A stretch of 64,000 nucleotides of DNA, from assembly GCA_009103225.1 (NCBI GenBank), contig RHPI01001037.1, forward strand, positions 248,001 through 312,000. Reading direction: 5' to 3'. The stretch is from Chlorokybus atmophyticus. Its lineage: Eukaryota; Plantae; Mesostigma and Chlorokybus algae. Below are positions 1 through 64,000 of this stretch, in pieces. Positions within the stretch are counted from its first letter, which is position 1, and each line of letters begins with the position of its first letter. A program made the position numbers and the translations under genes. Below the pieces are notes generated by a model. It made no database searches, had not been told where the DNA came from, and worked only from the letters and a program-made list of their open reading frames with translations.

Positions 1-44
1 TCAGCGTTTTCTGCCTGCGGAAGCAGAGCGGTAGGCCGCCTTAC

Positions 45-261
45 TGCTGCTGGCATCCCCAGACGAACACCTTCCTCCCCGAGCAGCTACTTCTTGCTTG
101 TCCTGGCGCCTGTCGCCACCAGCAGCAGCACGCCGCTCCCTTGCCCTTCCTGCTGCCGCTGCGCAGGTGACCACGTTGCTTTGGCGCCTGCTGAGCGCGG
201 CGAGCAGGACGGCGCTGCGGCTGCGGCAGTGTGGGAACAGGTCCACCACGCCCACCAGCAT
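45..261 (-). CDS. Possible first coding exon of a gene leaving the window; Ser/Ala/Arg-rich, transit-peptide-like N-terminus
   Basis: ATG at 261 reads MLVGVVDLFPHCRSRSAVLLAALSRRQSNVVTCAAAAG. Possible donor ca|gtaagg at 44. Divergent from CHR24 with a telo-box between them. No domain recognised. Confidence 0.3.
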
Positions 262-338
262 GCTGCTGCTCACCACCTCTCCACACCCTCGTCCTCGTCC
301 ACGTCCACCTCCTCAACCAACTCCACCCCAGCAGCGTT

Positions 339-347
339 TTAGGGTTT
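339..347 (-). promoter_or_regulatory. Telo-box (AAACCCTAA) upstream of CHR24
   Basis: ttagggttt at 339-347 is the reverse complement of the plant telo-box; it lies about 180 bp upstream of the CHR24 ATG. Confidence 0.45.
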
Positions 348-526
348 GAACGGCTTGTTTGCTTGAAAATTCAAATCGTCCTCGCAGTCTTGTCCACTTC
401 ATCCCCGAGGCGGCGGCGGCGGCCGGAGAGACAGAGGCCCTGCAGCATCACCTGTGCGGGATGGTGTCTTCGAGCCTGTGTGAGTTCATCAGCTACCTCT
501 GAGCGTCTTGGGGCTTTGCTGCCGCT

Positions 527-3500
527 ATGCAGGACGGAGAGGAGGAGGGCGTCACACGCGCCTCGTCTCGCAGCCACCAGCTCTCGCGCGGGCGGGACGA
601 GGCGCACGGCCACAGGTGGGGTGGTTGCGAAGCCGAGCGCAGCAACCGCACGAAGGCTCTACTGGAAAACATCGCACTCAAGCGCAGCCAGGCGGCAGCA
701 GCCACAGGTAGGCCTGCAATGCGCAGTCGTTAGCACCAGATAACGCACTTAACGCAGCTTTATTGACGACAAACGTACTTGTGGACAAACGTCAAGAAAG
801 CGTTTTTCTGATGATCCCTGTGCCCCTCTCAGGCAAGGAGAACATGCACTATGCGTCCCGCTCTGGCTCAAACCAGCCGTCGTACGCGGAGCTTGAAGAC
901 TTTGACGACAACGAGGCTGACGACGTCACAGTTGCACCAGTGAAGGTCGATTGCTTGAAAGTTGCGTTGAGTTTTCAGTTATTACGAAAACATTCTTGCT
1001 TCAAGCTATGCATGTTCGGGCGCGTGCATGCTTGCCTACTTGAGCTGAGTGTGCATTGTGCATGTGAACAACACTCACTCTTGACACTTGCATAGGAACA
1101 CATACGAGTAGTACCGCGCATCCATGAGCATAAACATGACACAGTCCTTAGCATCATCATTTTGACACATGACCTTGTGTGCAACAGCCCAGCGCACAGC
1201 AACCGGCACCTATACCAAAGCGAAGACTGAAAAAGCTCAACAGCAATGCGCCGCTCGTCAAACCATCTGCTCGGGCGATCATTGAGTTAGCCGACTCCGA
1301 TGACGGGACTGAAGAAACTGCAGCACGCACGCCGTCGGCTAATAGCAATGAAGCGGATGCGCTGCTGGACTCGCTGCAGTCGCTCACCATCGCGCGTCAC
1401 GAGCGTGCATCGCACTCTGCCAAGCAGGAAGACACACATTCCTCCAGCAGGCCAGAACACTCAGCGCTGAGTCAAGATCGGCACGACACAAGCGTTGACA
1501 CCACAATTAACCTGACAGAAGACAGTCCCACCGGAGCAACAGCTTCAGTCTCGAGCGAAGGTGTTGACTTAGAGCTGCCCAATCCTCGTGGAGGGCCCGC
1601 TTTCGTTGTTCCGAAGGACGTCGCCAGCGGTCTATTTGCTCATCAGCGCGAGGGCCTGAGGTGGCTGTGGGACCTTCACTTGCGGGCTCCTGGAGGGATT
1701 TTGGGCGATGATATGGGCTTGGGTAAGACGAGACAGGTGAGAAAGGTTGCTCAGTGCATAGTTGTTATTGAAAACCGACGTACAACATGTGGCAATTTCT
1801 GATGCTCTGCTGCAGATTGCAGCCTTTCTGCGCGGCCTCATGCACGGCAAACACGCCAAGCGAGCCCTGCTTGTGGCGCCGACAACCCTCCTCGCGCATT
1901 GGGAGAAAGAGCTTGAGACCTGCGGCCTCGGGCGAAGTACCTATCAGTGCGTGTCATGCACTTCATCAAACCCTCATCGCACCTTGCGTTGTCTAACCCA
2001 AGGCTCTGCAGGTACTATGGCAGCTCAGCGGACGGTCGCGATTATGCCCTCCGCAAAATTCTCAAGGTGGGTTGAAGGTGCATCTCCCGCCATGCGTGCC
2101 ATGTGAGCCAGCATTGGGCTGATACCTCACCCTCTTATATGCATGCACAGTCTGGAGGCATTCTCCTCACAACGTATGGCATGGTGTTGCACAACGCCGG
2201 AGGACTCGCTGGAGAAGGCTACGGCGGAGGCGAGGACGAATTCATTGATGATGGGGATGCCTGCGGCAAGGGCAAGATCTGGGACTACGTGATCCTGGAC
2301 GAGGGTCACAAGATCAAGAACCACAAGGCGCAGACCTCGGTGCGGATGCGTGAGATACCAGCAAAGCACAGGCTGATCTTGTCGGGGACGCCCATCCAGA
2401 ACAACCTGCTGGAGATGTGGGCGCTGTACGACTTCTGCTGTCCCGGGTTGCTTGGAGACGACACCAAAGCTTTCAAGGCTCTGTACGAGAAGGCCATCAT
2501 GGCAGGACGAGACAAGAATGCCAGCGCTCGCCAGCGCCATGTCGGCTCTGCCACAGAGAAACAGCTGCGGGAAAGGATACAGCCGTTCTTCCTGAGACGC
2601 GAGAAGAAGGATGTAAGCTACATGTCCTTGTTCGTGTGACATGCAAAGCAGACGGTTTGTCACACTGCCGTGCCACATGCAGGTGTTTGGAGACGGGCAA
2701 GTGGCTGAGACCGGCACGAGCGCTAGCAACCCTGGCATCAAAGGCAAAAAGAAGGACCTCATTGTTTGGCTGCGGCTGACTCCTCAGCAGAAGCGGCTGT
2801 ACATGGCTTTCCTGAACTCTGAACACGTGGCGGCCGTCTTAGATGAGCCCAAGAACGCCCTCAGTGCCATAACTATACTGAAGAAGATCTGCGATCATCC
2901 TGCCCTTATGACCCGTACGTGTGTTGTAGGGCTCCTTATTTGAGTGGGCGCATGCTGTGGCTTGAAAGCTTATGATGGTTGCGTGCAGGAAGAGCTGCCG
3001 AGGACATTGCGGAGGGTGCGGAGGGCGAGTGGGAGGATGCTGCGGAGGTGGTGGCTGAAGCCAACAGCGCCGACGTGGATGCAGGCACAGACTCGTCCTG
3101 CAAGACGGCCTTTGTTGCCTTGTTACTGGAGGAGTTACGCAGGCAGGGCCATCGCACGCTGCTGTTTAGTCAGTCACGAAAAATGCTGGACATTGTGCAG
3201 GTAGGGCGCGAGGCTCATTGCATCAGCAGTATGGCCTGTCTGTAAGGCTCGTCTGTGTGTGTATGTGTGCTCTTGCGAGTAGTGTTTTAGACATCTGCAC
3301 ATGTTCTTGCACCTGGAATTCAGGCAGACTTGGAAGCCAAACGTGTGTCATTTTTGAGGATTGACGGAAGCATTGCTAAAGACGAGCGGCAGGCGAGGGT
3401 TGACCAGTTTCAAACAGACCCGTCTGTCAGCGTGTTTCTGTTAACCTCTCAGGTAGGTTACATAAGGATTGCACAGCTTGTCTGCATCACTTGGCTTGAG

Positions 3501-5092
3501 GCACATAGGACCCATGCCATGTTTCAGGTTGGCGGCCTGGGGTTGACGTTGACTGCAGCCTCGCGCGTGATCATCATTGACCCAGCGTGGAATCCTAGCA
3601 CCGACGATCAGAGTGTCGACCGCGCTTACCGCATGGGCCAAACGCAGGTAGGATGATAGACGACATCTCACCATTGCTGTTTAATTTGTATCTGTTCTGT
3701 TTGCAAACCGCACTTGTGCAGGATGTCGTGGTGTATCGCCTCATCTCGTGCGGCAGTGTGGAGGAGAAAATCTACTGCAAGCAGGTTGGCATCTGCCAAA
3801 GGCCAATGGTCATTGCCGACGGTAGCCTGATGTGGTCTGTATGATCGTGCAGGTTTTCAAAGGAGGTCTGATGCGAGCTGCAACGCGCACCGCAGCTGAT
3901 ACACGCGACCTGCATCGCTACTTCAGCCTGCACGAGCTGCAGGATCTGTTTCGCGCAGCACCTGAGGGATTCCAGACATCCGCAACTCACGTGAGACGCT
4001 GGCCTGCGCTTGTTGAATTGCATTGTGACGGTATCGCCTATGTATACATACAAGGTCGAACTAATTCACTCAAGGTATGCCCATGCAGGCGCAGCTGCAC
4101 AAGTTGCATGCGGCGGAGGGGAGCACTAGCGATGAACTTAGGGAGCACATTGATACTCTGAAGCGCTATGGAGCGGCCGCAGTGAGCCAACACGACTTGG
4201 TCTACAGCAAGGACCAGGACCCCAGCGAGCAAGCGCGTACGTATATGCACCTGCTTGCTGTGCCAATGTGCGCACATGGCTGGACTGCTGACTCATTGTG
4301 GTGTACAACCATTACAGGAGAGGATCCAGCGCAGTACAGGGAGCGTGACACGCGTACTACAGCTGGCGGTGTCGGGTCTGCCAGGCGCAAGAAGTGGGGC
4401 GGAGCAGACACAGCTGCCGGCCCATGGCTGGGCGGTCAAACTGACATGGCCGGCCAGCCAGTACCCTGGCAGTCCGCATTGCAGGTACAGGCTGCTGCTT
4501 GGCAAGTAACTTGCGCACACATGCATGCATTGTTGCGAACGTTGTGTCCAGTGGTCATGGTGGCCGTTTGCAGGACGCGGGTTTCCCCGGCACAAGCAGC
4601 TCCAGTCCTGGGGAGGCTGCAGCCAAGGCCAAGGTTGCGCACCTAGAGCAACAGCTTGCCCGCCAGCAGCTGCTGTTGAATTGCAACATCCAGCTGCCCG
4701 ATGGTGGTGCAAAGATCCGTGCTAGAATCTTAGACATTCAAGCAGAACTGAACAGCTTGCAAAACGAAGATGAAGGCACCAATGCCGATGCACTGACCGA
4801 CCAGTTGAGCAGCATGACTCTCAAAGCAACGGACAGCAAGGTGGCAAGCCCAATGCAACCGGTCAGTGACAGATCCACGCCTGCTGCGAACCTCGACAAC
4901 AACACAAACCCTACGCCCACACCTGCGAAAGACCGTCTAAGCTCTATTTTGACGGACTTGTCAGCGTTTCCTGTTGACTACGCGACACCACTTTCCGCCT
5001 CAGCAGCAGCAAGCAGTAGGCCATCATTGGTCAGCACTTGCTCCACCGATCGACTGTCGGTTGGCACCTCTGTTGGGTCGCCTGAGTTTTGA
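527..5092 (+). CDS. CHR24: SNF2-family helicase, CHR24/ERCC6L(PICH)-like, multi-exon
   Basis: Phase-compatible GT-AG exons 527-707, 833-945, 1188-1736, 1816 onward. Motifs: GGILGDDMGLGKT (I), ALLVAPTTLLAHWEKEL (Ia), DYVILDEGHKIKN (II), LILSGTPIQNN (III), LLFSQSRKML, FLRIDGS, VGGLGLTLTAASRVIIIDPAWNPSTDDQSVDRAYRMGQ (V/VI). Low-complexity tail ends at tga 5090-5092. Confidence 0.92.
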
Positions 5093-5499
5093 GGCTGATC
5101 GACCCATGTGAAGAGGATAAATGTCAGTCGTTTGCACATGTTGTACACACCTCCGTATGCCCAAAGCCATGGAATATGTGTTGCGCAGCTATTGTGAGCA
5201 CATTCTATTCCGGGTTGGGCGATTTAATTAATGGGTAAACTGACAGTGTTGTGGCGCCATTTGGCAAGCCAGTTAACCGACTAGTGGCAATGTACGTGAC
5301 AGTCTACGTGGGCTATGTCATAGACTCTATGGGCAATCTCGCACCACAATTCAAGCAACACAGCTAGCTGAGGACACATATGGCCTCTCTGGGTAGTATA
5401 CATTGGCCTGAATATCAGGGCCGCTAGCAGTTTACACCCTGCATTCTCGCCAGCTCAGTCTTGATGTCTTCAAACGTTGGTGTGCTTGCAGTAGTAGAA

Positions 5500-8400
5500 A
5501 GCGATGCAATGGACACAGGGCTCAACAGCGGCGATGTTGCCTGTGATTCATGCATCTCCAACCTGTCCAGTCGCAGCATTGCTCAGAGTCCAGATCTCGT
5601 TTGTGAGCGATGGATTGCTGCAACCGCTCTTGATAGGCGCTGCAGACGTACCTGCTGTCAGGCATTCGGGTCTCTTGGTGTTGTGCTCCGTTGGTGTGGA
5701 TGCTAGATATGGGTTTGCTGATGGAGGATGCGCGTGAACGCCTGCTCCTGTGATTAGGTTCAGCAACAGAACAATGCATGTGACTCACTGCATGCTCAGG
5801 TGCACGCACCTGTGGGTTGAGTGGGAGCTCCGAGAGCTGGCATCACTGCTGTCATCATGGTATCGCTGCGTAGGCGTCATGACGCGCGAGCTCATGACCC
5901 TCAAATTGGAGCTTGCCGTTGCTGCGGAGGCTGCATCGTTGTGCTTGGCCCCTTTGCCATGCGAATGGCTGCCTGTGGGTCGCTGCTTTAGTGGCGAGGC
6001 GCTGGCGATGAGGCGCGCGAGGCTTGCCTCGGCGGACGCGCGCACGGTCAGCAGCTCCGAGCGCGCTCTCGCCCACTGCTGCCTGTCGTCGCGCTCGGCA
6101 CACTCGCGTGACAACGTGTCCTTGCCCACACAACACCTCATCAGTCCAGTGCAATAGCGGTCTGGATCCCAGTCTGAAAGCAACTGGTGATGCTTTCTAC
6201 CTGCAGCTCAGAGCGTAGCGCGAGTGCGTGTCGGCGCGACGTGTTGAGCTGGGCTTCCAGTGCTTCGGAGCGTGCGGTCAAGTCGTCGCGCTGGCTGCTC
6301 ATCGCCGACGCGCGCTCACGCCATGCGGCTGCCTCGCTCTCCAAGGCCCTCGCCTGCGTGTGTGCAGCAGGCAATTAGCGGCATATTGACATACAAGTTA
6401 CACAGTGTTCACATACAAGTTTGCCTCCGCACCCACCTCTGCTTGGGCGGCCGCGACCTTCTCGAGTGCCTCCCTGCGCGCATGTGCGTCGGCGCGCTTG
6501 GCGGCATCTTCCGCGCGCGCGGCCCTCTCCTCCAGCACCTGCGCCGCGCGCGCTCGTCTTGCCGCCTCCTCCCTCGCTGCCTCGGCATCCCTGCGCGCGG
6601 CGTCCACGGCGGCGGCCAGGACGGCGCGCTCGCGTCGGAGCGCGTCGTGGTGTTCGAGTTGCTGCGCGGCCTTCTCCCGCAGCGATGCCAGCTGCCGCTC
6701 CCTCTCGAGCAAATCCGTACGCAGGGCGCTGGCCTCCCTTCTGTCCTTCTCGGCCTCCCTGCGCACCTTGTCCGCCTCCTGCCTCTCCTTCTCCACCATT
6801 GGCACCGCCTCCGCCAGGTCCTCCTCCAGCTTCTGCTCGCGCTCGCGAAGGCGCTGAAGCGTGCGCGCCGTCTCGCGGAGCTGGTCGTGCGCGGCGGACG
6901 CCTCGGCGTGGGACGCGTCCAAAGCGCGACGGGTGCGCGCGGCGTCCGCGGCGTGGGCGCGCAGCACCACCGCCGCCGTGTTCACCACCTCGCGCTCCTC
7001 GCGCCCGGCAACCGTATTAGGTGCGGCGGCGATAACCAACAGTCTCGGCACGGGTGTCTTCTTTGACAGCAATGCCTCGGCCGACGCGGTGTCTGCGATG
7101 GTCAATAGCTCCTCGTCACGCACGCTCAACTGCTTCTGCTGCCGGCACTCTCGCGACATGCGTAGGACGGCCGTGACGGCCACCGCAGCCACGCGCATGC
7201 GATGGACACGCGTGACGCTGTCACGCGTCCGCGTGGTTTCGTCGTCGATGTCGCTCATGCCGCACAAGGGCCGCAGCGAATCGATGCACCTGCGCAGCGC
7301 GGCGTGGCGCGCCTGCCAACGCGCGCACTCGCGCTTCACGAACGCCTTCTGGCTCGAGAGCAGGCACACTCTCTGTACACGGTCGTCACGCTCGCCTTAG
7401 CCTCACTCTGGAGTAGCAATCTCTCTCATGCACAAGAGCACGACAACCAACATGCACACCTTGTGCAGGGAGGCGGCCGAGGTGGCGAGGGCTCGCGCCG
7501 CCAGCAGCATGCGACGTGCGGTGGCCCGCGACGTCTCCAGATCACGCTTGTGTTGTGTCAACAGAGCAGACCGCTCCTTCGCAGCATCCGCTCGCAGCCT
7601 AGCGAGCTCCTGCGCACGCGAGCGCAACGCATAAGCACCGCCACACACGACTCAAGAAGAAGAAACGGTGCTCTGACGCCTCTCACCTCCTCTGCACGCC
7701 TGCACCTGGCACGCGACTCTTCTATCTCGTGGTCGTTGCGCGATGCACGCGAAGTCTCGTGTGCCAGGGCACGCCGCAACTCCTCCACCCTTGCAGCCTT
7801 CAGAGTACGAAGTATGCCAAGAGTCAATTGACTATGCGATGGTGACACAAGTTGTCATTGTCGCAGCACCATCCCACGGGCCACGCGCACCTGGTGCTCG
7901 GCGCTCTGCACGGCGCGGGTGTTGGACTCCCACGTGCGCACGACCGTGCGCGCCTTCTCCAGCAATGACGTCTGCAAAGGGCGAGTGAAGCAGTGTCAGT
8001 GCAATGCTAACGTGGGGTACAAAGTAGCACACAGGCTACTGTTCTACTACTACTGCTTACGGCAAGCGCGCGCGTGTCCGCGTGTCGTGATTCGTCGTCC
8101 TCACGACGGGAGCCCACATGTTGGGTGTCTGTGCCGGTTATGTCGGCGAGGAGGCGTGATGCGGAGGCTGCGGCGCGCGCGAGTCCGTCGATCTGCGCCT
8201 GCAGCGTGCGCTTCTCTGCGCGCGCGGCGTGGGCGGCGGCGGCAGCGGCCTCGTGCAGCTCCGCGGCCCGCGCCTCCGCACGCTGCGTGGCGCGCTCGGA
8301 CTCGCAAGCACGCCGCTGCAGCACCGCAGACGCCGTCACCGCGCTGTCGCGCTCCCTGCAACACAACCTCAGTGGCTGCTGTCTAGCACTCTGCGTGAGA

Positions 8401-11308
8401 CCCTCAGAGCACGCAGCAGTGCACACGCACCGTTCTGCGTCGAGTGCGCGCTCCATGCACGACGCCAGTTCCTTCTTCACGGCAATCTCTCGGTCGCGCG
8501 CTCCCGCAATCGCCGTGCTCACGCCGCGCACGCGTCCCTGCTTGCATACAAACATCAAAGACTGCCACTGCCATTACCATCTAGGTGCCATGCTGATGAA
8601 AGAGACAAGCACGATGCGCACACAAGTACGCCATGTAGCTGAGAATCTTGCCTGCAGCGCTGCGAGGGCCATCTTGAGCTCGTCCGGCAGCTCGTCGTCT
8701 GCAAGGGGGTCGTTGCCGTCGTCGTTGTCGTTGCCGGCAGTGACCCCGTCGATGGCGGCCTCGAGGGCGTCGCGAGACACTCCCACGTGGCGCTCCACAG
8801 CCTGCGCCAGCGCCATGTGCCGCTGCACGGCGCGCGCAAGGCCCTCCTCTGCGATGCAAAGTGCACGCGTGAGGTGCATGTGTTGCAAATCGAGTCTGCG
8901 TGTACACATGCACGCGCACAGTCTGCGTGTACCTGCCATGGCGGCGGCCTCCTTGGCTGCGGATGCCTGTCGGCACGCTTCTGCGAGTTGTCGTGCGTGG
9001 TCGGCGGCGACGGCGGGTGAAGCCTCCTTGGCGTGCGTGGCGGCGAGGGTGGCGAGGCGCGCCTCCACCTCCTCGGCCTGGGTGCGGACGCGTGCATTGT
9101 CCTTGGCGAGGCGTCTGTTGTCGCGTTCCAGCTGTTGGGTTGCAGTCTCGGCCTCTGCGAGGCGCGCGCGCAGGGCATTGGCGTCATCTTCGGCGCGTGC
9201 GGCACGCGCGAGGGCGTCAGCAAGGCGCGTCTCCGCGCGCGTGGCGTGGCCCTGCACCTGCGCGAGCTGGGCGGCGNNNNNNNNNNNNNNNNNNNNNNNN
9301 NNNNNNNNNNNNNNNNNNNNNNNNNNNNNNNNNNNNNNNNNNNNNNNNNNNNNNNNNNNNNNNNNNNNNNNNNNNNNNNNNNNNNNNNNNNNNNNNNNNN
9401 NNNNNNNNNNNNNNNNNNNNNNNNNNNNNNNNNNNNNNNNNNNNNNNNNNNNNNNNNNNNNNNNNNNNNNNNNNNNNNNNNNNNNNNNNNNNNNNNNNNN
9501 NNNNNNNNNNNNNNNNNNNNNNNNNNNNNNNNNNNNNNNNNNNNNNNNNNNNNNNNNNNNNNNNNNNNNNNNNNNNNNNNNNNNNNNNNNNNNNNNNNNN
9601 NNNNNNNNNNNNNNNNNNNNNNNNNNNNNNNNNNNNNNNNNNNNNNNNNNNNNNNNNNNNNNNNNNNNNNNNNNNNNNNNNNNNNNNNNNNNNNNNNNNN
9701 NNNNNNNNNNNNNNNNNNNNNNNNNNNNNNNNNNNNNNNNNNNNNNNNNNNNNNNNNNNNNNNNNNNNNNNNNNNNNNNNNNNNNNNNNNNNNNNNNNNN
9801 NNNNNNNNNNNNNNNNNNNNNNNNNNNNNNNNNNNNNCGGCGGCGGTGGCACGCATGGCGGCCTCGCGCTTGGCGCGGCTGTCGGCCTCCGCGCGCAGGG
9901 CCCGCGCCTCCACCTCGGCGACCTTCTCCGCGTGGGCCTTGTGCTCGTGCTCGACCAACATCATCACACGCGCAGCCTCGCCCTCATACTCCCTTTCGCG
10001 CTCCGTCGAAGCCAGCAACTGTCCCTCGAGGCTTCGTCGCTGTGCCTCGCGTCGCTCCCCGTCCGCCCTCAGCGCGGCGAGAGCCGCGTGGTGGTCCCGC
10101 CGCTCCTCCTCCGCACGGGCCACGCGCTCCCGCAGCGCCGCCAGCTCGCCCTCGAGGTCTCTCGCGCGTGCCTCGGCGCGGTCCCTGTCCTTGGCCAACG
10201 CGGCCACCTCCGCGGCGTGCTCGCGCAGACGGCGGATGGCCGCGGAGTCGGCGTTGAGTGCCTGCGCCTCTCTCGCCGCGCGCGCACCGCCCGCGGACGC
10301 CATCCCCATCGACAGCGCCCAAGGAAGGGGGTCTCGCTCGCGCACGTCCACGCGACCCTCGCTCGCAGCAGCGGACACCACGTGCTCTGCTTCCGATGTG
10401 TACTCGACGGCGTGGTGGGCGTTCCAGAACGTCTGCTGCTTGCCCTTGTCTGCGGGTGTGGGAGTCAAGGTCGACGTTGGCAGACCGTCGCCTTCATCGG
10501 GGTCGCTGAGGTCTGCTTGCTGCTGCTTCGATCGGGGCGGGCATGCTGCTTCATGGCTGGGCTGTTTGTGGTGTTGGTCGCGCAGGTTCTTGCGTACCAC
10601 GTCCGCAAACAGGCGCTCCTCGTCGTCAATGTCCGACTCATCGCAATCCATCACCTGCTCGTGGATCCCTCTCGCCTCCTGCTCGCCCTCAGTCTCTTGT
10701 GCGCGAATGCAGTGCACTTTTGCGTGTGACCTGTGTGATAACGTGTAGTGAACTCCGTTCTGTGTAAAGTGGACAATCTCTGGTGTATGATCACTTTAAA
10801 CCAGGCCAAATTACGGGCCATCAAGAAACACAATGAAACCACGACAGATGTATGAAATCAGATCCACGCAGCGTGTCCAGTCTGTACTGTAATTGCATAA
10901 CCGGAGCGGCTCAACTCTGCCTGTGTTTGCGCGAGTGCGCGCGCGCGCTTGTGTGGGTATGTGCGTGCACGAGTGTGCTCACGTATGCGTATGTGCGCGC
11001 GATCCACAGTGTATGCCTGCGTACCTAAAGCGTACGGCCACCTTCACGAGTTTGCGATGCTGGAGCCGAGCGTTGTTCGGCACGTCCACGCACGCAGGCG
11101 TCACTAAGGCCTCTTCAGCTATGGGCTTTGTCGTTGGTAACTTGTAGCGATGGGTGTCTAGCACGCATGAGCTGTCACACGCCGCCTTGTTGATGTCGTT
11201 GACGACGACCAATGGCGAAGTCAGCCAGTGTGCGCTTGCTGCCAGCGGAAAGATGACTGAGATGGCCCCCAGAAACCGCAATCGTGGGGAGCCGGTGTCG
11301 TCTGGCAT
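5500..11308 (-). CDS. Large multi-exon coiled-coil protein (CCDC171/PACT-like motif); boundaries approximate, interrupted by an assembly gap
   Basis: A/E/R-rich heptad exons in minus ORFs 5785-6183, 6141-6374, 6398-7369, 7403-7648, 8007-8558, 8574-9257 and 9838-10717. Candidate ATG at 11308 with donor ag|gtacgc, phase-compatible with acceptor cacacag|g near 10730. Confidence 0.7.
9277..9837. other. Assembly gap (N run) inside the coiled-coil gene
   Basis: 561 N between two very GC-rich coding stretches. Confidence 0.99.
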
Positions 11309-11665
11309 GCACACCCGAGCGAGCGAGCGAGCGAGCGCAGCGTGCGCCGCCGCCGCCGCCTCTGCCGCCGCCGCCGCCGCCTCTCGGGCGTGGTAGCAGC
11401 CGGTCTAAATCCAGGTGCCGTGCCGTGCCGTGCAGGCAGCCTGGCTGGCTGGCTGGCTGGCTGGCTCTGTCCTCCGAAGACTTCAATGGGGTCAAGTCGA
11501 TCGATGCAGCACGCGACAGTTGCTCAACGGTGCGTCACTGCAGTCCATTGCCGCCCCCCAACCCCAACCCCAACCCTAACCCTTGCTCTGCTGCAGCAGC
11601 CTCGTCCCTGGCCATCAGGGACCACCACCCGGCGGAAGCGGCGGAGAGAGGCGGCCACCATCACC

Positions 11666-13164
11666 ATGGCGGACTTCGATTCCTTCGAGGAAGTGCAGGT
11701 GCCACTCGCAGCAGACAACCTGCAGCCAGTCGGCCCCGTGCCCACCCTCGACCCCAACGCGGTCGCAGCCGACCCCTTCGGCGACGGGGACTGGGACACC
11801 TCAGCCACCGCCGCTCACCCCCACGCCTCGGACGGATACGTCGAGGACGCCACGGAGGAGGAGCAGCAGGAGCAGGTAGGAGCGGCTGCGCAGGCGAAGC
11901 CGCTCGCCAACGGCACGGCACACGACCAGTATAGCTTCAGTGAGGGCGATGTGCTGTCGGAGGCCGAGCCAGCGGCGGCATCGGAGCCACTGCACCAGGC
12001 ATTCTACGAGTCAGCAGCACTACGGTTAGTGAACGACTGTCATTGTTGGTTTGATTGATGTGGATGGTTGTCAATGGGAACCGGCACACAGACAAGCGCG
12101 GCTTGTATCGTTCACCAACCTCACAACTCGTTGTACGTTGTTCTGGCCTCCCTTGTCGGATCGCCACTACAAGCGCATTATGCGACCAATGCTGCTCTTT
12201 TCACTTCAATACGTGTTGTGTAACAAGCGCTGTGCATCAAGTTGAAGCGGCTGTTTGTGGTTTGAAAGGATCTACTTGTGGTGGCGCATTGCGCGGATTG
12301 CCCATGTTCTGACCAACATGGCTGACACACGCTTGTGGCTTTTGCTTTTTTCCTTCTTCAGTGAGTGGCGCATGGCCCGGCAGGCGCAGCTTGCTGAGGA
12401 GCGCACTCTCGAGCTCGAGCGCAAAGCAGAGGTGCGCTTGAATAGGGTTAGGGCCAGACAGACAGGATGTGATGTGATAGGCGTTGTTGTGTCCTGTCCT
12501 CGTGGGGATTGCGGGGTGGACGAGTGTTCTCAATGCATCCGTCGCGCAGCTCAAGAACAAGGCTGACCAGGAGCGCGACACTTTCTATGTCAATCGCGAG
12601 AGGCTTGTGGATACCACCAAGCAAGACAACCGGTGCGCTTGTCCTTGCTGGCACAAGTGCATGGCGCCATAATGTCGAGTACATTGTGTTCTGGCAGATT
12701 ACGCATGCAAATGCGATGGCAGTGCCAAGTGCTCATGAGCACGTGCACATGCCATGTATTGGCAGTGCGGCTCGCTCATCTGCTTACAATTTGGCGTTGC
12801 AGGACGAAGGAGGAGCAGGACCTGCAGGCGATGGCGGCCATCGCGCAATGCAGCAACACGTGGGAGGCCGTGGTGTCCATGGTAGAGATTGAGGCGGAGG
12901 CGAAAAAGAAGAAGAAGTCGGCTGACGATGAACTCAAGAAGACAGACACATCACGCATGCGCCAGGTATGGTTCAGCCTAGCTTCTTCTTCAACAGCGGT
13001 CCTATTATTTTCCCCAGCATGTCATGCAGTGTGGCAGAAAGCACCATGTATTGCATGTGTTGCATCTAGTTCCATCAAGTACATTGTGGCTGATAGTCTT
13101 GTGTTCTCACTTGCAGTTGCTGGTGAAGCTCAAGAACAACCCAATTGGTGTGCGCGCCCAGTAG
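11666..13164 (+). CDS. CLC: Clathrin light chain, five exons
   Basis: Acidic N-terminus MADFDSFEE; EWRMARQAQLAEERTLE; LKNKADQERDTFYVNRERL; TWEAVVSMVEI; C-terminal DTSRMRQ|LLVKLKNNP, matching the DLSRMRxxLxxLK signature. GT-AG introns are in phase; stop at 13162-13164. Confidence 0.9.
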
Positions 13165-14508
13165 GCAGGCTGCCACCACGTACCTTGTAATTGTAGCAGG
13201 TTATTGTGTTGACATGGACTCAGTTGGGTCTTGCATGCAAGTAGAGTCAGCATATCTCAGGGTGGCAAAGTCTGAGTTTACTTACCCCACATGGGCAGCA
13301 TGTGCACACTCCTGCAGTGCATGGAAATAGCTTTCCTTGGCACTCTACCTCCGGCCTCCCAAGTGAACAATCAGTTTGGATGCGGGGGTTAAAGTTGCAC
13401 CTTCAAATCGATGCAGCAGCTTGTGCATTTTCCTGTAGTAAATGAAACTTGCATTAGATATATGCTTGCCCCCCACAACATGGCCGTCGTCTTGTCTTGC
13501 TGGGCAAGTTGGACCCCAGAGACATCACCTGCCGCTGCGCGCCTAGCCACGGAAAGGGGGGTCATAGCAGGATAGGTTGCCTTAGGTAGTCATGTCGTGC
13601 ATGTTCTGACAGATCAGGCTAATTGCGATGCCTGTCCACACGATTGTAATACAAGGGGTTTTTTGGCTTCATACGCGTCGTTCAGCTTCCGTTTCAATCA
13701 TGCAGCAGATAATGAAGGTGGGACCCACGTACGGTGTACACACGCCAATGCATTCAATTGCAGCACCAGTCCATCATGCCACAATACATCTCAATAGTGT
13801 GCACACTAAGGTACTTTCAGGCTCTTTACAGCCCTACAGACTGTACAGGATATGCTGGCAGTAGTTGGAGACATGCATGACCTCACTCACAGCATGCCAA
13901 ACAGCAACATGCAAGCACATTACATCACAACCGCCGGGCTATACACACTGTTTGTTCCTCACTACACTATACACTAGTCTAGACCTCCCCGTTAGGCATG
14001 CATACATGCGTGTTAGTAGTGCATTACCTGCCCACACGGGCTCTGTCGGTTGGTGTTGGCAAAGGCAGCAGTAGCAGCAGCACAGCATGACGACTCCCTC
14101 CCTTCCGCCTGCTCTCCCTCTCCCCCCGCCACCCACTCTGCCACGCAGTTTCCGCTGCTGCGTCTCTCACTACCCTAACCCTTCTCACGCAGTGCCAACG
14201 TCAGCACTGCCGCATGCAGGGCCACTGTGTCACTGGCGGTTAGGTCTGGTCTGTAGGGTTGGGTGGTGGGGTTGTGTGAAGCAAGTGATCACGAGGGGAT
14301 GGCCAGGCAACCACACAAGCAGCAGCCAAGCGCGCATGGACACAAACAAGCTGCTCAACTACCGGACACATATCCCCAACTAGGCTTGTTCCACACAAAC
14401 GCGCAAGCCCTGCCTCGCAGTAATGAGCAACGAGATGTTGCCACTGCAGACACAGGAAACAAGCTCAAGGCCACACCTGTACAAACTGAATGACAACTAC
14501 CAAATGGC

Positions 14509-15926
14509 TCAGCTCGACTTCAATTGCTTTCGTGCATCGCTGTTGGACTCTCTGCGCTCCCGCTTCGTGCCCTTCATCTTGTGCACGGCCATGCCTTGGA
14601 GCTGCAAGGGCATGGTTGTCATCGTTAGAAACAACGACACGCAAACACAGGTGACCAACACCTGCCACAGCAAGCACCGCTCCTCTGAGGAACGACATGT
14701 TACCTGCTGCTTTGGCACATAGATGCGTCCGACCTTGCCCACGAGCGCATCCGTCGACACGTTCTTCACCTGCAGGCAAACATGCACGGTGAGCGATGTA
14801 CAATGCGCAATGGCCTGGCCTGGTCCAGGGCCTCGCCGTCCACACGCACCTTTTTGTGTGCCGGTTTGGGTGCGAGCTTCATGGCTTCGCGCTCGAGGTC
14901 GGCAGAGGGCGTGCGCGTGCGCCGCAGCACGAGGTCCATGCTCGGGCCGATCTCCTCAAGCTCGATGCGCGGAGTCTGCCACTCGTGATTCAGCATACAC
15001 GATATGCAGAAAGCTGTAACGGTGCGCAGCTGTACCAACACGCGACGACAACAGCGCTTACCGTTGTGCCTGACTTCTTGAGCTTGATTCTGCAGTGGCG
15101 GAACAGCACGCGACCGCCAGGGACTGCCGTGCACACAATCGCGCGGTCCAAACCCTGCACGAACCATGACGATGACGGACGCAGCAGCGCGGTGGACAGT
15201 GCCAGTCAGCGGCACTGAAGCCAACATGCAAGCTGATGAGCATGCAGCATTGCGCGCACGCAGCTCACCTTGAGGTTGACGGCGTCAACGACAAGTCCCC
15301 GGAACATGTCCAACAGCAGACTCTGCGCGCAAAGCAACAAATGATATCAACACTCTTCGACGCACGCATACGCGTATGCATGGGAGCGTAGGCACCTTGA
15401 GCTGGCGGTGGTTGGGGCTGGACTCGAACTCTGCTCCGGCGAATACGAAGCAGGGCTTGGAGCCGTATCCTCCTGCGGCGGCGGCGGCTGCGCGCGCTGC
15501 GATCGGCCTGACTCCCTGCACTCCCGCCTCCACGGCGTCGTACAGCCTCCCGTCGTACATCCTCCCCAGCACGAGGTTGTCCGGCCGCTTCTTGGAGTGC
15601 GTCCCCAGCGCCAACAGCCCGCAGTCAGACCGCCCAGCCATCTCCTCCAGCGCCGCCTCGCCGCCGGACGCAGGGTCGAGCGGGGAACGGGCCTCCGCGT
15701 GGCGACGAGCGAGGCGGGAGACGGGCTCACCACCGGCGTGGCGGCAGAGGGCGTGGAGGTCGCCCAGGAGGCGTTTGAGGGCGGCGGAGCTCTTGCCGCC
15801 CCGCATGAACAGCGAGCGCTTGAGGCGCTCCACGGGCTGCGGCTCACGCTTCGCCAGCGCACGCTTAGCCCTCGCCGTCCGAGGCTTCACCACACGCTGC
15901 ATGATGCTACGCGAGGCACTCGCCAT
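14509..15926 (-). CDS. RPF2: Ribosome production factor 2 (Brix domain), six exons
   Basis: VVKPRTARAKRALAKREP; GTHSKKRPDNLVLGRMYDG; KPCFVFAG; SLLLDMFRG; LKKSGTT|TPRIELEEIGPSMDLVLRR; KNVSTDALVGKVGRIYVPKQ; KMKGTKRER; stop at 14509. Confidence 0.93.
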
Positions 15927-16351
15927 CGCCGCCAAGTGTCTGCACAGCTCCGCCGCCGCCGCCGCCGCCGACTCTGCTTTAATTTTCCCTGGGTCGGTAT
16001 CATGCGATCGCGGGGCAAAACCTCAAGGGCAGACTGTAGTGTAGGGCAATGGCCAAGCATGGCTGCAGCGTTTGATAGTGCTAGTTGGCTTGTTTGACAG
16101 TGCAAACAAGCCAAGTAAGGTGCTTCTAAGGTGGCCAACATACTAGCCCCCGCAACAAGTAACCGGCCCAGGGATTCAAGCGGCATTTTCTTGCACCTGT
16201 ATGGCTCAGGATTTGAAGTTAAGCAACATGAGCTCCAAAATTGCGTGGTGCTCGAGTGAAACACATAAGATGAAGAACTTATTAACATAACCTCCCACCA
16301 CCGAGCCAGCTTAAACCGCAATGTGAACGCTATTGCAAATGCATGCTAGTT

Positions 16352-16550
16352 AGAGGCAGCACCAGGGGAGAGGTGTGAGCAGCCGATGCGCGTGGTGTTT
16401 ACTTTAATGTCAATGTGTGACGAGTGCGATAGTTAACCACACCAACTTAGGCTGAGGCAGCGCCAGGGGAGAGGTGTGAGCAGCCAATGCATGTTGTGTT
16501 ACTTAACTGTCAATGTGTGACGAGTGCGACAGTTAACCACACCAACTTAA
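16352..16550. repeat. Two-copy tandem repeat of about 100 bp
   Basis: gaggcagc(a/g)ccaggggagaggtgtgagcagcc...gtcaatgtgtgacgagtgcga(t/c)agttaaccacaccaactta occurs twice in tandem. Confidence 0.85.
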
Positions 16551-17433
16551 CAAGCCGCCACTACATCGCACAAGTTTAAATGAACAGCGTTCTGAGGTAT
16601 TTGTATGTATTAAGATGTTGAGCTAGCAACTTTCTTGCCAAAGCCCATATGAGCCGAAGCCCGTACTAGTACTGCTTGAATGTTACCATGGTATGCTATA
16701 GTGTTTGCCACCGTGGTGTGCAAATTGCAATGCGGCGCATATATCCATCTTTTAAGTGTTCGACACATGCAATGCGGCGTGTACACAAAAGGCATATATC
16801 GTGCATCAGTGATAGTATTGCACACATTGATCATGCCCATCCCTCACACATTTGCCTACATAAAGGTTAATCCAAGATCGGCGGGCTGCTCACTCACCCC
16901 AACAACCACAACCCAACTACACCGTAAACGCTACTACTATTACCACGCCACTATCATAAGATACGCGCAATGTTGTTAGACATGCAGTGGCACTCTGCTG
17001 AACGGCACACTATGCATCTGTGTGTACTCGGGTTGGTGTTTACTGCTACTGTTCTCACTCATCATTGCATTGCACAGCACATATGAGCACTTTGTGTAGT
17101 GTGAGGTGGTGGCCCCAAGTGTAAAAAATGCAAAAAATGCATGTAGCTTGCACGACACATGCATAGCGCACAATGCTCACCATCATGCGAAGTTTATTCA
17201 CCACCGGGGTTTACCTGTACACATTAGCTACTGCCTCTAACCCTGTTATCATAAAAATATCCTTACTTGCTTGGCCTAGATGTATGCTTTAGCTTTGAGC
17301 ATAGCATGACTACACCGCAACGGCCCTGCGCTGTGCAGTGTGCAGCTGACATTGGCAATGCACAGCAAGGGTTAGGTCACGACAATACGGGAGAGCGCAG
17401 CAGACTCTGCAAAGGAGAGAGGGAGAGAGAGAG

Positions 17434-17495
17434 TGTAACGGGAAGGTACATTATATAACCACAAATCGACCATAAAAGCATCAAGTCTTTTATGG
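17434..17495 (+). mobile_element. Truncated solo LTR of the 79-bp-LTR TRIM family
   Basis: tgtaacgggaaggtac...accacaaatcgaccataaaagcatcaagtctttt matches the reverse complement of the LTRs at 27442-27520 and 27895-27973. Confidence 0.85.
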
Positions 17496-17640
<145 letters not shown>

Positions 17641-17731
17641 GTTGTCGTGGCTGCTATTCTAGCTGTATGCTCGCCTTGTGAACAACATTGAGCCCGTGTG
17701 GGCAGGTAACCATTGTACTATGTGCATGCTG

Positions 17732-17825
17732 TGTGAGCTAACGGGGTAGGGGTTGGTGAGTTACTGCTAGCTACTACATGTGAGCTAACGGGGTAGGGGT
17801 TGGTAAGCTACTGCTAGCTACTACA
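17732..17825. repeat. 47-bp tandem duplication
   Basis: tgtgagctaacggggtaggggttggt(g/a)ag(t/c)tactgctagctactaca occurs twice. Confidence 0.9.
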
Positions 17826-19699
17826 TAGTGATATATGGTAGCTAGCAGTAGCCCGATGGTATGCAGTATTAACGTGCCATTGTTAACATTGCATGCTGCA
17901 TGTTGTGCATGACAGTGCATGTTGTACAGAAAACGCGCAACACGTATGCACATGCATGACACATGCCATGGACCAGCATGATGTCAACATGCAATTCATA
18001 CTGTTCATGTAAACCACCGAGCTAGTAATACTTGATAACTTCACCACCTACTCTACTACCCACACCGCGTTAGCCATAGCAGTCAATACATGTAGTATTT
18101 GCTCGCATGAGCCGTGTGTTTGTCACCATGCATGCGGCTACCCAGCATACTATCTCTTATACATAGGGTACATGATAAGCGCGGCAATGTTGTAGACATG
18201 CATTTTAACGCCATGCATCACATGCAGCAAGTCTTACGCACCTCCATGCCCATATGCATGCGACCACCAGGCTAAATCTACCTTACACGCTACTCCTACA
18301 CCTACCGCCCCACTGTTGGTTATGCATGCAACGGTAGTGGCAGTGGTCGTCACCTGCACAGTGGCTTTGATATGCATTGTAGTCATCCCACAAACATGCT
18401 CATTTGCAAGTAGCTAGCACACAAGCACAAGCACAAACTATCAACACCAACACACTTATTACACCCGGGGCCTTCACCACCTAGCCTACACCACACTAAG
18501 TGCGTTATGTGCAAATACACAAGCCCTACTATGGCGGCTGTGGTGGCGTCTGCACCTCACAGCACAGCACAACCACACCCCCACTTCCTCCGTCTCCGCC
18601 CTGCTGCTATTGTCTTGCTGCTGTCGTCCTCCTGCCTGCCTAAAGCCACCGGCTTAATGCCTATATCTGCGTGACTACAAGTGGTGCATTGCTGCCTTGC
18701 CTGCTATGCCTCACCCCCCATCCTTGCACGCATTTAGCTAGTGCACTGCATTAGCTATGCCCCTGCCTTTGATTGCGCGTGCTGGTGTCCTGGCTACTTG
18801 TCTGTGTTATGCTTATTGTGTGTGAGTGCGACTTGCATCACCTGGAAAGCTCATATATGGATGAACTGCAACTATACCCTATGTAGTAGTTAGCACATGG
18901 ACTAGCAACAGCAAGAACACCACCGAGCTATCCAATACTATGCTTCTCAACTCACTACTTCCATTATTCTAACTACCCACCGTTGGACATGCATACATGT
19001 ACAAGCATGTGTGCAAGTACGCTACTTGAAGCTCATGTCACAAATTGCTTGTCGACATGCACCAGAAAATTGTGTAGGTATTCTGCCATTACGACATGTA
19101 ACGCAATGCAGTCCATTACTAATATACTAATATATGCATGAATTCCGCAATGAAAAATGGGGGTGTTCAATCCCATCGCAGTTTCTGGTGCTTCACGAAC
19201 AACATTTGTGGCACTATCACACAGTTTCATAGACGGACATGCGTTTAGTCCAGGCACGCCGATGTGCATACTGCCCAGCAATATTGGTGCATCACCTCAT
19301 CATGCAACAAGGGTCATGGCGACCTAGCCGGAGCTCAAGACTGCGTGCCATGTCCTACATGCGTAGGCAAAGACAGTGTCCTACATGCATACCTTGTTCA
19401 CAGAGAACACTGCTGAATGTGAATGCGGCGGTGGAGCATAACATGAAACTAAAGCAAGCCATGTTTGCAATGTTGGACCGGTAGGCATAACTCAAAATTA
19501 ACATGCTCAGCTTGCCAGCAAATGCTAAACGAACGCGCCGCAGGCTACGTCCAGCGCACACCACCAGTAACCCCACCCGCCAGCTTGTTTCACTACTTCC
19601 GCTACTGCAGCACGCATGCAACCCGCGCAAACGACACAAACAAAGACAGAAGGAAGGAGAAGCTCCCTGTTATGGTCAGCAGTGCGAGCGCCTCGCTAT

Positions 19700-20688
19700 T
19701 CACGACTTGGCGGCCTCCTCAAAGTTCTCCACCAGGTCGGGCACATCATCGTCTTCCTCCTCGTCATCATCCTCTGCGTCCGCAGCGCCCGAGGGGGCCT
19801 CTGCGCCAGCACCCTGCTGCTGGTACTGCTGCGCGATCTTCTTCAGATTCGCGAGGCTGTCCGGCCCTGTGGTCATGCACACATCAGTGAACATCCAACC
19901 CGTAACAATGCCACGTCGGCCACTTGCTGAACTACAATGACAAATTCCAACGACACAGTGGAGATAATGGCAAGGAATGTGGCGCAAGCCCTCATACCTA
20001 GCTGGTTGATGATGGTCGGCAGCAGATCTTGCAACTCTGCGCAGCCAAGTCCAGGTGTGAGTAAGAGAGAGAGGGAGAGAGAGAGATGTGTGCACGCCAC
20101 GGGAAGTCACAGGACGCTGCTTCAAGCAGTGTACACGTAGGGCGGTGCATGCTGGCGCGCAGTACAGCTAGATGCGCACGCTAGCACGTAGTCTTCAAGA
20201 GCACACGCTGGGCCGCGTCTGCGAGTGTGACAGGCGCCAATGCTACTGACCCCAAAATGCCTCGACTTCACCACGACCAGCCGACCAACACGGTGGCGAC
20301 ACAAGGCAAGGGAAAAGGGCCCACAGCATGCAGCCAATTGCCCGTCCCCTGCCCCATGCGGCATGCAAACACACACGCAACGGGGCCACATGCAAGGCCG
20401 CCAGCGCTTACTCTTGGTCTGGCAGGCGCCGGAGACGACGTAGGTGTTGGCGGCAATGGAGGCCTGCACCTTGGGCTGCGAGAAGTGGATGACGGTGTCG
20501 TCCTTGAAGATGTTAACCTCCTCAATGCCCGGGATGGCGTTGACGCCGAGGCGCTTGAGCGTGCCCTGTAGGCGCTTGTCGTCGGTGGCCGCTGAGCCCT
20601 TGTGCACTGCCTTCTTCTTCCGCCGGACGGAGCCCTTGCCGCCCGTGCGCACGGCCGAGGCCATCTTCATCAGCCTCTCGCGATTCAT
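19700..20688 (-). CDS. BTF3: Nascent polypeptide-associated complex subunit beta (BTF3), three exons
   Basis: [26 protein letters not shown]...[52 protein letters not shown]; exon 2 [13 protein letters not shown]; exon 3 [11 protein letters not shown]...[17 protein letters not shown]. Confidence 0.96.
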
Positions 20689-20984
20689 CTTCGCTGGAGG
20701 AGGCGGCGGCGGTGTGCGCGCCCGCGCTGCCTGTCTTGGCCTGGGCCTGCCGCTCGCTGTGCCGTGCCGCTACGGGATGTTGCTGGTGCGTGCGCGCGAC
20801 TGTTTCGCGCGAGTCTGCAGGGGAGAGTATGCAACCGAGGCCCTCCTACCGGAACGGGTGAGGCGAAGAGGGGTAACGGATGATGTAGATGACGCCGTCC
20901 CCGCCCTCGCTGCGGGCGTGCAGGTCGCCGCCGCCGCCGGCCTGGCTCTGGCTGTCTCGCCCGCCCCGTCTGCCGGCGGCCGCT

Positions 20985-20993
20985 AAACCCTAA
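20985..20993 (+). promoter_or_regulatory. Telo-box upstream of BTF3
   Basis: aaaccctaa about 300 bp upstream of the ATG; telo-boxes are typical of plant translation-machinery promoters. Confidence 0.55.
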
Positions 20994-21626
20994 CCTGACT
21001 CAGCAGCCCACAACCGCACTCCGCTCTCCTCCGCAGCGCACTCCTTGTGCGCAAGCCTTGATGATTTTATCAATGGCGACTTCCCATTCGGAATTGGCTA
21101 CTTAACTTAACATGAGGTGTCATTAACCGATACCAGTACCGGTAGGCCACGGCAGCGATCTGCCTTTAGCACGAAATGTCTTTTTCAAAAACCTGCGACA
21201 AATATGCAAAATGCCCTGCTCAAAGCAGGCCTTGATGATAGAGCTTTAATATGGATTTTAAGAGTAACACTGCTTTCATAAGTTGGTATCATACCATAAA
21301 TATATGACGAACGCAACTTGTGTATGACATCTTTATTGCGGTGCGTTATTACGTGCTTTATGATGATGGACTGTTATATTTGAGTCGTGCTAAAGTGTAT
21401 GTAGCGGTATGCTACTTTGCCGACGTGCGTTGCATTTTATCTATTAATCATAATCATACCTACGGTGCAATTTTGTTACGAACGACAAAGCCCTATAATG
21501 CAACACCTTTACTTTTTAAGGTTTTCATTTTCATGAAAGAAGAAGTTATCGTTCACTGCAAAGGTATGACAGTGTAACTTGTACCAACCATAGTTGATAA
21601 AACGCCAAACCGATACAACTGTCGTA

Positions 21627-22774
21627 CACCGGGGAAATAAATATTAAACCTTGTATGGTGCGGACGTCCGCACCAGGGGGGCAGAAGCGAGCGGTGGAAG
21701 CTACAAACCAGGGTCAAAACTTGGCGTATAACCACGAAAACCAACCCGATTTCCACAATTGTCACGACTGGTTTAGCGCTGAGCGCGCCAGATTTGGTCT
21801 GATAATAGTTAAAGCTCAACATTATTAACCGAAAAGGTTAAGACTACAAATTTAGCGCTGACCGCGCCGAATTTGGTCTGATAACAGTCAAAGCATAATA
21901 ATGTACATATGTGTACATGTGTGACAAACTAGTATCAACATCGCGCGCGCGAGACACCTCGATTGTCTCCGTCTGATTCGAACTCAGGCATGCGGCATAC
22001 GAGTTACGCGCCTTGCCGGCCGCACCATGCGGTCACCTATATCACAATTAGTGAATGTTGTAAATCCAAAGTTTATTTCGCAGTCAGGTCGCACCTTTTT
22101 GCATCGCTGAGCCGCGGAGCGAAAGGTGCGACCTAACTGCGCCGACTGAACGATACTATTTTTCAGTCTGCTTGAGCAAAAGGTGCGTGCCTTAACAACC
22201 GCCAACTGATCGAGGCTAATTCTTGGTTAGTTAAAGCAAAAGGTGCGCGACTTAACAGCCGCCAATTGATTGCGGCTAGTACTTGATCGGTTTAAACAAA
22301 AGGTGCGCGTCTTGACAGTCGTCAACTGGCCGAAGTTGATTCTCGATGAGTTGGAGCAAAAAGTGCGCGACTTGACAGCCGCCAACTGACTGAGGCTAAT
22401 CCTCGTCTCAGTTTAAGGAAAAGATGCGCAACTTAACTGCGGCCAACCAACCGAATAAATTTGAACCAGAATGTCCGCACTAGAGGCCGCGGCATGGTTC
22501 TAAATGCCATACCAGGCGCGGTTTGCAATCATGGACGTCTGAATTGCAACGGCATTTTGCCGTGTAGCCTGGTTGCAGCTTGGTGACCGGCGGCACCAGG
22601 AATAAACCATGGTGCGGACGTCCGCGGCCATGCATTTGCGCCATTGTTGGCGCGGATATCATCGGACCAGGTTTCCGCCATGGTAAGATCGATTGCGGCA
22701 TCCCTAGCGCGGCCAATTGTACGGGGCCGGGTTTGATTTCATGGAAACTTTGTTCCAATTTGCTTTCCGACGTA
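21627..22774 (-). mobile_element. Non-autonomous TIR-like element R1, copy 1 (60-bp tandem array, palindromes, tRNA-like cassette)
   Basis: Colinear reverse-complement similarity to 36209-37210; imperfect CAC(C/G)GCGAAAA-type termini; gtgcggacgtccgcac palindrome near one end. Confidence 0.75.
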
Positions 22775-25399
22775 ATGACGGTAACCACTCGACGTGTTAA
22801 CGTGCCCACAGCAGCGATGTGCATGGTTACACCAACACCATGTTGATCTGTTTTTATGTGAGGGAATACACGGTTTGCTCGCTTTGAGTGAAACATAATA
22901 TCACGTCCATTTAATCGCCGCCAGGTTGAAGTATTCGAGATACCCGCACATAGCCTAAGCACCGCTACTGTTGATAACGCCATTAGCTCCCCCCCAATGT
23001 AGGGGAAGTGCGGGATCATGCTTTTGAACAGCTCCGGTGTGAATAGCCTAGTGGCGGCCTCACGCATCACCACAAGCGCATATGCAGTGGGATCGGCCTG
23101 GCTCGTCATGGTGTACATGGTATGTATGGTCGCTGAAGCATGTTTCACCATTGCTGCGTGGAGGACTCCACCGACAACTTAAAGATAGGGCCGCCGTATC
23201 AGGTCTTGCTGGTAAGGTTACCCAGCCACAAGGCGTGCAATACTCCATCAAGCGACTCAAATAGCCACCATGGCCCTTTAGGGTGCTAATAGCACGTGAA
23301 GCTGCTGCGCCTGTCGGGAACAACTTAAAGTTGCGAAAGCGCTCAATCTTATGGTCGCTGGGGAGATGGTCTCCTGATGGCTATGCTCAACAGTAGCTAT
23401 ATACACCATGTGTCAGTGTCCACGGCGCAAGATGATCTGCCATGCCACTTGCAATTGTTTGGCAGGCCCCCTTGAAGTTCTGTGAATCACCCTTAAGGCT
23501 TTGTGGCTAGGCCACACGTAGGCTAGGCCTTTAGGTAGGCTCACAACATTAATCAAAAATGGTGTGCACATTTCACCAAGGTGGCATCGGGCACCACGTC
23601 TGCATTGTCCACTCAGGTACAATGAGGCACATGCGGGCATTGCACCCCCGATAATGATGCAGCACAGCATCAACACCATGCGGAGGGGTTGGCACCTATT
23701 GTTACACCCGCTTTGATGGCACTGAAAGGCATTGCCGAGTAATATTGAGCACGGCAACACGACGCTGAAGGACGCACACATTTTGGGGGCATCAGTGGCA
23801 AAGCGATTTACACTAAATGGGCCCCACTTGCGGGCAAGCAAATGGGCCTCAGGGGTTTGGAGAGTGCATCCGCCTTCTTATTGCGCTCACGTGGAACCCA
23901 CTTAACGTGCAAATGAATGCAATGGTGATGTGAAAGCAAGAAAAGCCTTTTTAACTTCACGAGCGGCGAGTTAATCAAGCGGCATGTATACCAGGACTTG
24001 AGCTGTATTATGCAATCAAGGTCCTGCACAAGACCTTGCACGAGGTATATGGATTGCAGCTTGCCACAGTTGCTGGCGAACAACTTTACTGGCACATGGC
24101 GCCTATGATTGAATGCACGCTGCAGGTGTCTGTGTAACCCATCCGCTTCTTGCAATGGACATGCACCACGCCAGTGTGTGTATTACATACATAAATGACT
24201 CTTAAGAACGACGCGGCTAGGCACCGTGTCGACCTTCGTTTTATGACCTTCCCACGCATTGCACATGCTTGCACCGCGGCCAGTGTGGAGGCACGCTCAG
24301 CGTTGAAGCGGGCAACTAAATAGGAAAACATCAATGTATGGCATTACGCGATGCCTTGTTCGTGCAATCGGTGCACCAACCGCTTCATCACTTTTGTGAA
24401 CACAAAGGCCGCGCTCAACTCAATTAGCATTGAAATGAAAGTGGTACACTTTGCCCACAAGTAAGAACCGCAAGTAGCCCCAAAAGGCGGGGTGGATGTC
24501 CACACACATGATGGTATCCAATTTCAAGTCCGTTTGAAACAACCAGTCCTCCAATTGCAGCAAGTCCGGGATGCTGCGTATCATAGTCACACATATGCAA
24601 TACGGGTGCTAATGCGTAGTACACAAACTACGCATATTTGTTCGTACTTTTTTCACATTACGATGGTCAGTACATATTTTGTATCGTATCCTTACGTAAT
24701 GCTCTTTAACAGCAGTAATGTATGTGGTGTGGTATGTGTGCTAACAAGTGATGGGCAACTTAATGTATATTACAATGCTTTATAACACAGTGTTTGATCC
24801 ACCAGTGACATTGTCCATGTCCGTATGAATGATAATGCATTTATGTAGCAAAACGTAATAGAATACCATAACACTTCGTTATGATGCCTTATTACTTGCT
24901 GTGCTGATAGGTGAGGTGGGTTCCAGCACTTAACGGTGCTGCCGCAACCTACCCGCCGCTTGACAGCCTGTCACTGCCAGGTCCTGCGCGGCACGTCACT
25001 GATGGCTGTTTGCTGCGCTGTTAGCAGTTGTTTACACTAGATGATCTATTTTGGCCAATTAATTGTATGATTTCATGTACTTTCAATGTATGTTTGACAA
25101 CTGCATGCTGCACGCGTGTCGTTGCGTAATATTATGCCAAAAGTTGCGTATTATGTGACTACGCTACATACATCCTCATACTTGAATGGTGTGGTCATCA
25201 AGTACGAGCTGACATGGCGCAAGTCCATGGTGAAGCGTAGCTTGCGGTCATCATCGACCAAATTGAGTGGGCTCACTACAAGGGGGAGTGTCACACACTT
25301 CTGTGCGGCACCATTATGTACTGAGGTGTCAATGGCAGTGATAGTAAAGTCGCAAACGCATGCACACCCTTGTGGTTGGCCACTGCTCATTTAGGGGGT

Positions 25400-26306
25400 G
25401 GTGTATGAGATCAAGAAATGCTCGCCTATAAACTCAAGAACTTGTTAAAAAGTTATGAGACTCTTGTGCCCTTGGTGCCTTGGGCACTAGGGGCACAAGC
25501 ATTTACTAGGCGTGAGTTGTGAGCCACGCACAAGCTCCTTAATTAGTGGCTTGAATCCCTAGCACGGCGGCACCATCCTTGGCGAGGGTGGAGAGGGTGA
25601 TAAACTGGTAGGGGGGTAAACGCACTCCACCATGCCTTCCACCACAAGGCCGCGGAGCCGTGAGGATGAGGAGGACATAGCGGCCTCCGCTGCTGCGGCC
25701 TTGTTTACCGCCATTGCTTGACTCGCGTTAAGAGTCCGTGTCGTGAGAAGGAGGAGGGAAGGAAGGAGAGGGAGGTGAATAAGAAGAGTGATGGTGGTGC
25801 GGAGGAAGACGATGAGGAGGATGTGGACTACCGCGTCAAGCGCACAAGGCGGGCTCTAAGTCCGCAAAGCCACTCCTCCATCCTTGCCTCGCTCTCGAAA
25901 GCCATGGAGAGGAGGAGATGTTGGAGGCGAAGAACATGCGCCTCAAGCGTGCGATCATTCTCTGCAAGGTCATGTGCACGCGCATCCATGTAGGAAGAAC
26001 ATAATGTGGGTGCGGGCTCGGCCCATGCCCTCTTGCACACCAAGGCGCTAGCCCATCATTTGTATGGATACACAATCATCCAATCCGATGCGTTTGTTCC
26101 GCATCCCTCCTCCCCCCCATGTTCGGCGGGGGGGGGGGGGGGGGGGGGGGGGGGGGNNNNNNNNNNNNNNNNNNNNNNNNNNNNNNNNNNNNNNNNNNNN
26201 NNNNNNNNNNNNNNNNNNNNNNNNNNNNNNNNNNNNNNNNNNNNNNNNNNNNNNNNNNNNNNNNNNNNNNNNNNNNNNNNNNNNNNNNNNNNNNNNNNNN
26301 NNNNNN

Positions 26307-26374
<68 letters not shown>

Positions 26375-26620
26375 CGGGGGGCACTTAACACCTTTGCATG
26401 CTCACCCTGCATTCATATTATAACTACGTCACAACAATGTAACAAGCACAACAGGGCACACCATTTGCATCCGCATCCGTAGGGAACATAGGTCAGGTTG
26501 AGGATATATTGTGGGTGCGCTTGGCGCTAGACTTTGTGGCTTTGCGCCCGTGTATATATATGCAACCAGTGTTGCTCACGTGTGCTTTGTGCACCAGCGC
26601 TGGAAGAGGTGTTCAAGCAA
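25400..26620 (+). mobile_element. Partial DIRS-like copy C (5' end, gag, intron with poly-G gap) inserted antisense into copy B
   Basis: Leader gttatgagactcttgtgccc...ccctagcacggcggcaccatccttggcg and gag similar to 59100-60450. G-run 26128-26381 around N gap 26157-26306. Confidence 0.75.
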
Positions 26621-27441
26621 TTTCAGTACCTGTAAGTGGCCAACAAGCAGAGTTAAAAGATGGTCGTGAAACTGGAGGGAAACCCTCCGAGGGTTTCCCT
26701 CCAAAGTCTGGCCACGGATGATGTGGAGAAGTGCCCTAAGAAGGCAATCAAGTCAGTAGCCCATAGTAGCTTGCGCCCATACTCCGCCCATGTGTGCACC
26801 ATAGTAGATTCACAAACATCACGACATGCTACTACGGTATTATGTAATAAATGACGCATGTAGGGCCCCTCAACGAGGTTGGCAAGGACACGAGCAAGCT
26901 TATCATGATATATCTTATCGTGCACAAGGTCCTCCTGTGTGCTCGTGTAGGCAAGTGCATACAGCCACGCAGTTACATTGGGTGCATGTGCGTACCTCCA
27001 ACTCAAACGCGTGCGCGTACAGCAATGCGGGATTATGCATAGCTTTGCATACACTATTGGAATAACGTAAGCACGGGCTTTTTATAAAGCTCCCAATCTC
27101 ACCAAGGTAGCCATTAATTTCATTAATGATGGAGGTCATTAGAGGCCTCGAATGTATTGCAACCATAAATGGCCGTAACTTGTGCAAATAGTTTCAGAAT
27201 CAAATTCTCTTGTGCTTTGTATTATGCTATCCGCCTCATTATAAGAGTCTCAGAATTTTCGTTTAAGGGGCATTTATGACCCAAAAAAGAAATTTCCAGT
27301 GCTGACAGTGTTTTCAAAAACAACAATCATTACAATTTCATATATTTATATTCAGACAGGGGCCCCATAGGGCTGATACTATCACAGCCCACTCGACCAC
27401 AATATATTAATACCCAGACAGGGGCCCCATAGGGCTGATAC

Positions 27442-27973
27442 TGTCACAACCCACTCGACCACAAAAGACTTGGTGCTTTTATGGTCGATTTGTGGTAATT
27501 TAAAGTACCTTCCCGTTACATTCCCCCCCCACTTAAGAACGCTGACGTCCTCGGCAGATGGCGCTCATCGGCTGGGGAATCTTCCCAGGGGTCTGATTTA
27601 GGGTCGGTCACCGGCCCCACCGCCCAAGGACCGGCCAATTTAGGCCCATACCGGTCAACGCGCGCATAGCGCGCCGGTGCCGGCCCCACAGGTCGCGTCG
27701 CCGCGATAGGCAGGTCGCGCCCTGCCGCGCCGACTGAACTGGTCGGCTGGCGCGACTGCCATTAGGCAAGTCGCGACCCATCGATGATGGCACTTATAAA
27801 GTGACCATTTACGATGTTATTGGATCGAGAAACAACGACCACGAAATTCGTGTGCAAGCAGGAATCGAACCCGGGTCTCAAGCTCCGATACCAATGTCAC
27901 AGCCCACTCGACCACAAAAGACCTGGTGCTTTTATGGTCGATTTGTGGTGCATTAAAATACCTTCCCGTTACA
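27442..27973 (-). mobile_element. Complete TRIM (532 bp): 79-bp LTRs, Met-tRNA PBS, PPT, 5-bp TSD
   Basis: LTRs 27442-27520 and 27895-27973 (TG...CA); TSD GATAC at 27437-27441 and 27974-27978; PBS TGGTATCGGAGC next to the 5' LTR; PPT agtggggggggaa before the 3' LTR. Confidence 0.93.
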
Positions 27974-30699
27974 GATACAATCCCAATAGCAAATGTACAG
28001 TCGCCACGCTGTCACTACAGCTACGGAGATAGTGGCCCTGTACGCCCTACCGAGGGCTTACGGCAATAGCTACGCAAGAGCCCTATCCCGCCACAGTTGT
28101 ATTATGACTAGTAGCAAGCGGGTGTCACGTTAACCTCCTAAAGAAGCGGTTCGAGACTACATAGAAGCGGCTCGAGGCTGCTGTGCCCCACACTTGAGGC
28201 ATATGATCCCGAGTAGCGAGGGGGATACTTGCCCCTGCTTTTAGTAGACAGGCTTTGACTTGGACTGCGATGCAGCCAAGTCTTTCAATGCCTTTTAAGG
28301 CGCTTTGCCTCAGCATCATTCACTGCAAGGGGGATGCGCACAAGCTCGTCCGCGACCTTCCTACTGCGCTTGTTGGCCATCTTGAAATTCCATTGAGCAT
28401 GTAATGGAATTAATTACACACCTCATAAAATGTTGCGCACGGAGCGTAAATGAGGACACGGGTTGCATGGTCATATGAGGCTTGAAGCCATCGGGTTTAG
28501 CGCCAAACGCACCCCCAATCTATTCCCGTAATTATCATGTGCATATGCGCATGCAGATGCAAATGTTGTGCCCTATTGTGCTTGTTCCCTTGCTGTCGGG
28601 TAGTGACAACGCAAATACACGGCTGAACGTGCAATGGTGTTAAGTGCAGCCCCCCCCCCCCCCCCCCCCNNNNNNNNNNNNNNNNNNNNNNNNNNNNNNN
28701 NNNNNNNNNNNNNNNCCCCCCCCCCCCCCTTTATTGAACATGCGGGGAAGAGGGATGCGGAACACGTGCAGCTTATCGAATGACTGTGTATCTATATAGA
28801 TATCGGGCTGGCGCCTGCGCAAGGCCTGTAATGCACGCATGTACAAGCGTGCAAGGGCGAAGTCCGCACCCACATAGTAATGTGCCTATATGCGCGTGCT
28901 GCATGTGGCGGTGCTCAACAAGAAAGGAGCCCACCTTTCATGTTGGCGTTGCGGCCTGTGGTGAAGTGCGAAGTTCCGGCGAGGTGAGCGAGCAGAAATC
29001 GAAAGAGGAAGCCACCGAGCCGAGGTGAGCCGCCACCTAGCCGAGGTGAGCCGCCACCTCGAGGTGTTGACGAGCCCACTTCTTCAAGTTCGCCTTCCAA
29101 GGCGTGACGGGCTCACAAAAGCGGTTGATCATGGCCTTGACATGAGCATTAAGGTTGTTACATTTACCATGCTCGCAGCAAATTTTGCCCACAAGTAGCG
29201 AGTGGGTGTGCTCAACGGCGCGCTTATGACGGATGGCCAACGCCTTCTCCCGCTCGAGGCGCATATTCTTCGCCTCCAACACCTACAGCCTCCTCGCCAT
29301 ATCCTCGACGGACATCATGAATGGGGTGGTGGAGGCTGAAGCTGGCACTTGGAGCCCACTTTTTGCGCTTCAGGCGAAAGTCCTATTCCTCCTTATTCTC
29401 CCCACTACCATCCTCCTGTTGCACCTCCTCCTCTCTCCCACCCAAAGGGGGCGCACCTCTCCATCTCCTCTCTCCTTTCTTCCCTCCTCCTCCTCACCAC
29501 GCGGACTCTTAACCCGCGACAAGCGTTTGGCCTAACCACTGCGAGTGTGGCCGCCACCTCATATGCATCATTACGGGCATGCGATTGAGCAATGTATCCG
29601 GCATGATGAAGGTTCGCCGCCCCTACCTCCTCACCTCACTTGCCACCCACGCCAAGGATGGTGCCGCCTTGCCAAGGCTAGGGTTTTAAATGATTAGATA
29701 TTGAGCTTATGACTCACGACTCACTCCCAGTGAGTGCTTTTGCCCCTAAGTGCTTGGAGCAGTCGGGGCACAAGACTCTCATAAATCATTGACCAGATCT
29801 AGAGTTCATAGGTGCGCGTATCATGCGTTTCATGAACTCATATGACGTGCAAATGACGTAGTACCTTATGGTAAATTGTTATACTCACTGTGATTTAACT
29901 GTGAGTATGAAAGTGACCATGAATGTAGAAAACTTTTTAAAACATGTACGGGGTTTCTTTGTGGCAGCAAAAAACTAAACCCATGAGTGTCAGCATCTAT
30001 TGAAGGTAATTGATTTCATAAAAGAGGCTAAGGCGCTGATTCCCATTAAGGTAAATGTAGAAGTAAAAATGGAATACTCAAATGCTGCATCACCAATGGT
30101 GCAATGTATTATTATTCACCAATAGAAAGATCATGGACATAGCTGTTGGCTGAAAGCGCTTTCCGTAAAATCAGAAAGCACAGACGAGCTGCCACAAGCT
30201 ATGAGCCATCTCAAAGTGTGGTGGTGGGTTGTGCAAAGCAAGGAGGAGGCATGTTGCGTGGTCAAGGCTGTAATAATAAAGCATATAATGCAATGGCGTC
30301 AATAATGCCAGCTGAGAACAGTTGTGAGAATGGTTGGGGAAGATTGGCCTACCACAGCTATGGTGCATGGCAACATATCCGCGCGACACGTAACTATTAA
30401 ATGGGTCATACTCGTGGTGGTGGTCATAATTTGGTTAATTTTCAATTTCTCCATATCATTGCAACTAGCTGTGACTACTGGTGCCAGAAGTTTGCATTGG
30501 CTTAATATTACATAATCACTTATATATTGCATAGCTATGGTTAAGCTGGCAAAATGAACAATTATATTGCAAAAGAGCAAAGACCAGTTGTCGGGGTATA
30601 CTATTACATTATACTAGCATGGCGAGTCTTAGCTAATCATACTATTACGAGCTGCTCTCAGCTCGTAATAGTATGATTACGCTTTGATAGCAACATGTG

Positions 30700-32400
30700 A
30701 ACCTTGTGTTCATGGGCGCGCATGGAAACCGCACCCATGAACACAAGGTTTCGTTATAATGAGTCATGAAACTCTTGTGCCCCTACTCATCCAGGCACAA
30801 GCACTTGCTAGACGTGAGTTGTGAGTCATAAGCTCTTTATCTAGCTATTTGAACACTATGCCGCGCTATCCTTGGCATAGGTGGCAAGTGTGGCCCACAC
30901 TCGTCTATATTATACTTTGCAGGTGTACAGGCTTCCTCAGTTTCGACCATTGCGGGCAGGCCCAACACCTTTAACGAGTCAACAATTGTAAAAGCGCATG
31001 ACTTTCGCACCAGACGTGAACGTGTAATTCTCATCATCATAGCCAAGCACCTTAGTGCAGACCTTGTATATGTAAGTATTAGCCTATATCCATACACTCG
31101 TACATTGTGTATGTAATGCACTTGAATGTTGGCATAGCCACTATATTATCAACCCATATCAACCGCCTAGCATGAACTACATGTCGCATATAATTTGATT
31201 GCTAGTAGTGCCTACTTACCTAATGCGAGGGGGTCCTTTAGCATAGCACATGTGGTGAGTACATGTAAATGGGTAATGAAACCGTTTTAAAGTGCATTGT
31301 GCTTGTATAATAAGAGACAATGCATGCCATAACAGACAATGCATGCCACCAATGGGGATGACTACAAGTCAGTATGTGTACTTGGATTGCATGTACTGGT
31401 TTACATCCGTATTTTCGTACAGCGGCGTGATTGGCCCCCTGCAGGGTGTACCATCCAACTCTGCACCGTGACGGCATTGCTCTGCGTGATGGTTGGGAAT
31501 GCAAGGCTCACCTGTGCCTCTCTATGCCCTGGTGGACCACCCACATTTGATGGCCATTACTCCTTTCATGCAGAATGAGCACTGCTTATCAATACTGCAA
31601 GCCCATCCAGTGGCTAGGCCCGCTTATAGCTTAACCCCTAAGTCATAAAAAAGCCATGTCCACGGGCACTAAAGTGATTTTGGTTTCAGCCACTTGCACA
31701 AGTTGTGTGCAGCTTTTATTCAGCGCAATATGCAGGCACTTATGCTCAATACATGTAGATATAATAAAATTATGCACTTGCGCAGCCTATACTGATAGGT
31801 GGCAGAGCATTACCTGCTACTAGTATTGTGCGAGGGGAATAGACCTATTGGCATTACTTTGTGGAGCTTTAATTACCTCATAAATTGGCAACCCTGCCGG
31901 CAGTCATAAACACCATGGCCTTTTTTAGATTAAGATGTTTATTAAGTTCTTTACCTCAGCACTTGTGTGCGCCATGCCTCAGCGCCCATACATGCATGCC
32001 ACAAGGCCAGACCTCTCCCACTGCACATGCACTTGTGGCGGTGATGCGTGCGACTGCTACCAAATTGCTACCCACGGGCACTTATTAGAACGCCTTCACC
32101 CCTTCACCCTCGACGTGCTTGAGGCCAAGGTTGCACACTATGCCCGTAATGGGTGGGAGTTAATGGGGAGTCTACGTATAATGGTTATCCTCTTCTTGTA
32201 TGCTTGTATGGTATTGGACTTCAATGTGGCAGCAATCTGATGGCAAGGCACTATCTTTCGGTGGACCGCATTATGCGATAACATGTTCATAATGAACATT
32301 ACAGACCCACACAGCAAGACAAACCAGCATGGTGTGGGTGCAACCATGCATATTGCTGTTGTAGGTTGGGCCTTATGTGCAATAATGTACACGAATACGT
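30700..32400 (+). mobile_element. Highly decayed DIRS-like copy D (5' end to YR fragment)
   Basis: Leader similarity at 30707-30900. YR relic WELMGSLRIMVILFLYAC...HSKTNQHGVGATMHIAVVG aligns with copy B ELMALSTVAVLRLCAG...IKTDQHGVGVTMHIAAVG. Confidence 0.6.
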
Positions 32401-33918
32401 GCTTGTGTAGCTCATGCTACCAATAAGCTGGCCAGGTTGTTGTCATTAAGCTCATTATAAGATGTATGCAAACCCTAATCCATGAGTTAATGAACAAATG
32501 GGTTTATTGATGTTGATAATTATAAAGCTAATACTCATGTGGTCAAATCTAGGCGTGTGAAATCGCCTCAGTTTATAGTAGGGGTTTGCAACCAAGAGTG
32601 GAAAATGAGACACCACACGTGAGAAAACTCACGCATGGTGGCAAAAACACTTTTAAATGGAATTTACATGAGTAGGTGCCAACCAGCTTCGACTGTTACT
32701 TACAAATGTATTAATGGCTTAAGTGCAAACTACCCATAGATAAAAAGGGTGAGAACATTACTCCCCGCCCTAGAATGGTGGTTGAATCAAAATACTTATC
32801 ATGGATAAATATGTAGGTAACAGAAAGGCTATTGATTTGTGCAAAGACATTCGATTAAATAAATCAGTATGGGCTCATCTCGGGCAGTCTTTTGCTATGA
32901 TGAATTGAGTTTTCCGCATCATAGTTGGGACCAACCTAAGATGGACCTAGTGCGGTTGCAATTGATATAATTATGATCTATTCGTTCCAAAAAGCTGAAG
33001 ACGTGCAATTGCGTCACTGTCTTTGTTGCTTCAAGTGTCAGAGAAGGTCGTTTTCATAAGCTCAATTGGGAATCAAGAAGTAGGTATGGGGACGATTGAC
33101 ACTGATTTATATAAAACTCCTTAGACACGGGGTCAAGTATTAAAAAACGGCGTAACCTCTAGTGGTCACGGGAGTCCGCGGCAAGAGGGTTAGCGGAAGA
33201 TTTGGAGAACTCGCACCAAATCATGCAAAAGCACTGATTCACTGTCGCTACCACCTTTATGAAGGGGGTTTTGCAAAGTCGCGAAATGATTCAAAGTCCC
33301 TTATTCATCCAACCTCACAAAACGTGTGGTAATTGTCGCGCGCGCGCAAACTCATAAAAAAGTTATAGTGTTTGGCTACGAGGTTCAAGGGTTAGTAGTC
33401 AGCACATGAATACACGACCTTCAAATGCATGGCAGTTTCAGTGAATTGAAAACTCATGCGGGTTTGGCAACCGGGTTAAAACACGCCACCTCCCTAAATT
33501 AGGACAAGTGAGTTTGATTTGTTATGAGGTTGGGGGAACCCAAATGCCGAGTTGGCTGGTAGTTCTCCTTTCCTCTCCCACTACTAGATGCTTCACTGCG
33601 CCGTCCTTGGTCGGAGTGAATAATTTACCGCGGCAAGGTTCATTCATTTTTAATGAAGTCGCTAAGTGAACTATCGGGGTTGGGGATTGAACCGAGATGA
33701 GTCTCGGTGGGGAAAACGCAAAGTTGCGAATCTTTACTTTGAAGTTGGTGAAGCCACTTAAGGGTGAAAATAAGACTCATCGAGTGAAGTCATTTGCGTG
33801 TGAACAAACTCGCGACCAAGTGTATAAGTGAGCTAACGGTGTCCTCGCCTTTCGAGTGTATCACATGGATGGAAGAAAGCCTCCCCCCCCCCCACATTGA
33901 ACTCCACATATACTAAAA

Positions 33919-35500
33919 ATGGCTCCAACCAAGAACTCAAAAGCCGAAGCGGCTGTTGAGGGGTAAGCTCGCTAGGTATCCTGGGGGCATACTTGCGAAG
34001 GGAGGACCTCCGCCACCATAGACTTTACGTGATGGAAGCAGCGAAGTTGGGGATATGTTGCGGGTGGGACTTCGTTTACATCGGAGGGAGAGCAACCGCG
34101 TCGAATACTAGCCACCTTAACCACACAATGAACCAAGATTCTTTGGACTGCGAAGAGTCTTCGGACGATAAAGTACCTATGAACCCAAAAATGATACAGG
34201 CAATACCGACATCGGCCTTATCGGTAAGTCATGCATATATTTCAAAGTTATATTTCAAAGTTGCGAATAAATATATATTAGAAGAGTGTTCCGAAAGTGA
34301 TGTCGAAGATGAGAAGCCGAAGCCAGCTATCCCACCAATTGCCATGCGATTAGGCTTCACTGCCAAAAGGCCCTCAAATTACTGGAAGTGATTCCGCGCA
34401 AAATGCTTAGATCTCATTGGGAGACTTAGAGGTATCAATTGCTAAGTATGGCTTAATATAGACTGAAAGTCGGCGTCTTTTTAATAATCTTTTTCGATAC
34501 TGAAACGGTGATATATGCTCGGGTATTATGAATCTCTTGTTGTTGAAACAAACCTCCGACGAGCACATTGTTGAGATAATGGCTTGAATGGGTGAGTTGA
34601 AGACGGAACTGCAGTTTCTGGCGAGGAATCAACTTGCTACTCCACACGGGGGTTGTGGGATACATCGGATGATGAATACTCCAAAAATCGTCGATCCCGC
34701 TATAGACGCCATTGAGAATAATTGGGCGCTCTTCAATGAAAGCATGTGAATTGCAAAGACTCCGAGGGATAATTATATAAGCTTCATGTGGCAGAGTTTT
34801 AGATTCATCTCGAAGGGATCGAACTGTGGAATGATCAAAGGGCTTTGAATCCGGCAAAAATAACCGCGGAGTTGCACAGAGATGATTTTCGAGCACTATC
34901 AGTCGGTGGATCCGGGACGTGAGGCTATTAAGAAATGGGATGATTTGGTTCATCCCCACAAAATAACCACCGCCGAGTACATTCGGAAGCTCAATGCACT
35001 CGCGGCAATTGCCTCAAATCACAGCCGCCCACTTAGCTTTAAAATCGAGCTTAAGTTTGTAAAAAGCTAACTCCGTCATTTTGCAATCATCCGAAAATGA
35101 TGAAGCATCAATTATCAATGTTTAAACGGGCCAATAGTCCTATATTAACATAATGAGAGAAGCGGCTGAGATCGGCAAGCTAATGGAAAACTCGTGAAAA
35201 AGAAAGGTATCGGTACCGGAAACAGCAGTCCATGAAGCGGACCGCTCAAATGATTACCGCAATGATAGTGGCCGCCAAAAGGAGAAGGTTCACACCAAAA
35301 TTGTGATTGCCCCAAATATGCTAAGTCCGAAGTCGGTGAAGCAAAAGGCGCGAACCGCGGATACAATGGCGAAACAATCTCCAAACTTATCCGCAACTCA
35401 GCATAGGATCCTTCGAAGGTATTTCGGGATATCTGCAAACCGGGAAGTGCTTCAGCTGTGGAAAAGTCGGTCATTACAGAAGTGACTGCTCAAAGTTAAA
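33919..35500 (+). pseudogene. Decayed retrotransposon gag, probably Ty3/gypsy-like, with CCHC knuckle
   Basis: REAIKKWDDL...TTAEYIRKLNAL resembles Retrotrans_gag; CFSCGKVGHYRSDC at 35448-35489; many stops and frameshifts. Confidence 0.55.
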
Positions 35501-36208
35501 CAATCGACCATAATGAATGGCTATTTTGAGTAGGGACTCTCTACCCAATCGGACTCGGGGTGATTGGTTTGTATACCATGGCAATAAATAGAGCAAATGT
35601 TAATAAAGTAATTAAACAATGCTCGTATGTTATTATGGGTGTGTGTTTTTGGAATTCACAGTTGGATGACAAAAAATATTAAAGAGTTTAAAACCGGGCA
35701 CAGTGGTATATTGATTTGTACTCCGCTGCAGCAACTTAAAGACGCGCTAAGAAAATGTTTAGCGCAAAAACACAACACCCCAGGTAGTGTCATCATGAGT
35801 GCTCACTCTTCAATTTCTATAGTCATTGGCGTGCTTTGTTATAAAAAGGAGCCAACGGCTGCACCTTTTCAAATGAAGGCACTACATTATCTATTAAATT
35901 GCAAATGTGGTGCGAGTATAAAACCAATCACCATGAACAAAAGATGATACTCGTTGACTATGATGTTCAATTGTATTGTTAATCATTGCGGATTTTCGCG
36001 TTGGTTGATGGTGGTACTCACCTGGCCGTATACATGTACATGTACGCTGCGATGATGCCAGCATCTTAGGTTTGCACTCTGCAAGTGGTGTTGGCCGGAA
36101 GAACAGACACTTAATGTTGCTCAACTCGAATGTCCGGAAGCCTTGTTCCATGCCCTGCTCCGTGTATGCACAGGCATGCATTATGGAGTTGTCTATCAAC
36201 ACCAAGAT

Positions 36209-37210
36209 CACGGCGAAAAGTAATTTAGAACTAGGATTCCACGAAACAGAACCGGTCCTGGTATGAACGGCCGTGCCAGGGAGGCCGCGCCGGAAGCGTG
36301 GTCCGATGAGATCCGTGCCAAGCATGGTGCGGATTTCATGGCGGCAGGACGTCCGCACCATGGTTTATTCCTGATGCCGCTGGTCATCAAGCTACAACCA
36401 GCCTAAAAGATGCCACCGCAATTCAGGCGTCCACGACTGCGAACCGCGCCTGGTATGACATGTCGTACCCAATCGCGCGGCCTTAGTGCGGACATCATGA
36501 TGCGAACCCGTACGGTCAATTGGCCGCAGTTAAGTCGTGCACCTTTTGCTGCTTCAACTAATTGAGATCTAACTCGGTTAATTGGCAGCTGCTAAGCCGC
36601 GCACCTTTTGCTCCAACTGACCGCACACTAGCCTCAGTCAATTGGCCACAGTTAAGTCGCCCACCTATTGCTCCAACTCCAACTGACCACGAAATAGTGT
36701 TGGTCAGTTGACCGCAAGTAGTAGGGCGCGCACCTTTTGCTCCAACAGACCGAGAAGTAGCCTTGGTCAGTTGGCGGCAGTTGGGTCGCACCTTTTGCTC
36801 CGCGGCTCAGCGAGGTAAAAGGTGCGACCTAATTGCAAAATAAAACCACAGATTTTACCTTGTTCACATATTGGCCGCGGTAAGGCGCATCACTTGTATG
36901 CCGCGTGCCTGGGTTCGAGTTTGGACGAGGACACCTCAAGTAGGTTACCTCGCGCGCGCGGTAATAATGCTAGTTTGTTTTTCAAGCTGCTTTTTCGTTT
37001 GCTCGGGTAACAATATTAAGCTTTAACTGTTATCAGATTAATTTTGGCGCGGTCAGCACCAAACCTGTGGTGACAGTCGCGAACATCAGGGCCATGGTTG
37101 GTTTTCGCGGTTACACGCCAAGTTTTGACCTTAATCCGCGGCTTCCACCGCTACTGCCCCCTAGTGCGGACGTCCGCACGATACATAGTTTAATACTTAT
37201 TTTCGCGGTG
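36209..37210 (+). mobile_element. Non-autonomous TIR-like element R1, copy 2
   Basis: Starts cacggcgaaaagtaat and ends aatacttattttcgcggtg (imperfect TIR); same internal order as 21627-22774. Confidence 0.75.
36872..36925 (+). pseudogene. tRNA-Thr-like Pol III cassette inside R1 (also on the minus strand at 21975-22027)
   Basis: TGGCCGCGGTAAGGCG (box A/D arm), CTTGTA or CTCGTA anticodon-like loop, GGGTTCGAG (box B). No pairing acceptor stem found. Confidence 0.5.
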
Positions 37211-38841
37211 AATTTGTCGGTTTTGCTGCATCATTATCCAACGCGATCGGGGCCGAGGAGACAAGTTTGGATACACTGACATTGCATGCAAAGATGTACA
37301 CTTCATTGACGTTGTCAGCGGTTCGGACAAATTTATATTATTGTCATATGTGAGAATGTATACTTCATAAGGTGTGTGTCAAGATTATTACTTTGCATTG
37401 TTACAAACGCTACTAATTTTATGACCTCATCATTGCTAAATTCAACCCCACTGCCTATCTATGGTTTGCCCCGCGGCCTGCAAGCAACAGGCAGCTAGTG
37501 CATATATGACCCCAAAAGGGAATGCACACGACTCGTTTCACTCATGTGACATGAGTGAAACTTCTCCAACTCACTGCCACCAGCGTTACTCACGTAGGTG
37601 ACGTAAGGAGCTTACTGTAAATATGCCGACCAAGCTAGCCTTGTTATTGGATACATGGCAGGTTGCACACAGTTATCATCCTCAAGTCACTCACATATTG
37701 AAGCTACCGGTACCGTGCCTGTGTGTATATATATACACACACACATATATATGTGTACATATGTGTAAAGTAATATCAAATGCGTCTACCGGTAGGTATG
37801 TATATTTTATAGGTATATCTATACATACATGTATGTGAATTTAATATATGTATATATGTATAAACGTCTATTTAAATTACCTACCACAGCTCAGTAGTGG
37901 CTACCATTGCAGCGGTGCATGTGAAATTGATTGCGGCACATGAGTCAATTGAGGCAACCGCTAGTACTCGACACACCTTGTGCAAGTGCTCTGCAGCGTG
38001 TTTTGTGTTGATGTAGTCGATGCACGCCAACCCCGTCTTGCTCGCAAAGGTCCCGCGATGCCGTAGTGATCTGCCTACCATTGCGACATTTGTCATTGTT
38101 GGCGCCCTGCGGCCATAGAATGCCTGGTTAGATCACGCATTAATTTGAATCTTTTTTATGCGCGATCTAATTAGACATTAGTTGAGGATTCGATTAGTAT
38201 TAAGTTCAATAAAAGAAGGATACCGAACTGCATGCACGCCATCTACTGCACTCCAATAGTTGATAAATAATAACTCAGCTGTGACCAAGATAGGAAAAGA
38301 TAGAAACTTGTACCTCGGTTGCCATTGAATACTCGATTAAGTCATGGCTTGAACTCTAACCAAGTTGTGGTTACAGCCAGACGGTCGGGGGGCCATTTCT
38401 ACCGGTGTTTGTCCGGGTTCAAGGCATACAACTAGTGACTGAAGACCTATTGTAAGCAACATACACATATAAGTTGAGTGCAATAGCAATAGCAATTGCA
38501 CTAACCAATGCAATAAGTTCATTTAAGCCTTCTTGCTGTAGTCAATGCTAATGCGGAGTGGCGTCCATGTGCTCCGAAAGGACTTAAGACGCTTGTAAAT
38601 CCAAATAATGAGGACGAAAGGCTTCTGGGAGCCAGCTGCATTGACACATAGAACTGCTGTAATTCTATCCTTCTCTCGCTTGCCCCATCCAGCCTTTTCA
38701 ACAACTAGAGTATAATGCGAAAGTGCTATATGAAACACTCCGGTTTCGTCCATGTTTCACAAATCAGTAATACGTCTATTTAGCTAGCATCAGTAATACG
38801 TACATCTAATTATTAAGCTAGCATGCGAGGCTATCTACTGC

Positions 38842-39241
38842 TGTAACAGCCACTAGGTCATCGTAGCAAAAGCGCTACAATGACAAGAGGCGTCAAGAGA
38901 TCATGAATTCATTTACTTGTATTTGGTACCGCATGACATTCCTCCCGGCATTAGCCCGCGGCGACCTATTCGCCCCATGCGGCCAGTACGGCATTGTACC
39001 AAGTCCGCGCGACTCAACGCGCAGCCGCGCAATAAGCAACTTGCACGTTTATCTGAATGGTTGAAATCATTAAAGTATGGTTGCCCTTCCCACCCATCCG
39101 CACGCAATGAGATTCGAACCCATACCCCGAGCTCGCGATACCAACGTAACAACCACTAGGTCATCATACAAAAAGCGCTACAATGAGGAGAGGCTTCAAG
39201 TATTTAAAAATTTATTCCTTTGTATCTGGTACCGCATGACA
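38842..39241 (-). mobile_element. Second TRIM (400 bp): 97-bp LTRs, PBS, PPT, near-perfect 5-bp TSD
   Basis: LTRs 38842-38938 and 39145-39241; TSD actgc/attgc; PBS TGGTATCGCGAGC; PPT gggaggaa. Confidence 0.88.
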
Positions 39242-39340
39242 ATTGCGTGCTGCATCCACACCCTTCTCATCAGCATGCCGCTGCGCCAGGTAAGATTCTT
39301 GCAGCAATACTGTGGCGCTTCTTAAAAACGTTGCCCAACC

Positions 39341-41641
39341 TGTTGAGAACTAGTGATGCGCCTAGTGTGTGTGTATTTGCCTCTTACATACAAGTGTGCA
39401 CACAGTAAGGACAAGTGCAACAAGCACGCCAACTATGAAGAGATCGTGCGACCCACTAAATTAAGCAGTATATAGTGTCTTATATACTATGCTACTAAGC
39501 ACTAGTCAACTCTAATCAACTCAGGTCAAAGTCAACACTAGTCAACACTAGTCAATGGTCAAAGTCAACGGTCAAAGTTAAAGTTGATTATGGTTGACCG
39601 TAACTGCCGTAACTCCTGTAACTCTCGTAACTCCCGTAACAATCAAGGTTAAGATGATCGTACCAACTACATGTAGGCGCCGCCTATATATGTACTTTCA
39701 ACAAGCTATAACATTTAGCACTCCCACGCGAGCAGCTTGACCTTGAACTCCAAGTTCTTCTCGCAAGCTTACCCATATTAACTTACTCCATTGAACACTC
39801 CCACGGATGTGTTGCTCCCACGGACTTGGTGCTTGTCTCCATGACACCATCCTTCTCCTCGTGCTGCCAGCAAGACTACAAGGTTCCAATACTCCTTGTT
39901 TCCTCCTCATAGTCGTCGCATCAGGTTCCACCACGCCACGCCTGACCTTGCTCAGGTGGTATCGAAGACTTCCTCAATGGCAAACTATGCTATAAACTAC
40001 ACTGCGCTCTCTACCTTAGCAATGCTGTAGCATAGTGTAGGCCGTGCAAGGGTTGATCAGACCCTTCTACCAAGGAAAGCACCCCTCCCATCTCCTGTTA
40101 GCTAGCTATACAACCCAGTCTTTGCATGCCAATCAAGTGAAGTGTTCTAACTAGTACCGCACACTTGTGTGTTACCAAAAAACAACCCCACAGCAATGCA
40201 ACCTCTAGTGTATGCAGCTCAACACCAGCAACTTCTCAGGCTAGCAGTAACTCTCACAGACCTTTATGTCTGCGACCTCCGTCTACGCACGTCCATCACG
40301 CGCCCTTGCAGTGGGAGAGGACGGACGAACACCATCCATTGCAACTTCTTAAGGTCCTCACCAATGTTACAAAGCAATCGCCATTGTGGCGTGCTCCTCC
40401 TTGGTTGCCTCATCGTGGATCCTCTTCTGGCACTCGCGAATGAAGTGGCCCTTCAGCTTGCAGTAGTGACACTCTTCGTTACGTGATGGCTTCCCACCAC
40501 CTGCTTTGCTCCTGCTTCGTGTGTGTTGAGAAGATAAGGCAGCAAGTGCGATAAGCTCTCCACCATCTTTTATCTCCTGAACATCCAACTTGCCTTCCAC
40601 AGCTAGCAGCTTAGGCACTACATCAGCAAACTTCAAAACCACATATGAGGACTCAAACACAGTTACTAGCGTAGCAAAGCTCTTTCCTAAGCCAGTTTAG
40701 ACTGCCCACATCACCTCCTCTTCCTTCACATTATGGCCCATTGCTGCAAGGTCTTGCCAAAGCTCTCTTGCACGCGAGATGTACTTTTGGATTTGCTCTT
40801 TGTGCTCCCTCTTTAGAAGTGTCAGCTTGCGTCTCAGCTGCAACTTGCGCGAGTTGCTGTTGGCCTTGAAAAGGGTGTCGAAGACCTCCCACGCCTCACG
40901 TCGAGTCTTGCAATACGCAACATGAGGGAGATGGAAGTCTTTGACGTGCAAGCCTATCAGCGCAAAAGCTGATTGTGAGTTCTGTGTCCAGGTACCAGTG
41001 TCACATGTTCTTAGCCGCAATTGTGTGAAAGAGGTTGGGTCGACTAAACTACGAAGTTTCTTGCGGATCAGCACCAACTTCATCTTCAGCAATTATGAAG
41101 CATAGTTGTGCAGGTTAAGGGACTCGATGGGCATCCTATCCGTGTTAGCCATTGCTTGCTACACAATAGTACAACTCACCCTTTCCCCAAAAACACTCTA
41201 CTAGTAGGCGCCTATGCTCAACACTTTCTCTCACTAGCACAAGCGAGTGTGGGCCCATAAATGTTGAGAACTAGTGATGCGCCTAGTGTGTGTGTATTTG
41301 CCTCCTACATACAAGTGTGCACACACTAAGGACAAGTGCAGCAAGCACACCAACTATAGAGACAATGTGCGACCCACTAAGCTAAGCAGTATATAGTGTC
41401 TTATATACTATGCATGTAAGCACTAGTCAACTCTAGTCAATTCTGGTGAAAGTCAACACTAGTCAACACTAGTCAATAGTCAAAATCAACGGTCAAAGTC
41501 AACGTTGATCATGGTTGACCATACCTGCCGTAACTCCCGTAACTCTCGTAACCCCTGTAACTATAAAGGTTAAGCTGATCGTACCAACTACATGTAGGCG
41601 CCGCCTATACATGTACTTTCAACAAGCTATAACATTTAACA
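39341..41641 (-). mobile_element. Internally deleted Ty1/copia element (gag retained, most of pol deleted), 380-bp LTRs
   Basis: LTRs 39341-39720 and 41262-41641; PBS ttatgggccca; gag AFALIGLHV...EAWEVF...QKYISRARELWQDL; knuckle CHYCKLKGHFIREC. Only protease, GAG-pre-integrase and RNase H tail relics remain. Confidence 0.88.
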
Positions 41642-43309
41642 TAGTCAAGCCCGCAAAGGCTCGAGAGCGGACTGCATAAGAGCACACCCTATAAGCACTA
41701 TAATTGCTTATGACATGGAAAACCCACAAGTCCCTTCGTTCTAACGTAAGTAGGGTACAGAGAATGACTTTTGCCAGCCTTACAGGCGTGACAAACTTAG
41801 TAACAAATTACGCGACCTTTGGCAAAATAATGTGTAATGGTACGCGTACATCAAGCAGTTGTTAATGATACGTTGAAAGTACGTGAAATTGTACGGTATT
41901 GGGTCAAAATAGGTCATTTTTGTAAATGACCGCAAAGAGCGCAGCAAACGGCCTTCGATGACGTGCCGCGCGCGCGACCTTCCACGTGGCGGAGTAGGAC
42001 GCGGCAGCGCCGTGCGACCCACCTCACCTATTAGCACTGCAAGTAATAAAGCATCTATAAAAAGTGTTATGATATTACATAATAACATGTTTGGTAAAGC
42101 ATTACCATTAGAATGACTTTGATCATGTCATAACATTGGTGGATTAAACACTGTATTATATTGCATTGTGATGTACAATGAGTTGCCCATCGCTTGTGAG
42201 CACACATATCGCATTAAACATTATTGATATATATCAGTATTACGCTTGAATAAGATATGACATGTGTATTGGATGACATATTGTGAAAAGAACACGAAAT
42301 GCGCACTTTACACACGTACTTTGCATGCATATTTTGCATACTAAGTACTAGTACACGTACTGCGTAAATTGTAACTATGGTGACAAAGCGTTGGTAGTGA
42401 GTTGCAAGTAGACGGACTGGAGCAAAAGGGGCGCGGGCATGGCCAAAGACTAACCAGTAGACCCACCACAAAGCCGGTGAGCGCCCAAGGCTCAGCGGAG
42501 TAGGACATAGTAGTACAAGTAGAACAGCGATAGCTTTGTATGCAAAACTAGTGTACTAGCTCATAGGGGTTTTATGCGCGAACCAGTCGTTTGCGGGCCA
42601 ACCGACCATGTTGTTGTGATGTAACATTATTGCGGATGGTCCGGCGAGATTAGACCACCGATGCCTTGGCGCCCTTAGCCGAACGGCCTGGTTCGATTAT
42701 CGGATTAGGGCTTGCGTGCCCCACGGCCTGCTAATTAGGGCAGCACTGGTACGCACGTGGTCCGCGGCATGAACCAAGGCTGGTGGCAGCTCGCGCGAAC
42801 CAACTCAACAAAGGAATGACAAGCTGTAGTCTACCCCCGTTACCAAAATTACGTTGATCGTGGAGCTTTTCATGCCACTAACGGGGTTATCTTTTTGCGT
42901 TTAAAGAAATATATTTTTTTTTTACCTTCATGAAATTCCTTTAATGGGGGTCTTGCCAGGAAAGCGCCTGAGCGTTTTCAAGAACGAAATGCTATTCACA
43001 AAGTGTGTGCAATTCACATGTATATCTCTAGCATTGTGAGGTTTACGTACATTAAGTGATTAATAGCATACAATGTAGTAGACTATGTAACAGCATGCAT
43101 CCGCAAAGCGTTATGATACAACAAGTGTTTGTATGCATGTATGTTGGCGCGCATGCATGCATAAGTATTTAATAAAGCTGCTTAAATGTGTATATGAGCA
43201 TATTGCATTGCACATTTATGCAAGAGCAAGCAGCATAGACCTGCGAGGCCATTACCACTAATACAAGCATTGCAGACTGCACTTGTGCCAGCATGGTATG
43301 CACGCTACT

Positions 43310-45430
43310 TTAATGCAATTGGCTCAGCGAGCGTGCCACTTGTGCTAGCATCCTGTCTAAGAGCACTCGCAGTGCAACAGTTCTGTATGGTGGTCTAATG
43401 ACCAGCATCATACAGCTGATGCTTGATGCCACATTGCGCAGCTGCCGTAAGGTGAGCTTACAATGCTCTGAGATGGGGCAGTCTTTGGTGCCGATGAAAG
43501 CCTCCACATCATCCGAGAAACTCATATATGCGGCCACTGTGATGTGTGGGGGTACTTCCTGATCATCATTATCATCCACAACACACTGCATTGTAAGTGC
43601 CCATGCATACACAAGCAAACACACACACTGCAAAGAGATCCCGCACCTTCAGTATCATTAGGCTCAGTGGTGGACCCCTCAACGCCTCTTATGCTTTAAA
43701 GGTTGTCTTCAATTTGCTCAGCTTCGGTTGGGAGGGTGTTAGCGATGTGCACAAACTTAGCCGGGGAGAGCACTTTCACACGTGGAATGGAAAGACGCTG
43801 CATGATGTCCCCAATCTCTTGTACAGCAGCCTGCTCGAGTGCGTCAGTGTCGGGAGTGAGCGCGTGCTAAGCAGGAGGGGTGATGACGCTCTTCCTCTAA
43901 TTATTCAATATTATGATCGCAATGAGCTGCCTATACGCCTAGCGACACCATGTGATTGCTTCCCTCAGCTGCATTGTCATCGTGCGCACATTGGTTGTCG
44001 GGTCGGCATCATATTGCTGCAGCAAGTACGCAACAAGCTTGCGCTTGTATTATCTACGAACAACTTAAGAAAGCACTACGTATTCCAACGAACAAGGGGG
44101 GTCTCGGGGGTCCCCCCCTCCCGATTTTCTGCAAGTTTTTAATATCCAAACTCGGTTTGTATCATGAGCAATGCACCAGCATACATGGCCTTGAACGCAG
44201 CAATAATGCCTTTGTCAAGAGGTTGAATATTGCTGGTTGTGTTGGGAGGCAGGAACAAACACTTCATGGTGTCCACCTGCAGCGTCTTGAACCTTTCTCC
44301 ATGCCCGTGACCCTATACTTGCAGGTGTGGGTGGAAGAATTGTTGAGCAACAATAACACATTGCGCTTCTGCAGCTTTATCTCAAAGTTGAAGTTGCAGA
44401 GCCAGCGAGGAAAGATCTGAACGAGACAATGCTAAGTCACACAAGAACTTACAATTACACGTGTGGACTTGTAGATTGCACTAACAGACTTGCCAACTAG
44501 CAACATTGCCAAACATCTTACCTAAGCCTACGTCCAAGCCTTCAAGTTGTTCTCGTTCTCCACAACAATGTGGATGGGAGTTCATGTGCTCCCAAAAGAC
44601 CTAGGCCTTTTCTAAGTACCAATAAGCCAAAGGGAATACTTCATGGAGCCAGCGGCATTCACATAGAATACTATCGTGAACCTATTCTTCTCTCTCCTCC
44701 CCCTGTCAGTTCTTCACTTGCAGTGACCAATGTGCGATATGGATGAGCACGGTAGAACACCCCGCTCTCATTCATGTTAAAGGTGTTGGTAGCGCCAAAC
44801 TCTGGCAAGTCAGCTCGGGTCATGTTGACTCCTTCTTTATCTGCATCATTGGCTTCCCCATGCAATGGTGTAGAAGAGATGCCATGATGCTTCTTGAATC
44901 AATGCACCCGCTGTTGAAGGTTAAGCATATGAGGTTTGCTAATATATTATGCTTATAGTACATATTAAAGGTTAAGCATATGAGGTTTGCTAGTATAGTA
45001 TGCTTTCAGTACAGTGAGCTTGTTGATGTGACTTGGACCATGTGCGGCGGTTACGCAATGGGAGATACAGTCAACATAAGTTACGGGAGTTATCAGAGTT
45101 ACGGTCAACTTTGACTTTGACCATTGACTAGGGTTGACTAGGGTTGACTTAAACCCTTGACTAGTGTTGACGAGAGTTGACTTTAACTAGGTTTGACTAG
45201 TCTTTTCTAGTGTTGACTAGCTTAGTATATAAGTCATTGTATGTGGCGCATACAGGTGGAACTGCAACAGGAACATACTTCTCTTTGTTGTTGACATGCT
45301 ATTGCACGCGTTATTCCCCTAGTGTGAGCACATGTATGAGGTAGGGTGCATACATGCACACTAGTTTTTAAGAAAGGCGATTTGTTCACCTACATCATGC
45401 TGAACTGTAGCAATCTTCGCCTTACCGCAC
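43310..45430 (-). mobile_element. Decayed pogo/Tigger-like transposase with an inserted solo LTR
   Basis: FKKHHGISSTPLHGEA; FNMNESGVFYRAHPYRTL; KRNVLLLLNNSSTH; MKCLFLPPNTTSNIQPLDKGIIAAFKAMY at about 44180-44280. Confidence 0.85.
44912..45373 (+). mobile_element. Solo LTR (copia-related family 2)
   Basis: Reverse complement of 61113-61607, including the same internal duplication and TTGAC ladder. Confidence 0.8.
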
Positions 45431-45504
45431 CACCACACGCGCCCAATAAATAATACATTCCTGCATCCACACTCCCTGCAACTGCCGTTTTAGACGAAGA
45501 TCAT

Positions 45505-45599
45505 TTATAGGTTGTTGAAAGTACATGCATAGGCGGCGCCTACATGTAGCTGGTACGATCAGCTTAACTCTTAAAGTTACGGGAGTTACGAGAGTTACG
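45505..45599 (+). mobile_element. Fragment of the 380-bp copia LTR
   Basis: ttgttgaaagtacatgcataggcggcgcctacatgtag...gttacgggagttacgagagttacg is the reverse complement of about 39620-39715. Confidence 0.85.
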
Positions 45600-46499
45600 C
45601 ACCGCGAGCGGATGTCGACAGCGGGCGCCCGCCGCCTCGGCCGGACGCCCTCCCCAGGCGCACACGCGCGCGCGGCCGCCGCCTTCCGTGATCGGGATCG
45701 ATATCTTCCGTCCGAAGGACCATAACACCCGCAGTGCGGGGCGTAGCGCGTCTCGGTCCCTAAGCACGCCGCACGGGCCCCGCACGGGCCGGGCTGGTCG
45801 CGGTCCGGGACCCTGCTTCCAGCCGAAAGGCCCGCATTCAGAGCGGCCGGGGTGGGCACGTTATTCAACCAGCCGACCACACACGTACCTCTGACACTAG
45901 GCAAGTACCTTTTTCATATATCATTCACGTACGTATTAAAGCCGCACATGCGGCTATTACATTTGTCTATGTCACATTCGCAACAAGCATGTCTTTTATC
46001 AAGCAGTGCAGTTCGGCGTCATCTTAATGTGTGTTGCTAAGACTTTTATGCTGCACATTGCATGTGTTGAATGACAACATGTATATTTGTATGTATTTAT
46101 AATAATGGATATCATACATATTGATCGATTCTCAAATTGACAAAGTCAATTTTAATGATGTGCTTTTGAGTTCTACATCATCACTGTACCTTGTATAATG
46201 TACATGGCCTAAGCTGCATAGTCAAGCTAGACCCGAAGTTGCAAGCTAAGCACGAGGTGAAAGGGCAGGGGGAGGTTGCGATTATATAGAAGTGGTAATG
46301 ATGAAGTCGTGTACAATTCATCTTTATATTTAATGCATAAGAAGCTGCTTCAATATCTCGCGTATCTTTGCTCTTTTGTGGCCTCCATCTACAGCTGTGA
46401 ACCATTGCTCGCGAACCTGCATACGAGTACGACAATTACGTCTTCATTTGGTATGGTTTACAAATGCTTGACCCACTCACAAACCATAAGCATAAATTG

Positions 46500-47400
46500 C
46501 ATTGCACCTGTGTGGCATTAAATAAGTGCATGCTGCTCGGGCCAGCGGTGGTCTTGCGTAAAAATTCATGCAAGTAATGCATATGGCTCGCAATCATCAT
46601 TATTGGATTGTGGCAGCACTTGTACACTCAACATTATTACTTAAATGCAAAGAACTTAACATGTCAATTGACTAGTCAACTTCACGCTAACAGAAGATCT
46701 TTCACACACACCTCGGGCTCGAGGATTGGCATATGATCTGCAGCAAACCGGTTGCCGCTTATGTACCCTCGCGTCTTTACCCACATGTGTTCCAACCATT
46801 CTCGCACGAGAATATCACCTTGCTGTTGAATTCCTCTTCGAGAGCCCAAATGTACAAAGAATGGGTGACAAGCAGCGTCTTGTGTTGCTCCCGGGTTGCA
46901 CACAATCATCATTGACCAGTGCACACTGCAATGCAGAAACGATCAAAGTTTTTAAAATACATAGCTCATCGTCACCCTGAACTGTAAGTATTGATATCAA
47001 GCAGCTTACTTGAGTAGATTGGCAGGGATAACAAGGATGTCAACATCAAACAAATCGCGAAGCCAATGGCTGACATCCTTGAAGTTGCAATTGGTCTTTG
47101 TAATTTGAGCAAGTTTCCAGTACAGACTGGTTAAACACGTGTGCACCATGGGCTTGCGCTGTGCATCCACAACCTCTTCAAGCAAGTACCTGTGGTACAG
47201 CATGTCCGAATGCAGTAAATCTTGTTTTCGGTTTGTTGTCGTACCTGCAGTAGAAGTCGACGAGCGTAGCATTAATCTAATTACCGTTTTTTAGCGTATC
47301 CACACCGTGCTGAGTTATCTCCATGCAGTTCACGACATCATCAAATGGATATCGAATGAAATGCGGATGCGCTATCCTAGCATGATCACCAGTAGCATTG
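46500..47400 (-). pseudogene. Ulp1/SENP-family (peptidase C48) SUMO protease domain
   Basis: RYPFDD..MEIT..VDTLKNGN*IN..VDFY; LYWKLA...VSHWLRDLFDVDILVIPAN; HWSMMIVCNPG...FFVHLGS...REWLEHMW; QSNNDDC catalytic Cys motif. Confidence 0.75.
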
Positions 47401-50400
47401 GTAAGATTAATTGGGTCAACTACCGCTGCTTTTCGTGTATACTTGACATCAGGCTTAGGCTCTCGCTCCGGCTCGCGCTCCACCTCTTATTTCGGCTCGC
47501 GCTTTAAGTCTTGCTCCAGTGCCCACTTGAACTGAGGACTTGAGTCGCGTTCCGATTGTCGCGCTTGGCTGCGCTTGGGCAAGGCTGAAGCGTTGCGTCT
47601 GATAAACAATCTACAAGTTATATAAGTGCGCATGTTGTTGAGCATTATCTGAAAAAGGTATAACATCATAAATATATACCTGATTCTCTCATTATGCACA
47701 CGGGACATCGCAATGTCGCGATCAGCCGGGTCAAGGTGATCGAATGCGCGCTCAATGTAGATGTTAAACTTGTCTTCGACATACTTGCGTTTGGATGGAA
47801 CCTATAAACCTATAAACCTATCAATGAAGTGTTCATATGTAATGCGTTACTTACAAGGCTGATGATGTGGTTTGTGCTACTGTCCCAAGTTATGCAATAT
47901 ATAACTTGCGACACATACCGTCCATATACTTTGCAATGCGGCTCTGAGATGGTCTGCAAGCGCATTGATATGGCATTTCCAATCCGTGCTCACATGCTTG
48001 TTTTTGGCAATCTGCACTCGCATGCTCTTAAGATATTGGATGGCCTGTTTCTCTTTGTAAGCATTGCTGACATGGGATCAATGTTGGCTAATGAGCCAAA
48101 TAATCTCAAAGATAATGGGCTTGTTTTTGCATGTAGCGCGTTAACATTGGTGTATGCGTAGTTTGCTCGTCGTATTTAAGGATAACTATAGAATCAACCG
48201 TACTTGCTGTTCCATGTGTGTTTGCAATTTCCCTGACCCTCTTTGGTGCCAGGCACTATGTAGATGTTGTCCTTGCCCCATCTCGCCATCAACTTTATCA
48301 CAGGCAACTTGCCATTTGGTCCGGTATATATGAACTCGTTCCACAATGCTGCAATGTACAACGATCATCACAAGATATTGTTGCTCATGTGCCACTTCAT
48401 TAATGCCGTCGTTTAATTGATATACATATATTGTAATGGAACATGCACGTGTCATTATGAAGATCACAAGTGAAACGCACCTTGTACACTGTTTGGTGTC
48501 TTTGTAAAACAGTACAAGTCCCTCTGCTGCTCGGATGCCATCCACGATGTGGTTAAACGTGGCGTGCTCAAAGGCACGTCCCCCGCAATATCACTCGCCA
48601 CATTTGCTGCTGCCCCGGACCCGCTGCATTAAGGGTTGAAAGATTATTGAGTTGCACGTGCGCATTGTTGCCATTGCACAGACTCAGCTGTTGCAATACA
48701 AAATATGATACTGCTATGATCAATTTACATACCAGATGCAAATGTTTCATCGTGCCCCGATGTTTCAGGCTAGCCTACATACACATAATCAGTCCGATAT
48801 ACAAGAGTATGGTATGTGCAAGTGTTCAACGATGGCTATTGTATTGCACATTACGCTAGAGTTGATACCTGTGGGCTTTGCGCAATATGTACAATACGGT
48901 GTGCTCACCGGCTTAACACAGTTTTCGCAGAAGCGTTCACTGTTGCCAGCTGCTTCAGGCCAACCTGCATACACACAGTGAGTGATATGCAAGAGTATGG
49001 TATATGCAAGTGTTCAACAATGGCTATTGTATTGCACATTACATTAGGCTTGATGCCTGTGGGCTTTGCGCAATAAGTACAGTAAGGTGTGCTGGCCGGC
49101 TTAGCACATCGTCCGCAAAAGCTTCCACATGCATTGAGCGATGCTGCGTGCTGCGCTTTGTCTGGACGCTTTCCATGTGGTGATGTAGATGTTGCCGCTG
49201 ATGTAGATGCTGCCTTGGGCTGGGCATGATCCGATGTCGCGGCGGTTGATGATGCTTTAGGCTGCATGTGACTATTGGCTCACGTGCCGCCGCCGCGTCG
49301 GCCGATGCAATGTCGTTAGCGCAGTTGGAATGGAACCAAGCCATGCCTGCCGACGGCGGATATGTTGGAACGACGTGTCATGTACATTAGTTATTGTCGT
49401 AACTCTAGTAACGGTGCAAGAACGTACCAGTGCATTCCACAGTTTATCAAGCCGGTCATTGACATTGCGTGCATTTGCATGCATATCATTGCCAAGCTGA
49501 AGCAGATTGGTGGGCATATTAAACGGATTTCCAGCGCATTTAGTGCGCTAGTATGCGGACGCATGGTTTGGTACGCTTTCGGTATACTCCAGGAACTCAT
49601 CCCTAAAAACACTATTGTTTTTGTACGTGTCTACGTCCACATGCTATGTGCAAGTTGCGAAAACAACGTATTCTTGTGAAAAGAATAAGTAGTAAACATT
49701 GTTTACTTACGAGCAAAAGTGGTGATGCCCTTAACATGGGTGCGCAGGTGGCCATTCCTGTTGCCGAAAAGCTGCATGTTGAATCGTAATTTGTCGCATG
49801 TTCAACATGAACCTAGCAAATGCTTGGCCGGCAATCTCCTATACCATACATGTTAGTGAGTGCGATGTAATTCAGACAATCACATTGCAGCGTGCCGCAA
49901 TGTGCATAATGCACGCCAATAATAAGCCCGCTGTAATGCTATCAGCGATGCAGCCAGCGTGTTGATATCGTTGTGCTGGTTGCACCACATATACACAGGT
50001 ACAAGTGTTCTATTCTCGTTTTACCGGTTGGTCCTATAAACGCTATAATTGCTCTTCTAACTATGGGAAGATGTTCTTGGTAAAATTTACAGGCGCAGTT
50101 GTGCATGTGCGCGAGTGGATAGGAGACCGCGTATTAATTGGATGCCCGGTTAGGCATAAGCCTACGAAAGTCGTGCTGCCAGTGTAACTCATCACCATAC
50201 TTTTGTTGTCATATTTAGAGTGAAGCGACCTGCTTTGGCTATATCCGCTTGCATGATGCTGCGCATAATAAAAAATTTACGCTTGTTGATACAACATGTG
50301 CTGTTGAATTGCACATGTTGCACATGCGGCAACGTACCCGTGCACATTCAACTCCTAAGCAGCAAATTGCCGCATTGCATGTAGTGCTTTTGCAGTCTTG

Positions 50401-51414
50401 ACCTCGTTGCTCTGAAATACACCTTTTATGAACTGTTAACGTGCCTCCTGACTAATTGGAATGGTGTGAGAGCCGTCATTGTCTGCTAGGGAAGAGCAGA
50501 AAATAGGATACCTGTGTACGTCATTATCAGTTGGCAGTTGGCATTCACAACAAAAACATGCAATGCCATCACGCAACCCGCGTACCACTCGTCCTTTTTT
50601 GATAGATTTTGGGGTGCTTCTCCCTGAATATGATACCTATATCGTAACCAGTCACCAAGTGCGCTGATGGCATCCATTGCAGTGTCCATACCATGATACC
50701 ATAATGCGTAATCCAAGTGTCCCATCTTTGTTGCAGTAGTGTCATTATTAGTCGTTTTACTCATAATTTAACAATGTATTCAATACCAACGACAGTGCAC
50801 CTAATTGCGTTTGCTGTCGCGCGAGACAACACACAAGCAATAGATTGGATCTGGGCCTACAGCATAATTTCGAAGCCACATATCAACCAGATCGCTCAAC
50901 CGCATTGGGCGCGCGTCGCCTGCTCGTAACATGGCCTGCCGCATCAGCAGCATCGTCGCTTTGCGCAGCAATCCGATTAGCAATTAGCTACCTGCGTATC
51001 ATGCAGTAGCATGTTTGCTTTTGTTGTTGAAATTGCACTCACGACATTACGTGTACATATAGCCATCATACTCCAGTTTTATGTATGTTTCTCTAGACAA
51101 TCGCTTGTACGTAGATGAAAGGATTGCGTCAGCCGCGGTATTTCACAGTGGGTTCATTAGTGCTCTGTCAAAGGCACACAATGCATGTGTGTTGGTTTGC
51201 ATCTGTGTTACAACATGTATGCCACAGTTTCAGGTGACATGATAAACATGTACTCACTCTTTGCGCCGCTCTTTATCTCCCTCAAGGATTGTGCGGTTCA
51301 TGGTATGGATGACATCGTAACTGTGGTTTAAGATTGAGATAAAACTTGGATTGTAACCTCAACTTAGCATCTCGTAGCGCCGCAATATTGGCTTTCATTG
51401 ATTGCAGGGTCGAT

Positions 51415-51807
51415 TGGAAAGAACTAGTGTGCATGTATGCGCCCTACCTCATACATGCGCTCACACTAGGGGAACAACAAGTGAAATAGCATGTCAACAA
51501 CAAAGAGAAGTATGTTCCTATTACAGTTCCACCTGTATGCGCCACATACAGCGACTTATATACTAAGCTAGTCAACATTGCAAAGGACTAGTTGACCCTA
51601 GTCAAAGTCAACTCTGGTCAACACTAGTCAACGGTCAAAGTCAACTTTAGTCAACCATAGTCAATGGTCAAAGTCAAAGTTGATCATAACTCCTGTTGAC
51701 TGTAATTCCCATTGCGTAACCGCCGCACATGGTCCAAGTAATATCAATAAGCTGACTGTACTACAAGCATACTATACTAGCAAACCTCATATACTTAACC
51801 TTCAACA
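51415..51807 (-). mobile_element. Solo LTR (family 2) inserted in the Crypton-like gene
   Basis: gaactagtgtgcatgtatgcgccctacctcatac...gtcaa ladder...cttaaccttcaaca, colinear with 61113-61607. Confidence 0.82.
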
Positions 51808-54163
51808 TGTCTTGTGGCTCGTGTGGTGTCGTGCGATGGCACTCGCGGGTTCGCCGTCTGCACTTACGGCAGCCATCATTATGGCCTACTGCGGCACATT
51901 TAACGACATGACCAACGTTGATAAAAATAAAACAAAACCATACCTCGTGGCTCATTATTGGCGTTAGTCGTATGACCTGCTGCTGACATATTCAATGCAC
52001 GCCCTTTATCATAACCACGGGTTGCTGGTTGCGCAGTGTGTTGTGTCGTGCGAGCCTGAGATTGCGGGATACCTGCTATGTGATTATCGTTTATAACTAA
52101 TACTTATGCTCTCTTTGTTATAGTGGGTGTATACGTTACAGTGCAACTCATAAGGTTGTGTGCTTACATCTGCTGCTGGGTCTTCTGGGGAGCCCTGCGT
52201 CATTGGTGCATGCATGGCTTCGTAACCTGCACATAGTGTTGCCACGATCATTATGAGAGCACTCAAGACCAACTGACCAGCAGCATGCATAGTTACACCT
52301 TGTGGCTTATTGGGTACGTCAACAGGATGTGCGGGCGCTCGATAAGATGTTGTCTTCGGCAACGACCACGAGATATTGATTGTAGCATAATTTGCGGTGC
52401 GCGAGGCTGCGAAGTACCACCCGTCTCATATCGAAGCTTTTGAGCCTCTTCTTTCGCGCGTCGTGTTTTGGCTTGCCAGCTATTGACTCTGTATCATTTG
52501 CTTCGCTCTCGATCTCGCTTTTAAACTTCGACCATGCGATCATGATATTCGGCCTTGCGCTTGCGATCCGCTTCCGCTAATTCATCTAACACAATATATC
52601 ACACAATTTCTTATAACGCTTTTTTTTGTTTAAAAAAGAGCGTTACACAACATACCTGTTGTTGTATGCTGTGATATCAGGTGTTGCTTATGTTGTTGTT
52701 ATTGCTTTTGTTTTTATTAAGGTTGTTGTTGTGTTTAAGCACAGCAAGTTGATCTCTCATTTTAGTAACGATATCTTTCATATCAGCCAAGCAAGTTTCC
52801 ACAAAAGCATAAATGAAGATCGCGCTCCTCCGCTCTCTTCTTTCTGGCAACATAGACCGCCATCAGCGACGCTTGAGGGGTTGACATCCCCTCGTTTGGC
52901 GGTAAGATAATGTGATGCCCCAAGTGTGCTGCGAATATTGAAATCATGCGCATTGCATTTTTAGGTACCCTCAGAGCGTTAGTCGCACATCGCTGTATAT
53001 AACATCAGCGAACGCCACCGCGCAGAAGACGAAACCGGCCTGCAGTCATCTTCCAACGACGCAGATAGTGATGCGCAGCTGGGGGAGGGGGCCGAGGTGG
53101 GGGGAGAAAGGCCAGTTAATGTAAATTCGTATCTGTAGCAACAGGCCCCTCTGCATTAGATGAGACTTTTTATCACGCTCTTTTTTTGTAGTAACACTGT
53201 TATCGGCATGAGACTTATGTCTCATGCCGCTACCAGCCGCATGGTGGCGCTGCTATCGCAGCGACCACCATAGGCAGCGGATTTTTTGCTTTGACAGCCG
53301 CCACGGCAGCGGCGGCGGCTGTAGCATTGGCTGGTGGTGATGTTGGGGTAGGGAATTAAGGGAGGAGGGGCACTCCCCCCTTACATTGGTATCGGCACAC
53401 GGGCTGCAAGGGGCCTGTGGGAGGGGCGGCGGCAGGCGACATGCATTGTGGGGGCGGCGGCATGCGGCAGCGGCGACGACAGCAACTAGTTGTAGTTATC
53501 AATTAGTGTTTTGATAACTGTTGTGGTTCAACGCTGCTGGTGCCTAGCCTAGCCTAGCCTAGCATGCCATGCCAATCCATGCCATGCCATGCCATGCCAT
53601 ACCTGCATTTCCTGATCTTGTTTATTATTATGGGAAGGGAGGCGACCATCCAGGCCCCTCCCTCCGATATAGATTGCAAGATACAACATAGTGATCATAT
53701 AAAATTATACTGTGTGTTGTGTGCTAGCCACCACATGGACTCGTGGTGGTGTTAGGGTTCTTATCTATTTTCGATAATTTCCTTGGGGGCAGTGCGGTGG
53801 CAACATCGACTGCCTCGTTATCGCCAGTAAGCGCGATGCGGCTGATAGAGCTTCTTCGAAGCAGTTGACGTTAAACTCTTGACTCACAATTCGACAACAT
53901 CAGCCTGTAGAGTCATTCCGACGACATTTCGGTACCCCGAGTGTACATTATAATTGTGAGTCAAGCTGACTTGTACAAAGTTAAATCTTTAAGCAGCCAT
54001 AGCTTGTGAACCATCGCATGCATTTGCATACAGCTTATTCCAAAGTGCTTACCTAGTTAGGAGGTGTTGTTGTTGGGAGAGCTCTTTTTTAGGCTGTATA
54101 CTCAACATAAACCCCTCAAAACTTGACGAGACAAAAGCACGAAGATTTGCCACTTTTTGCAAT

Positions 54164-54170
<7 letters not shown>

Positions 54171-54209
<39 letters not shown>

Positions 54210-54242
54210 TTGCAATGCACAATATATATATATATATATATA
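54171..54242. repeat. Interrupted (TA)n microsatellite
   Basis: Two AT runs, each preceded by tttttgcaatgcac. Confidence 0.95.
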
Positions 54243-54546
54243 GTACACTTGCTAAAGGTAAAAATCCTTGGGCAGATGGCTGATAAAAGAGAGGGAGGTG
54301 AGAAGTACTTTGCCGTCCCGGACTTATCGTCGTAATATAAGCCATTGTGTGATGACAAAGTGAGAAACTCCAATACACGAGAGAGCTACAAGCTCACTAA
54401 GAGTGACAAGAAGGAAGATGAGCACGATAGCGAAGCTTTTCCCAACTATCTACTCGGAGTGGACCAGTTTTAACAAACACGTAAAGTGTCATCGGCAGGG
54501 CTATTGAGAAGTATGCCTTAGAGCATAAGGCTCTACTTGACACCCA

Positions 54547-57500
54547 TGTTCAAGGTACTTGTTTAGGCGCCTTAGTTAAACATCTACGATCATCACCTTG
54601 ACAGTTATGCTCAGCTGCCGTTATGGCAGTTATAGTCCACTTTGATCAACAATGACATTGACCATTGACTTTGACTTGTGTTTACTAGTGTTGACTTCGG
54701 CTAGGGTTGACTAATGTCAACTAGCACTTACTAGTGTACTATATAAGACACTATAAAGTTGTGCAATACAGCTAGATTCACTTTCACACACACCAATGCT
54801 TTTGCATTGTTGCTATCGTGCAGTCTCAATAGGTTATGGGCCCACACTAGAGCTAGCATAGCATACACGAGTTGATATAGCTTGGGGAGGCGCCATCCTC
54901 ATTGCAAACTTGCAAGGGAAGCATAGCGACCAGCTATGACAAGGTCAACATTGAGCCACTAGACCTCAACAACAATGGGACATGGAGCATCCGGATGCAA
55001 ATGCTACTCATGCACAACAACCTATGGTTGGTGGTGGATCCCGAACAGAGCACTCCCTACATGGCGGACGCGGACGTCGAGGAAAAATCCAATTAGGCAC
55101 TTGCGTTGCTAGGATTGAATGTTATACAGCATCACTTAGTTAGCCCTTATTGTAAGACTGCTAAAGAGTTGTGGCAGAGTCTTGCAGATGTGTATACAGC
55201 CAAGAACACTGCAGGAAGTTGCAATCGAGGAAGCAATTGAATGCTTTCTAGGTTTTGCTGAACCTGTCCTCAAGTCCATCTCGCAAGCTAGGCAGTTGTG
55301 GGATGACTTGCTCGCAATTAGTTTAACAGTGAAGGAGGTGGAGGTCGTTTAGGCAATCCTCGCTGGCCTACCAAAGGAGTACAAGATGACTGTTACCATT
55401 ATGGAGTCATCAAATGAGGAGCTCACCCTTGAAGCGGTTACCCCACGCCTATTACAAGTCAAAAAATGGGCATCCACTTCACGCCATACTGAGGCTAAAG
55501 CTGTAGCATTGGTGGCACAATCCAATTGACGCCCCGGCAACAACAGTGGTGGTGGGAAGAAGGAGACGCGTGCTTGCCACTAGTGCAACAAGAAGGGACA
55601 TTTGAAGAAGAATTGTCGAAAGTGGAAGCGCGATTAGCAACAAAAACAAGGTTATGACATGCAGGCTGTAGCACTTGCTGCCAGCACAACTGCTATCGAG
55701 AGCACTTGGTTGTTTGATTCCGCGTGCACACATACGACCCCACGCAGATATGGATCTCAAAAATATCATGCTCGGATCGATGCTGCTGGTGTGAAAGTGA
55801 GCTTTGGCAACAAGCTACACTTGCAAGCTGTGGGAGTAGGCACCATCATCCCACACACTGTGGTGGCGGGTAATACACATAAAGTGGCCTTGCAAAAGGT
55901 AATCTACGTGCCGGGACTAGCCTCCAACCTAGTCCTTGTTAGAAGAGCTACAATTGGGGGCGCCCAGGTTGACTAAACTGCCAAGAGGGGTCGAGTCGAA
56001 ATGAACAACATTGTTGTTGCAAAGGCACATTGCGGGAGAGTATGTACTGCATCACATTGGATCGGCACCATGCGTTGTTCGCAACAATCACTGCGTCGGC
56101 TACAGCTCATCTCTAGCATCGATGGTTAGGACATCTGTGGTGGGACAACCTGGTAAGACTAGTTGCTGAGACCGTTATGAAGGGAATTGGCAACAAGGAG
56201 GAGGACATCAAGGCAGCAAAAGGTGGTTTGCAAGTGTGTAAACGTGCATATTAAGCAAGATGTCTAGGCAGCCTTTTCCTACCTCTACCCGCGCCACTTC
56301 AGCACCCATATTGCTTGTCCACATGAAAGTGTGCGGTCCCATGCCAGTCGCGTCCAATGGAAGAGGGTGGTATGTTGCCACTTGTTTGGATGACTTCATC
56401 AAGTTATCAGCCATGATTCCATTTCCTGCCAAGTCGAAGGTTGCTGCTATTATGAAGAGGAAGGTCACCTTATTTGCAACACAAGCAAGGATAAATGTAT
56501 TGGCATTTAGGCGTGATGGTAGTTTTGAATACCTGAACCAAACCACGGAGAACTACTTGGAGGAGCACGGCATCAAGCATAAAACCATGGCACCTTACAC
56601 ACTTAAGCAAAACGGTGCTGCTGAGCGCCTCAACCGCACACTTGTGGAGCATATGCGTGCCATGCTTACCGATGCAGAGCTTGCCAAAGCCTTTTGGGCT
56701 GAGGCCTTTGTTACGAATAATTACATTCGCAACAGGTCACCTACAAGTAACAAAGCCGAAACCCTGTGGGAGTTGTTCTAAGGTGAGAAGCCTGATGCGA
56801 CGCACATGCGTGTGTTTGGAGCTAAGGCGCTTGTGCACATCCCCAAACACCTGAAAAGAAAGCTTGCGAACGTGCAGAAAACCGGCGTTTTTGTGGGTCA
56901 GAAGCCTAACTCCAAGGCATATAGGATCGTGCTTATAGGTGGCAATAATGTGGTTTGAAGGGATTTTGCTTTCGACGAGAAGTTAGGAAGAAGCCAACAA
57001 CACCTTCAACACTTGGAGAATGACATAGCAGAGCCTGAGGTTAGCATTGCACCAATGGACATGGTTGTTCTCGAGGAGGTCATTCTTGTAGAGGTTGTTC
57101 CTGGCATTGCACCACACCATGAGGTGAAAGAAGTTGCACCCACGGAACAATTGGATAGGCGCTACCCTGCGAGACACAAAGCGCCACCGCACTTACTGCA
57201 GCGTATTTAGTCTCTAAGCGCTGCAACCAGCGAAGAGAAAGAGCCGACCATCTATTATGTGGCCACCACAGCTCCGGATGCCGCGTTGTGGCGCAAGGCC
57301 ATGGATGAGGAGATTGCTTCGCTACACGCCAGTAAGACTTAAATACCTGAGCAGGTTCTATAAGGCGTCAAGCACTTGACAGGTATAGGCCTATACCTGT
57401 CAAGTGGGTGTACAACATCAAGCGCGACGACCAGGGCAACATTGAGCGCAATAAGGCGCGACTTGTAGCAAGTGGCTTCCTTCAAAAGGAGGGAGTTGAC

Positions 57501-60500
57501 TACAAGGAGGTAGTTGCACCTGCTAGCAACCACACAACCTTCAGGGCACTACTCGTCAAGGTTGCTGTGGAGGACTTGGAGCTGCACTACCTCATATATA
57601 TGGCAATACCCGGATGCCTTGCACACGCCAGCGTCGCACCAACTGCTTTATCACCTTCGTAAGCACGAAGCACGCCGTGCTCAAGCCGAATGGCAACGAG
57701 CAGAAGTTGTACGCTTTGCCCGCAAGTGAGAACCCCAGGTAGCCCCATAAGGCGGGGTGAATGTCCACATGATGATATCCGGACTTTAAGTCCGTTGAGA
57801 ACAACCAGTCCTCACGTTGCAGCAAGTCTGGAATGCTGCGCACATCCTTATACTTGAATGGCGTGTTCACCAAGAAGGAGTTAACATAGCGCAAGTCCAT
57901 AATGAGGCGCAACTTGCGGCCATCATCCACCACATTGAGTGGGCTCACCACGAGGGGGGGTGTCACACACTCTTGTGCAGCCCCACTATGCACCAAGTTG
58001 GCAATGGCCGCTGCAGTGAAGTCCGAAAACTCATGTACACCCTTATGGTTGGTGAACGCCCATTCGGGGGGTGGGTCAGCCGCCCATGGTAGCTTGTACC
58101 CGTACTCCACCCAGGACAGGACCATAGTAGACTCGCAGAATTGCTGCCATGCGGGCAAGGCCTCCCGTAAGCGGTGCCTTATATAAGGACCTTCCACAAT
58201 CAAGTTGCTAGGTGCGCGTGCAAACTCATGGTGTTTCATCCAATCCTCCACCAACTCCGACTCAATGGAAGTGTAGTAAAGGGCCACAGTGCACACTGCC
58301 TTCGTTTCCGGCCCCCGCATGTGCAACAAGTGAGTGCAAGCACTCCCACTTTGTAACGGGCATAACTTTTGCAAACGATGTCCAATTAGGACGTTTAAGG
58401 TGTCAAAAGAAAGCGTTTCTCAGCGCTCAAACCCAATAGCGGCCCGGTCCAAATAATAGGAATTTGCATCTAGCCGAGGCCGCAAACGAAAGTTATAAGC
58501 CAAATAATGTGCAACCATAGCAAACCGCGTTTAATTTCACGTTCCTTGGCTCTGCACAAGCGTCGCTGTGCCACAATAATGAACTCAAAGTTTCATGCCA
58601 TTCAGAGGTCATCTGAGACCTTAACAAGAAATTATAGGCACTACATGGGCACAAGTGTACAGCTACAAGGCTGTCACATCATCTACAGAGCTATGCTACC
58701 AAACTAATGGCCGCCACGGCCTGCAGAGGGCTTACGGCAATAGGCACGCAGGTGCCCTGGCTCCCTGCAATTGTAGCAAGTGCGGGAGTCACGTTGACAC
58801 CCAGTGGAAGCGGCCTGAGACTGCATAGGAGCGGTCCTGTAACTGGTATGCCCCGCACCAGATGCTTTAGACCCAGAGTAGCGGGGGGGGTACTGGCCCC
58901 GCCCCTTGTTGGGATGGTAGGCAGGCTTTGCCTTGGGCTTGGGCTGCGCCGCAGCCACGTCCTTCAACGCCTTCTTCAGGCGCTTTGCCTCATCATCATC
59001 CACGGCGAGGGGGTTGCGCACCAGCTCGTCCACGACCTTCCAGTCATGCTTGTTGGCCACTTCCACATAGTGGAATTGCTTACACACCTCATCCAATGCT
59101 GCGCATAGAGCACATATGAGCAACACGCGTTGCATGTTCATACGGGCTCAAAGCCACCGGGTCTAGCGCCAAGCGCACCCCTATTCCATTCCCGTACCTA
59201 TTATGTACATATGCGCATGCAAATGCAGATGTTGTGCCCTATTGTGCTCGTTCCCTTGCTATGGGGTAGTCATAATGTGAATACAGGGGTGAACATACAA
59301 TGGTGTTAAGTGCGGGCCCCTCCCCCCCGTCCGGACATGGGGGGAGGAGGGATGCGGAACACATGTAACTAATGGAATAACTGTGCATCTATATAGATAT
59401 CGGGCTGGCGCCTTCAAAAGGCCCATGATACACGCATGTGCAAGTGTGCGTGGGCTAAGTCCGCACCCACATGATGATTTGCCAATATGCGCGTGCGTAT
59501 GATGATGCACAACAAAGAATGAGCCCACCTTTCATGTTCTCCTTGCGGCCTTTAGCGAAGTGGGGGTCCTCGGCGAGGTGAGCGGGCACACGATCGAAAG
59601 AGGATGCTGCCGAGCCGACATGAGCCGCAACCTCAAGGTGTTGTTGCACCCGCTTCTTCAAGTTTTCCTTCCAAGGTAACGGGCTCGCTGAAGCGGGTGG
59701 CCATGGCTCCCACTCGAGCATTGGGGTTGGTGGAGTCGCCGTTGTCACGATGAAGGATGCTCACAAGTAGGGGGTGGTTGGGCTCGTCAACGGGCTCATC
59801 ACGAGGGATGGCGGGCGCCTTCCCACGCTTGAGGCGCATGTTCTCCGCCTCCAACTCCTCCAACCTCCGTGCCATTGCCTCCGTGGGTATCATGAACGGG
59901 GTAGAAGCGTTGGAGAACGGGCTTGCCTCCCTCTTCCTACGCTTGTAGGTGACGAAGGGCGGGTCCTCGTCGTCCTCATCCTCCTCACCACCACCATCAC
60001 CTTTCTTGTTTACCTCCTCCTCTCCCCTCCCCACGGGGGGGCGCACCTCTCCCTCCTCCCTCGCCGCTCGCCTCTCCTCCTCCTCACTCAAGGTGTGGCG
60101 ACGCGGACTCTTAGCCCGCGACAAGCGATTGGCGGCTAGCAACGCCGCCGCGGCCGTAGCCGCCACCTCTTCTCCATCATCTTGGGCACGCGCTTGTGAT
60201 CGTGTAACCATGGTGGAGGTCCTCCTCCGTCCACACCTCCTCACCACACTCGCCACCTACGCCAAGGATGGCGCCGCCGTGCTAGGGTTTCAAGCGACTA
60301 GATAAGGAGCTTGTGACTCACAACTCACGTCTAGTGAGTGCTTGTGCCCTCAAGTGCCCAAGGCACTAGGGGCACAAGAGTCTCATAACTCATTAACGAG
60401 TTCTTGAGTTCATGGGCGCGCATTTCATGCGCTTCATGAACTCATATGACTTGGAGCTGCACTACCTCGACGTAAAGACTGCCTTTGATTATGGAAATTT

Positions 60501-61040
60501 GGACAAGCAGATCTTCGTGCAATAGCCTTAAGGGTACGAGGAGGGAGCCTCGGGTAAGGCATGCTTGCTGCACAAAGCTTTATATGAGCTTAGGCAAGTG
60601 CCGTGAGTTGGGCATATTCGGCTCAACAAGGAGCTGAAGAAGATGGGCGTATTGTAGTCTACATCAGTCTTAGGGCTCTTCATTCGTAAAGACGGACAGG
60701 TTTGGCTATTTGTGTATGTGAACAATATCGTCTTGGCATCTGCAAGTGTTTTAACACTACAGCAGATCAACGTGACATTGCATTCGAGATTCGCGATCGT
60801 GGAGATGCACACTTGTTCCCCCACCATGAGCTGTGTGTTGCATATAACTTGTGTGTGAGTTAGCATCCACGCCTGAGTGGTGATTGTCAAGCAGTGCTAG
60901 GCAGCATTAAGACGCCCAAATGGGGAGCACATTGCTATTGCTGAGTTGCTTATACCATTTGATGCACCCATCGAATGGACGAGATAAACAGATGATGGTG
61001 CTTTAATAACAGTAGGAGCCCTGTACCAATTTTTGGTGGA
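54547..61040 (+). mobile_element. Decayed Ty1/copia element (5' LTR, gag, PR, IN, RT), 3'-truncated, split by DIRS copy A
   Basis: LTR 54547-54831; PBS GGTTATGGGCCCA at 54832; gag WSIRMQMLL; PR WLFDSACT; IN FRRDGSFEY...QNGAAERLNRTL...FWAEAF; RT YNIKRD...[17 protein letters not shown]...LELHYL|DVKTAF. Confidence 0.9.
57594..60450 (-). mobile_element. Best-preserved DIRS-like copy A (5' end, gag with intron and CCHC, RT truncated at the YxDD motif)
   Basis: 5' end GTCATATGAGTTCATG; gag ORFs 59633-60256 and 58704-59141 (CYNCREPGHLRAYC); RT 57592-58374 KLRLIMDLRYVN...DLKSGYHHVDI...LPFGL...VLPYI. Confidence 0.9.
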
Positions 61041-64000
61041 AGGCTATGGTGGCACCCGGATACTAAAGCTCGTAACAAACTCAGCAAGTTGCATCAGAAT
61101 GGTTGGGCTTCATGTTAAGAACTAGTGTGCGTGTATGCGCCCTACCTCATACATGTGCTAGCACTAGGGGAACAACAAGTGCAATAGCATGTCAACAACA
61201 AAGAGAAGTATGTTCCAATTGTAGTTCCACCTGTATGCGCCATATACAGTGACTCATATACTAAGCTAGTCAACACCAGAAAAGACTAGTCAACCCTGGT
61301 AAAAGTCAACTCTAGTCAACACTAGTCAATGGTCAAAGTCAACCCTAGTAAACACTAGTCAATGGTCAAAGTCAACCCTAGTCAACCCTAGTCAATGGTC
61401 AAAGTCAAAGTTGACCATAACTCTTGTAACTCCCGTAACTCCTATTGATTGTAACTCCCATTGCATAACCGCTGCACATGGTCCAAGTATCATCAACAAG
61501 CTAACTGTACTTTAATCATACTATACTAGCAAACCTCATATGCTTAACCTGCAACATGTACTATAAGCATACTATACTAGCAAGCCTCATATGCTTATCC
61601 TTCAACACTTTAGAGTATCCAAAAGTTGTAGCCATTGGTGGGTCGCGTCAACAGTGGCCTGATGCCTAAGGACAAGATCGAGCAGCTTGAGTTGCACAAG
61701 CGCGGCTTTGATGCGCGTGTGCGCAATCAGCTGCAATACAACACAGCAACGGGACTGCTTTGGGTGCCTGTTGACTTGGCCATATTGCAAAAGCTGAGTG
61801 CATACATATATGATGACGACATGGCAACGCATGTTAAATAATATGTAGAAGCTGCGGCCAAGCCGTAGTGTGTGGGAGGCAAGCATTGCCATCAGTCGAG
61901 TATACATGCGGCACCGTAGGACTTATACGCCCCCCCACTGGTGCTACAACTGCTATGGGTGGTGTCGCGCCTGCTGCGGCTCGCAGCTGGTTTATGTGCC
62001 GTCAGCCGGGCCACATTGTGAATTATTATTATTCCTGCTCAAACAACGCGAAAGGCAAGGCCAAGAAAGCTAATTAGGATTACTCCGCAAGTGATGTAAA
62101 AGTGGTTGATAGCCAGCTGGAGATGCAAGCAGTAAACTAATTTGGTGCTCTATTAAGTGCATGTTATGATACATGCATGGCAAGCACATGATAAGCTGCC
62201 ACTTTTTGCTACTAAAAAAGTGGAAGAATGCTTGTGTGCTGGTTCATGTGAATTTCAACATGCTTATCAATATGTTGCATACTTTAAGTAAATTGCAAAA
62301 TAAGCACAAAACCTTGAGGTATTGTGTTAAGCAGGGACAGCATGATTGTCAGCAATTTTAATTAACCCTCGCAATAATTACGGACTTTTGACCACCTTTT
62401 AAGGGAGTGGTACCTTTGTTGTAAAGGTTTAATGGCATAGTGCAGCGTGTAAAGTTCGTTAATGATTGTTGTTGGTGCGACACATAACTTTGGTGAGGCA
62501 CAATGGGTTGTGCGCAATAAAGTAATGTGTAAACCTTCAGCATTTTAGCTGCCGGTGCTGGGGGTGCATTGCTAGTGAAAGGAGAAATAGAAACAAAGGT
62601 AAAGATTGGTGGTTATCATGCCAACGTCACCTTCATAGTGGTGTCCATCAACATGTTCGTGTTTATGTGGTATAGTGACATGAATGGCATAATGGTGTTT
62701 AAATGACATAGGATATTGGTGCACAGTTGTGCACAGTGAAAAAGAGCTATAAGCGTGTAATGCTGTCTGCAATAGGGTCACATAGCTTGGAAAATAAGCA
62801 AACTAACCCCGCGCTTCTCACTGCACTGCAAGTGAAGCGTGAAAACTCACCAGCTTTTCTGATGCACTTAATGTTATCTGACGACTTCGTGCCAGGTGGT
62901 GTTGTAGACATCATTGAGAAATATCAATACATATTCTCAAATGAGTTGCTAGGCTTACCCCCTAGTCGAGGTGTCGGATACAGAATACCATTGGTTCTTG
63001 ATAGTGCACCTCATTTTGGCCAACACATAGGTTAAGCCCCAATGAGAGGGAGGAAATGGAAACATATATACAGCCGTTGTTAAAAAAGGGATTAATGAAA
63101 TAAAGTTCTTCACCCTTTATTAATGCACCTATCTTGTTTGTGATGAAAAAGGAATGGGATATTGCGCATGTCTGCAGATTACCGTGCTTTGAACAAGGTC
63201 ACGTTAAAGAATCAATACCCGTTATCGCAAGTTGGTGATGTGTTTAATAAAATTTCGGGTAGTGCGAAATTTAATACGCTAGCCTTGACTAGTGGGTATT
63301 ATCAAATCCGTATTCACCCCTTTTCATGTTCACAATATGCCAATTAGAATACCCTCTGGTCACTATCAATGCAAAGTATTTCCATTTTTATTGACAAATG
63401 CACCTAAGTGTTGTAGAAGGAAATGTATAAAATGCTTGATGACATGTTTGGAAAGCATGTTATGGTTTATTCGAATAACATAATTGTCTTCGGTAATATA
63501 GAGAAGAGCACAAAAGGCATCTGAAAGCGGTGTTTGCTTTATTGCAAACACACCGCTGATTTGTCAACTTGTTAAAGTGTAACTTTTGCAAGACAGAGTT
63601 GGCATACTCAGGGCATATTGTTTGTGGCAAGGGTGTTAAACCTGACCCTCGCAAAGTGCAAATGGTTACAGAATGGCCTCCACACAAAAATATCCATTAG
63701 GCGCGATCATTGTTTGGGTTGGCAAACAATTTTGCAAGTTTGTGATGGGAAACTCTACGGTTGTGGTGCCTATAACTAAGCTGTTGCAAAAGGATGTCCC
63801 ATTGTTTTGGACAGCAGCACAAGAAGCTGCTATGCAACAAGTGAAGTTGGCCTTAATGTTGGCACCAATACTGGCATTGCCAAGTTGGGATGAACACTTC
63901 GCTGTGGTGAGCGATGCCTCCACCCTTAGATGTGGTGCAGACTTACTGCAAAAGGGCAGACCATGTACTTATGAGAGCAGAAAATTCATTCATCCCAATA
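61040..64000 (+). mobile_element. Decayed Ty3/gypsy element (gag, PR, RT, RNase H) running off the window
   Basis: ARNKLSKLHQ...KRGFDARVRNQL; CRQPGH knuckle relic; DYRALNKVTLKNQYPL...LTSGYYQIRI; APILALPSWDEHFAVVSDAS...LLQKGRPCTYESRK. Confidence 0.88.
61113..61607 (-). mobile_element. Solo LTR (family 2) inserted in the gypsy gag
   Basis: tgttaagaactag...ttcaaca; flanks cttca/cttta (4 of 5 TSD match). Confidence 0.88.

Follow-up and report, generated by a model that had tools for sequence, protein, structure and literature searches.

A C48 protease-like pseudogene directly 3' of decayed CryptonF-like blocks in the streptophyte alga Chlorokybus atmophyticus

Introduction

Does a C48 (Ulp1-type) cysteine protease belong to a Crypton transposon at this Chlorokybus locus, or do two unrelated remnants lie side by side? 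The preliminary description had proposed a SUMO protease spliced onto a Crypton-like recombinase, as a new architecture. We examined the proposal computationally in the 64-kb stretch of DNA hereafter called the window, to which all coordinates refer. A minus-strand C48-like pseudogene is found directly 3' of decayed CryptonF-like tyrosine-recombinase (YR) and GCR1_C blocks, also on the minus strand, and this arrangement is present in one copy within the window. Short contigs from one low-coverage sequencing run are colinear with the genome and have no joints.

Results

The protease-like gene was resolved into the following features.

47490-47801, minus strand: stop-free 104-codon stretch preceding the protease domain, VPSKRKYVEDKF...KREPK in translation
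47611-47679, minus strand: candidate 69-nt GT-AG intron inside the 104-codon stretch
47487-47489, minus strand: in-frame TAA between KREPK and EVEREPEREPKP
47245-47486, minus strand: start of the C48 domain, ..FIRYPFDDVVNCMEITQHGVDTLKNGN, a stop, then INATLVDFYCR
47190-47244, minus strand: 55-nt GT-AG intron (GTACGA...CCACAG), which explains an apparent frameshift
47010-47189, minus strand: C48 exon YLLEEVVDAQRKPMVHTCLTSLYWKLAQ...VSHWLRDLFDVDILVIPANLL
46926-47009, minus strand: 84-nt GT-AG intron (GTAAGC...TTGCAG)
46708-46925, minus strand: C48 exon with the catalytic His
46619-46707, minus strand: 89-nt GT-AG intron (GTGTGA...TACAAG)
46518-46618, minus strand: C48 exon with the oxyanion Gln and the catalytic Cys (TGC, 46592-46590)

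Judged from its sequence, this gene carries a C48 signature that is real, beyond chance. Four blocks of the family, INATLVDFY, LFDVDILVIPAN, HWSMMI and QSNNDDC, succeed one another in family order on one strand over 670 nt, and each occurs a single time in the six-frame translation of the window. Patterns for these blocks, composed after the sequence had been seen, had 0, 0.005, 2.3 and 0.055 matches, respectively, in shuffled windows. The catalytic His (46921-46919) stands in an HW context, LFDVDILVIPANLL followed by VHWSMMIV, and the oxyanion Gln and catalytic Cys are both present in LPQSNNDDCE, whose Q-x-N-x-x-D-C pattern is likewise unique in the six frames. Three small GT-AG introns (47244-47190, 47009-46926 and 46707-46619) restore the reading frame of the protease.

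Database comparisons point in the same direction. The exon at 47189-47010 aligned with residues 55-111 of SENP1, just N-terminal to the catalytic His (E 0.38-0.68); this weak match was the only one returned by PDB sequence searches with C48 and YR exons. When the exon with the catalytic His was compared with the ESM Atlas, Peptidase_C48 accounted for 27 of its 30 nearest clusters, and the nearest clusters are of Streptophyta origin. That exon had no match in PDB or Pfam, and a search of 1.84 billion representative proteins found no close relative, only two tandem-repeat junk proteins. Taken exon by exon, the C48 exons did not match Pfam PF02902 even at E 10. Word-indexed homologue searches with the linker, a YR exon and a C48 exon came back blank, which says little, as such searches are limited to proteins whose length is 0.55-1.75 times that of the exon; two metagenome scans were blank as well. 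The preliminary description is partly confirmed here. Its protease peptides lie on the minus strand (VPSKRKYVEDKF...RVHNERIR from 47801 and LFIRRNASALPK from 47610), its HWS and QSNNDDC motifs were located at 46921-46919 and 46610-46590, and its C48 assignment is borne out by the colinear unique blocks, the SENP1 alignment, the Atlas clusters and the frame-restoring introns.

The first base of the 104-codon stretch lies exactly at an acceptor. The stretch had no homologue in the word-indexed search and no Pfam match. Possible own starts of the protease frame are ATG 47965 and ATG 47708, the latter (47708-47706) within the stretch.

The protease gene is dead, with three in-frame stops and a Gly at the Asp position. 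The preliminary description had its exons lead straight into the protease, a claim contradicted by TAA 47489-47487, which interrupts the second exon that it quoted; a run contig across 47461-47619 shows zero differences, so the same TAA is seen there too. Further on, TAG 47279-47277 occupies the expected position of a conserved Trp, and a premature TGA (46568-46566) follows 8 codons past the catalytic Cys. Beyond this TGA, the frame continues with IFTQDH up to TAA 46520-46518. Over 46590-46752, a run contig also shows zero differences. None of the three stops (47489-47487, 47279-47277 and 46568-46566) can be removed by the frame-restoring GT-AG introns. In the C48 family, the catalytic Asp lies about 17-25 residues past the His, and the family reads ..DS. 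Here, VHLGS has a Gly (GGC, 46846-46844) at what we take to be the position of the catalytic Asp, in an alignment made by eye, partly against SENP1.

Could the gene descend from a duplicated host Ulp1/SENP gene that then decayed, with no relation to transposons? Its small spliceosomal introns and the Streptophyta origin of its nearest Atlas clusters would suit such a descent. However, it lies inside a transposon mosaic, the large protein search found no close relative, it has three stops and a lost Asp, and the stop-free stretch upstream of it abuts the stop codon of the Crypton frame. We regard a host-gene origin as highly improbable.

Upstream of the protease, the same strand carries the following features.

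50804-50983, minus strand: CryptonF-like tyrosine-recombinase block I, ..MLRAGDARPMRLSDL..CVVSRDSKRN in translation
50489-50767, minus strand: YR block SKTTNN...ALWYHGMDTAMDAISALGDWLRYRYHIQGEAPQNLSKKDEWY in translation, coding part about 50767-50590
50355-50435, minus strand: His-x-x-Arg block KALHAMRQFAA, interrupted by an in-frame stop (50357-50355)
48792-49279, minus strand: two tandem Cys-x2-Cys...Cys-x2-Cys zinc-ribbon-like exons
48197-48364, minus strand: first GCR1_C-like block, ALWNEFIYTGPNGKLPVIKLMARWG, preceded by an acceptor ttgcag whose last base is 48349
47877-48077, minus strand: GCR1_C tail frame ..KQAIQYLKSMRVQIAKNKHVSTDWKCHINALADHL..LGQ, closing at TAG 47879-47877
47802-47918, minus strand: candidate 117-nt intron (GTATGT...TTATAG) leading from the GCR1_C frame into the protease frame, phase 0

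Block by block, and by eye only, the YR and GCR1_C blocks appear to resemble published CryptonF proteins. In the published alignment, the counterpart of YR block I is LLRGESARNLDLPDL...QGKTN from CryF1_PI/PS; the block had no Pfam or PDB match. The next YR block can be matched with the published GKTNQFGR..RH..VE.CP.GAL..YLFWRW..EA.PDF...WY, with its conserved Arg-His replaced by Trp-Tyr; for this block, none of Pfam, PDB, Atlas and the homologue search gave a match. The His-x-x-Arg block recalls AKTHAARG of CryF1_PI. Among the catalytic residues R-H-R-Y, the box I Arg and the His-x-x-Arg are visible and, by eye, colinear with CryF1_PI/PS; the catalytic Tyr can be reached only with a frame change. 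The recombinase blocks are decayed, as seen from the Arg-His to Trp-Tyr replacement and from the stop after the His-x-x-Arg block. The zinc-ribbon-like exons form a tandem duplication (units 48796-48940 and 48984-49128), and their Pfam DZR_2 match (E 6e-4) is below the family cut-off. As for GCR1_C, its first block matches IWEEYDTGIRGKPSIKHLEAKYG of Hot1 and VWQEWTTGIHGGPAVRDLEERYG of CryF1_PI by eye, and the tail NKHVSTDWKCH, read in an unspliced frame, similarly matches NKSLNWIAKH of CryF1_PS; as single exons, the blocks did not match Pfam PF12550.

The GCR1_C frame ends at its own TAG (47879-47877), which is the usual way for CryptonF proteins to end, and the first protease-frame exon follows 78 nt away on the same strand. 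In the model of the preliminary description, a single spliced mRNA of intact copies would yield one polypeptide with recombinase, GCR1_C and Ulp1 parts. An in-frame GT-AG path does exist, with a donor ACG|GTATGT after 47919 and an acceptor ttatag| before 47801, and transposase-Ulp1 fusions are known in Ginger1 and Mutator elements. Nevertheless, comparable stop-free paths are found in 34% of shuffles with at most one intron and in 72% with at most two, so that the 117-nt candidate intron is no evidence by itself. Against the model are also the closure of the Crypton frame at a TAG and the loss of the conserved Trp of the GCR1_C tail along an alternative path, which uses a 40-nt intron after KNKH. 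Moreover, C48 is part of a facultative second Crypton gene in a 2026 paper (PMC13465315). We consider the single polypeptide unlikely. What stands of the earlier proposal is a C48-like gene directly 3' of a Crypton-like recombinase on the same strand; the splicing of one onto the other is unproven, with a GCR1_C frame that stops at its own TAG and a splice path no better than that of shuffles.

The C48/Crypton remnant lies in a mosaic composed of LTR fragments together with a pseudogene of a pogo-like transposase.

44142-44431, minus strand: decayed pogo/Tc5-type DDE_1 transposase fragments (Pfam DDE_1, 29.8 and 16.3 bits; cut-off 22 bits)
44912-45371, plus strand: LTR-like dispersed repeat, copy A, with TG...CA ends and TTGACT sub-repeats
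51419-51810, minus strand: LTR-like repeat, copy B, inverted relative to copy A

The pogo-type pseudogene, part of a wider pogo-like remnant at about 43900-44900, shares its strand with the C48 gene and is found about 1.6 kb downstream of it. There is no C48 near a second pogo-like DDE_1 copy (36030-36244 and 38537-38768), which counts against a pogo-like element as the owner of the protease. A third copy of the LTR-like repeat (61115-61607) lies upstream of a gag-RT element. Pfam searches of 40-odd stop-free pieces or exact exons matched only neighbours (DDE_1, rve, RVT_1 and NAC) and gave nothing for C48, GCR1_C or the recombinase.

CryptonF elements are bounded by terminal direct repeats of about 6 bp or, in some families, by long terminal inverted repeats, such as the 602-bp inverted repeats of CryptonF-2_PI. 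We looked for ends of the Crypton/C48 region and found none. The inverted copies A and B, of about 460 bp, are unlikely to be Crypton terminal inverted repeats: they have TG...CA ends, a third copy adjoins the gag-RT element, fragments related to them surround a Copia-like gag, and target duplications were not observed. A DIRS-like reading of a 45.4-51.4 kb unit was dropped for lack of protein similarity to the gag-RT element. A MarCry-like composite with the pogo-like gene was also considered; no terminal inverted repeats or TA duplications were found, leaving co-mobility unsupported.

Discussion

Adjacency is the sole support for a linkage between the Crypton and C48 modules. Our best reading, to which we give about an even chance, is that the region of about 46.5-51.0 kb on the minus strand is one old CryptonF-type element, now inactivated, whose 3' side bears a C48 module. 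The reading is favoured by the evidence for a genuine C48 signature (colinear unique blocks, SENP1 alignment, Atlas clusters and frame-restoring introns), by the CryptonF-like YR and GCR1_C blocks recognised by eye on the same strand across a 78-nt gap, and by a 104-codon stretch that opens exactly at an acceptor. A published precedent for Crypton and C48, the span of about 4.5 kb, against 4450 bp in CryptonF-2_PS, and the decay of both modules, where one would expect a host Ulp1 gene to have stayed intact, also speak for it. It is weakened by the absence of a Pfam match to C48, GCR1_C or the recombinase for any exon, the mosaic locus, the lack of identified ends and the reliance on adjacency alone.

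Chance neighbours are common in a locus made up, like this one, of a patchwork of transposon fragments. The C48 pseudogene might be a fragment of another transposon, with CACTA as the likeliest donor, that landed beside a Crypton remnant or was truncated next to one. We hold this to be somewhat doubtful, though a serious rival. The region is crowded with LTR, Copia-like, gag-RT and pogo-like fragments, the Crypton frame closes with its own stop before the protease exons, and a splice path as good as the one seen could arise by chance. On the other hand, Pfam searches on either side found no CACTA transposase or PHD domain, and the stop-free stretch on the protease side, which has the strand of the Crypton blocks, opens at an acceptor only 78 nt past their stop codon. 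Moreover, there are known Cryptons with C48, and the second pogo-like copy is without C48.

If the locus does descend from a single CryptonF-type element, that element would have encoded a tyrosine recombinase and, behind it, a GCR1_C DNA-binding domain, with a C48 cysteine protease module on the 3' side, as in CryptonF-2_PS of Phytophthora sojae. In intact relatives, the recombinase would excise and re-insert the element, and the protease may be a second product, made from its own start or by optional splicing past TAG 47879-47877. Going by the function of its family, the protease might free proteins of the host or the element from SUMO or a similar tag. More specifically, a transcription unit of intact relatives could give two products, recombinase-GCR1_C ending at that TAG and the same protein extended by Ulp1 through optional removal of 47918-47802; we think this quite improbable.

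Were the two-product reading true, a tyrosine-recombinase transposase would be physically joined to a deSUMOylase, and the Crypton-C48 pairing would reach beyond stramenopiles into the green lineage. A real pairing would mean that Cryptons are associated with Ulp1-like proteases in a streptophyte alga as well as in oomycetes, and it would be one more sign that unrelated transposon classes (Mutator, CACTA, Ginger and Crypton) have repeatedly acquired SUMO-type proteases. The pairing could also help to ask whether the Crypton arrived by transfer from fungi or oomycetes. The value of the locus is nevertheless modest, as it is a single dead copy with unproven linkage and an architecture that is not new.

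Several known systems offer comparisons. MarCry-1_FO of Fusarium, in which a Crypton and a Mariner-type DDE transposon are fused, resembles the locus described here, with its pogo-type DDE_1 pseudogene, in placing a Crypton beside a DDE gene of the Tc1/mariner superfamily. Unlike in MarCry-1_FO, neither 16-bp terminal inverted repeats nor TA duplications surround the pair here, and an LTR-like insertion separates its members. Ginger1 and Mutator elements share with this locus a Ulp1 C-terminal catalytic domain joined to, or carried by, a transposon, and Bao and co-workers suggested that a ubiquitin-like pathway acts in transposition. However, Ginger1, Mutator and CACTA elements have terminal inverted repeats and move by DDE transposases. 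Pfam searches of stop-free pieces and exons revealed neither a PHD domain nor a transposase of the CACTA, Mutator or Ginger type next to the C48 gene.

Closer parallels come from the Cryptons themselves. CryptonS elements carry an additional C48 protein (Kojima and Jurka 2011, PMC3212892) and are thus tyrosine-recombinase transposons with a Ulp1-family peptidase as a separate protein. They have no GCR1_C, in contrast with the GCR1_C-like blocks found here, and they end in TATGG-type terminal direct repeats, whereas no ends were identified at this locus. CryptonF-2_PS and related oomycete elements code for both a YR and a C48 peptidase (Kojima and Jurka 2011, PMC3212892). The Crypton-C48 architecture, proposed as new in the preliminary description, has been known from oomycete Cryptons since 2011, and C48 as an optional second Crypton gene also figures in the 2026 paper (PMC13465315). 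The likeness to CryptonF-2_PS would be one of architecture: a CryptonF-type recombinase, the group being defined by YR and GCR1_C, and a C48/Ulp1 peptidase in one element. In Chlorokybus, by comparison, the copy studied is dead and without identified ends, and its genes are split by several small introns. The host of CryptonF-2_PS is a stramenopile, whereas the present locus belongs to an alga of the green lineage.

Decay of the protease-like gene

The peptides attributed to a SUMO protease in the preliminary description were found on the minus strand at 47801-46518, spread over three reading frames. Exons and candidate introns were read base by base, and the last three introns resolve the apparent frameshifts into a colinear C48 (Ulp1/SENP) domain.

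Layout of the protease-like gene (all minus strand)
47801-47680, exon VPSKRKY...RIR, beginning directly after acceptor tttatag
47679-47611, candidate GT-AG intron, 69 nt
47610-47245, long exon with linker and first C48 block
47244-47190, intron, 55 nt
47189-47010, exon aligned with SENP1
47009-46926, intron, 84 nt
46925-46708, exon with catalytic His
46707-46619, intron, 89 nt
from 46618, exon with catalytic Cys
C48 block 1: stop, then INATLVDFYCR
C48 block 2: YLLEEVV...VHTCLTSLYWKL...VSHWLRDLFDVDILVIPANLL
C48 block 3: VHWSMMIV...FFVHLGSRRG
C48 block 4: LLPQSNNDDCE

None of the single C48 exons matches Pfam PF02902 at E values up to 10, and the His exon has no real match among 1.84 billion representative proteins. 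Exon 47189-47010 aligns with SENP1 residues 55-111, directly before the catalytic His (E 0.38-0.68; SENP1 makes up seven of the 11 chains listed), and 27 of the 30 ESM Atlas clusters nearest to the His exon are Peptidase_C48 (score 0.91). A six-frame translation of the 64-kb window contains each of the four family blocks a single time; they share a strand, follow the family's order and fit within 670 nt, and the shuffle-expected counts are 0, 0.005, 2.3 and 0.055. The block patterns were composed after inspection of the sequence, and the joint chance is still tiny. Judged from the SENP1 alignment, the Atlas clusters and the colinear blocks, the C48 identity appears sound.

The protease gene is dead. 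Three in-frame stops persist under any sensible splicing: TAA 47489-47487, which lies within the second exon initially proposed and is also present, with zero differences, in a short contig from one sequencing run; TAG 47279-47277, at the expected site of the conserved Trp preceding 'INA'; and TGA 46568-46566, eight codons past the Cys and followed by an 'IFTQDH' continuation. All three could stem from G-to-A or C-to-T changes. By-eye alignment also places a Gly at the expected catalytic Asp position (46846-46844).

The upstream gene

As no tool recognised a recombinase or GCR1_C domain in any upstream piece, the peptides were set by eye against the CryptonF alignment in Additional file 3 of Kojima and Jurka (2011). 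They match its blocks in the same order.

Upstream peptides and published CryptonF blocks (all minus strand, by eye)
within 50983-50804, MLRAGDARPMRLSDL; published LLRGESARNLDLPDL
50767-50590, SKTTNN..ALWYHG..ISALGDWLRYRYHIQGEAP...EWY; published GKTNQFGR..RH..CPVGALALYLFWRW..EAVPDF..WY
50435-50355, KALHAMRQFAA, then stop; published AKTHAARG
from 48348, ALWNEFIYTGPNGKLPVIKLMARWG; published VWQEWTTGIHGGPAVRDLEERYG
within 48077-47877, NKHVSTDWKCH; published NKSLNWIAKH

On this likeness, the upstream gene is CryptonF-like and likewise decayed. Between the recombinase and GCR1_C blocks sits a tandemly duplicated exon (48796-48940 and 48984-49128, minus strand, units 188 bp apart) encoding a zinc-ribbon-like Cys-x2-Cys-x8-Cys-x2-Cys motif, which matches Pfam DZR_2 only below the family cut-off. 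Unlike this locus, the published CryptonF sequences compared lack such a module.

One protein or two

The protease had been described as apparently spliced onto the recombinase. Two in-frame GT-AG routes do lead from GCR1_C into the protease exons, one through introns of 40 and 53 nt that would delete the tail's conserved Trp, the other through one intron of 117 nt, whose donor ACG|GTATGT follows 47919 and whose acceptor precedes 47801. Routes of this kind come cheaply: when the 231-nt gap was put through 1000 dinucleotide shuffles, a stop-free GT-AG route with at most one intron appeared in 34% and one with at most two in 72%. The unspliced GCR1_C frame continues to match published tails up to its own TAG at 47879-47877, and CryptonF proteins end shortly past GCR1_C (Kojima and Jurka 2011, PMC3212892). 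A single recombinase, GCR1_C and Ulp1 fusion protein is possible but improbable. The protease frame has possible starts of its own (ATG 47965 and ATG 47708), and the 104-codon stop-free stretch from the acceptor suggests that coding continues upstream of the C48 domain, whatever its source gene. Run contigs for this stretch are short and colinear with the genome.

Surroundings

Transposon fragments form a mosaic at this locus.

Repeats and elements around the Crypton/C48 region
44912-45371, plus, LTR-like repeat, ~460 bp, TG...CA ends
51419-51810, minus, copy of this repeat
61115-61607, minus, third copy, upstream of the gag-RT element
39470-39711, 41391-41632 and 54643-54755, partial copies
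40367-41092, minus, Copia-type gag with CCHC knuckle, between direct LTR-like fragments 39470-39711 and 41391-41632
~43900-44900, minus, decayed pogo/Tc5-type DDE_1 pseudogene
36030-36244 and 38537-38768, minus, second, diverged, decayed pogo/Tc5-type DDE_1 pseudogene
55638-57659, plus, Copia-like fragment (protease-like motif, rve integrase, Copia-type RT)
57595-60256, minus, gag (CCHC knuckle) and RVT_1 element abutting the Copia-like fragment, third LTR-like copy on its upstream side

Such a setting makes it a serious, if less probable, alternative that the C48 exons are a fragment of another transposon lying by chance beside a Crypton remnant. No second Crypton/C48 copy was found within the window, nor by homologue searches, an exhaustive representative-protein search and metagenome scans.

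Two copies of the ~460-bp repeat, which contains many TTGACT/AGTTACGG sub-repeats, bracket the Crypton/C48 region in inverted orientation and are 86% alike, with no clear target duplications. The repeat is probably an LTR family, and related fragments border the Copia-like gag region at 39.5-41.6 kb. Less probably, the two copies could be the ends of the element, since one oomycete CryptonF family has 602-bp terminal inverted repeats (Kojima and Jurka 2011, PMC3212892).

The first DDE_1 pseudogene, which lies a short way downstream of C48 and shares its strand, recalls the Crypton-Mariner composite MarCry-1_FO. A composite of that kind was rejected for want of shared ends: neither a Crypton-C48 nor a Crypton-pogo unit is bounded by terminal inverted repeats or target duplications. 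The second DDE_1 copy (36.0-38.8 kb), about 40-50% identical in amino acids to the first, has no C48 nearby.

Elsewhere in the window, an intact-looking ORF (20122-20688, minus) scores 81 bits for a NAC domain, of the kind found in the nascent-polypeptide-associated complex, and is presumably a host gene.

Comparison with known elements

We consider it most likely, at about an even chance, that the locus is a dead copy of a CryptonF-type element carrying a C48 module, like CryptonF-2_PS of Phytophthora sojae. The architecture had been suggested to be new. Kojima and Jurka (2011, PMC3212892) had already reported a C48 peptidase alongside the recombinase in CryptonF-2_PS and its relatives, and an additional C48 protein in CryptonS elements. 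A 2026 paper (PMC13465315) gives C48 as a second gene that Cryptons carry facultatively, and Ginger1 and Mutator elements include known Ulp1-transposase fusions; the architecture is therefore not new. If the pairing is real, what this locus would add is a green-lineage host for Crypton and C48.
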